NCBI GenBank assembly: GCA_043797085.1 | Contig: JAZDQA010000004.1 | Span: 64,001 to 128,000, forward strand | Direction: 5' to 3' | DNA from: Pseudomonadota bacterium | GTDB lineage: Bacteria; Campylobacterota; Campylobacteria; Campylobacterales; Sulfurimonadaceae | Length of the DNA stretch: 64,000 nt | In this document: in pieces, positions 1 through 64,000 of the stretch | Position numbering within the stretch: position 1 is the stretch's first letter | How the letters are laid out: each line of letters starts with the position of its first letter | The notes under the pieces: model-generated | What the model saw: only the letters and a program-made list of their open reading frames with translations | Databases searched by the model: none | What the model was told of the DNA's origin: nothing | Made by a program: the position numbers and the translations under genes

Positions 1-63
1 CTGCTCGGGAGTACTCTCTTTAGCAGTACAACCGGTAAAAAGTGCGTATTTTAATTCTTTCAT
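1..63 (-). CDS. N-terminus (partial, runs off window) of CCG-domain HdrB-like third subunit of succinate dehydrogenase/fumarate reductase (SdhE type)
   Basis: Manual translation from ATG at 63 gives MKELKYALFTGCTAKESTPEQ, a typical HdrB/CCG-family start; GGAG RBS upstream; directly follows sdhB. Confidence 0.75.
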   Translation of the reverse strand, partial: MKELKYALFTGCTAKESTPEQ

Positions 64-76
64 TGCGTATAACTCC

Positions 77-1054
77 CTAAAACTTTACTGTTGATGACGA
101 CTTGATAAGCTTTTGGATCTCGTCTAACTTATCTGATTTTGGCATATTCCATGGCAGAATAATCTTACCTTTAGTAAACATTTTGAGTGCAACTGGAACG
201 TGTTTAAGAACACCGATATTCCCTTCAGAATAACGTACAAGCTCTCCTTCATCCAAAAGACCATGTTTGGCGATAGAGTGCGCAAAACCAACAGCGTGAC
301 GTGTTGCAACATTGTTCTTAGCGATATTGGCTTCAAAAATCATGTTGTGAAGTTTCGTTATTTTTTCAATTGGATTGACATCTTTTGGACAAGCTTCCGC
401 ACATTCCATACATTTGACACAATCCCAAACACCGCTTGCTTCTTCATTTACAATATGAAGACGCTCAAGCGCTGATTCGTCACGTACATCCGCAGAGAAA
501 CGATACGCTGCAGCAAAAGCAGCAGGTCCTATAAATTGCTCATTAATGGCAAGAGCAGGGCAAGAGTAATGGCATGCTCCACATTGGATACAATAATCCG
601 CTTCCAATAGCTTTTCGGCATCATGCGGGCTAACAAGGTGTTCTGACTGAGGAGTTTCTTCAATTTCACCGGTCAAAAATGGTTTTACTTCAGCGTGTTT
701 TTCCCAAAAGTCTTTTTTATCAATAATCAAATCTTTGATGGCACGTTTGGTACTGAGCGGCTCAATAACAAGCTCTGCACCAAAGATATTGATAAGATCA
801 AAAAGACGTGATTTACATGCTAAAATAGCTTTTCCGTTGACTTTAATCGAACAAACACCGCAGATACCGTGGCGACAGCTTCGGCGATACGACAAGCTTC
901 CGTCATGATCCCATTTGATACGATTTAAAATGTCTAAAACAACCTCTTCGTGAGTAACGTCCAGAGTATAGGTATTATAATAAGGGAGGTAATCGGTCTC
1001 TTCGTTGAAACGAAAGACTTTAAACGTTACCTTTTGTGATGTTAATGCATCCAT
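77..1054 (-). CDS. sdhB: Succinate dehydrogenase/fumarate reductase iron-sulfur subunit with C-terminal extension
   Basis: SCRHGICGVC [2Fe-2S] motif, CIQCGACHYSC and CVKCMECAEACP clusters; start moved to MDALTSQ (AAGGA RBS). Confidence 0.9.
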   Translation of the reverse strand: MDALTSQKVTFKVFRFNEETDYLPYYNTYTLDVTHEEVVLDILNRIKWDHDGSLSYRRSCRHGICGVCSIKVNGKAILACKSRLFDLINIFGAELVIEPLSTKRAIKDLIIDKKDFWEKHAEVKPFLTGEIEETPQSEHLVSPHDAEKLLEADYCIQCGACHYSCPALAINEQFIGPAAFAAAYRFSADVRDESALERLHIVNEEASGVWDCVKCMECAEACPKDVNPIEKITKLHNMIFEANIAKNNVATRHAVGFAHSIAKHGLLDEGELVRYSEGNIGVLKHVPVALKMFTKGKIILPWNMPKSDKLDEIQKLIKSSSTVKF

Positions 1055-1064
1055 AGTCATATCC

Positions 1065-2777
1065 TTAGTAAGATCTAGCTTTGAGTTCATGACGACCGAG
1101 GGTAACGTCCATGTAATCAAGAGTAAGTGCGCCGTTTTCATCCATGTATGCCATGGTGTGTTTTAAGAATTTTTCGTCATCACGAGTTGGGAAATCTTCA
1201 CGGAAGTGTGCTCCGCGACTTTCTTGACGTGCAAGACCGCTAGCAACAATAAAGAGTGAATAATCTAACATGTGTCCAAATTCGATTGCTTCTTGAAGTT
1301 CGGTATTGAAAATTTTTGATTTATCTTTGATACTAATATTTTTATAGCGTTTACGTAATTCTTCGAGTATTTCCATTTGAGCGGTTAATGTCTCAGCGGT
1401 ACGGAAAACACCTGCATTATCGGTCATTGAGCTTTGAAGCTCATCGCGCAATACAGCGACGGATTCTTGACCATGATTGGTAAGCACCCAGTTGAGCTCA
1501 CTATTCATACGTGCTGCATCGTCTGAAGTTGCTTCATGCAGTTTGATACCATCGACTTCATCTACCATTGTTTTACCGACAAAACGACCAAACAGCAATG
1601 CTTCAAGTACTGAGTTTGCACCCAAACGATTGGCTCCATGAACACTTGAACATGAACATTCACCCGCAGCATAAAAACCTTCTACAAATTCGGTATTATT
1701 TTTACGAACGTGCCCGAGTTTATCCATCGGTATTCCACCCATGGAGTAGTGAGCGGTAGCAGAAATCAAAATAGGTTCTTTGATCATATCAAGACCCAAG
1801 AAAGTAATCGCAAGGTCACGAAGCTCAGGAAGACGTTCCATAATTTTTTCTTTACCCAAATGGACAAGATCGATGAAAACAGCATCTTTACGTGGTCCTA
1901 CTCCGCGTCCTTCACGGATCTCTTGGATAATAGCGCGGGCAACAACGTCACGAGATGCAAGTTCCATAGCGTTTGGTGCATATTTTTCCATAAAGCGTTC
2001 GCCCAGTGAATTGAGAAGTTTCCCACCCTCACCACGAGCAGCTTCAGAAATCAATACGCCGTTTCCGGATAATCCCGATGGGTGAAACTGAACGAACTCC
2101 ATGTCTTCAAGAGGAAGACCATGACGAGCGACCAATGATAAGCCATCACCGGTATTGGCATGAGCATTAGAATTGATTTTGAAAGCACGTGCGTATCCGC
2201 CGGTTGCAAACATGACAGCTTTGGCATTAAAAATCGCTTTTTCACTGTTTCGGATATTGTAAGCACTTACTCCATATACCTTCCCATCGGTATAAAGGAG
2301 ATCAGCAACGTACCACTCATCCCAAAACTCTACACCCTCACGGAATGCTTGTTCATAAATAGTTTGAAGAAGAGTGAGACCTGTGCGGTCTTTGGCAAAA
2401 CAAGCACGCGGTGAAGATTGTCCGCCAAAAGGACGTTGAGCAATCGTACCGTCTTCATTACGGCTAAATGCCGCACCCATTCTCTCAACCCAGCGGATGG
2501 TTTCTGGAGCTCTTTGACACATAAATTCAACAACATCTTGGTCGGCCAGATAATCTGACCCCTTTACCGTATCAAATTCATGCAGTTCAACACTGTCTGC
2601 ATCACTAAAAGCAGCATTGATACCGCCTTGTGCAGCACCTGAATGTGAACGCAACGGGTGAAGCTTGGTGATAACAGCTACTTTTTTGCCAGCTTTTTGC
2701 AATTCACGGGCTGCAGCACATCCGGCTAATCCAGCGCCGACGATAATTGCATCATACGTATGAACGGGAATACTCAT
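1065..2777 (-). CDS. sdhA: Succinate dehydrogenase/fumarate reductase flavoprotein subunit
   Basis: GAGLAG FAD motif, RSHSGAAQGG covalent-FAD His, QFHPSG, EAARGEG, HYSMGG, HGANRLGANS, RQESRGAH; no Tat signal. Confidence 0.95.
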   Translation of the reverse strand: MSIPVHTYDAIIVGAGLAGCAAARELQKAGKKVAVITKLHPLRSHSGAAQGGINAAFSDADSVELHEFDTVKGSDYLADQDVVEFMCQRAPETIRWVERMGAAFSRNEDGTIAQRPFGGQSSPRACFAKDRTGLTLLQTIYEQAFREGVEFWDEWYVADLLYTDGKVYGVSAYNIRNSEKAIFNAKAVMFATGGYARAFKINSNAHANTGDGLSLVARHGLPLEDMEFVQFHPSGLSGNGVLISEAARGEGGKLLNSLGERFMEKYAPNAMELASRDVVARAIIQEIREGRGVGPRKDAVFIDLVHLGKEKIMERLPELRDLAITFLGLDMIKEPILISATAHYSMGGIPMDKLGHVRKNNTEFVEGFYAAGECSCSSVHGANRLGANSVLEALLFGRFVGKTMVDEVDGIKLHEATSDDAARMNSELNWVLTNHGQESVAVLRDELQSSMTDNAGVFRTAETLTAQMEILEELRKRYKNISIKDKSKIFNTELQEAIEFGHMLDYSLFIVASGLARQESRGAHFREDFPTRDDEKFLKHTMAYMDENGALTLDYMDVTLGRHELKARSY

Positions 2778-2934
2778 ACACCATCCTTATATAGAATATT
2801 TTCGAATACCAAATTGGCATAAGTTGCCATGATTATAGCGTTCTAACTCTTGCGTACAATTAAAAGGCAAAAGAGTAACACATAGAAAAATTATGAGAGA
2901 TTAAGTGTCCATAAATGTAACATATAAGAGAAAG

Positions 2935-4125
2935 TTAACGGAACTTATCTGCTTTATCTCGGAGTTGTGCAATGCGATTTCCACCGGACTCTTTTGCTTT
3001 TTCGACCAATTTTGCAACATCCGGTAATGATTCTTCAAGAGTTTTAGCTGGGATTTTTAGACTTATACCACCGCTTAGCGTGATTTTTTCTATCCCTTGT
3101 TGCGTTGTAAAAATAGAATCTTTAACTGACTGAACGATATTTTCTGCTTCTGAAAGTGCTATATCCTTGGAATTACGCGCCATGATAAAAGCAAAACGGT
3201 TATCATCAAGATGAGCAATAACGTCTAATGGCTGCTCGTACATCGTAAAAATATCGGCTAATTTTTTATAAAGCGTTCCTAAATCTTCCTTCGATAATTT
3301 TGCCTCTAATTCTTTATATTGATCAATTTCAAATAAAACAATAAAGAGTGATCCCATCGTTTTTGTATTGCGTTTAAGATTAAAAATGGTATTCATCCCT
3401 TTTTGATTGTTAAGTCCGCTTTGCGGATCCAAAAGTGTTGGATTAGTATTGACAACAGGCATCTTCCGAGCAAGACGTTTTATAATAAAATCAACTTCTT
3501 CGGTAACGGTTTCATGTTGTATTCCTTCATCCACAGAAGATGCTTTTTTAATATCACGATAAATTTGATTTAAGCGCCATCTATAGAAGAAAAAAGTCAT
3601 CAGTCCAAGTACTGAAATAATTAATACTGTGATTTTGGCTATCCATACTGATTCATTAATAAGACTTATTTGATAATCAATCATATTGTCTATGTCCATA
3701 GAATAAAGATTTCGTTGAAAAATCATACGATCATACATGGCGCTTCTGGAAACGGGCATGGATTCCAGCCAAAACAATGCTGATTCTTGAAACTTAGAAG
3801 AGGTAGAAACCAAGGCTTGGTGCAATGATTTTTCTTTTTCGTCGGATGTTAAAAGAAAATTTAAAAATATTTCTTTGTTCGCCAGTTTGGTAAATAATGC
3901 CAGTTCCGCAATATTACCATTGATGGTGATGGTAGCCATATCAAAATCATGAAGATTAGTGGATGTGATTTTTTTAATCAGTATATGTTGATTTTTCAGA
4001 GCATCTAGACGCTCTGAAAATTTGGAAATAGTAACAAGAATTATCGCCAGTAAGATTATCCCGCTTCCTAAAACAAAAAGGGACAACTTAAGATTAAAAA
4101 AGATTTGTCGAATAGAGAGTTTCAT
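2935..4125 (-). CDS. Membrane-anchored degenerate GGDEF-domain protein
   Basis: Two TM segments; C-terminal GGDEF fold (DPQSGLNN, FEIDQYK, ITLSGG, AKESGGNR) but active-site motif reads HLDDNRF. Confidence 0.75.
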   Translation of the reverse strand: MKLSIRQIFFNLKLSLFVLGSGIILLAIILVTISKFSERLDALKNQHILIKKITSTNLHDFDMATITINGNIAELALFTKLANKEIFLNFLLTSDEKEKSLHQALVSTSSKFQESALFWLESMPVSRSAMYDRMIFQRNLYSMDIDNMIDYQISLINESVWIAKITVLIISVLGLMTFFFYRWRLNQIYRDIKKASSVDEGIQHETVTEEVDFIIKRLARKMPVVNTNPTLLDPQSGLNNQKGMNTIFNLKRNTKTMGSLFIVLFEIDQYKELEAKLSKEDLGTLYKKLADIFTMYEQPLDVIAHLDDNRFAFIMARNSKDIALSEAENIVQSVKDSIFTTQQGIEKITLSGGISLKIPAKTLEESLPDVAKLVEKAKESGGNRIAQLRDKADKFR

Positions 4126-4145
4126 CTAAAAGCCTTATATAATAA

Positions 4146-4196
4146 TTTATCACATTAAACAAGAATTTTATCACATTAAGTAGGTATTTTATCATA
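4146..4196 (-). promoter_or_regulatory. Three direct repeats at 21-bp period, each resembling an extended -10 element
   Basis: tttatcacattaa at 4146 and 4167, tttatcata at 4188; reverse complement reads TGATAAA(A/T)T. Confidence 0.5.
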
Positions 4197-4296
4197 TATT
4201 TATATTTTACCGTCTAAAAAGATCCTTTAACCCACGCATAACATCAAATAGTTTATAATTCTTTTTTACATTCAAACGCATACATTTAGGTTACTC

Positions 4297-5121
4297 GTGA
4301 ACATTGAAAACCACTTTATTACTCTGATGAGTCAAAAAAAATCGCGCATAGGTGACGATGGTGCCGTAGTAGGAGAATGGATTTTCAGTAAAGATATTTT
4401 TTTTGAAAATGTCCACTTTAAGCGCCAATGGCTCACGTACTATCAAATTGGCTACAAAGCAATGATCATTAATATCTCCGACGCCATTGCTATGAATGCG
4501 CAGCCAATGTACGCTTTGGTAGGTGCCGCAATGCCTAAGCATGTTAGTTTGTATGATATGAGTGAGCTTGCTCGCGGTATGAGAGAATGTGCTTTTGAAT
4601 ATGGAGTGGAGATAATCGGTGGTGATACGATTAGTAACACCAAATTGGATTTGTCAATTACAATTATTTCAAAAAGTACAAATCCTCTTAAGCGAGTGGG
4701 TTTAAAGGTAGGGGATCTCCTCGCACATACGGGGAATCTCGGTTCGTCACTGCGTCATTTGCGTTATTTAATGGCGGGTGGGGTTGTTAATACCAAGAGC
4801 CGATTTGTTCGTCCTCGTTTACGTGGTCAATTTATCCAAAAAGGGCGTCCTTATTTGCGTTGCGGAATGGATATTTCCGACGGTCTCTTTAGCGACTCAC
4901 AAAAACTGTGTTCCGTTAATCGTCTTGGAATACGATGGAGTAAGCGTCCGGATAAAAACATAGGATGCAGTGGAGAAGAGTATGAGATGCTGTTTGCCTT
5001 TCATCCACGACACACACAGAAATTGAAAAGAATTTCAAAACTAACACGAACACCGATACACATCATAGGAACCGCAAAGCGGGGAAAAATGATTAATCGC
5101 TGTAAATCACATCATTTTTAG
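4297..5121 (+). CDS. thiL: Thiamine-monophosphate kinase
   Basis: IGDDGA, HF, NISDAIAM, IIGGDT, MDISDGL and GEEYEMLF motifs. Confidence 0.92.
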   Translation: MNIENHFITLMSQKKSRIGDDGAVVGEWIFSKDIFFENVHFKRQWLTYYQIGYKAMIINISDAIAMNAQPMYALVGAAMPKHVSLYDMSELARGMRECAFEYGVEIIGGDTISNTKLDLSITIISKSTNPLKRVGLKVGDLLAHTGNLGSSLRHLRYLMAGGVVNTKSRFVRPRLRGQFIQKGRPYLRCGMDISDGLFSDSQKLCSVNRLGIRWSKRPDKNIGCSGEEYEMLFAFHPRHTQKLKRISKLTRTPIHIIGTAKRGKMINRCKSHHF

Positions 5122-5131
5122 GAAGTATTTC

Positions 5132-6229
5132 ATGGAACGCCAATATTATCTCCCACACAGTGTCATCGAATTTCATTTTCGCCAATCCGCTCGTGATTTC
5201 GTTGTTGACGAAATACCGTTGTATCCTTTTAGCGGGGAGGGTGAGCATTTAGTCTTGCACGTACGCAAAAAAAACCTCTCTACATGGCAGATGGTGGATA
5301 TTTTCAGTAATCATTTAGGGATTAAAAGCCGTGACATCGGGTATGCCGGACTAAAAGACAAAAACGCCCAAACCAAACAATACATTTCAATCCCAAAAAA
5401 ATATGAGCCAATGTTGGAAAACTTCGAGCATGAGGGGATTAAGATTCTCGAAAAGCAGTATCACAACAATAAAATTCGTATTGGACATCTCAAAGGAAAT
5501 CGATTTTTTGTCCGTCTTAAAAAAGTCAATCCTACCTCCGCTATGAAAATCCAAGAAGCCCTTAAATCAATTAAGAAAAACGGAATGCCAAACTATTTTG
5601 GATTTCAGCGTTTCGGATTGGATGGTGAAAACTATAAAAAAGGGCAAGCGATTTTAGACGGTACTCTTAAAGAGAAAAATAGAAAGTTAAATCAATTTTA
5701 TATTAACTCATATCAAAGCTATCTCTTTAATGCGTGGCTTGCTCGTCGTATTGAGATATCAAAACTGGTTGAGAGTTTTAAAGTGGAAGAATTATCCACT
5801 GTTTTGACTCTTCCAAAAGAAGAAATAGTATCAATGAAAGCCCAAAAACATCCATTCAAACTCATACATGGCGATGTATTGATGCATTATCCTTACGGTA
5901 AATTGTTCCATTATGAGAGCGAAGATGAGATTGAGCGCTTTAATAAACATGATATTTCGGTAAGTGGATTGCTTAGCGGTAAGCGGGCAACACGAGCAGT
6001 TGGCTTGGCACAAGAAATCGAACAGGAGTTTGACACCATCACAACAGGCATTGACGGTGCACGTCGCTATGGATGGGTCTATCCAGAGGAAGTTGAGGGA
6101 CAATACAAAGAAAATGAGGCATGGTTTGAGCTTCATTTTACCCTGCCAAAGGGATGTTATGCCACGGTATTGATTGAAGAGATTGCTAAGCGAGAAATTA
6201 ACAGCGATGAAAGTCAGGAAGAAGAATGA
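5132..6229 (+). CDS. truD: tRNA pseudouridine(13) synthase
   Basis: DFVVDE, GEGEH, YAGLKDKNA, GNRF, PNYFGFQRFG and FTLPKGCYAT motifs. Confidence 0.95.
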   Translation: MERQYYLPHSVIEFHFRQSARDFVVDEIPLYPFSGEGEHLVLHVRKKNLSTWQMVDIFSNHLGIKSRDIGYAGLKDKNAQTKQYISIPKKYEPMLENFEHEGIKILEKQYHNNKIRIGHLKGNRFFVRLKKVNPTSAMKIQEALKSIKKNGMPNYFGFQRFGLDGENYKKGQAILDGTLKEKNRKLNQFYINSYQSYLFNAWLARRIEISKLVESFKVEELSTVLTLPKEEIVSMKAQKHPFKLIHGDVLMHYPYGKLFHYESEDEIERFNKHDISVSGLLSGKRATRAVGLAQEIEQEFDTITTGIDGARRYGWVYPEEVEGQYKENEAWFELHFTLPKGCYATVLIEEIAKREINSDESQEEE

Positions 6230-7050
6230 AGCAACATGTAACCTCGTCCCTATCCAAAGCTTTTGGAAAATTTGCATCTAAAAAGCATTCTCTAGCTGTT
6301 CAAAATTTAATTAATCGTACCTATGTATCTATGATGGGTTTAGATATGAGTGATTTTAAAGCTTCAGAATCATACGAGACACTTAATGCACTTTTTACAC
6401 GTCATTTAAATGAACCACGCCAATTTGATCAAGATCCAAAAATAATGATCAGTCCGTGTGATTCGTTTGTTACCGAAGCAGGGTCAATAGAGAAAACACG
6501 AGCGTTGCAAATCAAAGGGATGAGTTATGATATAAATGCATTTTTAGGTGAGCATATTTCTGAAGCTGATAAGTCCCGTCTTATTGATGGTGAATACATT
6601 AATTTTTATCTCTCCCCACGTGATTATCATCGTTATCATGTTCCTTTGGATATGGAAGTTACAAAAGCAATCCATATTCCTGGAAAACTTTATCCGGTTA
6701 ATATTCCGACACTTAAGCGTAAAGTTGATCTTTTTATTGAGAATGAAAGGGTTGTTTTAGAGTGTAAAAGTATTGATGGAAAGCTATTTTATTTGGTGTT
6801 GGTTGGAGCGTTGAATGTTGGAAAAATGGTAGTGTCTTTTGAACCTCGTATCAATACCAACAGTGATTCACTCGGTGGTGTTTATCAATATGACAATCTT
6901 CATCTCTCAAAAGGGGATGACTTTGGATGTTTTATGATGGGTTCAACGATTATATTGTTAGCCGAAAAAGGGATGATTACCCCCAATGTAAGGGTAGGAG
7001 AGAGCGTAAGATTTTCGCAAGAAATAGCTCGAATCAACGAGAAAAGATAG
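6226..7050 (+). CDS. psd: Phosphatidylserine decarboxylase proenzyme
   Basis: YLSPRDYHRYH, ENER, VGALNVG and FMMGST self-cleavage motif; ATGA overlap with truD. Confidence 0.93.
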   Translation: MKQHVTSSLSKAFGKFASKKHSLAVQNLINRTYVSMMGLDMSDFKASESYETLNALFTRHLNEPRQFDQDPKIMISPCDSFVTEAGSIEKTRALQIKGMSYDINAFLGEHISEADKSRLIDGEYINFYLSPRDYHRYHVPLDMEVTKAIHIPGKLYPVNIPTLKRKVDLFIENERVVLECKSIDGKLFYLVLVGALNVGKMVVSFEPRINTNSDSLGGVYQYDNLHLSKGDDFGCFMMGSTIILLAEKGMITPNVRVGESVRFSQEIARINEKR

Positions 7051-7639
7051 TAAACTTTGTTTTGAGATGACCGTGATCCTCATAAATATCGATAGTACTA
7101 TCGATTGGAGGATGAAACTTAATAAGAGCCCCTTGCACAGAATGAAAAACATGGGCGAATTTTAAAAACATCGGAGAGATAATCGTATCGATATGCCCTC
7201 TTTTAATAATATCTGCCAAAATCTCAATACCGCTGTAGTAGATGCTCTTATTAATAGAACGTTGAATATTGTACGAACGCATCAACTCGATATTTTTCAA
7301 CAGTGTTTGGCACTCTTCAGTACATATTAATTTATTATGGTTTGCACGGTCAATTTCTTCGACAATCTTTTTTTCTGTGTTACTTATAGAATCTTCAATT
7401 TCTTGGGTTAAATTTGGATTGTATTTACGTATAAGTGCAAAAATACTATCAGCATCCAAGGGTCTGCTTCCTGTATCACACACATAGTTTTTGTCGTTAA
7501 CATATTCATGATCCAAAGCTCCTATAAGCTCTGCAACAATACTGATATAGACAAACTTATCTTCTTTGTTGTGATCGAAATCAATACCTGTTTGCGAGAT
7601 AAGTGGCTTAGGACCTGCATATTTAAACGAATATTCCAT
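7034..7639 (-). CDS. Hypothetical protein
   Basis: 201-aa ORF directly after ychF; no recognisable motif; 3' end overlaps psd convergently. Confidence 0.7.
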   Translation of the reverse strand: MEYSFKYAGPKPLISQTGIDFDHNKEDKFVYISIVAELIGALDHEYVNDKNYVCDTGSRPLDADSIFALIRKYNPNLTQEIEDSISNTEKKIVEEIDRANHNKLICTEECQTLLKNIELMRSYNIQRSINKSIYYSGIEILADIIKRGHIDTIISPMFLKFAHVFHSVQGALIKFHPPIDSTIDIYEDHGHLKTKFTIFSR

Positions 7640-7653
7640 GTTATTTCCCTAAA

Positions 7654-8754
7654 TTAAACGTTAAATCTAAAATGCATTATATCACCATCAGCAACGATAT
7701 ATTCTTTTCCTTCTAAACGCATTTTTCCTGCTTCTTTGGATTTATTCTCTCCGCCGCATGCCACATAGTCTTCATACGCGATGACTTCAGCGCGAATAAA
7801 TCCTTTTTCAAAATCATTATGGATAACAGCTGCGGCTTTTGGTGCGGTAGAATTTTTATGAATGGTCCATGAACGCACTTCTTTGACCCCAGCGGTAAAG
7901 TAGCTCATATAACCTAGTTTATCAAAACCTTTACGGATTATTTGCTCTAATCCTGATTCTTCTACACCCATTTCTCGTAAAAATTCGTCACGTTCATCAT
8001 CTTCAAGACCAATAAGCTCTTCTTCGATTTTTGCACACAATTTGATAACTTCACATCCTGTTTTGGTAGCATGCGCTTTAAGTGCAAGGACAAAAGCATT
8101 ATCTTCAGCAAGTCCGTCTTCATCAACGTTTGCACCGTACATGATCTCTTTTGCACTTAAAAGACGCACTTCGCGGTTAAGCTGCTCAAACATCTCGGTA
8201 TCGGCTTTTGGAAAATTACGAGCAAGATTTCCATCACCTAGAAACTCCAGAAGCTCTTCGGCAAAAACAAGTAATGCAGCGGCATCTTTTTCATTTTTAG
8301 CTTGTTTTTTGAGACGTTCGATACGGTTGCTAAGAACTTCAAGATCGGCGAAAATAAGCTCATTTTCGATAATCTCAACATCTTGAAGAGGATCAATACG
8401 CCCTTCAGTATGGACAATGTTTTCATCCTCAAAACAACGGACGATTTGTAAAATAACTTCGGTTTCACGGATATTGGAGAGAAATTTATTTCCTAATCCC
8501 TCACCTTTGCTCGCACCCTTTACAAGACCTGCGATGTCAACAAAATCAAGAGTCGAATATTGAACACGCTCAGGTTTGACGATTTTCACCAATGCATCGA
8601 TACGGCTATCAGGAACCGGCACGGTTGCTTTGTTTGGTTCGATAGTACAAAATGGATAGTTAGCAGCTTCTGCGTTTTGTGCTTTGGTGAGCGCGTTAAA
8701 AGTAGTTGATTTTCCGACGTTTGGTAGTCCTACGAGTCCGATTGATAATCCCAT
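7654..8754 (-). CDS. ychF: Redox-regulated ATPase YchF
   Basis: GLPNVGKST, NYPFCTIEPN, DIAGLV and C-terminal TGS domain ending HFRFNV; start at MGLSIG overlapping the pepA stop (TAATG). Confidence 0.97.
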   Translation of the reverse strand: MGLSIGLVGLPNVGKSTTFNALTKAQNAEAANYPFCTIEPNKATVPVPDSRIDALVKIVKPERVQYSTLDFVDIAGLVKGASKGEGLGNKFLSNIRETEVILQIVRCFEDENIVHTEGRIDPLQDVEIIENELIFADLEVLSNRIERLKKQAKNEKDAAALLVFAEELLEFLGDGNLARNFPKADTEMFEQLNREVRLLSAKEIMYGANVDEDGLAEDNAFVLALKAHATKTGCEVIKLCAKIEEELIGLEDDERDEFLREMGVEESGLEQIIRKGFDKLGYMSYFTAGVKEVRSWTIHKNSTAPKAAAVIHNDFEKGFIRAEVIAYEDYVACGGENKSKEAGKMRLEGKEYIVADGDIMHFRFNV

Positions 8755-10181
8755 TATTCTAATCCTTGTTGTAATTTTAGTAGCCATTCAAGTGTCATAC
8801 GTACGCCTGCACCTGTACCACCGTAAGTATGAACATCCCATGCGCTTTCGGTATAGGCGGAGCCTGCGATATCGAAATGTACCCATTTGTCTTTCATGTT
8901 ATCATCGATGAAGTTATCGAGGAACAATGCCGCCGTGATCGCTCCGCCGTAAGGTTTAGACGAGACGTTGCAGACATCGGCAAGGTCGCTTTTGATCAGT
9001 TTTTTGAGGTGGCGGTTAAAGGGTAATATACCGCAGTATTCGCCGCTCGCTTCTGCTGCATTCATCCACTCTTGTTTGAGTGCTTCGTTATGTCCCATAA
9101 CTCCGGTGGTGTACGGTCCAAGAGCAACCATACACGCACCTGTCAGTGTCGCATAGTCGAAGATATAATCAGCTTTGACATTGGCTTGGGCATATCCCAG
9201 TACATCGGCGAGAACTAAACGACCTTCGGCATCAGTGTTGCGTACTTCGATGGTTTTACCATTTTTGGCACGGAGGACATCATCAGGTTTGTAAGCATTG
9301 CCGCCGATCATGTTCTCAACGGCTCCGATCAATGCGTGTACTTCGATATCGAGCTTGAGCTCGCTCACCGCTTTGATAATCCCCATGACGGCACATCCGC
9401 CTGCTTTGTCCATTTTCATCGTTACCATCGAGGCAGCGGCTTTGAGACTGAGCCCGCCGCTGTCGTAGGTGAGCCCTTTGCCCACGAGGGTGATGATCTT
9501 TTTGGGGTTTGCAGGTTTGTAAGCGAGGTGAATCAGACGGGGAGGGTTAATCGATGCACGACCAACTGCGAGCATCGCGTTCATCCCCTCACTCTCTAAA
9601 CCATTTACATCGAGAATTGTACATTCAAGGTTATTGGTTGAAGCGAGTGTATCGGCAGTAACTGCCATCGCCTGAGGAGTCATGTCGTATGGAGTTAGAT
9701 TGACCAAATCACGGACGAAATTGGTTGCTTTGGCAATGGTGACGCTTTGGTTGAACATTGACTCTAACACACCAAAATCAGCACCGGAATCATTAGCAAA
9801 CATAATCTCTTCCAGCGTAATTTTTTTAGGCTCTGATTTGTAGGATTCAAATTTATATCCCCCTAACAGTGCCCCTTCGACCAAAGCATTTAAGCTCTCT
9901 TTTGTAATAGCAACTTTGAGTGAGCTATAGGCATAGTTTATAGCTGATTTAAGTGCCGAAGCCATACTCAGACGGTAGGTTTCGCTGCTCTCTTCGGTTA
10001 TAGCACAGATGAGGAGACGATGTTCATGCAGAGTACATATCTGTTCTGCTTCGGCTTTAAATCCTGCCTGTGTCAAAAGAGCTTTGAGAGGGTGTGCTTC
10101 AAATTGTGCTGGTGTGACAAATTCTAATGTCAAATCTGCATTGAGTGAGGATAATGATTGATTATAAAGGGCGACGTTCAC
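8754..10181 (-). CDS. pepA: Leucyl aminopeptidase (M17)
   Basis: VGKGLTYDSGG, MKMDKAG, NTDAEGRL and HFDIAG motifs. Confidence 0.96.
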   Translation of the reverse strand: MNVALYNQSLSSLNADLTLEFVTPAQFEAHPLKALLTQAGFKAEAEQICTLHEHRLLICAITEESSETYRLSMASALKSAINYAYSSLKVAITKESLNALVEGALLGGYKFESYKSEPKKITLEEIMFANDSGADFGVLESMFNQSVTIAKATNFVRDLVNLTPYDMTPQAMAVTADTLASTNNLECTILDVNGLESEGMNAMLAVGRASINPPRLIHLAYKPANPKKIITLVGKGLTYDSGGLSLKAAASMVTMKMDKAGGCAVMGIIKAVSELKLDIEVHALIGAVENMIGGNAYKPDDVLRAKNGKTIEVRNTDAEGRLVLADVLGYAQANVKADYIFDYATLTGACMVALGPYTTGVMGHNEALKQEWMNAAEASGEYCGILPFNRHLKKLIKSDLADVCNVSSKPYGGAITAALFLDNFIDDNMKDKWVHFDIAGSAYTESAWDVHTYGGTGAGVRMTLEWLLKLQQGLE

Positions 10182-10755
10182 GGCGTTTCTCCAAAAGATT
10201 TTTTTCTATTCTATTAAACATAAAACTAATACTGCCAATAATGGCGATGACAAGCGGTATGGCAAAGTACCAGTGCGCCTTAATCCAAGCGAGGAGTTTG
10301 AGAAGCTCTTCTCCGAAATAATAAGCCGGTATGATGGTCAATGCTGCCCAAAAAATGGCGCTTACAAAGTTAATGATGGCAAAATCACGGGATGAATATT
10401 TAGTTAATCCTATTGCCATAGGTATTACTGTACGCATGCCATACATGTAGCGTTGAACAAAAATAAGCGGCCATCCGTATTTTTTGAGCAACAGATGAGC
10501 GATGGCAAATTTACGTCGTTGAGAACGAAGTTTATCATGGATGTATTTTTTATTAAACCGTCCAATATAAAAATATATCTGATCTCCGACAAACCCACCG
10601 AACGCTCCTACCATTAAAGCAATCGGAAGGAACATATCTCCTGTATGCGACATAATACCGGCCATTACAAGACCAAGTTCACCTTCTAAAATACTCCAAG
10701 CGAACAAGACAATATAACCGTATTCTTTTAACCATTCAATAAATAAGTGTTCCAA
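10162..10755 (-). CDS. DedA family membrane protein
   Basis: LEGE, GDQIYFYIGR and RYMYGMR DedA pattern. Confidence 0.88.
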   Translation of the reverse strand: MEHLFIEWLKEYGYIVLFAWSILEGELGLVMAGIMSHTGDMFLPIALMVGAFGGFVGDQIYFYIGRFNKKYIHDKLRSQRRKFAIAHLLLKKYGWPLIFVQRYMYGMRTVIPMAIGLTKYSSRDFAIINFVSAIFWAALTIIPAYYFGEELLKLLAWIKAHWYFAIPLVIAIIGSISFMFNRIEKNLLEKRRERRPL

Positions 10756-10764
10756 TTTAATCCC

Positions 10765-11967
10765 TTAATTATCGAAATTCAATAACTGTTTAGCCTGAAT
10801 CATATCTTTGTCGCCACGTCCTGATATATTGACAATGATAAGTTTATCTTTAATGTCGGGCATTTTTTTCAAATATGCGACAGCGTGAGCGGTTTCAAAA
10901 GCGGGGATAATTCCCTCTGCACGACTAAGCCATACGAAAGCGTCCAACGCTTCGGCGTCGGTAATGTTATCATAGCTAACGGTTCCATTATCTTTATGAA
11001 ACGCGTGTTCGGGTCCTATACCCGGATAATCCAGTCCTGCCGAGATCGAGTGGGCTTCGAGAATTTGACCATCTTCATCTTGGAGCAGATAGCTCATCTG
11101 ACCGTGCAATACTCCCGGACGACCTTTGAGCAATGAACATCCGTGTTTATCCGTATCGACTCCATGTCCACCCGCTTCGATTCCGATACAGCGAACACTA
11201 GAGTCTTCTAAAAAGTGTTGAAAGGTTCCAATCGCATTGCTTCCTCCGCCGATACACGCAATAACATAATCGGGAAGACGATTTTCTTTTTCTAAAATCT
11301 GCGCGCGTGCTTCGCAGCCGATGATGGCTTGAAAATCCCGCACCATCATAGGGTAGGGGTGAGGACCTGCAACGGTACCGATGATGTAAAATGTATCACG
11401 TGCGTGGGTTACCCAGTGACGAATAGCATCATTCATAGCATCTTTAAGGGTTTTAGATCCACTCTCTACGGCATGAACTTTTGCCCCCAATAGTTTCATC
11501 CGAAAGACATTGAGTTCTTGTCTGGCAACATCTTTAGCACCCATAAACACTTCACATTCCAGACCCAATAACGCGGCAATGGTAGCCGTTGCCACACCAT
11601 GCTGTCCCGCTCCTGTTTCGGCAATGACCTTTTTCTTTCCTAAACGTTTTGCCATAAGTCCCTGTGCGATGACATTATTGACTTTGTGCGCACCGGTATG
11701 ATTAAGATCCTCACGTTTGAGATAGATTTTAGCCCCCAATTCTTTAGAGAGATTCGCTGCATAATACAAGGGGCTTGGGCGACCGACATAATCGGTAAGA
11801 TAACCATCTACCTCTTTCCAAAAGGTTTCATCAAAACGAATTTCATTGTACGTTTGTTCAAGTTCCAAAAGAGCCGGCATAAGTGTTTCGGGGACATATC
11901 GTCCGCCAAAAATTCCAAAATGTCCATCAACGGGATCAAAAGGGGAGGGTTTAGGTATGTACATCAA
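10765..11967 (-). CDS. trpB: Tryptophan synthase beta chain
   Basis: [12 protein letters not shown] lysine, [29 protein letters not shown]. Confidence 0.97.
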
Positions 11968-12512
11968 TCTACTCCAATTACAGTATAAACAGGGGTTAAG
12001 TTTTTAAGTTTAGATTGCCCGTCAAGAAAATCAAGACCCATGATAAAACATCCTTCTACGCATACAGCACCCACTTTGTTGATGAGATTTGCAGCCGCAT
12101 ACGCTGTACCGCCCGTTGCAATCAAATCATCAATCAGTAAAACTTTAGGACTTTCAATGGGTGAAAATGCGTCGATATGGATTTCAACTTCATCAAAACC
12201 GTATTCCAATGAGTATTTCTCTGAAACAGTGGTGTACGGGAGTTTCCCTTTTTTTCGAATAGGGATAAACCCAACGCCCAGCATTTGAGCCAAAGCAGCT
12301 CCAAAAATAAAACCGCGAGCATCAATACCCGCAACATGGGTTAATTCATAACTGCTGTATCGTGTATAAAGATGTCTCATAAGGAGAGAGTAGGCTTCTT
12401 TATTTGACAAGAGAGTAGTAATATCTTTGAAAATAATCCCCGGTTTTGGAAAATCCGGAATATCACGAATAGCATTATTTAAAATAAATTTTTCTTCTGT
12501 CGTCAGTATCAC
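11964..12512 (-). CDS. apt: Adenine phosphoribosyltransferase
   Basis: [34 protein letters not shown]. Confidence 0.96.
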
Positions 12513-12527
12513 ATAATTCCTTTGGCA

Positions 12528-12860
12528 TTAAATAAGTGCATCAATGCGCCCTTCGAGTTCTCGTATTTTATTTTGGAGGCGGTCCGTATCGATACGGTGT
12601 TTTGAGTTGCGTTGCTTGAGCATTTTGACTTCATTGCGCAAATTGTTGAGCTCTTCACTCAAAATATCGACGTTACCAAGCGCACGTTGTAACTGAATTT
12701 GGTACTTTCGAATCAAAATCTCTGCTTCTTTGAGGGTCAGTTTCATCATTTCACTGCTGCGTTGTTCTTTAACGGTGATGCTTCGAAAATAAAACATCTT
12801 GACTAAGAATACAAGGGCTCCCAGTGTAACAATCGTAAGAAGTGACCACTCTAAAAACAT
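12528..12860 (-). CDS. Small single-TM coiled-coil hypothetical protein
   Basis: N-terminal hydrophobic helix then heptad-rich C-terminus; packed between rpiB and apt. Confidence 0.75.
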   Translation of the reverse strand: MFLEWSLLTIVTLGALVFLVKMFYFRSITVKEQRSSEMMKLTLKEAEILIRKYQIQLQRALGNVDILSEELNNLRNEVKMLKQRNSKHRIDTDRLQNKIRELEGRIDALI

Positions 12861-12863
12861 TGA

Positions 12864-13301
12864 TTATCCCTTAATCGCATCTATTTTGTCAATTCGACCA
12901 CAATGCCGACCACTCTCAAATTTTCCGGCAATCCATGCATCCAATATGGATTCAGCAACTCCAAGACCAACGATACGTTCACCAAAACATAGAACATTTG
13001 CATCATTATGACCACGAGCCACGGTTGCAGTATAAGCATCATGGCATAATGCCGCACGAATACCATGAAAACGATTAGCAGCCATAGACATACCAATACC
13101 TGAACCACAAATCAAAATCCCCTGAGCAGAACTGTCGGACAAAACGTTTTCACATACTTTTACCGCATAGTCAGGGTAATCAACTCTCTCTTTGTTAAAA
13201 GGTCCGAGGTCGATTACCTCATGTCCTTTGGAACGAAGATTTTCAACGGTAAAATCTTTCAGATCAATTCCTGCATGATCCGTTGCGACGTAAAATTTCA
13301 T
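12864..13301 (-). CDS. rpiB: Ribose-5-phosphate isomerase B
   Basis: DHAG, DYPD, CGSGIG, HNDANVL and GRH motifs; start moved to MKFYV. Confidence 0.95.
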   Translation of the reverse strand: MKFYVATDHAGIDLKDFTVENLRSKGHEVIDLGPFNKERVDYPDYAVKVCENVLSDSSAQGILICGSGIGMSMAANRFHGIRAALCHDAYTATVARGHNDANVLCFGERIVGLGVAESILDAWIAGKFESGRHCGRIDKIDAIKG

Positions 13302-13309
13302 TTTTTTCC

Positions 13310-13975
13310 TTAATTCAGTAATAGTTGTAATAATGTTTGTGTAGGCCATACCAAAAGAGGTATTTTTAACGGCGTCATTAAAATGATTATGATAACAATC
13401 ATTCCATAAGGTTCGGCTTTAGCAAAGAATTCTGCCACTTTGTAAATCTTAAATTTCAATGCAAGATAACTCACAAAACGAGATCCGTCAAACCCTGGAA
13501 TTGGCAAGAGATTTAATACAGCAAGGACCACATTGATTTGTACTAATGACCATGCAAGCAAGATGAAAAAACTATCTTTTATCTCTGGGGTGTACATCGT
13601 AGTCAAGATAACGGAAAAAAGAGTTGCTATAAAAAGATTATACGCAATTCCTGCCAAACTCACTTGGATAGCTGCATTGTAACCACCGTTACGAATGACG
13701 GTTTGCATATTGACAGGAACCGGTTTTGCCCATCCGAATAAAAAGCCGGCAGAACCAAATAGCAGTACCGGTAAATAGTATGTCATAATAGGAACCAATA
13801 CAGAACCCACAGGATCAATATGAACAAGTGGATTAATATTGAGACGTCCAGCATTTTTCGCTGTATGATCTCCATATTTATACGCAACCCAACCGTGCAT
13901 GATCTCATGACCAATAATAGCGATTAAAAGTGCTAAAATCGAAGCGATAATAGGCAAGAAATCAGTAGAGTTCAT
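13310..13975 (-). CDS. Site-2 protease family (M50) metalloprotease
   Basis: HEIMH, GWAKPVP and NLLPIPGFDG motifs. Confidence 0.92.
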   Translation of the reverse strand: MNSTDFLPIIASILALLIAIIGHEIMHGWVAYKYGDHTAKNAGRLNINPLVHIDPVGSVLVPIMTYYLPVLLFGSAGFLFGWAKPVPVNMQTVIRNGGYNAAIQVSLAGIAYNLFIATLFSVILTTMYTPEIKDSFFILLAWSLVQINVVLAVLNLLPIPGFDGSRFVSYLALKFKIYKVAEFFAKAEPYGMIVIIIILMTPLKIPLLVWPTQTLLQLLLN

Positions 13976-14780
13976 TATCGTTTGCGTCTTCAATGATTCG
14001 TTGATCTTGTGCTCGTTTTAAAATAGCACCTTGTTCTAAATCATGCGGTGTTTTACCGATACGATCCCATCGCACTTTATAATCATCGTCGATACTAAAA
14101 TAGACAAACCACGGCGTCCCCTCGATAAGCCCGTATGGGACTGCTCCCCAAAAACGGCTGTCATTGGAATGGTCACGGTTGTCTCCCATCATAAAGTATT
14201 CGCCATCAGGAACGACAATGGGCGCTGTGTTAAATATTTCTGCAGGATAGATACCGTTATCGATGATATGATCATCGTGATGAATTCCCTCATGCTCTAG
14301 GGTATAAGGATCTTTTACCCAGAGTTTTCCGTCTACATCTACCAATTCATAGTTAGCAAACATTTTTCGTGTGTATTCATTACCTTCATGCGGATGCAGA
14401 TAAAGAACTTTATCCACTAAAAACAGCTCATCGCCCGGCAACCCGACACATCGCTTGACGTAATGCATTTTCGTATCATTCGGATAGCGAAAAATAACAA
14501 TGTCACCACGCTGTGGAGTGTCACCATCTAAAATATGTCCATCCGTTCCGGGAATAAGGGGGATTTCGAGAAAAGGGATGTGAGGCGTAGAAATCCCATA
14601 GGCAAACTTTTTCGCAAACAGATGATCGCCGATTAGGAGTGAGTCTTTCATGGAGCCGCTAGGAATTTTAAATGCCTGCGCAATAAAAAAGATGATAAAC
14701 AGTACGATAATAATCGTCCCTGTCCATGAATTGGAAAACTTATAGGCACTGCGTAGGCCATTCATTGCTTTTGTCTTCAT
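13962..14780 (-). CDS. lepB: Signal peptidase I
   Basis: IPSGSM, YVKRCVGLPGD and GDNRDHSNDSRFWG boxes. Confidence 0.96.
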   Translation of the reverse strand: MKTKAMNGLRSAYKFSNSWTGTIIIVLFIIFFIAQAFKIPSGSMKDSLLIGDHLFAKKFAYGISTPHIPFLEIPLIPGTDGHILDGDTPQRGDIVIFRYPNDTKMHYVKRCVGLPGDELFLVDKVLYLHPHEGNEYTRKMFANYELVDVDGKLWVKDPYTLEHEGIHHDDHIIDNGIYPAEIFNTAPIVVPDGEYFMMGDNRDHSNDSRFWGAVPYGLIEGTPWFVYFSIDDDYKVRWDRIGKTPHDLEQGAILKRAQDQRIIEDANDNELY

Positions 14781-15635
14781 TTAAACTTCTTCTCCATGGT
14801 TTTTTGCTGCTTTTAGAGTATTTGAGAGGAGCATCGCGATAGTCATCGGTCCAACTCCGCCCGGCACTGGCGTGATATACGATGTTTTTGGGGCAACCGC
14901 GTCGAAATCAACATCTCCCACCAAGCGACCATCTTCTGCTCGGTTAATTCCGATGTCAACCACTACACATCCTTCGCTTACCATATCTTCACGTATAAGA
15001 TTGATTACACCGGCACCCACAAAAAGCATATCTGCTCTAAGAGTATGTGAGCGTAAATCTTTGGTATGGATATGGGTAATTGTCACGGTTGCATTGGCAT
15101 TAAGAAGTAGTGCCGCCATGGGTTTACCGACAATATTGGACGCACCGACGATTACGGCATTTTTCCCTTTAGGATCTATGTTGTATTCACTCAAAAGCTC
15201 CATGACTCCTAATGGTGTACAGGGGACAAAACCATCTAATCCTGTTGCCAAACGCCCTACATTAAAAGGGTGAAAACCGTCAACATCTTTAGATGGGGTA
15301 ACGACTTCAAGAATCTTGGTGGTATCAATATGGGCAGGTAGGGGAAGCTGGATTAAAATACCATCAATGTTTGGGTTTTGGTTCATCATTTCAATGGTTT
15401 TAATGATAGCTTCTTGGGAAATATCATCCGGCATTTCATGCGTAACGGAGTAAAATCCTGCACGATCACACGCTTTTTTCTTCATCCCTACATACGCTTG
15501 ACTTGCGGGATCATGACCGACGAGAATAACCGCTAAGCCCGGAACGCGTCCTGTTGTTTTTTTGAACTCTTTGGCTTCGAATGAAACCTTTTCTTCGATT
15601 TTTTTGGCGAGGGTTTTACCGTCAAGTAGTTGCAT
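14781..15635 (-). CDS. folD: Bifunctional methylenetetrahydrofolate dehydrogenase/cyclohydrolase
   Basis: QLPLP, KDVDGFHP, PCTP and TPVPGGVGPMT motifs. Confidence 0.97.
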   Translation of the reverse strand: MQLLDGKTLAKKIEEKVSFEAKEFKKTTGRVPGLAVILVGHDPASQAYVGMKKKACDRAGFYSVTHEMPDDISQEAIIKTIEMMNQNPNIDGILIQLPLPAHIDTTKILEVVTPSKDVDGFHPFNVGRLATGLDGFVPCTPLGVMELLSEYNIDPKGKNAVIVGASNIVGKPMAALLLNANATVTITHIHTKDLRSHTLRADMLFVGAGVINLIREDMVSEGCVVVDIGINRAEDGRLVGDVDFDAVAPKTSYITPVPGGVGPMTIAMLLSNTLKAAKNHGEEV

Positions 15636-15704
15636 TTAATCACCGTAAATATAGTTTTTGGGTATGATACCGATAAATAACTAACAGTTGGTTAAAGGGG
15701 TGGT

Positions 15705-16067
15705 GTGAAAGTATTATTGGTGTTATTCATAGCCTTTCAAGTGTACGGTGCAACCTCATTTATCACCAAAGAAGAGTATGCGGCAGGTCTTTATCACAAT
15801 CCAAGAGGCATTGGCTGTCAAATGTGCCACGGTGAATCAGGTGAAGGTCGAAAAATTGCTTCTTATAAAGAAAAAGGTGAAGTAAAAGTATTTCAAGGAA
15901 ACCCGATTAACCGCATCTCATTTCCGGAATTTTACCGTCGTGTAAACAGTAAGATTGTGGGTATGCCTCGTTATTATCTCACCGATACTGAAATCCAAAT
16001 CCTCTATTATTATCTTCATCGCAAAGAATTTCGCCGTGCCGCTTCAAAACCCACTCCATCTAAATAA
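15705..16067 (+). CDS. Periplasmic monoheme c-type cytochrome
   Basis: Signal peptide, CQMCH heme motif, distal MP axial Met. Confidence 0.85.
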   Translation: MKVLLVLFIAFQVYGATSFITKEEYAAGLYHNPRGIGCQMCHGESGEGRKIASYKEKGEVKVFQGNPINRISFPEFYRRVNSKIVGMPRYYLTDTEIQILYYYLHRKEFRRAASKPTPSK

Positions 16068-16968
16068 TCTCTTAGAAAATAGAGACTTAGAATCGTTAAA
16101 AAAGTTAGCTGTTCCGGTATACCGAAATCAAAATCAAACACTCACTTTTCGAAGCGCCATGATGGTTTCGACGCATAATCTAAAACATTTGCTTAAAATT
16201 CCCAACTTAACGGCTGAGTGTTTGATGATAAACCTCGAAGATGGGGTGAGCCCTGAATTAAAACCGTATGCATTGGTTTTATGCGCCTTGGCACTCGCTT
16301 CGAATCCTATAAGCGACAAAAAAATGGTCGTTAGAGTCAATCCATTGGATGAGGGGGGAGTAGAGGAGATTGTGTATCTCAATGCTTTTATGCCCGATGC
16401 CATACGAATCCCAAAAATTAGAAGTATTGAAGATGTCAAACGCGCTTTGGAACTTATCGATGAGGGGATTGAAATCCATCTCTCCATCGAGACAAAAGAG
16501 GCATGGCTGCATTTGAGGGAATTGGCGATTAGTCCGCGTATCAAAGCGTATTATCTCGGAGTCCTTGATCTTTTCGCAGACTTAGGGCTTTCTCAAAATT
16601 TATTTTCCCCTGAAAATCCAACAGCACAGTATCTTCTTTCCCATTTTTTAATTACCTCTCGTGCTTGCGGTGTCAAACCCGTCTCATTCGTCTATCAAGA
16701 GTATAAAAACAGTGACGGCTTGCGCCATTGGCTCGAATTGGAACAAAGAATGGGATTTGACGCTAAAGGGTGTATTTCTCCAGCTCAAGTGGAACTGATA
16801 CATGAATTTTTTGGTTGCAGTGAAGCGGAGTTTAAACGTGCCCAAGAGATCATTCGACTTTTCCAAGAGCATGCTGCTTTAGGGATAACTGGATTTGTTG
16901 ATGATAGATACGGGTTTATCGATGAGCCGATTTATAAAGGTGCTTTGGCGGTGATTAATAGCCGGTAA
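16036..16968 (+). CDS. HpcH/HpaI aldolase/citrate lyase (CitE-like) family protein; start uncertain
   Basis: NLEDGV, VRVN, IPKI, IET, KGCISPAQ and FIDEP pattern of CitE/malyl-CoA lyase fold; in-frame GTG at 16036 chosen to reduce overlap with the cytochrome. Confidence 0.8.
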   Translation: MPLQNPLHLNNLLENRDLESLKKLAVPVYRNQNQTLTFRSAMMVSTHNLKHLLKIPNLTAECLMINLEDGVSPELKPYALVLCALALASNPISDKKMVVRVNPLDEGGVEEIVYLNAFMPDAIRIPKIRSIEDVKRALELIDEGIEIHLSIETKEAWLHLRELAISPRIKAYYLGVLDLFADLGLSQNLFSPENPTAQYLLSHFLITSRACGVKPVSFVYQEYKNSDGLRHWLELEQRMGFDAKGCISPAQVELIHEFFGCSEAEFKRAQEIIRLFQEHAALGITGFVDDRYGFIDEPIYKGALAVINSR

Positions 16969-17806
16969 GATTGTACCAGACTCGATAACGAATATAGGTT
17001 TTTTGTGCGGGTCTTGGATATTGTGCATACGCCAGTTCAATCGTCTCTTTTGTCGTATCATCCAAGATTGCAAAACGGCTGTTTTTTAGATAACGAATAT
17101 CAGAAATACTACCGTCGGGATGAAGATAAAACTCGATAGTATTGGTCTCATCAACGCGAAGATTATCAGGAATACGTGAACGTCCGTATCGATCCAAAAC
17201 TCCTTGGGTAATACGTCGCATCACCTCTTGATTATCCAATATATATTTTTGCTCCCCTTCAGAAAGTTCACCAAATTTGTCTCCATAAAGTTTTTTGACA
17301 CTATCATTAATTTTGATGCTCGATTTTGAGGAAGATTTAACTTCAGGATCAGCTTGCGAGAGAATATCGTAGAGCCCTTTCTCTTTTTTGGGCTGGGGTT
17401 TGTGCTCTATAGTGGCTACTTCTTTGGCAACATGACGCTCGAATGCTTTTTTCGGTTCAACGGGAACTGTTGGCTGTATCGGTGGTGTGGATTGTACGGT
17501 TGGTGCAGTTTGCTTGGGAACCTGTTTTGGTTGTTGAGGAGTGGGAGTTTTAAGCTGTTCCCCTTTGGGCATGGGACGAGCTTTAGTCATTTTAGGGATT
17601 TCATTTTTTACCAATGCTTCTTTAGCTGCTTTAGGCTTCTCTTTTAGAGAGAGTTTAAATCGCGATTCACTTACCTTTTCTTCTTTTGGGGGAGGTGGAG
17701 GAACAGGGGTGATTTTCTCTATAAATGCAAGCAAGAGTATAACAATGATGTGTACCAGTACAGCGATTAGTAAAGCATAAAGAGAAAAAGAGGGACGCTG
17801 CTGCAA
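16955..17806 (-). CDS. TonB/TolA-like energy transducer
   Basis: N-terminal TM with H (AVLVHII), Pro/Lys-rich linker, TonB_C-like end (DGSISD...LDD); TTG start near 17806 inferred. Confidence 0.8.
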   Translation of the reverse strand: MQQRPSFSLYALLIAVLVHIIVILLLAFIEKITPVPPPPPKEEKVSESRFKLSLKEKPKAAKEALVKNEIPKMTKARPMPKGEQLKTPTPQQPKQVPKQTAPTVQSTPPIQPTVPVEPKKAFERHVAKEVATIEHKPQPKKEKGLYDILSQADPEVKSSSKSSIKINDSVKKLYGDKFGELSEGEQKYILDNQEVMRRITQGVLDRYGRSRIPDNLRVDETNTIEFYLHPDGSISDIRYLKNSRFAILDDTTKETIELAYAQYPRPAQKTYIRYRVWYNLTGY

Positions 17807-17973
17807 TGAAAGTTCCAAATATGGTGTAATTGTGGGAATTATAGCCAAATCATTGTAAATGACCTTATATCGGGTTAATGGACGTATGGTTATAATATGA
17901 ATACCTAAGCTAATGTTATGCACATTGAGTGATTTTTTTGAGAATTCAACTTTAAAAAGTCGTATTTTTCTTT

Positions 17974-18047
17974 CGTCATTCCCGCGAAGGCGGGAATCCA
18001 GCTTTGTTTTACGGGGATGGATCCCCGGGTCAAGCCCGAGGATGACG
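17974..18047 (+). repeat. Bipartite palindromic REP/RPE-like element, copy 1
   Basis: GTCATTCCCGCGAAGGCGGGAATCCA...TGGATCCCCGGGTCAAGCCCGAGGATGAC; second copy inverted at 36476-36561. Confidence 0.85.
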
Positions 18048-18098
18048 GGAAATAAATTTACTGCTTAAGGTCAGTTACAAAAATAAGGATAAATATTT

Positions 18099-19382
18099 AT
18101 GACAATTAATCATTCGCAAGAAGCATTTGCAAAAGCTCAAGAACTCATTCCGGGTGGTGTCAATTCGCCCGTTCGTGCATTTAAAAGTGTTGGAGGAATT
18201 CCTCGCTTTATTGCTAGCGGAGAGGGTGCATATCTCATTGATATTGATGACAATCGTTACATAGATTACGTTCAAAGTTGGGGTCCGTTGATTTTTGGAC
18301 ACCGTGATGAGAGTATCGAAAATGCTGTTATTGAAGCGGTAAAACATGGTCTCAGTTTCGGTGCACCGACGGAAGCAGAATCTGAACTCGCAGAACTTAT
18401 CATCTCTATCTATGGCTCGATTGAAAAAGTCCGTTTTGTCAGCAGCGGAACGGAGGCCGTTATGAGTGCTATTCGTTTGGCTCGCGGTTTTACCCTTCGT
18501 GATGATATTGTTAAATTTACGGGATGCTACCACGGTCACAGTGACGCATTGCTTGTCCAAGCGGGTTCAGGTGCAGCAACTTTTGGCACACCAAGTTCCC
18601 CAGGAGTACCGGCTGATTTTACCAAACACACACTTTTAGCAGAATACAACAATATAGAAAGCGTGCGCAAATGTTTTCAGGAGAGTGAGGGAATCGCATG
18701 TGTTATCATCGAACCCATCGCCGGAAATATGGGACTTGTTCCTGCCGATAAAGATTTCCTTGCGCAGCTGCGAGCATTGTGTGATGAATACGGTGCATTG
18801 TTGATTTTTGATGAAGTGATGAGCGGATTTCGTGCGTGCTTGCATGGTGCAGAGAGTATCACAGGAACCAAGCCTGATTTGGTAACACTGGGTAAAGTCA
18901 TCGGCGGAGGAATGCCTGTGGGTGCTTTTGGCGGACGTCGCGACATTATGGGACATCTCTCACCTGAGGGTGGCGTGTATCAAGCTGGCACGCTTAGCGG
19001 TAATCCAGTAGCCATGGCAGCAGGATTGGCATCGATTCGCAAGATCAAACAAAATGCTCGTTTATACGGAATCCTTGAAACGAGAGCAAAGCGTCTAATG
19101 CAAGGGTTTAATGATGCAGCGCTTAAAAACAATATCGGATTACAAACCGATGTTCGCGGTTCAATGTTTGGGTTTTTCTTTTCGAATGAGCCTGTCCATA
19201 ATTTTGCCGATGCATTGAAAAGTGATACATCACGATTTGCCCGTTTTCATGCAGGCATGCTCGATGCTGGATTTTATTTTGCGTGTTCACAGTTTGAAAC
19301 TGGGTTTATTTGTACGGCGATTACCGATACGATGATTGAAGAGACGATTGCTGCGGCAGAGTCGATATTTGGAGAATTATAA
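18099..19382 (+). CDS. hemL: Glutamate-1-semialdehyde 2,1-aminomutase
   Basis: [45 protein letters not shown]. Confidence 0.97.
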
Positions 19383-19383
19383 T

Positions 19384-19686
19384 ATGGAAACTGAAGAACA
19401 CAAACCACGAATAAAACCAATCATTGAAGGAGCGGAAAGTTTATCGCTTGGAATCTCAATGGTGGTTGCTGTCTTAATCGGTGTGGGAATAGGGCTGGGT
19501 CTCAAAAAGCTCACGGGTATCACATGGCTCTTGTGGATCGGGGTTGCTATCGGAATTGGCGCAGCATTTTTGAATGTTTATAAAGCCTACAGCAAGCAAT
19601 ACAAAGAGTTTGAAAAAATGGCAAAAGATCCTCGTTACAATATGGGTAAATCTCAAAAAGATGATGACGATGACGACGAAGATTAA
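19384..19686 (+). CDS. AtpZ/AtpI-family small membrane protein
   Basis: Two TM helices (LGISMVVAVLIGVGIG), acidic tail; start moved to METEEH. Confidence 0.75.
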   Translation: METEEHKPRIKPIIEGAESLSLGISMVVAVLIGVGIGLGLKKLTGITWLLWIGVAIGIGAAFLNVYKAYSKQYKEFEKMAKDPRYNMGKSQKDDDDDDED

Positions 19687-20173
19687 AAGAACGCTCATCT
19701 TTCTAATAGTTTTACAAACTCCAATAGCCCTTTTACTCTTTATTTCGAAAGCAGTTTTTGCAAGTTTTGAAGTTGCATTACTTTCAGGAGCAGTAATTAT
19801 CATGGGATCGTTGTACGCGTATCGAAATATGATCCGTACCCGAACTCTTGATGTGGAGATTGGCGACAGTAAAGACATTATAGATATGATGGACGATCCT
19901 TACGACATATACGAAGAAGATCGCGAAGGCGAAGTACAAGATATAAAAGAACTGATAAAAGAAGAAAAAGCAAAACAAAAGCAAAATATTATTGAAAATA
20001 CCACTAAAAATTCAGCTGCATGGGTTTCAGTCTATCGATTGCTTCCGTATGCTTTTTTAGTATTAGGTTTTCTCGGACTTCAAAACAATCATTCTTTAGA
20101 GCTTCTCCCTTATTTGACAGGGTTGGGCGTCGGAATTATCGCAGGATATTTTTTTGCAAAAGAGTGGTTTTAA
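19661..20173 (+). CDS. Hypothetical membrane protein with central acidic loop
   Basis: About four TM segments with a DDPYDIYEED loop; overlaps the AtpZ-like gene. Confidence 0.7.
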   Translation: MMTMTTKIKRTLIFLIVLQTPIALLLFISKAVFASFEVALLSGAVIIMGSLYAYRNMIRTRTLDVEIGDSKDIIDMMDDPYDIYEEDREGEVQDIKELIKEEKAKQKQNIIENTTKNSAAWVSVYRLLPYAFLVLGFLGLQNNHSLELLPYLTGLGVGIIAGYFFAKEWF

Positions 20174-20191
20174 GCCGTTTAAAGCTAAAAC

Positions 20192-20878
20192 CTACTTAGT
20201 GATCATCGGGATATTGATCGTTACTTTTGCCTCTTTTATGTCTATGGAGAGGTGATTTTCTTCGGCGAGACTACTCAGTTCTGAAAGGTATCTGCGGCTC
20301 ATGTTGGGAGCGGATAGCTCTATGGCAAAGAGTGAATATTTGACATTTTCAAACTTTACGTGCTCTCCGACTCGAAAATAAAGTCGTGTTAATATGCTCA
20401 TATTTTCACTGAATGATTGATAGGTTTTGTTGAGTAGTTTAATGAAAAGTTCTGCATGAAGACGTATTTCCGGCAAAGTAGGGTCAAGTTCTTTGGGATA
20501 GCGTATGGTGCTGCCAATAGAGTTGGAGCTGATACATAAATCAATCAAGGTATAGATATTTATCAGCTGACCTTCTGGTTTTTGTTTGGCAAAATTAAAA
20601 GAGGGGAGCTGATAGAGTCGTATCCCTATTTGTTCTTCATCTTCGTATCCTACTGTGATACCGAAAAATTTAAAACGTCCAAATTCAAGATCCAAAAAGG
20701 TTGTTTTAAATCCAAATGAGGAGCTTGCATAGGTAGTGGCTATTTCATAAAGAACGGAAGCTTCAACCGCACCAAGTACATATTGAGCTTCCGTATTGAG
20801 AGAGAGTATTTTACCATTCGAACTAAAAAGAACAAAGGGGTTGAAGTCAAATTCAATCCACTGTTGATCGAATGTCAT
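20192..20878 (-). CDS. Hypothetical protein, PAS-like N-terminus and HATPase-like C-terminus
   Basis: FNPFVLF-GKILSLN-A PAS-like pattern; kinase-like ELDPTLPEI and VTINIP end without H/N/G boxes; coupled to the rpoD stop. Confidence 0.65.
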   Translation of the reverse strand: MTFDQQWIEFDFNPFVLFSSNGKILSLNTEAQYVLGAVEASVLYEIATTYASSSFGFKTTFLDLEFGRFKFFGITVGYEDEEQIGIRLYQLPSFNFAKQKPEGQLINIYTLIDLCISSNSIGSTIRYPKELDPTLPEIRLHAELFIKLLNKTYQSFSENMSILTRLYFRVGEHVKFENVKYSLFAIELSAPNMSRRYLSELSSLAEENHLSIDIKEAKVTINIPMITK

Positions 20879-22746
20879 CAGTCCTCGATATAATTTTTAA
20901 GTTTACGACCCACTTTTGGGTGCTTGAGTTTTTTGATCGCACTGCTCTCGATTTGACGGACACGCTCACGGGTAACGTTGAGCTCTTTACCAATCTCTTC
21001 TAATGTACGGTCACTCTCGTCATCCATAATTCCGAAACGCATTTTAATAACCGCTTTTTCGCGCTCATTAAGCTGTTCAAGAACCCCTTCGATTTGTACC
21101 TTCAAGTCATCCTTGAGAATAGCATCGGATGGAGAAATGGACATTTTATCTTCGATGAAGTCACCAAAACGTCCATCTTCTTCATTACCGATTGGAGCTT
21201 CAAGAGAGATAGGCTCTTTGGTAATCTTGATAACATTTTTGACTTTTTCAACCGATAAGCCCACTTCTTCTGCGATGGTTTCAACATCCGGCTCTTTTCC
21301 GTGCTCTTGGAGATGCTTACGCATGATTTTGTTGATACGATTGATGGTCTCGATCATGTGAATCGGGATACGAATCGTTCGTGCTTGGTCGGCGATGGCA
21401 CGGCTGATGGCTTGACGAATCCACCATGTCGCGTAGGTGGAAAATTTATACCCTTTTTGGTATTCGAATTTATCAACTGCTTTCATCAAACCGATATTTC
21501 CCTCTTGAATCAAATCCAAGAACGGTAAGCCACGGTTGGTATAGCGTTTTGCGATGGAGACAACGAGACGGAGATTGGATTTCGCCATACGCGTTTTAGC
21601 AATCTCTGAGATGCTTTTACCCCGCTTGATCTGTTCCAAAATATCGGCAAGTTTTTCAGGCTCCATATCAAATCCGCCTTTTGAGGCTTCTTTGGTTTGG
21701 ATGAGTTTTTTAATCTCCATGTAGGTACTGACCATTGTGGCTTCGGGTACTTTGCTCGAAATCTCTTCTTTGGTCAAATCACAGATTTTCTCTAAAATAA
21801 CTTTGTGATTTTTCTTGAGCTGCTCATTGAAAAGAGGAAGTTTATACTCCAAACGCTTGAGCTCACGGTCAAATCCTTCATCACTTCGAAGAGCAGTTTC
21901 CATAGAGCGAACCAACTCATTGATAAGCTTAGACGTTGGTCCAAGATCCAAAAGAGCTTCTTTAAGGGTTTTTTTCTTGAAACTGAGATTTAGGAAAAAT
22001 AAAACGTAATCTGAATCCATTTGATCCAACGTGCGCTCTTCGAGCATTTTTTCCGTTGCTTTTGACCACTCTTTTTTGGCTTTTTCAAGGGCTTTAAAAG
22101 AGGTTACAACTTTTTCAATCCGTTTTTTATCTTTGACGGAAGGAGCTTTTTCTTTTACCTCTTCCTCATCATCTACAGTATCATCATCACCGTCACTCTC
22201 TGTCTCTTCTTCTTCTCCGTCTTCGAAGCTTTTAAAGAGTTCTTTGACACGACGTTCACGATTAATAAGCGGATCTTTATAGTCAAGGATAAAATCAATC
22301 AAATAGGGGACAGAACAAATAGCATCGATGATAATGCCTTCACCCGACTCCATACGTTTTGAAATTTCAACCTCTTCTTCTTTGGTTAAGAGAGGAATTT
22401 GTCCCATTTCACGTAAGTACATACGGACAGGGGAATCAGAGCGTGACCACTCAAGAAGTTCATGCTGCTTGAGAATATCAAACTGATCGCTGCTCGCTTC
22501 TTCAATGTATTTAAGCTGTGCTACACGGCGCGCCTCAGCCTCTTGCTGGTTGAGGATTTTGGCATGTTCTGACGACGTAAAAAGACAAATTTTGTATTTT
22601 TCGGCAAGCTTTAAAATATTTTTGGCTTGAGCAGAGGTAGGCTGCTTGTCGTAGGCTTCGACAATCGCTTCATACGTTAAGCAATTTTTCGATTTGTGTT
22701 CTGAAAATAGTGTTTCGAGATGTTTGTTTAAATCTTTGACGCTCAT
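20878..22746 (-). CDS. rpoD: RNA polymerase primary sigma factor
   Basis: [41 protein letters not shown]. Confidence 0.98.
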
Positions 22747-22832
22747 ACGCTAAAAGCTCCCTTGCGGTTTTAAAAAGAATCGGATTATACCGAAATCTTA
22801 TTAAAAAAGCCTAAACTAGAATTATTAAAAAG

Positions 22833-22849
22833 TGGAATAGCCTTTGCTT
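22833..22849 (+). promoter_or_regulatory. Sigma54 (-24/-12) promoter of flgFG
   Basis: TGGAATAGCCTTTGCTT: GG (22834-35) and GC (22846-47) separated by 10 nt, about 35 nt before flgF. Confidence 0.85.
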
Positions 22850-22881
22850 TAGACGTTTAATATTGAATTTGGAGAGTACCA

Positions 22882-23706
22882 ATGCAAACAGGATATTACG
22901 CTGCGACGGGTGGAATGATTACTCAATTCAACCGTATTGATACCATTGCAGCCAACTTGGCTAATGCTAATACCTCCGGCTACAAGAAAGAGCAATTAAT
23001 TACAGGTGATTTCGCAAAAATCTATAAAGAGGCTAGGGATACTCTTCCGCTCAAAAATGATACGACAGAAGCTGCTTTGTATTTAAATCGATCTTTGGCA
23101 CGTGTTCCACAAATAACCGATGCGTATACGGATTTTTCACAAGGGACACTGCAAAAAACCGATAATTCTTTGGATTTGGCACTTGCTAAAGAAGGACAGT
23201 TTTTTGCAGTGAATACACCTCAAGGAGCGCGTTTGACACGGGATGGGCTCTTTACTCTCAATGATGAGGGGAAACTAGTGAATAAGCAAGGATATGAAGT
23301 ACTCTCCAGTGATTACTTTCAATCTAAAACAGCTATTAAGCTTAATCCTGAAGATTCAGTCATAAGCATTGATAAAAATGGGCTTATCAGCACTAATGTT
23401 CCCGGCTCTACGCAGATGATAGCCGGTAAAAAGCTCATGATAGTGGAACCGCAAAACATCCGTTTGCTCAAAAAAGAGGGAGATAACCTCTACATTCCGG
23501 ACACTTCTGTTCCTCTGACTCCTGTTGATCAAAGCGGGGGAGTCATGCAAGGTTATACGGAAAAGAGCAATGTTAATTCGGTGAATGAGATGATAGGTCT
23601 TATCGAAGCTAATCGGCTTGTTGGAATGTACCAAAAAGCAATGGATGCTCAGATGAATGATATGAATCGCGATGCTATTGAAAAAATCGCTGTTACTCGA
23701 CGATAA
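22882..23706 (+). CDS. flgF: Flagellar basal-body rod protein FlgF-type
   Basis: ANLANANTSGYK, TRDG and EKSNVN rod/hook motifs; precedes flgG. Confidence 0.85.
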   Translation: MQTGYYAATGGMITQFNRIDTIAANLANANTSGYKKEQLITGDFAKIYKEARDTLPLKNDTTEAALYLNRSLARVPQITDAYTDFSQGTLQKTDNSLDLALAKEGQFFAVNTPQGARLTRDGLFTLNDEGKLVNKQGYEVLSSDYFQSKTAIKLNPEDSVISIDKNGLISTNVPGSTQMIAGKKLMIVEPQNIRLLKKEGDNLYIPDTSVPLTPVDQSGGVMQGYTEKSNVNSVNEMIGLIEANRLVGMYQKAMDAQMNDMNRDAIEKIAVTRR

Positions 23707-23722
23707 TTAAGGAGATAAAATT

Positions 23723-24511
23723 ATGATGCAATCACTTTACACTAGTTCTACGGGAATGATGGCTATGCAAACCCAAATCGATACCACGGCGAATAATATT
23801 GCCAACGTTAATACGATGGGATATAAAAAATCACGTGCTGAATTTGCGGATTTGATGTATAAAGTTATGACGTATGCGGGAACGTCTACGAGTGATACAA
23901 CTAAATCTCCAACGGGAATTGAAGTTGGTCTTGGGGTACGTCCGACAGCTATTAATAAAATATTTTCGGAAGGGAGTTTAAAGCAAACCGATAACTCTCT
24001 TGATTTGGCAATTACGGGAAAAGGATTTTTGAAGTTACAGCTTCCTAATGGCACGGAAGTGTACACTCGAAACGGTTCATTAAAAGTGGATCAAAATGGG
24101 ACACTGGTGAATTCAGACGGATATACGGTCATTCCTGAAATTGTTATTCCCGATGATGCCATTGATATTAGTATCGGAACAGACGGTATTGTCAGTGTCA
24201 CTCAACCGGGACAAGCACAAGCAACCCAAGTAGGGCAACTTACCCTTACAAACTTTATCAATCCGGCGGGTCTGCATGCAATGGGAGACAATCTTTTTGT
24301 CGAAACGGACAGTTCTGGACAACCTGTCGAAGGTACACCGGGAGATACCGGATTAGGCAGTATCAGACAAGGGTTTGTGGAGCTTTCAAACGTTCAGTTG
24401 GTTGTTGAACTTACCGACCTTATTACAGGTCAGCGTGCATACGATGCGAATTCAAAAGTAATTACGACGAGTGATGAAATGTTAGCAACAACCAATGGAT
24501 TGAAACGATAA
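23723..24511 (+). CDS. flgG: Flagellar basal-body rod protein FlgG
   Basis: ANNIANVNTMGYK, YTRNG, ELSNV, QRAYDANSK. Confidence 0.95.
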   Translation: MMQSLYTSSTGMMAMQTQIDTTANNIANVNTMGYKKSRAEFADLMYKVMTYAGTSTSDTTKSPTGIEVGLGVRPTAINKIFSEGSLKQTDNSLDLAITGKGFLKLQLPNGTEVYTRNGSLKVDQNGTLVNSDGYTVIPEIVIPDDAIDISIGTDGIVSVTQPGQAQATQVGQLTLTNFINPAGLHAMGDNLFVETDSSGQPVEGTPGDTGLGSIRQGFVELSNVQLVVELTDLITGQRAYDANSKVITTSDEMLATTNGLKR

Positions 24512-24517
24512 GATAAC

Positions 24518-24534
24518 CCGTTCGTAGCGAACGG
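24518..24534. terminator. Hairpin between convergent flgG and adk, probable terminator
   Basis: CCGTTCG-tag-CGAACGG perfect 7-bp stem. Confidence 0.55.
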
Positions 24535-24539
24535 AATTA

Positions 24540-25780
<1,241 letters not shown>

Positions 25781-25802
25781 TAATTTGATCCTTTTTATAA
25801 TC

Positions 25803-25904
25803 TGCCCTAAAAGGGCAAGCGTTTCAAAGAAACATCGCTAAACGCGAGCGGTTCCCTTGTTTTGTGCCTTAGCGGCTAGCGTAGCCGATGGGGCTTTTGC
25901 TCCA
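25803..25904. repeat. GC-rich multi-hairpin intergenic element between aspS and adk
   Basis: TGCCCT-aaa-AGGGCA, CGGCTA-gcg-TAGCCG and ATGGGC-tttt-GCTCCAT hairpins. Confidence 0.45.
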
Positions 25905-25912
25905 TTGGCGTC

Positions 25913-27667
25913 TTATTTAATGGTTTCACGAAGGCGGATATGAAGTTCACGAAGTTGAGTGAGCTCCACCGGACTTGGTGCTTGCGTCATAATACAAGAT
26001 GCTTTTTGTGTTTTCGGGAACGCGATAACGTCACGAATACTGTCTTTTTTCGATAATAGCATCATGAAACGGTCAAATCCGATCGCAAAACCACCGTGTG
26101 GAGGTGCTCCGAATTTGAGAGCATCGAGAAGGAATCCGAATTTTTCTTGTGCTTCTTCTTCTTCAATTCCCAACAATCTAAAGATTTGTTCTTGAAGAGC
26201 TTGCTTGTGGATACGTATTGATCCGCCACCAAGTTCTGTACCGTTTAGAACGATGTCATACGCGATGGATTCAATGTCTTCAAGATGCTCATGATTCAAA
26301 TCACGTGGCATAGTAAAGGGGTGGTGAAGCGCTTTGACACGACCGTCTTCGATTTCGAACATCGGGAAATCAACAACCCATACGAATTCAAAACGGTCTT
26401 TGTCGATAAGATTCATTTTTTCATGTTCTGCAATGAAGATGCGGAAACGTCCCATATAGTCCCAAACCGTTTTCTTATCTCCGGCACCGAAGAAGACAAC
26501 GTCACCAACTTGAAGTTCAGTACGATCCACAAGAAGCTGTAAATCTTCAGCAGTAAAGAATTTTTCCAATGGTCCTTTGAGACCATCTTCTTTCATTTGG
26601 AAATATCCAAGTCCTTTTGCTCCGAATTTACGGACATAATCTTCAAAACTTTTCATTTCACGTTTTGAGAAGACCAAATCAGCCCCTGGAACACGAAGCG
26701 CTTTGATACGGTTCATTTTTGGATTTGCAGCAATAGCGGTGAAGATTTCATTATCACTACGTTCAAAAATATCGATAACATCAACCATTTTTAGGTCATA
26801 GCGAAGATCCGGTTTGTCTGATCCATACCACTCCATCGCATCCGAGTATTTGATACGGTTAAAAGGAGTAACCACCGTATGTCCTGCACTTGCGAACATT
26901 CCGACAATTAATTCTTCTGCAACACGGATAACGTCTTCTTGATTACAAAATGACATTTCGACATCGATTTGAGTAAATTCCGGTTGACGATCGGCACGTA
27001 AATCTTCATCGCGGAAACATTTCGCGATTTGAAAATAACGGTCAAATCCACCTACCATCAAAAGCTGTTTAAACAACTGCGGTGATTGGGGAAGGGCGTA
27101 GAACTCACCCTCGTGTACACGGCTAGGGACGAGATAATCTCGTGCACCTTCAGGGGTTGATTTGGTCAAAATCGGAGTTTCGACTTCCAAAAATCCTAGA
27201 CTGTCAAGAACGTTACGTGCGGCAATAGCGGCTTTTGAGCGAAGTAAAAAAGTGTTGTACATCGCGGGATTACGCAAATCTAAATAGCGGTATTTAAGAC
27301 GTATCTCTTCACCGACATTGTTGTCACCAATCATAAAAGGGACAGCTTCAGAACGGTTTTCGATAATAAGCTCATCCACGATCACTTCGATAGCACCGGT
27401 TTTGAGACGCGGGTTAACCAGTCCTTCGCCACGAGCGCGAATACGTCCATGTGCTATGAGGACAAACTCATCACGAACTTCACTCGCCAATTTGTGCGCA
27501 TTTGCATTGTCAGCAGGGTCACAAACGAGTTGGATCAAACCGCTTTTATCGCGTAAATCAATAAAAACGATACCACCGTGGTCGCGGTGACTGTTCGCCC
27601 AACCACATAAAACGACTTTTTCGCCAACGTTTGTTTCATTTAATTCAGTACAAAAATGACTTCTCAA
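25913..27667 (-). CDS. aspS: Aspartate--tRNA ligase
   Basis: [37 protein letters not shown]. Confidence 0.98.
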
Positions 27668-27752
27668 ATCAAAGTCCTTGGGTTAATTTTTCGCAATTAT
27701 ACCGCTTACAATCTTTTGGTTTGATAATAGTGAAGTTAGTGGTTAGTGATGG

Positions 27753-27761
27753 TGCTATAAT
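27753..27761 (+). promoter_or_regulatory. Extended -10 sigma70 promoter of recQ
   Basis: TGCTATAAT about 30 nt upstream of the recQ start. Confidence 0.65.
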
Positions 27762-27791
27762 TCGCGAATAAAAGAACTGTATTAAATAAGG

Positions 27792-29603
27792 ATGCCCGTG
27801 TTAGCTGAGAATAAAAAGTACTCGGTACTTAAAAGCGTATTTGGACATTCCTCTTTTAGAGCATTTCAAGAAGAAGCCGTTGACGCCATCATTGCCGGAG
27901 AGGATGTGATGATGATTTTACCCACGGGTGCGGGAAAATCATTGTGTTATCAAATGCCTGCTTTGTTGATGAACGGTGTGACGGTGGTGGTTTCTCCTCT
28001 TTTGGCACTGATGCACGATCAGATAACAGCGTTGTCGGCTTTTGGGATAGAGGCTGCCATGGTATCCTCCATGCAAACAGCTCAAGAGATTGAAATGACG
28101 ATGCAAAAAGCAATGAGTGCAGAGCTCAAATTTTTGTATGTTGCACCGGAGCGGTTAAAAAGTGGAGAATTTATCCGATTTTTACGCAATGTTCCGATCG
28201 ATTTTTTTGTCGTCGATGAAGCACACTGTGTCAGCGAATGGGGACATGAATTTCGTGAAGACTATCGACAGCTGCACCGTTTGCGGGAGCTTTTCCCCTC
28301 TGTGCCTATAGCCGCATTTACGGCGACGGCAACTCATTTGGTCGAGCACGATATTCTTTCTCAGCTCAGGCTTAATGATCCGGTACTCATACGGGCAAAA
28401 GTGTCAAGAGAAAACCTCACGATCACAGCACAGAATCGAAACGGAAATGGTCGTGAGCAGCTGATGGAGTTTTTGGGAAGTTATGACAATGAAAGCGGTA
28501 TCGTCTACACGTTTACTCGCAAGGAGGCGGAAGAACTGGCACAGTTTCTAAGTCTGAAGAAAATTCCTGCCCAAGCGTATCATGCAGGATTGCCGACACT
28601 GCAAAAAAATGAAACCTATCGAGCATTTTTGAATGATGAGATCAGAGTTGTTGTTGCTACCGTCGCTTTTGGAATGGGAATCGATAAAAGCAACATACGA
28701 TTCGTCGTTCACACTTCACTGCCCAAAACCATCGAGAACTACTATCAAGAGATCGGGCGAGCAGGGCGTGATGGTTTGGATGCCTCTACTTTATTACTCT
28801 TTTCTACCTCGGATTTTTTAGAGCGCCGACGAATGATCGAGTCACAACCCGAATCAGCGTATAAAAAATTAGCGTTTGAAAAGTTGGAGGCAACATCCAA
28901 GTTTGCGTCATCGCAAGTATGCCGTCATCAACTCATCGCCGAGTATTTCGATGACAGTGCCTCAGCATGCCAAACACGATGTGACAATTGCCTCCAACCC
29001 GATAAAGAGAGCATGGACATTACCCAAGAGTCACTCAAGCTCCTTTCTTGCGTTTATCGCAGCGGACAGCGGTTCGGGCTCCACTATGTTGTTGATATTT
29101 TACTAGGGTCTGGGAATGAAAAAATAGCCCAAAATGGGCATAAAACTCTCTCAGTCTATGGGATCGGAAAAGATAAAAGTCGTGGTCAGTGGCATACCAT
29201 AGGGGACAGACTTCTCGAATTAAAAGCTCTGAGACAAGGCGAATTCAAAGTGATGCAACTCGATGAATACGGATTAGAGATTATCAAAAAGTCTCTTTCC
29301 GTAACGATTCGAAAAGAGAGACTGGCAGAGAAGAAAAAAGGATCTTTCAATACGGCTAAAGTAACCTACGCTTCCGGGGAAAATCACCTTGTTTTTGAAA
29401 AATTGCGGGTGCTTAGAACGGATATTGCCAAACGAGCCGGTGTTCCTCCCTATGTCGTATTTAGTGATAAAACGCTTCAGGATATGGCAGTAAAACTGCC
29501 TAAAAATAAAGACGAAATGCTGCAAGTAGGCGGAGTAGGGGATGTGAAATTTGAGCGATACGGCGAAGCATTTTTGGCATTGTGTTTAACGCTAGATTGT
29601 TAG
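27792..29603 (+). CDS. recQ: ATP-dependent DNA helicase RecQ
   Basis: PTGAGKSLCYQ, DEAH, YHAG, QEIGRAGRDG, Zn site, RQC and HRDC (PYVVFSD) domains. Confidence 0.96.
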   Translation: MPVLAENKKYSVLKSVFGHSSFRAFQEEAVDAIIAGEDVMMILPTGAGKSLCYQMPALLMNGVTVVVSPLLALMHDQITALSAFGIEAAMVSSMQTAQEIEMTMQKAMSAELKFLYVAPERLKSGEFIRFLRNVPIDFFVVDEAHCVSEWGHEFREDYRQLHRLRELFPSVPIAAFTATATHLVEHDILSQLRLNDPVLIRAKVSRENLTITAQNRNGNGREQLMEFLGSYDNESGIVYTFTRKEAEELAQFLSLKKIPAQAYHAGLPTLQKNETYRAFLNDEIRVVVATVAFGMGIDKSNIRFVVHTSLPKTIENYYQEIGRAGRDGLDASTLLLFSTSDFLERRRMIESQPESAYKKLAFEKLEATSKFASSQVCRHQLIAEYFDDSASACQTRCDNCLQPDKESMDITQESLKLLSCVYRSGQRFGLHYVVDILLGSGNEKIAQNGHKTLSVYGIGKDKSRGQWHTIGDRLLELKALRQGEFKVMQLDEYGLEIIKKSLSVTIRKERLAEKKKGSFNTAKVTYASGENHLVFEKLRVLRTDIAKRAGVPPYVVFSDKTLQDMAVKLPKNKDEMLQVGGVGDVKFERYGEAFLALCLTLDC

Positions 29604-29682
29604 GTTGTTGTGCATTGAGATTTTTTTGTAACTTTTTTAGTATATGATTATGTATTCATAGAATAATACTAAAGGAAACAAT

Positions 29683-30777
29683 ATGGGTTGGTTTGGCAAT
29701 GATGACGTTTTAAACAATGAGATAGTGCGTGTCAAAAAAGAGAATGAAGAACTCAAACAGCAAAACCAGCGTTTAAACGATACTCTTCATGAAAAAGAGA
29801 TGTTTATCCAATCTCAAATGACAGAGCACAAATGTGAAAATGCGTCATCCATAATGACCTATGAAAATCAGCAGCTCAAAAAAAATCTTGTTGATATTCA
29901 AGGCAACATGTCAACATCCGTTACCGCGTCAAAAGATAATATTGCACAATCGACGGCTCTTTTAGAAAATATCATCGATCTTGGAAGTAAAGCGTCTGCT
30001 ATTTCAGCAACTTTAGAGGATTTGAACCATTTGGCTTTAGATTCGATGGACACAGTTCAAGCTCTTTCTCAGCGAGCTCAGGATGTAGGCAGTATATTAG
30101 GTCTCATAAAAGATATTTCTGATCAAACGAATCTTTTGGCACTTAATGCTGCTATTGAAGCCGCTCGTGCGGGAGAACATGGTCGTGGATTTGCCGTTGT
30201 AGCAGATGAAGTACGCAAACTTGCCGACCGTACCGATAAAGCGATCAGTGAAATTAATATCTCATTGCAATCCATGAAACAAGACGTTAGCACAATCGGA
30301 GAAAAATTTGAACTGATCCAAGAGAGAATCACAGAGTCTAATAAATCTGTAGCAAGTTTCAATACCAATATGGAGCAAAATGCATCACTAATGCGTCATA
30401 CCTTTACGAACACTGCGCATACTGCGGAACGGATTTTTATGAGTTTAGCAAAACTCGATCATGTTATTTGGAAAATAAACACCTATCTCTCAGCGGTCAT
30501 GAAAAAAGAGGCATTTGTATTTGTAGATCATCATAATTGCCGACTGGGAAAATGGTATCTTGAAGGTGAAGGTGCCGATTTTTTCAAAAAAACATCCAGT
30601 TACGCATCCCTTGAAGCTCCTCACGCCATTGTCCATAACTCAACCCATAAGATTTTTGATCTAATGCAAAAAGAGAGTATCGGATCGGACGCATTTGTGA
30701 AAATATTCCAAGATATGGAACAAGCCAGTGATGATGTATTTACTATTCTCGATAAAATGCTCCACGAAAAGCAGTAA
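29683..30777 (+). CDS. Soluble methyl-accepting chemotaxis protein with C-terminal CZB zinc-binding domain (TlpD-like)
   Basis: [32 protein letters not shown]...[10 protein letters not shown]...HAIVH CZB motif; no TM. Confidence 0.9.
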
Positions 30778-30785
30778 ATAGATCT

Positions 30786-31826
30786 TTAAACAATCCAAGC
30801 CCCATCTCTATAGACAATCTCATCTCCGAGCGTAAAGCTCTGAGTGTCTGCAAAAACATCTACATGATAGGTTCCGTCGCGGCGTTTAAAGCCCGGCTTG
30901 CCATAGATACCATGTTTTGCCCCCAAAGACAAATGGACACCGCACATGCGTTCATACGTTCCGGTATCGGCAACCGTACGTGTTTTGCTAAAGGCTCTAT
31001 TGAGTCCAAGCCCTAGCTCACGAACCCAAACAACACCCCCTTCATCTCTGCGTATATTGGAGAGTATGAGGTCAAATGCCGGAGTTGAATTTTCACACTC
31101 AATCACTTGCCCTTGCTCTATAATAAGAGTAATAGGAATTTTCGGATAATTCAGCTTATAGGTAACATCGCCGAAACTAAAAATCTTTACACGTCCATTC
31201 ACCGCTCGTAAATCTTGTGCTTCGGTGAATACTTCACCCAGTGGAAACTGACCGCCGGTATTGGTCATATCCGTATAATCTCCGATATTGAGCTTGGCAG
31301 ACTCAAATGGTGATCCATACACCAAAAGTTCTCCTCCGGTGTCAAGTACCCCTCCGTCAACAGAATCTATTTTACTTTTGAGCGTACGACCTACATAACG
31401 ATAATAATCAGCATCATATGCTAATGAATCGAGGTAATAGGGTGCTTCATCATCTGACATACGGCTTAGATGGGGATGCTCGATGACTTTGATTTGACGC
31501 TTAAACAACTCGACACGTAAGCGAAAAGCATCAAGCCTAAAACTGGTAGATTGAACCAATGCCACAAAATCAGACGGCTGTAACGAAACCAATATTTCCA
31601 GTATCTCTTCAGGCGTTTGCGTATCAAAGTCAACAAATATTGCCTCAGGCAAGGAACGCTTATACCCCTGCATCAAAATGTTAGATAACATACAGCGCGT
31701 GTCATACACCACAACTGCCCGCTCTTTTGTATGATGAAAGACCTCCTTCAAAAGACCATTTAGATGATTATGTGCTGTCGAAATTAATGATTCAAGATCC
31801 GAAGAAGAGTGCAAACTTTCATTCAT
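30786..31826 (-). CDS. Aminopeptidase T (M29)-like metallohydrolase fold protein
   Basis: PLGEVFT, RELGLGLN, ERMCGVHLSLG and HVD pattern. Confidence 0.6.
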   Translation of the reverse strand: MNESLHSSSDLESLISTAHNHLNGLLKEVFHHTKERAVVVYDTRCMLSNILMQGYKRSLPEAIFVDFDTQTPEEILEILVSLQPSDFVALVQSTSFRLDAFRLRVELFKRQIKVIEHPHLSRMSDDEAPYYLDSLAYDADYYRYVGRTLKSKIDSVDGGVLDTGGELLVYGSPFESAKLNIGDYTDMTNTGGQFPLGEVFTEAQDLRAVNGRVKIFSFGDVTYKLNYPKIPITLIIEQGQVIECENSTPAFDLILSNIRRDEGGVVWVRELGLGLNRAFSKTRTVADTGTYERMCGVHLSLGAKHGIYGKPGFKRRDGTYHVDVFADTQSFTLGDEIVYRDGAWIV

Positions 31827-31995
31827 TATTTTTTTCCTACTTGTGATGAAGATAAATATCTTTTAATGGACGAAGTATAGCTTAGCTGATATATGATGAA
31901 CTAAATAAATGTGTCAATCATTGAGGGCATTCCATGGTAAATTAATCGCTCAAAAGATAGAATTGCTCGAATCATTTTAATTACAAGGGCATTTT

Positions 31996-32601
31996 ATGAA
32001 ATCAATAGCTGCTTTTATTTTCTTAATAGCATTAACAAATACGGCTTTTTCAGCTCCAAAAAACATTCATCTTAATGTGGGCATCAGTAATTTTAATTCT
32101 GCTTCCTATACAAAAAAACTTCCTGTCTCAAAAAATACAATGGAATGCAATAGTGATGATGCAAAACAGTTTGTAGCGAGTATTTTTGAACGAGAGGGCA
32201 ATACTCCGAGCTTTATCGGTGGCTATAAAATACTCAAAAAATCAGAGAATGTCAGCTACTGCTCTGTTTCATATAAAAATGCTGGAGATATTAGCAAACA
32301 AACCTTTTGGATTATAAAAGAAGAGGATAAAATTTATTTTTATGATTATGAGTCTATGCCTGTCGCTTGCGACTGTGAAGAGGTACATGAATACATAAAA
32401 GAAATAGCAGCGCGGAGAAAAATTACAATTGATGAACTTGGTGGCTTAGAGGAAAGTGAAACATTTAATGATACAACTTTATGCACCTTAGCCTACAAAG
32501 CTTCTGATATGAATGATCTGGCTAAACTCAATTATTCTCTGTCACGGGATGAAGATTTCAACGTAGTTATGACAACTGAAGACAATGAGTTTGAAAATTA
32601 A
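31996..32601 (+). CDS. Secreted hypothetical protein with internal duplication
   Basis: Signal peptide; two related ~70-aa Cys-containing repeats. Confidence 0.7.
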   Translation: MKSIAAFIFLIALTNTAFSAPKNIHLNVGISNFNSASYTKKLPVSKNTMECNSDDAKQFVASIFEREGNTPSFIGGYKILKKSENVSYCSVSYKNAGDISKQTFWIIKEEDKIYFYDYESMPVACDCEEVHEYIKEIAARRKITIDELGGLEESETFNDTTLCTLAYKASDMNDLAKLNYSLSRDEDFNVVMTTEDNEFEN

Positions 32602-32633
32602 ACTATCGATAATATTTTATGAAAGAGGTATAC

Positions 32634-33455
32634 ATGACTCAATCAATTGAGATCATCTCATGGAACGTCAACGGCATCCGAGCCGTAGCCGAAAAGGGAG
32701 CATTCGACTGGCTCGAAGAACGTCAGCCGCATATCCTCTGTCTCCAAGAGATCAAAGCCCTCCCGGAACAAATGCCGGATAATCTCTTCGCAAACCGCTA
32801 TCCCAATATAAGTATTAACAGTGCTGTAAAAAAAGGGTATTCAGGAACATTGATCGCAAGTGACCTTGAACCTGTATATTCAGATACTTGTGCTGATATT
32901 GATACCATGTGTGAAGGACGTATCGTCGAACATCATTATGGAGATATTGCTTTGTTCAATGTCTATTTTCCCAATGGACAAAAAGATGAAGAACGGCTCG
33001 CCTATAAACTGGAGTTTTATGACCGGTTCTTGGATTACTGTCAAAGCCTTCGAAGTGAGGGCAAAAAAATAATCATCTGTGGGGATGTCAACACAGCTCA
33101 CCGTCCTATTGATCTCAAAAATCCTAAATCGAATGAAAAGACATCGGGTTTCTTGCCGATTGAGCGTGCATGGATCGATAAGCTGATTGAGCATGGCTAC
33201 ATCGATACCTTCCGTCATATCCATGGAGATAAAGAGAATGAATACAGCTGGTGGTCGTATCGTTTTAGTGCACGCTCTAAAAACGTCGGATGGAGAATCG
33301 ATTACTTTTTTATCTCCGATGATTTAGCAGATTCTCTCGAAGACGCATTCATTCTTCAAGATATTACGGGATCGGATCATTGTCCGGTTGGAATACGGAT
33401 TAAGTTGATATATGAAAATCAGAACACTTTAGAGGAGGTAAAAACTCATGAATAA
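32634..33455 (+). CDS. xth: Exodeoxyribonuclease III / AP endonuclease
   Basis: SWNVNG, LQEIK, YFPNG, GDVNTAH, WRIDY, SDHCP; start moved to MTQSIE. Confidence 0.95.
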   Translation: MTQSIEIISWNVNGIRAVAEKGAFDWLEERQPHILCLQEIKALPEQMPDNLFANRYPNISINSAVKKGYSGTLIASDLEPVYSDTCADIDTMCEGRIVEHHYGDIALFNVYFPNGQKDEERLAYKLEFYDRFLDYCQSLRSEGKKIIICGDVNTAHRPIDLKNPKSNEKTSGFLPIERAWIDKLIEHGYIDTFRHIHGDKENEYSWWSYRFSARSKNVGWRIDYFFISDDLADSLEDAFILQDITGSDHCPVGIRIKLIYENQNTLEEVKTHE

Positions 33456-33987
33456 GGATAAAGCAGGCATTTTCTATATAACTTTTAGTTGCACGATATT
33501 TTCATTAAACCTTTATGCTAGTGATCTCAGTTCATTAGAACAAAAACAGTTTCTTGAAGCGCATAACCGATTCCGTAGTGAAGTACATGTTGGAGCGTTG
33601 ACATGGTCGGATGAGTTATCTCTTACTGCACAACAATGGGTTATAAAACTGCGTAATGAAAATCAGTGCAAACTGAAACACAGTGGTATACAGGGGATCG
33701 GTGAAAATTTATTTTGGGCAAGTCCTGTGTTTGTTTCCGATGGATCAACTTATCCGCAAAAAATTATACCCAATCAAGTCATCAGCGCATGGGGAGGCGA
33801 GAAGCAATATTATCATTATGAGAGCAATAAATGTGATGACAAGAAAACGTGTGGACACTATACCCAAGTTGTTTGGAAAGATAGTCAAAAAGTAGGGTGT
33901 GCAATGGTAGTATGTCCAGATAATGCTCAGATATGGAGTTGCAATTATTCACCAGCAGGCAATTACATTGGTCAGAAACCATATTAA
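33448..33987 (+). CDS. Secreted CAP-domain (PR-1/SCP-like) protein
   Basis: HNRFR, GENL, CGHYTQVVW, GCA and CNYSPAGN motifs. Confidence 0.92.
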   Translation: MNKDKAGIFYITFSCTIFSLNLYASDLSSLEQKQFLEAHNRFRSEVHVGALTWSDELSLTAQQWVIKLRNENQCKLKHSGIQGIGENLFWASPVFVSDGSTYPQKIIPNQVISAWGGEKQYYHYESNKCDDKKTCGHYTQVVWKDSQKVGCAMVVCPDNAQIWSCNYSPAGNYIGQKPY

Positions 33988-34176
33988 ATAATTGTGTAAT
34001 AGTATTTGCTGTCGAGTGGCAATTAAGATTAGACTGGAAAATATTTATGGACATCATATTCAACTCAGCCAAATAGCATAGTATGATTACAATAAATATT
34101 CATACCAAATATGGTATGATTAAAACACTAATTCAACCCGTTTGAAAATAATCGATCCACAAAGGCAACACCTCAC

Positions 34177-35334
34177 ATGAAACGTTGGATATGGGAACAA
34201 GATGCTTATCCTCATTTTACCTATGATTTGAATACGCTTGAACAGTTGATTCAAGAGGTTTCACTGTCGCAAGGGTATCTGATCGCCATCACCCAAACGA
34301 TGGATCAAAACAATATCGCACAAAGACAACTCGAAGCGCTGATGAATGAAGCGATCAGCACCTCCGCAATCGAGGGAGAGATTCTCAATCGTGACAGTGT
34401 CAAAGCCTCTATCCAACGCAAGCTTGGGTTTACAGAGATAGACTCTTCAAAACGAGATATTTCGACCGATTATTTGATAGAAATACTTATCGATGCCAAT
34501 ACGAATTACGATCAAGATTTAACGCTTGAACGACTTTTTGGATGGCACAACGCTCTTTTTCCTCGTGGATATAGCGGTCTAAATAAGATCAACGTTGCCA
34601 CATTTAGAGGCGAAGAGGATATGGAGATTGTAGGCGGTGCCGCAGGAAAAGAGAAAACATTTTATCTAGCACCACCTAGAACGATGCTCGAAGAGGAGAT
34701 GAGTAGATATCTGCATTGGTTTAACGAAACGCCTGCAAGTTTGCTAAAGGCGTGTATCGCCCATCTATGGTTTGTTATTATTCACCCTTTTGATGATGGT
34801 AACGGTCGTATTGCCCGTGCCATCACCGATTTGGTTTTATCAAAAATAGAAAAATCGACCGTGTCGAGACTCTATTCGATGTCAAGTGCAATTAACAGTG
34901 ATCGCAAGGGGTATTACCGTGCGTTGGAACAGACAACGGGGTATGTCAGAAAAGAGACCAACCATATGAATATTACCATTTGGTGTAAATGGTTCCTCTC
35001 GACATTGAATACTGCATTGAGTGATACTAAAAAAAAGCTGGGATATATTGTCCAAAAAACGACGTTTTGGGATAAGTATAGAAATTATGATCTAAATCCA
35101 AGACAAACTAAAGTGCTTAATAAAATCCTCGATATGGGAGTTGAAAACTTTCAAGGCTCTTTGAGCAAAAAAAAATATATGACAATAGCAGACTCTGCAT
35201 CCACCACTGCCTCAAGAGATATTACACAGTTACTCGAAATAGGGTGTATCCGTCAAATTGAGGGGACGAATGGGAGAAATGTACGTTATGAGATTGTTTT
35301 TAGAACTGCTCCATGTGGTGTAGAGGAACAGTAG
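34177..35334 (+). CDS. Fic family protein (DUF4172-type N-terminus)
   Basis: WIWEQ start, STSAIEGE inhibitory motif, HPFDDGNGRIAR catalytic motif, C-terminal wHTH. Confidence 0.92.
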   Translation: MKRWIWEQDAYPHFTYDLNTLEQLIQEVSLSQGYLIAITQTMDQNNIAQRQLEALMNEAISTSAIEGEILNRDSVKASIQRKLGFTEIDSSKRDISTDYLIEILIDANTNYDQDLTLERLFGWHNALFPRGYSGLNKINVATFRGEEDMEIVGGAAGKEKTFYLAPPRTMLEEEMSRYLHWFNETPASLLKACIAHLWFVIIHPFDDGNGRIARAITDLVLSKIEKSTVSRLYSMSSAINSDRKGYYRALEQTTGYVRKETNHMNITIWCKWFLSTLNTALSDTKKKLGYIVQKTTFWDKYRNYDLNPRQTKVLNKILDMGVENFQGSLSKKKYMTIADSASTTASRDITQLLEIGCIRQIEGTNGRNVRYEIVFRTAPCGVEEQ

Positions 35335-35418
35335 ACAGACAGCAAGTCGGCTATAAACAAAAAATTTAAGGAGATCGTGTTTGTGTGATGCTGTCTGTCT
35401 ACTATGCCCAAAAGGGCA
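35330..35418 (-). other. Structured 3' region of the cytochrome c553 transcript: 15-bp inverted repeat plus adjacent hairpin
   Basis: AGTAGACAGACAGCA (35330-44) pairs with TGCTGTCTGTCTACT (35389-403); TGCCC-aaaa-GGGCA at 35405-18. Confidence 0.6.
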
Positions 35419-35429
35419 GAGTGTCGAAA

Positions 35430-35729
35430 TTATTTAGCGATATAAGCGGCGATAGAAGTGATTTGAGCATCACTAAGCGTTGCTGCTTGTCCTTTCATGA
35501 CCGCTTTCATCGGTCCGCCGTAGGTTCCAGCTTTGTACCCTTTGAGTGCGGTGATAATACCTGCAGCTCCCATATCTTTTATGATTTTACTTTTCCCAAG
35601 TGCCACTTTTTCACCTGCGGCACCGTGACACGCTGCACATTTTTTGTACAAATCTGCACCTTCATCTGCCATAACACTAACACTGCCAAGCCCTAATAAG
35701 GCAACGAATACCAAAATACTTTTTTTCAT
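35430..35729 (-). CDS. Cytochrome c553 (periplasmic monoheme)
   Basis: Signal peptide, CAACH, YGGPMKAVMKGQ axial Met region. Confidence 0.93.
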   Translation of the reverse strand: MKKSILVFVALLGLGSVSVMADEGADLYKKCAACHGAAGEKVALGKSKIIKDMGAAGIITALKGYKAGTYGGPMKAVMKGQAATLSDAQITSIAAYIAK

Positions 35730-35785
35730 AGTTAAACCCCTGGATAAAGATGTTAATATTATAAAAGATTATGAAATAAATTGCT

Positions 35786-35799
35786 TTGATGCAGGTCAA
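35786..35799 (-). promoter_or_regulatory. Crp/Fnr-type box upstream of cytochrome c553
   Basis: TTGAT-GCAG-GTCAA, 22 nt from TATAAT (35763-35758, minus strand). Confidence 0.8.
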
Positions 35800-35805
35800 G
35801 AGCCG

Positions 35806-36471
35806 TTACGATCGTAGGGTTATATGCGGGGCTAGTCTTTCATAGTCAACACGACGATTTGATGATGAAAGGTTTCCTATCGTTTTCATTCCCCCTTGAA
35901 AAATCTGTACGTAATATTCGCGATTATATCCCCTACGCTTTAAGATCTTTGCCATGGTGATAATATCTTCTTCGTCTAGCAATTCTGGATGAAATGTTGT
36001 TCGTACTTCAAAATCAATGCCACTATGATGAAGTATTTTAAAACTCTCCCAAAAACGTTTTTCGCTTCCGCCACCGCAGATTTCCCCCATTTTTGCTTCA
36101 GGGGCTTTGTAGTCTAGGGCAATATAATCAATAAGTTTGTTGTCGATTAGCACTTTAATCACATCAGGACGCATACCGTTGGTGTCGAGTTTGATTTTAT
36201 ATCCCAGTGTTTTTATAGAACGACAAAAAGCCAGAAGATGAGGGTAGGTCGTGCATTCGCCGCCACTAAGTACGACGCCTTCCAGCAGTCCTTGGCGACG
36301 GCGTAAAAAAGCAAGCGCTTCCTCTTCATCTATATGTGCAGTACCGAATACAATATCAGGATTGTAGCAGTAAACGCATCGCAGATTGCACCCTGCAAAC
36401 CAAAAAATAGCCGCAGGAGTGTCGGGGAAATCGAGAAGGGTAAACGGGGTGATGTCGTAGAGTGCTTTCAT
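35806..36471 (-). CDS. nrdG: Anaerobic ribonucleoside-triphosphate reductase activating enzyme (radical SAM)
   Basis: GCNLRCVYCYNP, SGGE, KLDTNG, EVRTT; downstream of nrdD. Confidence 0.92.
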   Translation of the reverse strand: MKALYDITPFTLLDFPDTPAAIFWFAGCNLRCVYCYNPDIVFGTAHIDEEEALAFLRRRQGLLEGVVLSGGECTTYPHLLAFCRSIKTLGYKIKLDTNGMRPDVIKVLIDNKLIDYIALDYKAPEAKMGEICGGGSEKRFWESFKILHHSGIDFEVRTTFHPELLDEEDIITMAKILKRRGYNREYYVQIFQGGMKTIGNLSSSNRRVDYERLAPHITLRS

Positions 36472-36475
36472 GTTT

Positions 36476-36561
36476 CGTCATCCTCGGGCTTGACCCGGGG
36501 ATCCATCCCCTTTTTCATTCACAAAAATACTAAGCTGGATTCCCGCCTACGCGGGAATGAC
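36476..36561 (-). repeat. Bipartite palindromic REP/RPE-like element, copy 2
   Basis: Reverse complement GTCATTCCCGCGTAGGCGGGAATCCAGCTT...GGGGATGGATCCCCGGGTCAAGCCCGAGGATGACG; arms near-identical to copy 1, spacer differs. Confidence 0.85.
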
Positions 36562-36587
36562 AGAGTGCTATAGGAAATAATATCTTG

Positions 36588-36752
36588 CTAGCTGGCTTTT
36601 AAACACTCTTTAAAATACATTCGATCTTTATGCTCTTGTTTTTTTCCGATATTAAAACTCTCGACGGGGCGATGATACCCCATCACTCTTGTGTACACCA
36701 TACAACGTGTTCGTTTGCTTTCTTGGCTTTTCAGCACCATTTCTGTATTCAT
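36588..36752 (-). CDS. Stand-alone glycyl-radical peptide of class III RNR (54 aa, absent from ORF track)
   Basis: MNTEMVLKSQESKRTRCMVYTRVMGYHRPVESFNIGKKQEHKDRMYFKECLKAS; RVMGY glycyl-radical motif; ATGA overlap with nrdD stop; AAGGAGG RBS. Confidence 0.9.
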   Translation of the reverse strand: MNTEMVLKSQESKRTRCMVYTRVMGYHRPVESFNIGKKQEHKDRMYFKECLKAS

Positions 36753-38851
36753 GCAACCTCCTTGGATAAGATTAATTCGTCACATTTCGGGCAAAACTCA
36801 TGTTCGCCGTGTAGATAGCCGTGCATCGGACACACAGAAAAAAGCGGTGTGATGGTGATATAGGGCAATCGGTGATGAGTTAAGACATTTTTGACCATCC
36901 GTCTACATGCTTCGATGGTTCCGATGCGCTCACTCATATAGAGATGCAACACCGTTCCCCCTGTATATTTACACTGAAGTTCGTCTTGGAGTTCCAGTGC
37001 CTCAAAGGGGTCGTCGGTATAGGCAACTGGGATTTGGGAGCTGTTGGTGTAATAAATGTTGTCACCTTCTCCTGCTTGTAAAATGTCGGGATAACGTTTT
37101 TTATCCTCTTTGGCAAAACGATACGTCGTCCCCTCGGCGGGTGTTGCTTCCAGATTGTACAAATTACCGCTGCGCTCTTGATAACCTCGGATGATATTAC
37201 GCATTTTTTCTAAAATATCCAGTGAAAACTCCACTCCCCATGCAGTGGATAAATCCTCTGTATCACCGCTAAAATTACGAACCATTTCGTTCATCCCGTT
37301 GACTCCGATGGTGGAAAAATGGTTATTGAATCCTTTTAAATAGCGTGCAGTATAAGGATAAAGTCCCCGCTCGAACATCTCGTTTACAAAGACTCGCTTT
37401 TTCTCCAGCGTTGAATAGGCAATTTCCATTAGCACATCCAGTGCCTCAAAAAACCGATCTTTATCTCCCGTGTACAAATAGCCTAAGCGTGCCATATTGA
37501 TGGTAACGACGCCGATGCTTCCCGTCATTTCGGCACTGCCGAACAGTCCATTTCCACGCTTTAGAAGTTCTCGCAAATCAAGCTGTAAGCGACAGCACAT
37601 ACTGCGTACCGCTCCCGGTTTATATGCATTGGGGTTTTCTATTTTATTTCCATTTTCATCTTTTAGATATTGGCTGCCGATAAAGTTTTGAAAATAGCTC
37701 GAACCGATTTTGGCAGTGTTTTCGAACAAAATATCGGTGTTTTCACCGTACCAGTCGAAATCTTCGGTGATATTGACCGTGGGGATTGGGAACGTAAAGG
37801 GCTGTCCGCCACTGTCGCCCTCGGTCATAATCTCATAGTAGGCTTTGTTAATAACGTTCATCTCTGCTTGAAAGTCACCGTATGTCAGGGCTTCGAGAGA
37901 ATGTTTTCCTCTCTCAAATAACTTGCGTTGATGATGTGCGGTTGCACTGATTTGCGAAAAAAGATGGTGATCATTATAGGTGGGAATTTGCCCCGCTAAA
38001 TCCTCAGGAACAACCCAGTCGAGGGTAATATTCGTAAAAGGAGATTGTCCCCAGCGGGCTGGGACGTTGAGATTGTAGACAAAACTTCGTATCGCTTTTT
38101 TCACATCATCCGCACTCAAAGCATCGATAAATACATAAGGAGCCAAATAGGTATCGAATGAGCTAAATGCTTGAGCTCCTGCCCATTCGGATTGCAGTAT
38201 TCCTAAAAAATTTGCCATTTGTCCCAATGCTTCACGCAAATGACGGGGAGGTGCGCTCTCAACACGTCCTCGAACGCCGTTAAACCCTTCGTTGAGCAAT
38301 GCACGTAAACTCCATCCGGCACAATATCCCGTCAGACAATCAAGATCGTGGATATGGATATCACCATTGCGATGAGCCGCTCCCTCTTGGGGTGAGTAGA
38401 TGGTATCGAGCCAAAAGTTTGCAACTACTTTTCCTGCTAGATTGTTGATAAGTCCTGCATTGGAATATCCTGTATTGGCATTGGCATTGATGCGCCAGTC
38501 CGTTTTATAGATGTATTCCTGAACGCTTTGGGTGGAGTTTACGAATGTGGTGTCGGGTAATAAACCTGCGACGTGTTCACGCTGCATTTTGTGTAAAAAT
38601 CGGTAAGTGATAAACGATTTCATCACCGTAAACTCACCCGAATTATGGAGCTCTTCTTCGATGATGTCTTGAATCTCTTCTACATTCCAAAGAGGCTTGG
38701 TCTCTAATCTCTCTAAAAGACATTTTAGTGCGATTTGATTGTAGGGGCGTGAGACACTTTCAAACCCTTTTTTGATTGCATCTACAATCTTATAGAGATG
38801 AAAGAGTTCTGTTGATCCATCGCGTTTACAAACACGTCTAGCTACCCCCAT
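36749..38851 (-). CDS. nrdD: Class III (anaerobic) ribonucleoside-triphosphate reductase large subunit, lacking the glycyl-radical loop
   Basis: N-terminal ATP cone (KRDGS), HIHDLD, TFPIPT, RSMCCRL, EATPAE, YTGGT, Zn site CPMHG...CPKC, then stop. Confidence 0.93.
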   Translation of the reverse strand: MGVARRVCKRDGSTELFHLYKIVDAIKKGFESVSRPYNQIALKCLLERLETKPLWNVEEIQDIIEEELHNSGEFTVMKSFITYRFLHKMQREHVAGLLPDTTFVNSTQSVQEYIYKTDWRINANANTGYSNAGLINNLAGKVVANFWLDTIYSPQEGAAHRNGDIHIHDLDCLTGYCAGWSLRALLNEGFNGVRGRVESAPPRHLREALGQMANFLGILQSEWAGAQAFSSFDTYLAPYVFIDALSADDVKKAIRSFVYNLNVPARWGQSPFTNITLDWVVPEDLAGQIPTYNDHHLFSQISATAHHQRKLFERGKHSLEALTYGDFQAEMNVINKAYYEIMTEGDSGGQPFTFPIPTVNITEDFDWYGENTDILFENTAKIGSSYFQNFIGSQYLKDENGNKIENPNAYKPGAVRSMCCRLQLDLRELLKRGNGLFGSAEMTGSIGVVTINMARLGYLYTGDKDRFFEALDVLMEIAYSTLEKKRVFVNEMFERGLYPYTARYLKGFNNHFSTIGVNGMNEMVRNFSGDTEDLSTAWGVEFSLDILEKMRNIIRGYQERSGNLYNLEATPAEGTTYRFAKEDKKRYPDILQAGEGDNIYYTNSSQIPVAYTDDPFEALELQDELQCKYTGGTVLHLYMSERIGTIEACRRMVKNVLTHHRLPYITITPLFSVCPMHGYLHGEHEFCPKCDELILSKEVA

Positions 38852-38936
38852 TGTTGTTCCTTTTTTTAGAATTTATATCCGGCTTAACGCCGTATTTTTA
38901 GATAGTTAATTGTAATGGATTTGGGGATTAATGTCT

Positions 38937-38950
38937 TTGACTTGGGTCAA
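38937..38950 (-). promoter_or_regulatory. Crp/Fnr-type box upstream of nrdD
   Basis: TTGAC-TTGG-GTCAA, 22 nt from TACAAT (38914-38909, minus strand). Confidence 0.85.
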
Positions 38951-39048
38951 TATATCGAAGAAATACGTTGATTTATAGTGAGATATAAAAAGAGTTTAAG
39001 TGCGCTGGAATGACGAGTTCCAGCACGAAAGTTTTAGTTAAGAAGAAT

Positions 39049-39068
39049 AAAAAAGGCCCGAAGGCCCT
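39049..39068 (-). terminator. Rho-independent terminator of the porin gene
   Basis: Minus strand AGGGCC-TTCG-GGCCT followed by a T run. Confidence 0.75.
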
Positions 39069-39080
39069 GAGGAGAAAGTA

Positions 39081-40424
39081 TTAGAATTTTAAAGAAGCGA
39101 TAACACGGAAAGTATCCGTAGTTTTGTCATTATTATCATTAGCTTTAACATCTTTATCAAACTGAGTATAGATAGCGGTTAAATCAACAGCTCCAACTTT
39201 TGTAGCTGCGGTAACATCCCATGCAGTAAAGTCTGTATTTTGAGTACTAAGACCTGCTACTAAACCTGCTGTTCCACCATTGTTACCAGTCTCTGCTTGT
39301 GCATAACTAGCTGACAATGCAACACCTGGAACCATCTTAGTAGAAGCACCGATTTTCCATGCATCTGTATCCGGTGCTGCTGCAATCTCGCCATCCATAT
39401 AGATACTACCTAAAGTAGTATACACACTTGATTTATCACCTGTTGCAACGTTCGCAAAACCTAAAGTACCGGCACTAACTGTTGAATATGCTGCATAAAG
39501 ATTTACACCTGCAATATCAACCGCAGCTTTAAGTGCAAATACATCAGTATTTCTATCAGCTGCACCTGTTCCAACATCTGGCATCATGCCTGCGTATTGA
39601 ACACCGATATTAACCATGTCGATAACTTTTGTGTCTGCTTGCAACCAGTATGCATCCGCAACTTGAACAACATCATAATACCATGCTTGTACAGTTGTAT
39701 TTGGAAGTGATTTATTGACAGCTGCAAATGCATACGCGCCATCGGTTGCGAATGTACTAAAAGTACCATCTTTTGCGACGGTTGTATTACGACCAGTTAC
39801 GAGAGGTCCTGCAGCATCTGGATCACCCAATAAACCAACACCATTATGCTTTCCAACCCATGCAGCTACCAACGTTGTATTAGGAAGGTCATTATTTAAC
39901 AATACTGCCGCTTCAAACGTGTTATCTACAACGTTCCATGTTTCTGTAAATGCAAGTGGAGTATTCAATGCTTGACGACCGATTTTAGCCGTAGTTTTTC
40001 CAGCAGTGTAAGCCAAATACGCTTCTTCTACCCATGCTTGGTCATTCAATGATGACATATCACCACCAACAGCTGTATTTTGATAATTTGTACCATCTGC
40101 ACCAACTTTAGCCGTTGTAGTCGATCCAACCAAATTATTTTCAAGACCAAGCGTAGAAATAGCTGTTACTTTTACCCCAGCGCTAAGATTTTGCAGCAAA
40201 TCAGCTGTAGCACCAACGCTTAATTTCACATCAGCGGATGAGTTAGCAGTATTGTCAAAAAAGCCTTGTGCAGCTGTTGCAGCAGGAACAGCTGTAGCTC
40301 CTCCAGAATACTCAGATGTCTGATACCAAAGCTTTGCCTCACCATTTACTTTTACGTTATCAATCGCGAACGCACTTGTTCCCAATGCCATTACGGCTAC
40401 TAGACTTAATTTTACGAGTTTCAT
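39081..40424 (-). CDS. Outer-membrane porin (Campylobacterota MOMP/OprD-like)
   Basis: MKLVKLSLVA signal peptide, KIGRQALNTP motif, amphipathic beta strands, C-terminal Phe. Confidence 0.85.
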   Translation of the reverse strand: MKLVKLSLVAVMALGTSAFAIDNVKVNGEAKLWYQTSEYSGGATAVPAATAAQGFFDNTANSSADVKLSVGATADLLQNLSAGVKVTAISTLGLENNLVGSTTTAKVGADGTNYQNTAVGGDMSSLNDQAWVEEAYLAYTAGKTTAKIGRQALNTPLAFTETWNVVDNTFEAAVLLNNDLPNTTLVAAWVGKHNGVGLLGDPDAAGPLVTGRNTTVAKDGTFSTFATDGAYAFAAVNKSLPNTTVQAWYYDVVQVADAYWLQADTKVIDMVNIGVQYAGMMPDVGTGAADRNTDVFALKAAVDIAGVNLYAAYSTVSAGTLGFANVATGDKSSVYTTLGSIYMDGEIAAAPDTDAWKIGASTKMVPGVALSASYAQAETGNNGGTAGLVAGLSTQNTDFTAWDVTAATKVGAVDLTAIYTQFDKDVKANDNNDKTTDTFRVIASLKF

Positions 40425-40498
40425 ATTTTTCCTTTAAGTTCAAGTTGATCTTTGAGAGATCAATGGTTTATTGTAAGACAAACAGATTCTGCATGTCA

Positions 40499-40512
40499 TT
40501 GACTTAGGTCAA
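40499..40512 (-). promoter_or_regulatory. Crp/Fnr-type box upstream of the porin
   Basis: TTGAC-TTAG-GTCAA, 23 nt from TACAAT (40475-40470, minus strand). Confidence 0.8.
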
Positions 40513-40521
40513 TAAGGTATT

Positions 40522-40872
40522 TTAAAATCGATCTTTGAGATCGCCGTTGTATTTAATATCGCGCTTTGTAGCGTTTTCATCGTTTAGCCACTCGGGTAAA
40601 GCGTCGCCTACTGCTTCAAGCTTATCACGCTCGGCATTGAGCTCATCTTCACTGTAAGCGAATGACATATCTGCAGAAATAATGTGATCCATAAACTGAA
40701 TTCTTGTAAGTTTTTGAATCTCTTCTTCGACGCCTTCACCTTCAATGGTGACAATAATGCGCCCTTTTTCATCGTGAAAATGATAATCACAAAAATCAGA
40801 AGATTTAAAAATTTCGACTACTTCTTCGGTAAAATTTGGGTTGGTTTGCACCACAATGCTTGAAATATTCAC
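40522..40872 (-). CDS. napD: NapA chaperone
   Basis: MNISSIVV...GRIIVTIE pattern; last gene of the nap run; GTG start overlapping the napL stop. Confidence 0.9.
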   Translation of the reverse strand: MNISSIVVQTNPNFTEEVVEIFKSSDFCDYHFHDEKGRIIVTIEGEGVEEEIQKLTRIQFMDHIISADMSFAYSEDELNAERDKLEAVGDALPEWLNDENATKRDIKYNGDLKDRF

Positions 40873-41807
40873 GGTATTCTCCAATAATAAATTTTATTCT
40901 CTTCACCCGAACCGATTAGGGTATGCTCATCCAAAAAGATCAGCGAATCGTAAAGGGTTTCTCCCCCTTTTAATCGTGCGATTTTTCTTTGAGTGGCTAA
41001 ATCAAAAACTTGTAACTCATTTTCATCACCATCGGTATAAACCCCTTTGGATGCCGAAGGGCTAAGTCCGACTGCATAGACGAAAAAATCGGTTTCGATA
41101 AAATAACTCCCCTTTGGACGATAAACCCCGACACGACGATCATGCCCACCGCTGAGGATGGTGTTTTGTTGATAGGAGAGCCCATTGATTGCATCCAGGT
41201 TGAGCCCGCTGAGCGTTTTTATTTTTCGACCACTCATTGTCTCAATTTGTACAATTTCACCACTTTCATCCCCTACGGCTAAGAGTGATTTCTTAGGACT
41301 AAGTGCCATATCCCCAAACACTCCTCCACCGGCTTGTACTTGGTAGACGAGGGTTTGCTTGTTCAAATCCATAAGAACGATTGTATCACCAGAGAGTCCG
41401 AAGAGTAAATGACTTACATCAAGAAAACGAACTTTTTTAATCAATAGTCCTCTCGAATTATCAATAACTTTTAGCATCTTATTGTCGCGCCATAGATAAA
41501 CATTTCGAAAAGATTCACCACTCTCGGTCACGATAACCGTAGATGCTGCTAAATGATCGACAGAATAGATTTTTGGGGTAAAAACTTTGCCTAAAATGGA
41601 AACGTTTGGCGCAGTTATGGAACTGAGTTTATGTTTTGATACACTATCAAAAACATTCACAATTCCTGCATCTGTTGAGGTATAAATCTTGCCTTCTCGA
41701 ACTACCATGTCGCTGATTAACCCATCGGTTTTTAGTGTTGCAGAGTGGTTAATAACAGCTGCAACGCCAGTTATAAGAAGAAAAAATAAAAAAAATAATG
41801 TTTTCAT
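40869..41807 (-). CDS. napL: Periplasmic WD40/beta-propeller protein NapL
   Basis: Signal peptide, WD-like repeats, position between napF and napD. Confidence 0.8.
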   Translation of the reverse strand: MKTLFFLFFLLITGVAAVINHSATLKTDGLISDMVVREGKIYTSTDAGIVNVFDSVSKHKLSSITAPNVSILGKVFTPKIYSVDHLAASTVIVTESGESFRNVYLWRDNKMLKVIDNSRGLLIKKVRFLDVSHLLFGLSGDTIVLMDLNKQTLVYQVQAGGGVFGDMALSPKKSLLAVGDESGEIVQIETMSGRKIKTLSGLNLDAINGLSYQQNTILSGGHDRRVGVYRPKGSYFIETDFFVYAVGLSPSASKGVYTDGDENELQVFDLATQRKIARLKGGETLYDSLIFLDEHTLIGSGEENKIYYWRIP

Positions 41808-42280
41808 GCTACCATCTCAATCGCACCGCTGGGGCACACGCCGATACAATATCCACATCCCGTACATTTTTCAGGGAGGATAATCGGATGCAACATGCCT
41901 TTGAAAACAATTGCATTCTCCAAGCACGGCTCCTTGCAGGAAAAACAAATCGTCCCGTGATGGGACATGCAATTTAACATGGTGATTTTCGCATGGCCTT
42001 GTATGAAACGATTTGGATCATTTAGTACATTCGGAGTACATGCTTCGAGACATTTATGACAATCACTGCATCCTGTTGTTTTAAAATCCAAAAAAGGGAT
42101 TTTCTGATCATCAAGACGAATGATGTTCTCTTCACACGCAGTTGCACACATCGCTTCACATGTTTTACACGCTTCAAATGTTTCATTCAAAAGCGCGTAT
42201 GGAGGGCGAGTGGAAGATTTTACGTCATTAAAGAGTGCCGAAAGAGCACCAAAAAATCCTCCTCTTTTCGCCGTTTCCAT
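41804..42280 (-). CDS. napF: Ferredoxin-type protein NapF
   Basis: RPPYA motif and four Cys clusters. Confidence 0.88.
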   Translation of the reverse strand: METAKRGGFFGALSALFNDVKSSTRPPYALLNETFEACKTCEAMCATACEENIIRLDDQKIPFLDFKTTGCSDCHKCLEACTPNVLNDPNRFIQGHAKITMLNCMSHHGTICFSCKEPCLENAIVFKGMLHPIILPEKCTGCGYCIGVCPSGAIEMVA

Positions 42281-42282
42281 GA

Positions 42283-42891
42283 CTATAGTCCGTTTCCGAC
42301 TTTGACACCGATGTCAAGTTCATCCATGAGATACGATGACTTTTTATGCTTTTGACCTTTTTTATCGGTATAGTCCGGTTTGAAACTGCTCTCTACTCGC
42401 AGTTTCCCTTGGGTTTGCGGTGCATGGCATTGGGTACAGTTGTAACGTCCTTGCCAGAGTTGACCATGCAAATCTTTTTTGATAATAACATCATTGCTTT
42501 CAGATTTGAAGTTATCATCTTCATCGGATTCTACCGCCGGTCTAAAGCTCGTGAAATGCGATTTTGGTATCGAAGTTGCCCCAACACTGGGAGCAATTTC
42601 AGGCATGTGACATCCCAGACACGCATTGTTATTTTTATCAATCTCGCCTAGACTGTCAATTTCATGAGGAATCATCGGCGGTGCATTGGTATACGCACGC
42701 GGAATTTTCTTTGACGTTCCGGGAGCTTCAGTGTGATAGTTAGTCCCATCTGGTTTAGCCGTGTCTTCTGTGTATAAATCAGCACTGCGCATCCCCAGCT
42801 GTGTTTCATCTATTGAGGTATTTCCAGCGTAAAGACCGCTAATAATCAGTGAAGCAGCAATGAAGCTGCTCATCATTTTTCTTGCTTTCAT
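42283..42891 (-). CDS. napB: Periplasmic nitrate reductase diheme cytochrome c subunit
   Basis: APPMIPH, CLGCH, SHF, RYNCTQCH. Confidence 0.95.
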   Translation of the reverse strand: MKARKMMSSFIAASLIISGLYAGNTSIDETQLGMRSADLYTEDTAKPDGTNYHTEAPGTSKKIPRAYTNAPPMIPHEIDSLGEIDKNNNACLGCHMPEIAPSVGATSIPKSHFTSFRPAVESDEDDNFKSESNDVIIKKDLHGQLWQGRYNCTQCHAPQTQGKLRVESSFKPDYTDKKGQKHKKSSYLMDELDIGVKVGNGL

Positions 42892-43706
42892 TCTTCATCC
42901 TTTGGTTGTTTTGTGAAACTTCGGATCGAAAATCCGAGCGCGTCTTCTTGACAGACATCTACGCATCTGCCACAATTTGTGCACTCACCCATAAGTACAC
43001 TTTCACTGCTGCGATTGATCATATGAAGGACCTCTTTTTCAGGGCACACCGTGATGCAACTGCGACAATCGGTACATTTATCAGCATCATGAGAAACACG
43101 GATAAGGGAAAATTTCCCGATAAGCGAATACGTCGCGCCCAGTGGACACACATACCCGCACCATCCATTCTCATGTACCAGTAAATCAAACAAAAAGATC
43201 ACGACTAGCGCACCGCCGCCCATCCCCATACCGAAGATAAGTCCACGGTGAGCCATTGAAACAGGGCTGATAAGTTCAAACGCTGCTACTCCCATAAGAG
43301 CAGAAAGGATTAAACTCAAACCTAAAATCCAATAGCGTAATGATCGGCTCATATAAAATCGTTTCTGCACTTCAGAAAATTTCAAAGCTCGACGCAGCCA
43401 TGCCGCCGTATCGGTAATAATGTTGATAGGACACACCCAGCTGCAAAAGGCACGCCCACCGATAACACCATAGAAAAGTGTCACGATTAATGCACCGAGC
43501 AGTATATCCATCCCTAAACTTGCCCCCGTAACGGCAATTTGCATCACCGCATAGGGATCACTTAGGGGAATAACTCCCAACACAGAGGAAGTGCTGAGAT
43601 TACCTTGCAACATTTTCCATCCCCACACATTGGCTCCTATATAAAGAACCAAGAGTGTGATTTGTGTTAAACGACGGAGGATTAAATAGCGATAATTTTT
43701 CATCAT
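42888..43706 (-). CDS. napH: Quinol dehydrogenase membrane subunit
   Basis: GRAFCSWVCP, WCGYVCPLG, two [4Fe-4S] motifs. Confidence 0.95.
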   Translation of the reverse strand: MMKNYRYLILRRLTQITLLVLYIGANVWGWKMLQGNLSTSSVLGVIPLSDPYAVMQIAVTGASLGMDILLGALIVTLFYGVIGGRAFCSWVCPINIITDTAAWLRRALKFSEVQKRFYMSRSLRYWILGLSLILSALMGVAAFELISPVSMAHRGLIFGMGMGGGALVVIFLFDLLVHENGWCGYVCPLGATYSLIGKFSLIRVSHDADKCTDCRSCITVCPEKEVLHMINRSSESVLMGECTNCGRCVDVCQEDALGFSIRSFTKQPKDEE

Positions 43707-44506
43707 AATCCTCCTTCGTCATTGAGTGAATCAAGCGCACTTTTTTCGCTTATCTTGGTTTTAGTGACCTCTATTGAGGCTCCTTCTAACCGTTTTTCGT
43801 CCGTTTTATCCCACCCTTTTATATAGTGGTCTCCCACTTTCCCCATGGCTAATGCTCTGGGGAAGATATGGATAGCGGCGATTTCAGTAACACATGCGTG
43901 CTCACACATCCCGCATCCTGTACACACTTCCGCATGCACAACAGGTTTTAAAAATGCATGCTTCCCCGTGCGTTCATTTTTGGACGTTTCGATGGTAATG
44001 GCTTCGCCTAAAAGCGGACACGCACGGTAGCACGCATCACACTGGATTCCCCACACGGCGATACACGAACTCTCATCGACCACCGCTAAACCCATACGCG
44101 ATTTATTGATGTCCAAAACGGCTTTGCTTTTCACATAGCTGCTTACGGAGGGTTCGTTCAATGCACCGCTAGGGCACACCGGTACACACGGAATATCCGT
44201 ACACATATAACAAGGTACAGATCGTGGGGTAAAAAACGGTGTCCCGATGGGGAGATTGTCCCCTGGACGCGCTAATATCAGAGTGTCATACGGACACGCT
44301 TCCACACACAAACCGCACTTGATACAGTTTTTGATAAACTCCGCTTCATCCAGCGCTCCCGGAGGGCGCAAAACCAGAGGCGCTGCTTTTACTTCACCCA
44401 CATAGGCACTCCAGACCAAAGCCCCCATCGCACTCAACCCAATTCCTCTCGCAATAGAGAGGAGAAAACGGCGACGATCATTAGGAGTTTTAGTACTCAT
44501 GGTCAT
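43703..44506 (-). CDS. napG: Quinol dehydrogenase periplasmic ferredoxin subunit
   Basis: Tat RRRFL, LRPPGA, four Fe-S motifs. Confidence 0.95.
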   Translation of the reverse strand: MTMSTKTPNDRRRFLLSIARGIGLSAMGALVWSAYVGEVKAAPLVLRPPGALDEAEFIKNCIKCGLCVEACPYDTLILARPGDNLPIGTPFFTPRSVPCYMCTDIPCVPVCPSGALNEPSVSSYVKSKAVLDINKSRMGLAVVDESSCIAVWGIQCDACYRACPLLGEAITIETSKNERTGKHAFLKPVVHAEVCTGCGMCEHACVTEIAAIHIFPRALAMGKVGDHYIKGWDKTDEKRLEGASIEVTKTKISEKSALDSLNDEGGL

Positions 44507-47295
44507 TACGCTTTATAGATTTTGACGGCACATTTTTTGTGGTCGATTTGTTTAGAAATCGGACACGTGTGATCCAAACATACTTTGTTGATAAATACTT
44601 TTTCATCAAACCATGGTACGAATACCAATCCTTTTGGAGGACGGTTACGACCACGAGTTTCGACGTGTGCTTTTACTTTACCACGGCGTGATTCTACCCA
44701 CACCATCTCGCCACGCTTCACTCCGCGCTTTTGTGCATCATCAGGGTGCATATAACACAATGCCTCCGGAACCGCACGATAAAGCTCAGGAACACGCATC
44801 GTCATGGTACCGCTGTGCCAATGCTCGAGTACACGACCGGTACAAAGCCAAATGTCATAGTTTTTATCAGGTACTTCGGTTGGTTCCATATACGGACGGA
44901 AAAAGATTTTGGCTTTGTTATCCAAATTCACTTTTGCACTGTTCGTAACCCCTTTAAGATTTCCGGTTGGAATGTCTTTGAACGCATGGCCGTAGAATGC
45001 GAATGCACCGTTGTTTGCTTTTTTCGCATACGGATCGTATTTCGCGTTGTAACGCCAGAACGTCTCTTTCCCATCGACAACCGGCCATTTTAGACCGCGT
45101 ACACGGTGATAGGTATCGAAATCGGCGTAGTCATGTCCATGCCCGTCACCAAATTTACGATACTCTTCCCAAAGATATTTTTGGATGAAGAAGCCATATC
45201 CTTTGAACGGTTTTCCATCGCTTCCGATAACATTACGTTTATCGCCTTCAACTTCAGAGTTTTGATAGCCTTTGCCCACTGGATCAGGCCATTTAAATGC
45301 TTTTGCCCGTGCATTGCCAAAAAGGACATCGTACAAGGTTGAGTTATCGTTGTATCCCATTGCTTTGGCTTTGCCCATAACGTCAGGTAATCCGCCATCC
45401 AGTCCTGGAATTTTTTGCGCTCCCCATACTTCTTTGATCGTAAAGCGTTTGGAAAGCTCTACAAACTGCCATGTATCGGACATCGAATCACCCATTGGAG
45501 TGACTTGCTGACGCCAGTGTTGTGTTCGGCGTTCTGCATTACCGTACGCTCCCCATTTCTCATACATCATCGCACTTGGTAAAATCAAATCGGATACTTT
45601 TGCTGAAATTCCCGGATAACCATCGGACGTTACGATAAAGTTGTCCATGTTTCGAGCTGCTTTAATCCAGTGATCTGCATTACCGGTATCTTGATACGGA
45701 TTACAAACACTGACCCATGCAAATTTCACCTTGCCATCTTCGAGATCACGGTGGATCTGAGTAAAGTGCGATCCTGCTTTTGGGTTAATCGTTCCATCAG
45801 GAATCGCCCAGATGCCTTCTGCCATTTTACGGTGAGCAGGGTTCATGACGACCATGTCCGCAGGAAGTCGGTGACTGAATGTTCCTACTTCACGAGCTGT
45901 TCCACACGCGGATGGTTGACCTGTGAGCGAGAATGCACCATTACCCGGTTTGGCTTGTTTACCCAGTAGGAAATGCACCATGTAAGCTTGTTCATTAACC
46001 CATGTTCCACGTGTATGCTGATTAAAGCCCATCGTCCAGAATGTCAAACATTTGCGTTTTTTCTCGATGTAAAGATCTGCCATTTTTTTAAGTTTTGCTT
46101 TGTAGCTTTCCATGCTCTCATCTGCATCACCTTTGGAAACGTGTGCAACATAATCGAGGGTATAGGGAGCAAGACCTTTTTTGAACTCTTCAAAGGTGAT
46201 TTTCCAATGTTTGTTCGCATCATTGGTATTTTTCATCTCCAGCGTATCGCCCTCTTTGTAGCCTAAATATCCAAGACTGACTCCCTCATCGGCAGTTAGA
46301 ACTTTAGATTTTTGTTTGGCTGCGGTATCGAGCTCTTTCGCCCCATATTTAGGGTGGTGAATGTCTTCGCGAAGCCCGTATCCGATGTCTACAGGACCGG
46401 TTGCAAATACGATATTTTTATCTAAGAACTCTTTGTCCATGGCTTCAGGATGATTGTACACAATCTCACGAGCGATGTAGTTCCAAATCGCCAAATCGGT
46501 ATTAGGCTTGAAGATGATTTCGACATCCGCTAGGTCCATCGTACGATGTTTGTAGGTCGATAGAACAACAACTTGTACTTTATCAGGATTACTAAGTTTA
46601 CGATCACTGACACGTGACCAGAGGATAGGGTGCATTTCCGCCATATTTGAACCAAACGCAACAATCGTTTCAGCAAGTTCAATGTCCTCATAACAGCCCG
46701 ATGGTTCATCCGCTCCAAAAACGTTCATGAATCCAGTAACAGCAGATGCCATACAAAGACGTGCATTAGGATCGATGTTGTTGGTACGGAATCCCGCTTT
46801 CATTAGCTTGAGTGCTGCGTGACCCTCCATCGCCGTTTGCTGACCTGAGCTGAACATCGCGATGCCGGTAGGTCCTTTTTCTTTGAGAGCTGATTTGATG
46901 TGTATTTCCATCTCATCAAAAGCACGTTTCCAGCTGACAGGTTTGAATTTGCCCTGCTTATCAAATTGGCCTTTATCGTTCATGCGCAATAACGGCTGAG
47001 TAAGACGATCCGCACCGTACATGATTTTGGCGTTAAAGTATCCTTTGATACAGTTAAGACCGCGATTAACCGGAGCCAATGGATCACCCTTGACTGCGAC
47101 GATACGATCGTCTTTGGTTGCCATCATGATACCGCATCCCGTTCCGCAAAAACGGCATGCCGCTTTATCCCAACGCCATCCTGCCTGACCCTGAGCTGAT
47201 GCTGCTTCGACTGAAGCAGGTACTGCCATTCCTATTGCTGTTGCGGCAGACGCTGCTGCTGCACTTTTTAAAAATTCTCTTCTATCCAATGACAT
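44506..47295 (-). CDS. napA: Periplasmic nitrate reductase catalytic subunit
   Basis: Tat [42 protein letters not shown]; start moved to MSLDRR. Confidence 0.98.
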
Positions 47296-47416
47296 AAAAG
47301 CCCCCTTAGTGGAATCACTTGTTCGTTCCAAAATGGACGAACTCCTTAAGTTTTCCTGATGCTATGAAATAACTCATGCACTTCAAACATTATAAAGAAA
47401 TAGGAGAAAAAAGGTT

Positions 47417-47430
47417 TTGACTTAGGTCAA
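47417..47430 (-). promoter_or_regulatory. Crp/Fnr-type box upstream of napA
   Basis: TTGAC-TTAG-GTCAA, 22 nt from TATAAT (47394-47389, minus strand). Confidence 0.85.
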
Positions 47431-47448
47431 GAAACGAAAAAATGCCGA

Positions 47449-48345
47449 TTAGGCATTTCGTATTTCGTTGGCTTTTTGGAGGTTGTTTTTAAGTTTTTTA
47501 AGACGCAGAGAGGTTTGGTGCAGTTCTTCGCTTACTTGGATCATTACATCTTCACTTTGTTCTAGCAGTTCTTCGGCTTCGGGGGTGGAACTCATGAGAC
47601 TGGCAGTTGCAGCTTCACTCTTCTCGACCGCATCCGTAGCACTTTGGAGCGCTTCTTCGACATTACGTAAAAAATACTCGATATGAGAGCAGGCAATATC
47701 GAGTTCGTTTCCACTATGGGTGAGATTTTCTTCACCGCTAATACTTTTTGAATGTTCTAGGAATTTTTCAAAATTGCGTTGTATCTGTAATGTTGTCCGC
47801 GCCATGTAGAGGATAATAGCAAAAGAGATGAGGGCAAGAGTAATTTGAATACGGTGCGCCAGTACTCGTTTTTCCATCATCGATTCTTCGTATTGGTTCA
47901 CTGCTTTGTCCATCAATGCCAGCGTTTGATCTCCATTCTCATAAATGGTTTTAAGATCATACAAGTTGTGATCCCCTTGTAAATAACGATCGATCAGTCC
48001 TCCCATGCGATTCCAATGTCTATGCACTTCCATCATGGTAATATCGATTTTTTCATTTTTAAAAGCATGATAGTCTGAAGTCGTTGCACTAAGCTGTTTA
48101 AAATTACGATCAAATTCTTCTCGTGCACTTTGCAGCCGCTCGTATGCTCCATCTTCATCCACCAACAGACGGTGTAGTTCCAAGACGGTACGCTGGGAGA
48201 GCATTCGCTGTTTTCCGGCTGTATTGATTACTTTGGCATCGAGTTTTTGAGATGAATTGAGCCAAATATCGACCATAATAATAGTAATAAGATTGATTGA
48301 GAGAATGAGAACGATCCAACGAATTTTAGTAGATATTGATTGCAT
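47449..48345 (-). CDS. Two-TM membrane sensor with NarX/PilJ-type periplasmic domain and short cytoplasmic coiled coil
   Basis: DAKVINTAGKQRMLSQR resembles the NarX/NarQ nitrate-binding P box; no kinase or MCP signalling motifs. Confidence 0.8.
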   Translation of the reverse strand: MQSISTKIRWIVLILSINLITIIMVDIWLNSSQKLDAKVINTAGKQRMLSQRTVLELHRLLVDEDGAYERLQSAREEFDRNFKQLSATTSDYHAFKNEKIDITMMEVHRHWNRMGGLIDRYLQGDHNLYDLKTIYENGDQTLALMDKAVNQYEESMMEKRVLAHRIQITLALISFAIILYMARTTLQIQRNFEKFLEHSKSISGEENLTHSGNELDIACSHIEYFLRNVEEALQSATDAVEKSEAATASLMSSTPEAEELLEQSEDVMIQVSEELHQTSLRLKKLKNNLQKANEIRNA

Positions 48346-48992
48346 TATAGCCCCTCCGTAAAATAGTGTGCTAACTCATCTCGTAAAAGAATGAGTGTTT
48401 TGTGATCTTCTTCGATGATAATGCCCTTACGGATAAATTTAGCCAATACACGCGAAAGGGTAGCTGGCTGAATATTAAGACGATAGGATATTTCTTGTTT
48501 TTTCAGACTGTTATAAAGATCAAGATTTCCGTGCAGCATTTTAGCAACTTTTGCAGTGACATCGTGCACCATTCCCATCGTTACCATACAATCGATCATT
48601 TGTTTTTGATTCGCGAGAAGATTCACCAATCGAATCAGTAACGTATTGTCATTTTTTACAACCTCATTAAAAGCTTTTAAATCACACGACATCACGCGGC
48701 TGTGGGAGAGAAACTCAACATTGCTAAAACAACTGATACGATCACAATCAAGTGAACCGATATTGGTCAGTAATGCTTGATCCTTTAAGGTATACAAAAA
48801 AACTTCGTTATCAAATCGATCCACTTTATAAAACTTCACTTCTCCCTCAAGGAGAAAATAAACACGATTAATATCATCATCTTCATACACTAAGATATCC
48901 GATGCTTCATAATTTTTTATTTTTGTATTAATGGATAATGGGGATAGTTTTTGCGGATCACATCCTTTAAAAAAATCAAGCTGTTCCAACAT
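48345..48992 (-). CDS. Crp/Fnr family transcriptional regulator (Dnr/Nss-like, no FNR N-terminal Cys cluster)
   Basis: YFLLEGEVKFYK cNMP-fold strand, C-terminal HTH KQEISYRLNIQPATLSRVL; start moved to MLEQLDFF (AAGGA RBS). Confidence 0.9.
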   Translation of the reverse strand: MLEQLDFFKGCDPQKLSPLSINTKIKNYEASDILVYEDDDINRVYFLLEGEVKFYKVDRFDNEVFLYTLKDQALLTNIGSLDCDRISCFSNVEFLSHSRVMSCDLKAFNEVVKNDNTLLIRLVNLLANQKQMIDCMVTMGMVHDVTAKVAKMLHGNLDLYNSLKKQEISYRLNIQPATLSRVLAKFIRKGIIIEEDHKTLILLRDELAHYFTEGL

Positions 48993-49055
48993 CAATGGAG
49001 TATTCCTTACGTAATAATCTATTTTAAATGATAACACACACCTCTATCATTCGAA

Positions 49056-49069
49056 TTGACATAAATCAA
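49056..49069. promoter_or_regulatory. Bidirectional Crp/Fnr-type box between the regulator and moaA
   Basis: TTGAC-ATAA-ATCAA; 22 nt from TACCAT (49092-97, plus) and 22 nt from TGT-TATCAT (hexamer 49033-28, minus). Confidence 0.8.
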
Positions 49070-49128
49070 GAACATCCATTTGAAGATAAGCTACCATAAG
49101 CCAAGTATAAATGAAGAAGGCTGACCCA

Positions 49129-50094
49129 ATGTTGATAGACAGTTTTAATCGTGAAGTCAATTATTTACGTGTATCCGTCACCGAGCGATGCAATTTCAGG
49201 TGTCGTTACTGCATGGCAGAAAAGCCCTTTAGCTGGGTGCCAAAAGAAAATCTTCTTAGTTACGAAGAGCTTTTTGCTTTTATCAAAATCAGTATTGACA
49301 GTGGTATTCGTAAAATCCGTATTACAGGCGGAGAGCCAACCACGAGAGAAAATCTCGATGAGTTGATTGCTATGATACACACCTATGCACCCGAAGTCGA
49401 TATCGGGCTTACTAGCAATGGTTTTTTACTTCCCGCAATGGCCCAAAGGCTCAAAAGGGCAGGGTTAAAACGGGTCAATATTTCACTTGACTCACTGGAA
49501 AAAGAGACATTGCATTATATCGCCCAAAAAGATGTTCTTGAATCCGTATTAAAAGGGATAGATGCCGCAATCGATGCCGGATTATCCGTCAAAATCAACA
49601 GCGTTATTTTGCGCGGAATCAATGATCACGAAATAGGGTCTTTGTTCGAATATGCCCAAAATATCGGTGCGCAAATACGTTACATCGAATACATGGAAAA
49701 CATTCATGCCTCCGATGGGATAAAAGGTCTTGCAAGCTATGAAATACTCTCAGAACTCTCTAAAACTCATTCATTCTCTCGTATCGTAAACGAAAAAAGC
49801 GGTCCCGCAAATTTGTATGAAACGTCCAAGGGATACCATTTCGGTACGATTGAACCCCATCGTCACGATTTTTGTGCAACCTGCGACCGTCTTCGTTTGA
49901 GTGCTGAGGGTGATTTGATCGGGTGTTTGTATTTCGAGGGGGCAAAAAACATCAAAGAAGCAATCCGTAACGGTGATACTCAAGAGGCTTATAAAATGTT
50001 AGCCGAAGTGGTCGATAACAAGCCCGAAAAAAATCTCTGGGGAATCGAAAACGTGGAAATTTCCTCGCGTGCGTTTTATCGAACGGGAGGATGA
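49129..50094 (+). CDS. moaA: GTP 3',8-cyclase (molybdenum cofactor biosynthesis)
   Basis: YLRVSVTERCNFRCRYC, TGGEP, FCATCDRLRL, C-terminal GG. Confidence 0.96.
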   Translation: MLIDSFNREVNYLRVSVTERCNFRCRYCMAEKPFSWVPKENLLSYEELFAFIKISIDSGIRKIRITGGEPTTRENLDELIAMIHTYAPEVDIGLTSNGFLLPAMAQRLKRAGLKRVNISLDSLEKETLHYIAQKDVLESVLKGIDAAIDAGLSVKINSVILRGINDHEIGSLFEYAQNIGAQIRYIEYMENIHASDGIKGLASYEILSELSKTHSFSRIVNEKSGPANLYETSKGYHFGTIEPHRHDFCATCDRLRLSAEGDLIGCLYFEGAKNIKEAIRNGDTQEAYKMLAEVVDNKPEKNLWGIENVEISSRAFYRTGG

Positions 50095-50102
50095 AAGTTC
50101 CC

Positions 50103-50852
50103 TTATGCCTCCAGATAGTATCCAACTCCTGAAGCATTTTTGATGACATCTTCGGAAAGCTTTTTACGTAAACGCCAGACTAGAGTTCGCACACTATTGA
50201 CACTCACATATTCTTCTCCCCAAACATACGACATCGCGAGTTCAAAATCGACTGTACGTCCAAAATTAACAGCCAGTAATCGGATAAAAGCATTCTCTGT
50301 TTTACTCAAATAAATTTTTTGATTTTTATAAAAAGTCTCTCCCAGTGAAATGTCATGTCGATAATATTTTCCAAATTCGACAATAGGTTTATCGGAGCTT
50401 TTTTTAACAAAGAGAAGCTTTTCAAGATCCTCTTTGTTGTGTTTTAACTCATCGATATTGACGAATCTTTTTTGCTCTTCTTCGAAACGATACAGTGCCA
50501 TTTGGATTGTTGTGTGAAGATTGAGTGGTTCAAAAGGTTTGACTATATAGCCGTAAGGCTCTGTCTGCTTGGCATTTATAAGTGTATTACTTCCAGAATG
50601 GGCGGTGAGATAGATAAAAGGGAGCGGCATTTTAGTACGAATAAATTGCGCTATTTCTATTCCTTGCTTCTGGCCTTTTAGCTCTATGTCGATGAGTACG
50701 ATGTCAGGATAGTAAATTTTTAGTTTTTTTTGAGCACTTTGCTTATCATTAGCGACTGAGACTACCTTATATCCGAATGTCTCCAACGATAGGGTTAAGT
50801 TGAGAGCTGTAACATCATCATCTTCAACGATAAGTATTTTAATGGATGCCAC
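50103..50852 (-). CDS. Orphan response regulator (REC plus winged-helix output)
   Basis: VEDDD, LIDI, YLTAH and VKPF receiver motifs; RTLVWRLRKKL...GVGY OmpR-type wHTH. Confidence 0.88.
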   Translation of the reverse strand: MASIKILIVEDDDVTALNLTLSLETFGYKVVSVANDKQSAQKKLKIYYPDIVLIDIELKGQKQGIEIAQFIRTKMPLPFIYLTAHSGSNTLINAKQTEPYGYIVKPFEPLNLHTTIQMALYRFEEEQKRFVNIDELKHNKEDLEKLLFVKKSSDKPIVEFGKYYRHDISLGETFYKNQKIYLSKTENAFIRLLAVNFGRTVDFELAMSYVWGEEYVSVNSVRTLVWRLRKKLSEDVIKNASGVGYYLEA

Positions 50853-50933
50853 AGGACTCCTTTATAATTTTTAGTGACTGTTCTGATGGCTAGAAAGATT
50901 CAAACATAATAGCAAATGCCTAAGAGATAGTAT

Positions 50934-50947
50934 TTGATATAGATCAA
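50934..50947 (-). promoter_or_regulatory. Crp/Fnr-type box upstream of the response regulator
   Basis: Perfect TTGAT-ATAG-ATCAA, 22 nt from TGC-TATTAT (hexamer 50911-06, minus strand). Confidence 0.8.
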
Positions 50948-50950
50948 AGT

Positions 50951-52705
50951 TTAGAGCTCCCAATATTTCTTGCTAGTCATTAATTTCTTGATTTGCGGAG
51001 AAAGGTTTTGATCGGCTTGCCCAATCGTCCAAAGTTTTTTACTCAAAGAGCGTATAGCATTTTCAAAATTATTGTCAATCAGAGATAAAAAGGATTCGCC
51101 GGAAAAAGACTCTTCCAACAACTTTCTTTCTGCGTCAAAACGACAAAAAGCAATTTTGTAAAAATGGGTATTATCCAAACTGTGCAACATCATTTTTGAC
51201 CCTGTATCAAGTTTCGCCAAAAACCATAACGCACAAAACTCCTCTGAATAATGGTTGAGGACGTGGGTAGAAAAGTCTTCAAAGCTCTCCTGTTCACTGG
51301 CTTCATACTCATCGATAATCATCTCGATAACATTACCGATGTGTTCGATGGGAACCATCGTAAAAAGCTCTCTTCCCACACTGATCCCATTCGAGTGTTG
51401 TGCTCCAAAATAGATGCGTGCGGCTTTATCAACCTCTCCAAAACTGCTCGTACGCAATCCTATCAGCCCAATATCGCAGTGCTGATGTCTTCCACATCCT
51501 TTGGCACAGCCTGAAACACCCACTTGGATACGATGCTTTTGAATTTTATCCAGAGGCAATAAAAGTGCTTCATTTTTTAAATCCCAAAACGAAAATGGGC
51601 AATAACTGCTCCCTGCACACACAATTACTGTGGCGCTTTTGGGGAGATTTTCAAAAGGGGATGTTTTTTCAAAAAGCCCTAAAATGACAATATTTTGCTG
51701 GGTAGTGAGTCGCACTTCTGCTTCGTTTATATGGGCAAAAGTGGCGATTCGTGTAAGCTCATCGGGTGTTACACGTCCAAAATCACTCTCATAGCAAAAA
51801 GCATAGCTCCCGTCTTGAAGTTTTTCACTCTTCGAAAATTTTCTTTTTTCCAGTATCAGCGTCCCTGCAGTTTGCCACGTTTTTTGATACTCTTGTGCAA
51901 TGTATTCTTTAAACATTTCGATGCCGATCGTCTCAAGGAGATAAAAAAGACGTATTTGTGAGCGTGTCGTTCGTAACCCATGTTTGTTAAATGCCTCGAT
52001 AAAAGCACTAAAAAAAACTACGACTTCATCCGTGAGCAAGAATATATTGGCACAGCGGGCTATCTCAGTATTTTTGCCGCCCATATAGACGTTAAATCCG
52101 AAAATTTTATCTTTTTGTGCCAATCCAAAATAGAGATCATTAGCAAAAAATGAGGTAACATTCGCTCGATTTCCAGAAATACCGGTTGAAATTCTCCGTG
52201 GTAACATCCCAATTTGACGAGGAATTTTGAGGATAGTCTGTTCCATTTTCACAATAAGGGGATATGCCTCAATCTCGCAGGTTTCACCCAGACCGTCATA
52301 CACATCCGTCACGATATTTCGAACATTATCGCCAAACGTCTGCCATGTGGTGATTCCTGTTGCGTTAATTTGATGAAAAACACTCAATACGTTCTCGCTG
52401 GTAAGTCCATGCAGTTGTATTCCTGCACGTGCGGTCAGGATGATGTCAAGAGAATGAGACTTTGCAATGTGCGCAATGGAGTGAAGTTGTTGAACAGTTA
52501 TACGACCTGCCGTGATGCGCAAACGAAGAGTAAAATCTTCTTCATTCAGAGGGTTATTAAAAATACCAAAATCTTGAAGATAAAAAATGTCGGCTTCACT
52601 GAGTGCACTAAAATCAAGAGTTTCAATTTGCGGATAATAGTCATACGGAATCATTTTCGCTTTGTAGCGTTCCCGTTTATTCAGCTTTTTTTCGACAATA
52701 CTCAT
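50951..52705 (-). CDS. Siroheme [4Fe-4S] ferredoxin-dependent nitrite/sulfite reductase (NirA-like)
   Basis: LRLRITAG, LTARAGIQLHG, DNVRN, RLTTQQN, CAGSSYC and SGCAKGCG ligand motifs. Confidence 0.85.
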   Translation of the reverse strand: MSIVEKKLNKRERYKAKMIPYDYYPQIETLDFSALSEADIFYLQDFGIFNNPLNEEDFTLRLRITAGRITVQQLHSIAHIAKSHSLDIILTARAGIQLHGLTSENVLSVFHQINATGITTWQTFGDNVRNIVTDVYDGLGETCEIEAYPLIVKMEQTILKIPRQIGMLPRRISTGISGNRANVTSFFANDLYFGLAQKDKIFGFNVYMGGKNTEIARCANIFLLTDEVVVFFSAFIEAFNKHGLRTTRSQIRLFYLLETIGIEMFKEYIAQEYQKTWQTAGTLILEKRKFSKSEKLQDGSYAFCYESDFGRVTPDELTRIATFAHINEAEVRLTTQQNIVILGLFEKTSPFENLPKSATVIVCAGSSYCPFSFWDLKNEALLLPLDKIQKHRIQVGVSGCAKGCGRHQHCDIGLIGLRTSSFGEVDKAARIYFGAQHSNGISVGRELFTMVPIEHIGNVIEMIIDEYEASEQESFEDFSTHVLNHYSEEFCALWFLAKLDTGSKMMLHSLDNTHFYKIAFCRFDAERKLLEESFSGESFLSLIDNNFENAIRSLSKKLWTIGQADQNLSPQIKKLMTSKKYWEL

Positions 52706-52782
52706 GCTTTTTTCTTACACAAAAAGTTCATAGAACCCCGATTTGTTTTGTCGTATTTTAGTTGAATTTAGGGGGAGAACTA

Positions 52783-52796
52783 TTGATGTAAGTCAA
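52783..52796 (-). promoter_or_regulatory. Crp/Fnr-type box upstream of the nitrite/sulfite reductase
   Basis: TTGAT-GTAA-GTCAA, 22 nt from TAAAAT (52760-55, minus strand). Confidence 0.8.
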
Positions 52797-52900
52797 TAAT
52801 GTCGAATTAGAAAGTAGGGAATAAAAATATGACAAGCAGAAAACAGTATAATCATAAAAGTAGGAGTTATTCATCTGAATTTTTTAAATGGAGGTTTGGT

Positions 52901-53881
52901 TTGAGATATTTATTTATATTTTTACTTTCTATATTGCCATTGTATTCTCAAATATTTTCTGTCGCAATTGACAATGATTATCTGTTTGCTTCAGATGATC
53001 ATTATACGGGCGGAATGCAAGTGGGGTGGATTTCAGACACCTATGATGATAATATTTCAAATTTATATGTTTCATCTATGAAGGATATGGTCTCATTTTT
53101 AAAGATAGCTGATTTTGAGGGGAAACATCAAAATGGATCTATCAACCTTCAGGAAATAATCATAACACCTAGAAATCTTTCTGAGGATAAACCCCTCTAT
53201 AATGATGTACCTTACGCAGGTGTTCTGTTGGCGAATTTTTCATATTTTTTATGGGAAACATCAATATTTGAGGAGTATAAAATCTCATTAGGAGCAGTTG
53301 GTTCCTATTCCGGCGCACAAGAATTACAACATGCTGTTCATAAGATTATTGATAATACAGACGCAAAGGGATGGGATAATCAAATCGCAGACAAGGTGCT
53401 TCTGCAAGCAGGGTATATAAAAGGTATTCGGCAATATGAAAAGAGCTTCTCTGGCGGAATGGGTTTTGACTGGTTCAATAACTACTTTTTTGATTTAGGC
53501 ACTGTTTATACGGGAGCAGGGTTCGGGAGTATTGTTCGTTATGGATACAATATGCCGAAAAGTTTTCCTCAAACGGGCAGTTTGCTAAACAGTTCACAAA
53601 ATGACCAGTTAAACCTCGATACGTATGATAAAAACTGGGGCTGGAGTTTAAATGCAGGTGTTGCGGTGGATGGTGTCGGATATTCATATCTCTATGAAGA
53701 AGCAAAACGGCGTGGGTATGAGTTCGATCGTTTTCGGATTATTCCCAGAGGGCAGCTTGGTATCGATTTTTATAAAAGAGATTTACATCTCTCTGTAGAG
53801 CTTTTTCCTTTTGGTCCGACAACAAGCAGTTTTAGATCGAATAGTTTTGGACGCATAGCGTTGACGTGGCAGATCAAATAA
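52901..53881 (+). CDS. Lipid A 3'-O-deacylase LpxR family outer-membrane protein
   Basis: DND...DDHYTGG, TP, DVPYAG, QHAVH, GWDNQI motifs; TTG start after GGAGG; TATAAT at 52847. Confidence 0.8.
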   Translation: MRYLFIFLLSILPLYSQIFSVAIDNDYLFASDDHYTGGMQVGWISDTYDDNISNLYVSSMKDMVSFLKIADFEGKHQNGSINLQEIIITPRNLSEDKPLYNDVPYAGVLLANFSYFLWETSIFEEYKISLGAVGSYSGAQELQHAVHKIIDNTDAKGWDNQIADKVLLQAGYIKGIRQYEKSFSGGMGFDWFNNYFFDLGTVYTGAGFGSIVRYGYNMPKSFPQTGSLLNSSQNDQLNLDTYDKNWGWSLNAGVAVDGVGYSYLYEEAKRRGYEFDRFRIIPRGQLGIDFYKRDLHLSVELFPFGPTTSSFRSNSFGRIALTWQIK

Positions 53882-53892
53882 ATCATAAATGA

Positions 53893-54330
53893 CTACTTTT
53901 TTAAAAGCGAAGGAGCTGCAACTCCCAATGCGATAGCGGCTAAAATAAAGCCTGTTTTAGCGGCATAAAAAGTTGCCTGAGCCAAAAGCTCATACGAAGG
54001 AACCGGTGCGGAAACAAAATCGAGTAATGCAATAATAGTTTTAAATGCAAAAATCCCGGGAACCATCGGGATAACAGATGCAATGGTGATGATTTGATGC
54101 GGCTCTTTATAAATATTCGCAAAAACTTTTCCGATTGAACCGATAACTATCGCACCAAGCAAGGTGGCTAACTCAACACCGATACCGCTTTGTACCAGCA
54201 TACTTTTTACGGCAAAGCCGATTATCGCGGTGATGGCTACAAAAATGAGAAATCTTTTGGGTACGTTAAAGATAACGGCGAATCCCAGTGCCGCCAATGC
54301 TGCGAACAATGCTTCATAGGGAATAATCAT
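53893..54330 (-). CDS. ThrE/YjjB-family exporter small subunit
   Basis: FAVIFNVP, IPMVPG, AIALG motifs. Confidence 0.85.
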   Translation of the reverse strand: MIIPYEALFAALAALGFAVIFNVPKRFLIFVAITAIIGFAVKSMLVQSGIGVELATLLGAIVIGSIGKVFANIYKEPHQIITIASVIPMVPGIFAFKTIIALLDFVSAPVPSYELLAQATFYAAKTGFILAAIALGVAAPSLLKK

Positions 54331-55106
54331 ACGATGCTTCCTAGTAGTTTTAATCCAAGTGCAATGCCAAAAACGATTGCAAACGAGATCAAAAGTCCAT
54401 GAAGACCTCTCGCTAGTCCACTTAGATAATGTCCTTTTATGATGTCCTCAAACGTGTTTATAAGTTGTACTCCGGGTACTAGAAACAATACCGAAGAAGC
54501 CAATGCAATGTTCGTGTCCTCCAACACGCCAAGAGATGAAAAAAGTCCAACACAGACTGTAGCCAGAAGAGATGCCAGGGTTATACTCAGGAGAGGATTG
54601 AACTCTTTAGCGTCTAATGTTTTTCTGAGTGACGCAGCCAAGAATGTAGCGATAAAAGCTGTTGCAAATTCTGCTGTCGTTCCTTTAAAAAGTGCTGCAA
54701 ATGAGGCACAAGCGAGAGCAGCTGCAAAAACCTTTTGATACCCGGTAAATTGCTGATTTTGCGAGATTAGGTTTTTCGTCTGCTTTAATACATCCACAGG
54801 ACTGCACGCAGAACATACATTTTTTGTCAGCTTATAAATCTCGGACAGTCTTTGCATATCGGGTTTAAGCGTCCCTATGTGGACCATTTTGGTACGAAAT
54901 TCATTCCCGCTGACCAGTGTCATGGCAATGGTCTGCGGTAAAACAGAGAGATTGACTTTATCGCAGCCAAACGTCTGTACAAGTCTGGAAAGTGTCTCTT
55001 CTACAATACATATTTCAGCCCCGGATTCCAGCATCGTCTTGCCTACTAGAAGTGAAGCATCGGCGATTTGTTTGAGTTCTTCAATGCTCAGCTCTTTTTT
55101 TCCCAT
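54327..55106 (-). CDS. ThrE/YjjP-family exporter large subunit
   Basis: ESGAE, VEET, LFLVPG, G-YLSG motifs; ATGA overlap with the partner gene. Confidence 0.85.
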   Translation of the reverse strand: MGKKELSIEELKQIADASLLVGKTMLESGAEICIVEETLSRLVQTFGCDKVNLSVLPQTIAMTLVSGNEFRTKMVHIGTLKPDMQRLSEIYKLTKNVCSACSPVDVLKQTKNLISQNQQFTGYQKVFAAALACASFAALFKGTTAEFATAFIATFLAASLRKTLDAKEFNPLLSITLASLLATVCVGLFSSLGVLEDTNIALASSVLFLVPGVQLINTFEDIIKGHYLSGLARGLHGLLISFAIVFGIALGLKLLGSIV

Positions 55107-55144
55107 ACAACTACCTTTGGCTTTCAATCAAATACAACCATAGT

Positions 55145-56518
55145 TTACAGCTGCATTGCTAAGTTGACGTTTTCGGCAGCTTTTACGAGAGGATACGATG
55201 TTGGCGCGGAAGTCAGCAGTGGCTGGGTTGCGATTTGCAGGGACAGAAGCGAAAAGACCGTCATCTTAGATTCGATCACCAAACCGATGAGATTGATCAT
55301 CTCTCCACTCTCCACTCCTCCGATGATTTGCCCGCCGATAATCTGACCGCTGTGACGCATAGCGACGAGTTTAACCGATTGTTTCGTTGCGCCCGGAATC
55401 GAAGCAGGGTGACGATTCATCCCCTGAAATGTTCCGGTGACAATATCAATACAGGCACATTTTGCCTGATCTTCCGTCAATCCGGCAGATGAGAATACGG
55501 TATCACCAATAACGGTCGAAAAGATCGCAATCGTGCCATTAAAGCCTTTTAGATACTCAAGCTTATAAAGCGAATTTCCAGCCGTACGACCTTCCGCTGC
55601 TGAAGTGGAGGCGAGCATCACTTTAGAAGGTTCACGGGTGATGAACTCGCGTCTAGCAGCACAGTCACCGACCGCAAAAATATCCTTGTTCGCCGTGCGC
55701 ATATACTCATCGACCCAAATACCGCCGTATCGTGCCAGCTTCAATCCTGCATCATGAGCCAAAGATGTGTTGGGTTTGTAGCCCGTTGCAAGAATGATCA
55801 CTTCTGAGTCAATCACTCTGCCACTGCACAGTTGAACACCCGTAGCTCGTTCGCCATTGTCTACGATGGTATCGACATAATCTCCCATCTCGAGAGCGAT
55901 TCCTGCATTACGAATAATGGCTTCCGCTTCGTGTGCAAGTTCTACGTCAAAAGCGGCTTTAAGGACTTGGGTGCTTCCCCCGATAATGGTCACTTTTTTA
56001 CCGGACAAGGCGAGTTCCATCCCCATTTCGATTCCGATGAATCCACTCCCTACAATGGTGATCGTCTGCTTATCTTCGATATACGTTTTGAGCTCATCAA
56101 TCAGGATTTTATTTTTAGGGATTGTAAAAACCCCCTTTAAATGGGTGGCACTTTCAAGGGCGGAATGGACAAAAGGTGTTGAACCTGTTGCAAATATCAA
56201 TTTATCAAAGGTAATCGCATGATGATCGCTGTAGGCAGTTTTTTCTTTTATATCTACTTTTTCGACTTTTGCGATGAGTCCTTTGATCCCCATCTTCATC
56301 CCTTGCTCGCAGGAGGAAATATTTTTTTCACTGCTTCCCAGCGTCGGTCCGAAAATATAAGGGATAGCGCAAGGGACGAGTTGTTGCTCATATTCGCGAA
56401 TGACTAAAATTTCTTTGTCAGGATAGTTGTTTTTTGCGGTCATTGCTGCAACACCGCCTGCAGGACCCCCGCCTATAATCAGGACATCGCACGTTATCGT
56501 TTCTAATTTTAGTTCCAT
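55145..56518 (-). CDS. FAD-dependent pyridine nucleotide-disulfide oxidoreductase (NADH oxidase/CoA-disulfide reductase family)
   Basis: GGGPAG, single redox Cys PCAIPY, ATGS, GSGFIGIE, FAVGDC, dimerisation domain. Confidence 0.85.
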   Translation of the reverse strand: MELKLETITCDVLIIGGGPAGGVAAMTAKNNYPDKEILVIREYEQQLVPCAIPYIFGPTLGSSEKNISSCEQGMKMGIKGLIAKVEKVDIKEKTAYSDHHAITFDKLIFATGSTPFVHSALESATHLKGVFTIPKNKILIDELKTYIEDKQTITIVGSGFIGIEMGMELALSGKKVTIIGGSTQVLKAAFDVELAHEAEAIIRNAGIALEMGDYVDTIVDNGERATGVQLCSGRVIDSEVIILATGYKPNTSLAHDAGLKLARYGGIWVDEYMRTANKDIFAVGDCAARREFITREPSKVMLASTSAAEGRTAGNSLYKLEYLKGFNGTIAIFSTVIGDTVFSSAGLTEDQAKCACIDIVTGTFQGMNRHPASIPGATKQSVKLVAMRHSGQIIGGQIIGGVESGEMINLIGLVIESKMTVFSLLSLQIATQPLLTSAPTSYPLVKAAENVNLAMQL

Positions 56519-58344
56519 AGTGTCTCTTTTTTTAAAAGTTGTCGATTTTTTTTGGATACCGTGTGCATGTCATGGAGAATGCGTTTGAGAACATCGATTG
56601 TATCAATCGCAAACGCTCCCTTGTTGAGCATCACACACTCTGCACGCCCTGCCATCGCTGCGTCGGTCACTTCGGCACGACTGGGAAGATTGTTTTTCAT
56701 CTTACTTTCCAACACCTGTGTTGCCCAAATAACAGGTAAATGAGCCGCATCACAAATATCGAGCAGGGCTTCTTGAATATACGCCATATTCTCAAACCCA
56801 ACCTCGATAGCCAAATCCCCGCGAGCGATCATGACACCGCTTTTTTCCCACGTAAGGAGTTGTTTGATGATTTCAGGTGTATTGGTGATTGCCTGTCGGG
56901 TTTCTATTTTGGCAATTATACCGACATCGGTGCGATTGTTTTTGGCAAGAAGCATTTGAAGATCACGTATATCCGCACTGCTTTGGCAAAAGGAGAGACT
57001 CAGACTATCGGCAAAATCGAGAACTGCAAGGGCATTGGCATTGTCGACTTCGGTTAGTGCCGAAATTTGAATATTGGTATCCGGAAAATTAATCCCTTTT
57101 TCTTCTTTTAGCAAAGTCCCTCCCGCTTTTGAAATATCAACACGGCAGAGTATCGCGTCACCTTGATTCTCGATAACACTTAAGCCTATTTTTCCATCAT
57201 CTATGAAAACTTTTTCCCCCGCTTGGATCGTGCGGATTATCCCTTTGACGGTACAGCTGATAAGGGCTGGAATCAAATTTTTGTTTTCATCCAGCTGTGC
57301 AGATTTCCCTTCGATCTCCTTTTCGGTGATGGTGAGATGATCCCCGATAAAAAGGCGTATAGGATCTTTTTGATTTTGAATATTGTGTACCTTACCCTCA
57401 TGGCCGTCGCATCTGAGTTTGGTTTTTTTATCGATAAAAACTTTTTTATTAATGGTTCCCCGTGCATATGTTTCATCGATATGACTCAACAAAATGATCG
57501 CTTTTTTCTGGTTCACATCAACGATTTTTATGGACTTATTAAGCCTGAGTTTTTTGAAAAATTTTCCATCGACTGCTATTTGAGCGGAAATCTTTTCCAT
57601 TGTGACTTCATCAGTACATTCTCTCTTTGTAGCAGCATCGCCGTGATAAATGAAAATTTCTTTTTCTTGTTTATTGCTTCCGATTTCAAGAGGGATTTCA
57701 ACGTCACTTATTTTTCCGGTTCTAATTTTTGGACCGGCGAGATCGACAAAAATTTTGATTTTTTCAGATGCCTGAAGATGCTCATTGATTGAGATGATCA
57801 CATCCGACATTGCTTTCCATACCTGAATCGAATCATGTGCCGTATTGATTCGAAATACACTCACTCCAGCTTCTGCGAGTTGATGGATTAAAAGACCGTT
57901 GTTTTCTGCCGCATTGGAGGGAAGGGTTACCATTACGGTGGTAATTTGGTGACTGAGCTTGGAGCTTGCTTTTCCTCCAAAAATGGCTTTACTGTTTTTT
58001 GACGCGATTGTAATCGCCTCTGTGATTGAAAGATGATGAAATTCTGCCATGAGCTCTGGGCTGATTTGTTCACGTCCCAGTGAACTGCTAAGTTGATCAT
58101 AAAGGCTATCAACGCTTGCGGCGACATGGGCAAACGATCTCCCAAGTGAGGAAAGTGAGAGCGAAAAAAGTTTTTCTTGCAGTTGGGTTTGATCTTTTTT
58201 TCGTAAGAGCATATACTGATTTAGATTCAATAAGCTCTGTGACCTTGGGTACTCACTGTTCACTTCATCGCGTGCTGCCAGTAGATATTTTCGGAGGATT
58301 TCGATATCTCCGAGTGCAGATTCCATCACAAATTGATCCAGCAT
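56509..58344 (-). CDS. pyk: Atypical long pyruvate kinase
   Basis: RINTAHD, DLAGPKIR, KGIN, AKIE, ARGDL, ATQVLES, PSRAEVTD; N-terminal extension, no C-terminal effector domain; start MLDQF after AAGGAG. Confidence 0.85.
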   Translation of the reverse strand: MLDQFVMESALGDIEILRKYLLAARDEVNSEYPRSQSLLNLNQYMLLRKKDQTQLQEKLFSLSLSSLGRSFAHVAASVDSLYDQLSSSLGREQISPELMAEFHHLSITEAITIASKNSKAIFGGKASSKLSHQITTVMVTLPSNAAENNGLLIHQLAEAGVSVFRINTAHDSIQVWKAMSDVIISINEHLQASEKIKIFVDLAGPKIRTGKISDVEIPLEIGSNKQEKEIFIYHGDAATKRECTDEVTMEKISAQIAVDGKFFKKLRLNKSIKIVDVNQKKAIILLSHIDETYARGTINKKVFIDKKTKLRCDGHEGKVHNIQNQKDPIRLFIGDHLTITEKEIEGKSAQLDENKNLIPALISCTVKGIIRTIQAGEKVFIDDGKIGLSVIENQGDAILCRVDISKAGGTLLKEEKGINFPDTNIQISALTEVDNANALAVLDFADSLSLSFCQSSADIRDLQMLLAKNNRTDVGIIAKIETRQAITNTPEIIKQLLTWEKSGVMIARGDLAIEVGFENMAYIQEALLDICDAAHLPVIWATQVLESKMKNNLPSRAEVTDAAMAGRAECVMLNKGAFAIDTIDVLKRILHDMHTVSKKNRQLLKKETLWN

Positions 58345-58464
58345 AGTCGCTCCTTGGTATGGCCTTGCACCATTGACTATCATAATTATGGATGAAAACG
58401 ATTACATGGCGATTACTCTATGCCGTAAATCGTAACCAGATTCGAACACGGTTCTAGTTTGGTA

Positions 58465-58878
58465 TTATAATTTAGTCTCTTGATCTTGCAATAGTGAAGC
58501 CAATGTCGTAACGGTAAGCATCTCTTCGATCATCGCTTTTGGTGGGGCCCATTGACCGTGCAAAGCGCAAGGGTTGGACGCATCACATTTTTCAAATCCC
58601 AAAATACATCGATCCGATTCGAGAGGTTCGCCAATCGCTTCCAATATGTCAGATAAATGGATGAAATCGGCAGCTTTTGCCAAGCTAATTCCACCTTCAC
58701 GACCACGAGAGGAGTTTACTAACCCTTTTTTGACGAGATCGGTCACCATTTTAGTAAGGTATTTATAGGGTAGATTTAATGCTTGATGAAGTTCGTTAAC
58801 CGAATGAGTGGTTTCATTATGGCGATGAAGGTAGGTAAGGACGCGAATGGCGTATTCGGCGGTTTTTGAAAAATGCAT
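58465..58878 (-). CDS. Rrf2 family Fe-S transcriptional regulator
   Basis: EYAIR, SSRGREGG wing, C-x5-C-x5-C-x2-H ligand set; own TTGTATAAT promoter near 58900-58908. Confidence 0.9.
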   Translation of the reverse strand: MHFSKTAEYAIRVLTYLHRHNETTHSVNELHQALNLPYKYLTKMVTDLVKKGLVNSSRGREGGISLAKAADFIHLSDILEAIGEPLESDRCILGFEKCDASNPCALHGQWAPPKAMIEEMLTVTTLASLLQDQETKL

Positions 58879-58934
58879 CTATTATCCTTCTTTAGCAGTA
58901 TTATACAATTTTTTAGGCGTTGAGGATGAGCAGA

Positions 58935-59198
58935 TTAGGGTGTAGTGAGGGGTAAATAATACGCCACCGCGATCAAAAAGAGAATAAGTATTAACCAAAG
59001 CGTTGGTATGACTCGGTATTTAAACTGAACTTCTTTTAAACCCATAAAATAATCACTTATCAATTGCCCTTTTAACAATGTGCTTAGTAATAAAATACCC
59101 ACCAAAAGCGTATTGATTAGTTTTAAATATCCTAATAAAAAAGCAAAAAGAGACAATACTATTAAAATAATCCAAATACGTTCTGCAATCTTTTTCAT
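58935..59198 (-). CDS. norF: NorF / cytochrome oxidase subunit IV-like membrane protein
   Basis: Three TM helices, KGQLISDYFMGLK motif; follows norE. Confidence 0.7.
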   Translation of the reverse strand: MKKIAERIWIILIVLSLFAFLLGYLKLINTLLVGILLLSTLLKGQLISDYFMGLKEVQFKYRVIPTLWLILILFLIAVAYYLPLTTP

Positions 59199-59209
59199 TG
59201 TCACCATTC

Positions 59210-59809
59210 CTACCGCAGGATATAAACTAAAGGGAAAAGGACAATCCACAGTAAATCCACTAAATGCCAATAAAGTGCGCCTGTTTCAAGCCCTCTGCAA
59301 TTCTCAGGACTGTAGCCATGAATTTTTGTTTTTCGGTAAAGATTGAATAAAATAATGACACCCAAAGAGACGTGCATAAAATGAAACATCGTTAACAGCA
59401 GATAAAACATAAAAAATGTATTGGTACTGAGGGTAATTCCCTGCGCAAAGAAATGAGAAAACTCAGTGAACTTTAAAACGAGAAACAGAATCCCTAAAAG
59501 CATCGCAGCTAAAAGCCATTTTGAAGCAATGATACTTGATTCATAAGCATTGCTTTGAGCCATGTTTTTGATTTTTTGAACCGCTTTGACGATAAAAAAA
59601 CTGCTTGTAATTAAAATAAGTGTATTTATAAATCCGATACTTTGGTTGAGTAAAAGTTGAGAATCATTAAACATTTGCAGATTGACTCTACGTGAAAAAG
59701 CGTATCCTGTAAACAATAACCCAAACGTCAGTAACTCCACGTAGACGATGATCCAAATGGCAAAATCACCCGGTGGATAGGGCTCTTTTTGTGAAAGAAT
59801 TTTAGACAT
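59210..59809 (-). CDS. norE: NorE, cytochrome c oxidase subunit III-like protein
   Basis: NTLILITSS, FHFMHV and YWHLVDLLW motifs within the nor cluster. Confidence 0.85.
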   Translation of the reverse strand: MSKILSQKEPYPPGDFAIWIIVYVELLTFGLLFTGYAFSRRVNLQMFNDSQLLLNQSIGFINTLILITSSFFIVKAVQKIKNMAQSNAYESSIIASKWLLAAMLLGILFLVLKFTEFSHFFAQGITLSTNTFFMFYLLLTMFHFMHVSLGVIILFNLYRKTKIHGYSPENCRGLETGALYWHLVDLLWIVLFPLVYILR

Positions 59810-60593
59810 GTAAGCTTTTGGTAAAATGGAGTGATATTAGCTTTTCAAGCACGTCTAGGACATCCTCTTCATCACTGAGCGATTCGACAATCGAATGCAT
59901 ACACGCTTGATAAGGGTCAAAACCTTTTGTGATTAATTTACCTGCATAAATGAGTAATCGTGTTGATACCGCTTCTTGAATATCGCTGTCGCTTAGTCGG
60001 CGGATTTCACCGGCTATATCGACAAGCTTTTGGGCTGTAGTACTTTCTACTCCACTTTCTTTAATAATGATTTCTTTTTCTATTTCAGGTTTTGGATAAT
60101 CAAAACTCAGTGAAATAAAGCGTTGTTTGGTACTGGGTTTCATCCCTTTTAATACATTCTGATACCCTGGATTGTACGATACTACGAGCATAAAATCAGG
60201 ATGGGCAGTGATGACTTCACCGGTACGATCAATCGGTAAAACTCGACGATAATCGGCAAGAGAATGTAGTACTACCGTCGTATCTTTTCGCGCTTCGATA
60301 ATCTCATCGAGATAGCAAATGCCCCCGTTACGCACCGCCTTTGTCAATGGTCCGTCTTGCCAATACGTGCCGTTTTCATCGATAAGGTGACGACCGACCA
60401 AATCGGCGGCACTGAGATCATCATGACAAACGACAGTATAAACATCGCGATCCAGCTCTTCCCCCATCGCTTCGACAAACCGTGTTTTTCCGCATCCTGT
60501 CGGTCCTTTGATTAATATAGGGAGGTTCATCCCCGCAGCCGCTTTGAAAAGCTCAACTTCGTTACCTTGGGGTAAATAGTACGTTTTTGACAT
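59802..60593 (-). CDS. norQ: NorQ/CbbQ/NirQ AAA+ ATPase
   Basis: GPTGCGKT, CHDD, DGPLT, LDE, SYNPGYQ, KPSTKQRF. Confidence 0.93.
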   Translation of the reverse strand: MSKTYYLPQGNEVELFKAAAGMNLPILIKGPTGCGKTRFVEAMGEELDRDVYTVVCHDDLSAADLVGRHLIDENGTYWQDGPLTKAVRNGGICYLDEIIEARKDTTVVLHSLADYRRVLPIDRTGEVITAHPDFMLVVSYNPGYQNVLKGMKPSTKQRFISLSFDYPKPEIEKEIIIKESGVESTTAQKLVDIAGEIRRLSDSDIQEAVSTRLLIYAGKLITKGFDPYQACMHSIVESLSDEEDVLDVLEKLISLHFTKSLHV

Positions 60594-60605
60594 AATGGTT
60601 CTCCT

Positions 60606-62371
60606 TTATTTGGTTAAATTCATATAGATTTCGGGTAAAACTTTTGGGAGTTTTTTGGCATCACGGATCACGGCGTATGAGTTTCTACCGAAAAGATAGG
60701 GGAGGTACTCTTTCGCATCGATATCGATCGTGATACAAAACGGAGTGATTCCCTTTTTCTTTACTTCTTCAATCGCTTTTTTCGTATCTTCGATCCCATA
60801 GCGCCCATCGTAGCGATCGACATCATTGGGTTTCCCGTCACTTAGAATCAGCAGGAGCTTATTGGCGCTTTGTTGTTTTTCTAAAATCTTGGCACTTTCG
60901 CGTATTCCAGCCCCCATGCGGGTGTAATACCCAGGTTTGATGGCATGAATACGTCCTCGAACGTTGTCACTGTAGGCTTCTTTAAAATTTTTGATGATGT
61001 GAAAGTTGACTTTGGTATTTTTGATCGATGAAAAGGTATAGATGGCAAATCGATCTTGAAGACGGTGCAGGGATTCGGAAAATACCATCAATGCATCTTG
61101 GATCATGTCGATGACACGTATCTCTTGCGTGATCCCAGCCTCCGTAGAGAGGGAAACATCCGCTAAAATCAATGTTGACATATCGCGCATCTTTCGCTCA
61201 AAGGTTTGAAAAAATCGCTGTGGATGGTTTGAACGATTTTGATGCCCTTTGTAATCGATCCACGACTCGATATTGATCTCATCGCCATAGGGGAGATTGT
61301 CTCTTTTGATCCGATCCAGTTCCATCAAATCAAGTTCACTTTGAATACGGCGCATCATTTTTTGCAGTCGTTTGGGTAATTCGATGGGCTGTGTGTGGAG
61401 CGAAATAATGGGTTTTATACAGACATAGTTTTTGAGATAGACCTCTTTTTTATAGTCCCACTCATCGATAAAATGCCCTTTGCCCAGAGGATATTCTTCA
61501 ACACTGTTAGCCGAAATATCCAAATCCATTTTGATTCGTGCAGAGAGATTAGCATCTTTTTGACCCAGCGTTATCTCTTCTAAATCTTCGGCATTGTAAA
61601 GAGCATCTTCATCAAAACTGTCATTTTCCTGCCGATCAACTCGCACTTGTTCCATCAGACTCATTATCGATTCAGGTAAAAAGAGCAGAAGTCCATCGGT
61701 CTCTTTTTTATCCTCGATTTGTTCGGTTTTTTTCTTCATCTGCAAGGTTTCACTCGTCCGAGGCTCGTCATTTTGTCGGAGAACTTCTTCTTCATCACCG
61801 CTATCTAGGAGTTTATTCGAAGTAGAGAGTGAGGGGTAAATCCATAATAGATTGGGATAATTATCTGCTGATGAGCCTTCGATGGAAGGTTCAATTGTGG
61901 ATAATTCAGGATAGTGTTCGCGTAAATAGTGATGTGCATACGTATAAAATTCATGAAATCCAATATACTTTTCGATGAGACCATTGAGTGCATTGGTATT
62001 TTCTTCAGTCCTGTTTTTACGTTTGATATTCACGTTTGCAAGCATGGCGATCAACCAATAATAGTGCATCTCATTGTGCGCTTTCAGGGGAAAATACGCC
62101 AAAGTTGCAGGAAGGTAAATTCCTTTCTCATCTTGCCATGCAAGGAAAAAAGTTTTACCGGTTCCTGAAAATTTTTCGAGCAGTGTTCGTGAGGTTTTAA
62201 TCGATCGTTTGTCGGTAACATGAAGTTCTTTACCCTTTTCACCTCCTAGGAGGTGATAAAAGATTTTTAACCCTTTGGCAATGTCCGTAAAAACAACCTC
62301 TTCTTCTTTAAAAAGACGAGATGCTTTTTTCGTGACATAATGATCCCAAAATTTACCGACTTTTTCATCCA

Positions 62372-62372
<1 letters not shown>
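60606..62372 (-). CDS. norD: Nitric oxide reductase activation protein (VWA domain)
   Basis: EWDY, DVSLST MIDAS, YYTRMG, SDGKPND, YGIEDT. Confidence 0.92.
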
Positions 62373-63763
<1,391 letters not shown>

Positions 63764-64000
63764 TTATCCTTTGATATTTGGCGGCCACTCTTGATTGTTG
63801 ACACGAGATGTCCAAATCAAAAAGTCTGCAAGATTAGTCACTTGTTCAGGTGTTAAATGAAACTGAGGCATTTTTCTTCTATGTGGTATATCCATCGGCT
63901 GTGCCGCCATCCATCCGGCAAGATAAGTTTTGAATACTTCTTCATCGCCTCCGCCTAAACGTTGGAATGCGTTTCCAAGTTCCGGAGCATAATAAGCACC
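63764..64000 (-). CDS. norC: Nitric oxide reductase cytochrome c subunit (C-terminal part; start outside window)
   Basis: Manual translation GAYYAPELGN...RRKMPQFHLT...EWPPNIKG*, directly upstream of norB. Confidence 0.92.
   Translation of the reverse strand, partial: GAYYAPELGNAFQRLGGGDEEVFKTYLAGWMAAQPMDIPHRRKMPQFHLTPEQVTNLADFLIWTSRVNNQEWPPNIKG

What the first reader, a model, noticed from the sequence alone, without database searches (positions are those of the whole stretch)
36588..38851. Split class III ribonucleotide reductase with the glycyl-radical loop on a separate 54-aa protein
Seen: NrdD stops soon after its Zn site (CPKCDELILSKEVA*). A separate ORF with its own AAGGAGG RBS and an ATGA overlap encodes TRVMGYHRPV...FNIGKKQE...R, the missing C-terminal segment; nrdG follows. 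Established: in canonical NrdD this motif carries the glycyl radical in the same chain and O2 cleaves the backbone there; GrcA/YfiD acts as a spare-part radical domain for pyruvate formate-lyase. Inference: a replaceable radical subunit would let a microaerophile repair O2 damage by remaking 54 rather than ~750 residues. The clean RBS and overlap argue against a frameshift error. Similar small ORFs may already be annotated in related genomes.
Basis: partly seen in the sequence, partly recalled or inferred. Interest (0 to 1): 0.75.

Follow-up and report, generated by a model that had tools for sequence, protein, structure and literature searches.

The report
Two-piece anaerobic ribonucleotide reductase
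The oxygen-sensitive enzyme that makes DNA building blocks is encoded here as a large catalytic body plus a separate 54-residue protein carrying the radical glycine; relatives move that small gene far away and phages carry it alone, so it may be a replaceable part.

Summary
Confirmed. A Sulfuricurvum-like genome encodes a 700-aa NrdD body (not ~750) that ends after its Zn site, a separate 54-aa glycyl-loop protein, then NrdG2. It is not an error: 69 of 72 scorable close relatives are split, with offsets in all three frames. It is not recoding either: relatives place the small gene 1.2, 5.9, 68 or 95 kb from the body, twice between nirS and norCB. In a distant lineage, bodies lacking the fourth Zn ligand have it supplied by the partner (8 of 8 versus 1 of 75). 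The predicted complex scored 0.88 against a best control of 0.00, which may reflect likeness to solved one-chain enzymes. Of 80 viral copies, 79 lack a body nearby and 59 sit beside lysis genes. Best reading: an obligate radical subunit acting in trans, probably replaceable after O2 or NO damage; exchange is inferred, not shown. It differs from GrcA, which backs up an intact enzyme. RefSeq annotates the ORF; ten paper searches found no description. This scan found the split before, in at least 22 other genomes; some of those notes are marked in doubt.

The parts
36749..38851 (-). nrdD body, 700 aa: ATP-cone, catalytic barrel (C177, MCCR 418-421, E441), complete Zn site, no glycyl loop
   Evidence: (PRK08270, 1048.7 bits versus cut-off 548)
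36782..36832 (-). Zn-ribbon ligands C674, H677, C687, C690 of the body
   Evidence: invariant in 61 aligned bodies; motif present in 68 of 69 split bodies
36757..36763 (-). Shine-Dalgarno AAGGAGG of the small gene, inside the body's last codons
36588..36752 (-). small gene, 54 aa: glycyl-radical loop protein; Gly25 codon 36678-36680, Cys17 codon 36702-36704
   Evidence: loop aligned to solved NrdD through fused relative P0128; complex model
36472..36587 (.). 116-bp intergenic with two REP-like hairpins (about 36475-36507 and 36533-36562); incidental, absent in close relatives where the gap is -16 to +33
   Evidence: 15 further BLAST hits in the genome
35806..36471 (-). nrdG2 radical-SAM activase, 221 aa
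   Evidence: TIGR02495, 202.6 bits versus cut-off 131
38937..38950 (.). TTGA-N6-TCAA palindrome 85 nt upstream of nrdD, a candidate Crp/Fnr (Nss-type) site; the label is recalled
   Evidence: same box upstream of nrdD in 12 of 68 relatives versus 0.8% of shuffles; also upstream of the porin, napA and cytochrome c genes in the window

Best explanation
A class III ribonucleotide reductase made of two polypeptides plus its activase. (1) Shown by sequence: the body and the 54-aa protein are separate genes with their own starts. (2) Strongly inferred: the small protein docks on the body, adds a beta strand (residues 15-20) to the Zn ribbon and places Gly25 in the barrel. NrdG2 installs the radical on Gly25, which passes it to the MCCR cysteine as in one-chain NrdD; the reductant is probably thioredoxin-type (NrdD2 signature). 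(3) Inferred, least certain: O2 cleaves and NO quenches the radical site, so damage is confined to the small chain. A fresh copy replaces it and the 700-aa body is reused. Odds: separate protein about 0.95; radical carrier of a working enzyme about 0.9; replacement happens and matters about 0.5.
For: Split in 69 of 72 scorable relatives, adjacent offsets taking 25 values in all three frames. All 49 genomes with a body also have the small gene. Small gene moved behind nrdG and a cytochrome c (G006, G030), 5.9 kb away between nirS and norC (G025, G033), 68 kb away (G108) and 95 kb away beside nrdG (G147). Cross-chain Zn-ligand compensation, 8 of 8 versus 1 of 75. Predicted complex 0.88, best of 3 controls 0.00; runs agree in at least 92% of contacts, partner pLDDT at least 79; the mark was reached by 116 of 157 solved complexes and 2 of 215 mismatched pairs, counts that hold only roughly here. 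Viral copies without a body: 79 of 80, one in a complete 41.9-kb genome, pN/pS 0.17. O2 cleavage and irreversible NO inhibition of glycyl-radical enzymes are published (passages).
Against: No expression, radical or exchange data; the RNA run gave contigs only and none on the small ORF. The complex pass may come from memory of solved one-chain NrdD. The large interface could trap cleaved fragments. Fused and split forms are intermixed on the tree (at least 5 forced changes, unrooted), and about 55 of 150 distant representatives are fused, so the split is dispensable. Only 11 of 50 long loci have nitrogen-oxide genes within 6 kb, with no background control. NO also destroys the activase cluster, which a spare loop would not fix.
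Confidence: 0.5

Rival explanations
1. Permanent two-chain enzyme from a near-neutral gene fission. The pieces assemble once, do not exchange, and the split brings no repair benefit.
For: Repeated fused/split switches on the tree, with variable linkers of 25-43 aa in fused forms; tight modelled interface; split RNRs that simply keep working are known (Aeh1 nrdA-a/b, NrdJa/b; passages).
Against: Does not explain why phages keep only the small piece under purifying selection, nor why it is placed in a nirS-norCB operon apart from nrdD and nrdG.
Confidence: 0.3
2. The split serves activation or regulation rather than repair. A free loop peptide is an easier NrdG substrate, stores the radical, and its supply sets the amount of active enzyme, much as a separate subunit does in class I.
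For: In G147, G243, G286 and G328 the small gene stays with nrdG while the body lies elsewhere; the glycyl-radical domain of P. copri NrdD is highly mobile (passages); a PFL activase accepts a 7-mer loop peptide (passage).
Against: In G025, G033, G006 and G030 the small gene leaves nrdG while nrdD-nrdG stay together. A glycyl radical on a free, largely unfolded peptide (lone model pLDDT 68.5, pTM 0.33) should be short-lived (inference).
Confidence: 0.15
3. A single chain is made by programmed frameshifting, readthrough, ribosome bypass or splicing.
For: The ATGA overlap puts the small ORF in the -1 frame here and in 15 of 63 adjacent cases.
Against: 25 different offsets in three frames; whole genes or up to 95 kb between the pieces; no slippery heptamer within about 90 nt of the junction (one at about 36840); no Rfam match at E up to 0.5; strong own Shine-Dalgarno.
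Confidence: 0.03
4. Assembly error or decaying pseudogene.
For: The genome is an assembly of 14 contigs; no raw reads of this strain were available.
Against: Same junction in 9 same-genus genomes besides this one (L002-L009, L022), in a complete cultured record and in independent run contigs; pN/pS 0.14 on the chromosomal small genes.
Confidence: 0.01

Closest known systems
One-chain class III RNR NrdD with activase NrdG (P. copri 8P23, T. maritima 4COI/4U3E, phage T4 1H78); NCBIfam PRK08270; NrdD2 type, MCCR variant (NrdDh4)
   Same: Barrel, ATP-cone, finger-loop cysteines, active-site Glu, Zn ribbon, loop motif and adjacent activase are all present when the two ORFs are taken together.
   Different: The glycyl loop is on a second polypeptide whose gene can lie far from nrdD. 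All 5 solved NrdD sequences found are one-chain.
GrcA/YfiD and phage T4 Y06I, autonomous glycyl-radical cofactors of pyruvate formate-lyase
   Same: Small free protein carrying a glycyl loop for a large enzyme; also carried by phages (passages and reference title).
   Different: No PF01228 match in the peptide or the genome. GrcA backs up a full-length enzyme after damage, while here the body never has its own loop. Three genomes with fused NrdD had no extra free copy.
Split RNR genes: P. aeruginosa NrdJa/NrdJb, phage Aeh1 NrdA-a/NrdA-b, intron- or endonuclease-fragmented phage nrdD
   Same: An RNR catalytic subunit encoded in two pieces (passages). Jug phage nrdD shows no splicing between its 230- and 91-aa fragments (figure legend), possibly the same split, not interpreted there.
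   Different: Those are class I or II, or mobile-element insertions; here there is no intervening element and the piece split off is the radical-storing residue.

Membership tests
Class III RNR (NrdD) | NRDD barrel with finger-loop cysteine(s) | tested here: met
   PF13597 531.5 bits; C177, C419, C420 invariant in 61 bodies
Class III RNR (NrdD) | Zn-ribbon after the last barrel strand | tested here: met
   C674, H677, C687, C690 invariant
Class III RNR (NrdD) | Glycyl-radical loop at the C-terminus of the same chain | tested here: not met
   Loop is on the separate 54-aa ORF
Class III RNR (NrdD) | Cognate radical-SAM activase nearby | tested here: met
   TIGR02495 NrdG2 over cut-off
Class III RNR (NrdD) | EPR-visible glycyl radical and NTP reduction | not testable with these tools
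   Needs biochemistry
NrdD2 (thioredoxin-using) subtype | Third Cys and active-site Glu | tested here: met
   MCCR and E441 invariant; definition from passages of PMC4493059 and PMC4390871; equating E441 with N. bacilliformis E438 is my inference. The finger-loop Met is present, so formate use is not excluded.
GrcA/YfiD spare parts | PFL-type glycyl-radical domain (PF01228) | tested here: not met
GrcA/YfiD spare parts | Partner enzyme is full-length and has its own loop | tested here: not met
   Only one NrdD body and one small ORF in G000, 96% complete
GrcA/YfiD spare parts | Restores activity to a damaged enzyme | not testable with these tools
   Needs a reconstitution assay

The most novel reading that the evidence does not exclude
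The 54-aa protein is an exchangeable radical subunit, the first spare-part system for a glycyl-radical enzyme other than pyruvate formate-lyase. It lets nitrate-respiring and microaerophilic bacteria keep making dNTPs through O2 and self-made NO. Temperate phages carry only this piece, often between holin and endolysin, to keep the host's class III RNR charged during lytic DNA synthesis. The published radical assignment for C. necator H16 NrdD would then be on the wrong chain.
Probability: 0.35. Interest if true: 0.85.

Novelty: new variant of a known kind. Interest (0 to 1): 0.7.

Why it matters
A June 2026 review states that formate lyases are the only glycyl-radical enzymes with known spare parts and that it is undetermined whether others have them (PMC13450708, passages). 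This layout makes that question testable with three small recombinant proteins. It also means many annotated NrdD proteins cannot work alone: about half of 150 distant representatives end without a loop, so cloning or assaying nrdD plus nrdG from such organisms would fail or mislead. Phage copies would be a 50-residue metabolic accessory gene that PHROGs lists as unknown (phrog_4132).

Tried and rejected
Frameshift, readthrough or intron joining: rejected. Cys17 as a universal cross-chain Zn ligand: it is invariant in 120 of 120 database hits and 69 of 69 close loci and lies next to C674 and C687 in the model, but the body here already has four ligands, 37 of 47 fused hits also have it, and only 46 of 83 distant split partners do; its role is open. 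REP-like hairpins as part of the system: rejected, the gap varies among close relatives. A free copy beside a fused NrdD, as for GrcA: not found in 3 of 3 Sphingosinicella genomes. Expression: RNA run X5 holds contigs only, with none over the small ORF, so no evidence either way. PDB sequence searches with the peptide or its alignment: no hit. Annotated phage collection: no match. Lone-peptide fold was low confidence and was not searched. Direction of change (fission or re-fusion): tree unrooted, not decided. Siedow 1999 and Wei 2014 could not be read; no supplements were opened, and RNRdb2 tables or those papers' supplements could mention the split.

Full report
Observation. Pfam NRDD covers model positions 2-528 on the body and 531-562 on the small ORF. 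The body scores as PRK08270 and the activase as NrdG2. A fused relative aligns the loop with the glycyl loops of P. copri and T. maritima NrdD. The closest named relatives are Sulfuricurvum, up to 98% identity. The genome also has one class I-type large subunit (793 aa) and no PFL/GrcA-type domain (96% complete).

The split is real and widespread. The peptide matched 29 of 61 related genomes, every match in an open frame of 55-116 aa, and 146 of 301 genomes of the phylum; the 150 listed matches lie in frames of 48-116 aa and 16 were not listed. All 49 genomes with a body among 121 searched also have the peptide. Of the 80 closest body loci, 63 are split and adjacent, 6 split with 317-852 nt between, 3 fused, 2 too near a contig end and 6 truncated (starts chosen by a heuristic). 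RefSeq or GenBank already annotate the small ORF as anaerobic ribonucleoside-triphosphate reductase in S. kujiense, Aquabacterium, Ralstonia, C. necator H16 and Bradyrhizobium; Actinomyces oris is fused. Among 150 representatives at 50% identity, my pattern filed 55 as fused, 56 as ending after a full Zn site, 21 as ending with an incomplete one and 18 as unclear; at least one was misfiled and some may be fragments.

It is a separate protein. Adjacent offsets take 25 values from -41 to +102 in all three frames. In G006 and G030 the order is nrdD, nrdG, cytochrome c, small gene. In G025 and G033 the small gene lies 5.9 kb downstream, between a cytochrome cd1 nitrite reductase gene and norC-norB-like genes. 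In G147 the only body has no loop motif within 5 kb, while small gene and nrdG sit together 95 kb away; in G108 the gap is 68 kb. No recoding can bridge these.

It assembles with the body. The predicted complex scored 0.88 against a best control of 0.00, with at least 92% contact agreement and partner pLDDT of at least 79; 116 of 157 solved and 2 of 215 mismatched pairs reached the mark, counts that hold only roughly with my alignments and a Zn ligand. Residues 15-20 pair with body residues 671-674 and 683-687. As halves of a split gene, the pass may come from likeness to solved structures. Independent support comes from a pattern scan for bodies lacking the last Zn cysteine: 129 loci, 118 distinct, gave 83 split, 2 fused and 33 with no loop in the fetched flank. 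Where the body has neither Cys nor His as fourth ligand, the partner carries a Cys at the matching position in 8 of 8; where the body has His, in 1 of 75 (kin are not independent, so the P value is not quoted). That lineage is cut at a different point from this window, whose body keeps all four ligands.

Phage copies. Several genomes of the order hold 2-3 copies; the extras I examined lie mostly in prophages, between a holin and an endolysin or DUF5675 gene, one beside Mu Gam. A viral scan found 204 relatives. Of the best 80, 79 had neither body nor nrdG in the fetched flank (53 with at least 2.5 kb upstream and 1 kb downstream), and 59 had a lysis-gene probe within 1.5 kb. Three more lie beside other endolysins and two beside thymidylate synthase. 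Many are near-copies (53 distinct proteins). Three whole records searched, one a complete 41.9-kb genome, hold only the small piece. pN/pS is 0.17 for 59 viral cores and 0.14 for 68 chromosomal cores; synonymous sites are saturated and the cores were picked by motif, which biases the motif columns and would hide glycine-less decoys. Why the gene favours lysis cassettes is unexplained.

Why split. O2 cleaves NrdD at the radical (passage), and NO irreversibly destroys the radicals of PFL and E. coli class III RNR (abstract and passages of 10.1101/2025.02.23.639758). The locus lies downstream of nap genes, with a TTGA-N6-TCAA box upstream of nrdD, and C. necator nrdD lies about 1.2 kb downstream of norR-ytfE-norB. 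Co-location may only reflect that both are needed without air, and just 11 of 50 long loci show such neighbours. Against a strong advantage, fused and split forms alternate on an unrooted tree of 80 rows (8 changes, at least 5 forced; fused rows were chosen by likeness to the peptide). I put replacement at 0.5, neutral permanent assembly at 0.3 and activation or regulation at 0.15.

Literature. Ten full-text searches found no description of a separate NrdD glycyl-loop protein; most subscription papers are outside the library and no supplements were opened. I saw passages only of PMC9669993, PMC9531940, PMC12288474, PMC5704485, PMC13450708, PMC2864759, PMC11226230, PMC4493059, PMC3653736, PMC12880540, PMC4390871, PMC3019208, PMC2795772 and PMC4860495. 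PMC12880540 notes an unspliced gap between 230- and 91-aa nrdD fragments in Jug phages without comment on function. I recall, unread here, that Siedow et al. 1999 named G650 of the 76.2-kDa C. necator NrdD as the radical site. That protein is 676 aa and 76.2 kDa, residue 650 is the glycine of the Zn-ribbon CPTHGY motif, and the RVMGY loop is on the next 66-aa ORF, so the assignment may be wrong.

Earlier notes of this scan report the same split in at least 22 other genomes; several are marked in doubt without a stated reason. My tests here support the observation. What they add is the displaced gene orders, the lysis-cassette location of phage copies and the counted cross-chain Zn compensation.

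Verdict: real, a new variant of class III RNR, works like a built-in spare part but is not a GrcA. Interest 0.7.

Noticed in passing
window 35786, 38937, 40499, 47417, 49056, 50934, 52783, 59907: TTGA-N6-TCAA boxes upstream of cytochrome c, nrdD, porin, napA and other genes of a nitrate/NO cluster; looks like one Crp/Fnr (Nss-type, label recalled) regulon.
   Followed up: partly
L120, L121, L123, L124, L126, L128, L129, L133, L137, L138; L140-L217: Stand-alone loop genes inserted between holin and several unrelated endolysin families in phages and prophages; reason unknown.
   Followed up: partly
L196:5983-6170: A viral copy is interrupted by a stop inside the loop motif, at the end of an overlapping HNH endonuclease gene.
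   Followed up: no
L045, L073, L086, L119, L135 between nrdD and the small gene: One or two genes are inserted there; in L135 they match NifU_N and a bacterial PAC-like family.
   Followed up: partly
L037:5788-8161 (C. necator H16 pHG1): Residue 650 of the 676-aa NrdD is the Zn-ribbon glycine; the radical loop is on the next 66-aa ORF, which bears on a recalled 1999 mutant.
   Followed up: partly
window 36472-36587: Two REP-like hairpin repeats, with related copies elsewhere in this genome and in other organisms' contigs.
   Followed up: partly
window 34177-35334 (+): Fic/DUF4172 protein convergent with the cluster.
   Followed up: no
P0183-P0332: Many distant NrdD relatives are 900-1900 aa with several matched stretches, apparently intein-laden.
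   Followed up: no

Follow-up and report, generated by a model that had tools for sequence, protein, structure and literature searches.

The locus described here raises the question of how a Crp/Fnr factor encoded just upstream of a nap cluster may be informed of nitrate. In W. succinogenes, NssA, NssB and NssC are reported to mediate the responses to nitrate, NO and N2O, NssA upregulating nap with nitrate, and the available passages on these factors state that the mode of sensing is open (PMC6682613, PMC8139620). A preliminary description of the same DNA had pointed to a regulator gene followed by that of a membrane protein, and had proposed that the latter may control the former by direct contact or by sequestration at the membrane, a route to nitrate induction other than a phosphorelay. 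In this work, we analysed the window (the whole stretch of DNA under study, of 64,000 nucleotides) together with related loci from other genomes. The two genes are referred to as crp and sensor, and the features of the locus are the following:

44506..47331, minus strand: napA, first gene of the nap cluster, candidate target (NF010055 / TIGR01706 above cut-off)
47389..47430, minus strand: napA promoter, with box TTGACTTAGGTCAA at 47417-47430 and TATAAT at 47394-47389 in class II (-41.5) spacing
47439..47459, minus strand: terminator-like hairpin at the sensor stop (consensus scan only)
47449..48345, minus strand: sensor, a kinase-less two-TM receptor of 298 aa comprising TM1, PilJ four-helix sensor, TM2, degenerate HAMP and truncated chemoreceptor arm
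47527..47553, minus strand: acidic tail motif E265-D266-x-x-I269-x-x-x-E273, predicted Crp-binding helix (conservation and modelled interface)
47650..47799, minus strand: degenerate HAMP-like segment, residues about 183-232 (alignment to NarQ 5iji and match to an MCP HAMP profile)
47809..47865, minus strand: TM2, residues 161-179 (hydropathy)
48193..48228, minus strand: N-box or P-box INTAGKQRMLSQ, residues 40-51, with G44-x-x-R47, putatively nitrate-binding by homology (exact match to the McpN N-box pattern)
48259..48315, minus strand: TM1, residues 11-29 (hydropathy)
48345..48995, minus strand: Crp/Fnr-family (DNR/NssA-type) regulator gene, 215-216 aa (Pfam, relative DNR 3dkw, promoter geometry)
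48345-49037, minus strand: open frame of the regulator as read from GTG 49037 (ORF listing)
48438..48473, minus strand: recognition-helix region of Crp, residues 175-186, IQPATLSRVLAK (predicted contact of the sensor tail; aligns to CSRETVGR of CRP)
49028..49097, both directions: bidirectional promoter, with box TTGACATAAATCAA at 49056-49069, TATCAT at 49033-49028 toward crp and TACCAT at 49092-49097 toward moaA
49111..50094, plus strand: moaA (molybdenum cofactor synthesis), divergent candidate target (TIGR02666 above cut-off)

Anatomy of the locus and of the sensor

As the preliminary description had it, the crp frame and the sensor gene share one base (TAATG at 48343-48347), the sensor is a 298-aa protein with two hydrophobic segments (residues 11-29 and 161-179), and the pair lies just upstream of napA, which follows the sensor. 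The hairpin at the sensor stop suggests a two-gene crp-sensor transcript. Since the predicted -10 hexamer of crp (49028-49033) falls inside the GTG-started frame, the real start of this gene is probably TTG 48995 or ATG 48992, giving a product of 215-216 aa. Among named records, the close relatives of the locus are Sulfuricurvum MAGs (73-94% identity), and the sensor is the sole PilJ/N-box protein found in the window's genome, which is 95.9% complete. Contigs from two RNA libraries (X4 and X6) overlap parts of the sensor gene, possibly through DNA carry-over, and none of them spans both genes.

The regulator belongs to the Crp/Fnr superfamily, with both PF00027 (cNMP_binding) and PF13545 (HTH_Crp_2) above cut-off, and its best relative in the PDB is DNR (3dkw). 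FNR proper, which senses O2 through an Fe-S centre, carries an N-terminal Cys cluster and a central Cys. This arrangement is absent from the window's Crp, whose five Cys stand at positions 12, 84, 89, 104 and 136, none of them invariant across the family, in agreement with the earlier remark that the regulator lacks the Fe-S cysteines of FNR. Furthermore, it lies directly upstream of nap and in the company of TTGA-N6-TCAA boxes, which is how the NssA subfamily is described in the available part of PMC11539149, where the nap-upstream Crp of N. labii is given as 44.8% identical to NssA.

Between TM1 and TM2, residues 28-125 of the sensor match the PilJ family (PF13675, 59.3 bits against a cut-off of 26.6), and INTAGKQRMLSQ, whose resemblance to the P-box of NarX/NarQ had been noticed earlier, fits the published McpN N-box pattern, [IVL][ND]xAGxQRML[ST]Q with G-x-x-R, at every position. 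In the passages available, the N-box is defined for McpN, whose Arg is required for nitrate binding (PMC6381276), and the nitrate site of NarQ is a G-x-x-R in which an Arg-to-Lys exchange abolishes sensing (PMC8199190). The AlphaFold model of the sensor (mean pLDDT 80.6, pTM 0.61) superimposes on McpN-LBD with Z 15.7 and rmsd 2.1 over 117 aligned residues, and its residues 1-232 on the NarQ sensor-TM-HAMP structure (5iji) with Z 14.9 and rmsd 4.3 over 208 aligned residues, scores that unrelated four-helix bundles reach equally; Foldseek returned no match at E<=0.001 for either sensor model.

The cytoplasmic tail had been taken for a coiled coil with no His-kinase, MCP or GGDEF motif. No such family was indeed found in the sensor: in Pfam and NCBIfam, none of the kinase, MCP-signal, GGDEF and HAMP families rises above cut-off, the HisKA_3 DHp and HATPase domains are absent, and PF00015 (the MCP signalling domain) gives no match. 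However, the tail is composed of a degenerate HAMP followed by a truncated chemoreceptor arm. Its profile, compared by hhalign with the HAMP and first arm of Campylobacterota MCPs, scored 97.9% (E 3.3e-13, 131 columns) against five MCPs that had been chosen for having matched the tail profile beforehand, and 85.9% against ten PilJ-MCPs, in this case over the HAMP portion only. The match to the MCP arm ends about 30 residues short of the signalling tip. In a set of 344 compared proteins, the tail was matched with at least 45 bits by 241, many of them close relatives; each of the 241 ends at most 18 residues past the match, and the MCP tip motif was found in none of them. Thus, the orthologues are not the full-length MCPs or kinases that, according to the preliminary description, would have marked this copy as a truncated one, and on sequence comparison the sensor is a descendant of a chemoreceptor by way of an old, fixed truncation.

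The same tail is common to forms with one PilJ domain (about 300-345 aa, 49/77) and with two (about 430-460 aa, 28/77). It has no descriptive Pfam family; its fusion to a Crp or to an enzyme was not seen among the best 120 of 729 matches (266-2000 aa); and its hits among PDB sequences are generic coiled coils only (best E 0.0024), with no solved relative. A recent truncation or frameshift was considered and rejected, as the product is whole (286-459 aa) and a Crp lies upstream in 20/20 named loci and in 30/30 genome loci. An Atlas search, to be read as a lead only, reached a best score of 0.89 with HAMP/chemotaxis clusters. In the proteomics supplement on N. labii, as far as available, a 443-aa PilJ-domain protein is listed with 21 unique peptides, and its length alone fits the two-PilJ form (PMC11539149).

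Within 120 tails, E265 and I269 occur in all, E or D at 273 in 119 and D266 in 113. Since E265, I269 and E273 occur in related MCPs as well, this conservation is partly inherited, and D266 alone is new. Both the N-box and the tail motif are kept despite an overall identity of about 25-30%.

Pairing of sensor and regulator, and their target boxes

The tail profile also revealed a second sensor class (QK), which displays N-x-Q-K in place of G-x-Q-R, and nap-type and nos-type counts are hereafter given by sensor motif class (GxxR or QK). Pairing was followed in 301 genomes drawn across the phylum; as kin are not independent, the pairing and napA counts are descriptions and not tests. The sensor family was found in 63 of the 301 genomes (67 rows, picked as non-MCP frames), and the Crp clade was delimited at a break in profile score between 183 and 170 bits. 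Above this break, 65/66 Crps have a tail at most 1.3 kb downstream, and 65/67 tails have a Crp of the clade upstream, so that sensor and regulator are conserved together; the lack of such conservation would, according to the preliminary description, have told against the proposal. The training alignment of the profile included 27 of the 66 clade Crps, and outside this set 38/39 are paired. The exceptions comprise a Crp located right before napA for which no sensor was found (G011), a Crp split into two ORFs (G102) and one contig edge. A quick tree of 93 rows, among them the G011 orphan and a single long branch, groups the sensor-paired Crps in one clade (SH-aLRT 100), from which 23 unpaired Crps are separate. 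Crp and tail identities are correlated (Spearman 0.79, 86 pairs), a value that was not counted since linked genes correlate anyway.

As to the genes that follow, napA is present in 62/63 sensor genomes against 250/301 overall, and 188 of the 250 napA genomes are without the sensor family. Among 77 distinct GxxR pairs, some of them in loci with short flanks, 43 stand before napA, 2 before nosZ, 29 before other genes and 3 at an edge. With 29/77 having neither napA nor nosZ at a distance of up to 1.3 kb, the pair travels as a unit, and the linkage of the sensor to Crp is tighter than its linkage to nap.

The window contains 8 copies of TTGAY-N4-RTCAA against 0.70 expected, and 8 or more copies were obtained in 0/100 shuffles. 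In the class II arrangement, a Crp/Fnr activator binds at a site centred at -41.5, and 6/8 window boxes lie at the corresponding distance from a -10 hexamer that matches in at least 5/6 positions; a scan for the sigma-70 consensus was at chance (6 found vs 5.5 expected). The preliminary description had stated that the promoter of the pair shares the napA box. Such a box is present at 49056, but it lies in the divergent stretch and is also that of moaA, with a -10 hexamer at class II spacing on the crp side and on the moaA side alike. In 35/75 GxxR-type and 40/44 QK-type pairs of related loci, an exact TTGA-N6-TCAA lies at most 200 nt behind the sensor, compared with 1/77 and 0/47, respectively, inside the sensor gene as control, and 72/76 of the boxes behind sensors are followed by a downstream -10 at class II spacing.

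Modelled contact and proposed control of the regulator

Direct contact of sensor and regulator, one of the routes suggested beforehand, is in line with the model of two Crp chains and two tails, which scored 0.62 against 0.24 for the best control. The model passes a mark reached by 116/157 solved complexes and 2/215 mismatched pairs, counts that hold only roughly here, the input being our own 31-row alignments with 2+2 chains, unlike the calibration. The three runs share at least 91% of contacts, with a partner pLDDT of at least 51, and all three lay the tail on the recognition helix and the start of helix D of Crp. The modelled tail contacts span residues 263-284 and are centred on E265, D266, I269, Q270 and E273, the positions found invariant before modelling. 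On the side of Crp, residues 60-61, 145-148, 175-186 and 211 are contacted, and these align to D138-V139-T140 and C178-R185 of CRP, which are DNA-binding positions. The model suggests that the receptor tail would cover the DNA-binding face of a Crp/Fnr factor.

One unrelated control partner made 61 confident contacts (score 0.24), indicating that the Crp surface attracts helices. Recall of a like complex by the modelling is less likely, as no solved relative of the tail was found. Inter-protein covariation in 127 pairs (effective 91) gave no signal, the top pairs being gappy ends and the 25 predicted contacts ranking from 204 to 18567 of 24840, in what is a weak test as the interface columns hardly vary. 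At residue 178 of Crp, Ala is found instead of the base-reading Glu in the window and in 61/125 paired Crps, against 0/26 unpaired ones; this substitution fits the docking of an acidic helix, and may also loosen DNA specificity. Q176 is found in P. aeruginosa DNR too, and therefore marks the clade without proving contact.

The reading that we prefer, with a probability of roughly 0.58, is that the sensor works as an anti-activator in the membrane and lets an NssA-type activator go when nitrate binds, the two genes forming a dedicated signalling pair without phosphorylation. Judging from motif and fold, a dimeric membrane receptor would bind periplasmic nitrate in the manner of NarQ and McpN, between its two Arg47 residues. 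When nitrate is missing, the two acidic helices of the cytoplasmic hairpin (E265, D266, I269 and E273) would, as modelled, lie against the face with which the Crp dimer binds DNA, i.e., the start of helix D and the recognition helix, and the activator would be held at the membrane, off DNA. We infer, the sign of control included, that nitrate would shift the TM and HAMP segments, alter the packing of the hairpin and free Crp. The freed Crp would then activate class II promoters at TTGA-N6-TCAA boxes, namely those of nap, moaA and its own operon. Points against this reading include the exceptions to the pairing and the 188 napA genomes that are without the sensor family; in addition, the two further Crp-family genes of the window's genome (three in all) could read the same boxes, and one NIT-domain protein encoded elsewhere in that genome could also sense nitrate.

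Direct contact might also operate with the opposite sign or at another site, the nitrate-bound sensor activating Crp allosterically and the modelled site being wrong or a resting state. The pairing and co-duplication data would fit this equally well, and a hairpin peculiar to the clade (K57-x-D-R/K-F/H-x-N-E), located in the effector domain of Crp, could dock the sensor, with residues 60-61 in the modelled interface. We nevertheless consider it unlikely, since a tail placed on the DNA-binding surface in three of three runs is hard to reconcile with activation, and the orphan Crp (G011), which has persisted ahead of napA with no sensor found, is consistent with a default activity of the factor.

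An indirect route is also conceivable, and we assign it a low probability: the tip-less MCP derivative would act on chemotaxis, through CheR/CheB methylation of its Glu residues or mixed dimers with MCPs, or on an unlinked kinase, and would adjoin crp for the sake of co-regulation. From co-regulation alone, the one-to-one linkage and the co-duplication with a single Crp clade would be unexpected; besides, the CheA/CheW tip occurs in 0/241 strong tail matches, and the complex model passes, whereas an unrelated protein in place of Crp scored 0.00. The methylation variant stands because CheR occurs in 10/10 of the sensor genomes examined, and the route is also favoured by the homology of the tail to the MCP HAMP and arm, by the conserved tail Glu residues, which are common to MCPs, and by family f4, in which no tail match of any kind was found, MCP-like ones included (0/12).

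That Crp itself senses NO or another nitrogen oxide in the manner of DNR or NssR, the membrane protein being an accessory or a slowly decaying relic, is very unlikely: DNR is its closest solved relative, C89 (59/77) and C136 (55/77) are common in GxxR-class Crps, and there are an orphan-Crp lineage (G011) and lineages with a worn N-box (L096, L200, L202 and L203), but neither Cys is invariant, the N-box and tail motif have been conserved amid the low overall identity, the H68 (23/26) and P-Y/F-P (26/26) that typify the unpaired NssB/NssR-like clade are mostly missing in paired Crps, and the reviews, in the passages available, have NssA respond to nitrate and NssB to NO.

Known systems and a sister pair before nosZ

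In the preferred reading, where the sensor holds Crp and lets it go on nitrate binding, a known sensor domain, a known regulator family and a known release logic are combined in a way not described in the literature searched, and with an interface that is predicted. Like NarX and NarQ of E. coli (5iji, 3ezi), the sensor has two TM segments, a four-helix domain with a G-x-x-R P-box, and then a HAMP; unlike them, it is without S-helix, GAF, DHp and CA parts, phospho-His and NarL/NarP, its output being a hairpin of roughly 65 residues and its partner a Crp. With McpN of P. aeruginosa (PA2788; 6gcv) it shares a PilJ domain with the exact N-box and a chemoreceptor-type HAMP and arm, whereas the signalling tip and return arm are missing, so that it cannot be a CheA-coupled receptor, and it is linked to transcription instead of taxis. 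The regulator resembles NssA of W. succinogenes by position and boxes, being a Crp/Fnr factor upstream of nap with TTGA-N6-TCAA, but the available descriptions name no sensor for NssA and call its sensing route open. Kern and Simon are said to have mentioned, in 2016, that a gene for a putative sensor adjoins nssA.

Mlc-PtsG, anti-sigma factors and the CarS antirepressor work by keeping hold of a transcription factor or by filling the place of DNA on its recognition helix, and this would be the likeness of the present pair to them; to our knowledge, no sequestration or DNA-mimic regulator relies on what is left of a ligand-binding chemoreceptor, or acts on a Crp/Fnr factor. Another system to compare consists of NasS, which is soluble and NrtA-like, and the ANTAR antiterminator NasT. 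In this system of Paracoccus denitrificans, as described in the part available, sensor and regulator form a complex from which nitrate releases the latter without a phosphorelay, as is proposed here, the differences being that NasT binds RNA, and that the present pair joins a membrane-spanning sensor to a DNA-binding activator (PMC3795266). The earlier opinion that a nitrate route of this kind has no characterised example is thus to be narrowed: NasS-NasT is a precedent, but none was found in the literature searched for a Crp so controlled. The passages of PMC7476070 and PMC12285233 that mention these regulators contain no sensor, and in the literature searched, a body that leaves most subscription papers outside its scope and includes sources available in part, there was no description of the sensor or of a Crp under such control.

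The pair could explain how nitrate respiration is switched on in Campylobacterota, and it names a candidate receptor, ligand residue (R47) and interface (E265/D266/I269/E273 versus the recognition helix). If the proposal is true, a periplasmic signal would be relayed to a Crp factor without phosphorylation or second messenger, and the two genes would make a compact candidate for a nitrate biosensor.

In the QK class, Lys stands at the Arg position in 46/46 sensors and Asn at the Gly position in 40/46; as Arg-to-Lys in NarQ abolishes sensing, this class should not sense nitrate. Of the 49 QK pairs, 41 are directly followed by a Sec-dependent nosZ and 2 by other genes, the remaining 6 being at contig edges, and neither nosZ nor a QK pair was found in the window's genome. 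Since the trees of Crp and of the tail both unite the QK pairs in a single clade (support 100 in each), nested among GxxR pairs, crp and sensor were duplicated together. A more tentative proposal, somewhat doubtful as a whole, is that the tip-less chemoreceptor would be a ligand-gated DNA mimic for Crp/Fnr factors, i.e., a distinct signalling class, and that its duplicate before clade II nosZ would sense a different cue, possibly N2O. The mechanism of N2O sensing is still being sought according to the available part of PMC11539149, and the QK pair is a concrete candidate for controlling how bacteria of vents, sediments and groundwater reduce N2O.

Irregular regulator-sensor pairs

In one genome of the phylum sample (G011), napA is directly preceded by a Crp gene of the sensor-paired clade (L119:7117-7812), and no sensor was found in a search of that genome; this Crp without sensor offers a natural test for a possible default activity of the factor. 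In G102, the sensor is intact and the Crp gene is present as two ORFs (L098:6411-7072), possibly reflecting decay or a sequencing error. Sensors with two PilJ domains at four related loci carry a degenerate first N-box (the putative nitrate-binding motif, with G-x-Q-R), with the cytoplasmic tail and the pairing with Crp retained:

L096:4958-6343, two-PilJ sensor (genome G153)
L200:2720-4090, two-PilJ sensor
L202:2713-4089, two-PilJ sensor
L203:142-1620, two-PilJ sensor

In G153, a napA match was also absent. A divergent sub-branch of the Crp-sensor pair comprises loci L166-L170, L026 and L028; in L026, L166 and L167 a small protein of ~175 aa, which looks PAS-like in our reading, is encoded upstream of the pair.

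Pairs and kinases ahead of nosZ

A co-duplicated pair of Crp and a QK-type sensor (Lys for Arg in the N-box) lies directly upstream of clade II nosZ in loci L081-L089, L121-L162, L171-L174 and L177-L178, in most cases with a conserved ~140-160-aa gene ahead of it that gives no Pfam match above the cut-off. In other lineages, the genes upstream of nosZ encode a response regulator together with a PAS/HATPase kinase:

L105:6160-7794, PAS/HATPase kinase
L106:1334-3025, PAS/HATPase kinase
L108:5148-6782, PAS/HATPase kinase
L109:2246-3883, PAS/HATPase kinase
L117:2193-3803, PAS/HATPase kinase

The periplasmic start of these kinases displays S-x-Q-G or Q-K instead of G-x-Q-R and resembles a worn N-box, although Pfam did not confirm homology to PilJ. 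With these kinases, an N-box-like sensor lacking the Arg would stand ahead of nosZ for a second time, independently of the QK-type pair.

Further boxes and candidate nitrate sensors

Six further boxes (TTGAY-N4-RTCAA) were identified in the window, with class II -10 spacing at four of them:

35786, box
38937, box
40499, box
50934, box
52783, box
59907, box

Genes next to or downstream of these boxes encode an RNR activase-like protein, an anaerobic ribonucleotide reductase, a 447-aa protein, an OmpR-type regulator, a nitrite/sulfite reductase and norE; the 447-aa protein has no Pfam match and, in our reading, resembles an outer-membrane porin.

Elsewhere in the genome of the window, a NIT-domain (nitrate/nitrite) segment within a 1126-aa frame (G000:C1:134553-135254) marks a second candidate nitrate sensor. 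Further, P0104, P0112, P0152 and similar protein matches are built exclusively from PilJ domains, two or four in number (~280 and 560 aa), with at most one hydrophobic segment, and are candidate periplasmic nitrate-binding proteins.
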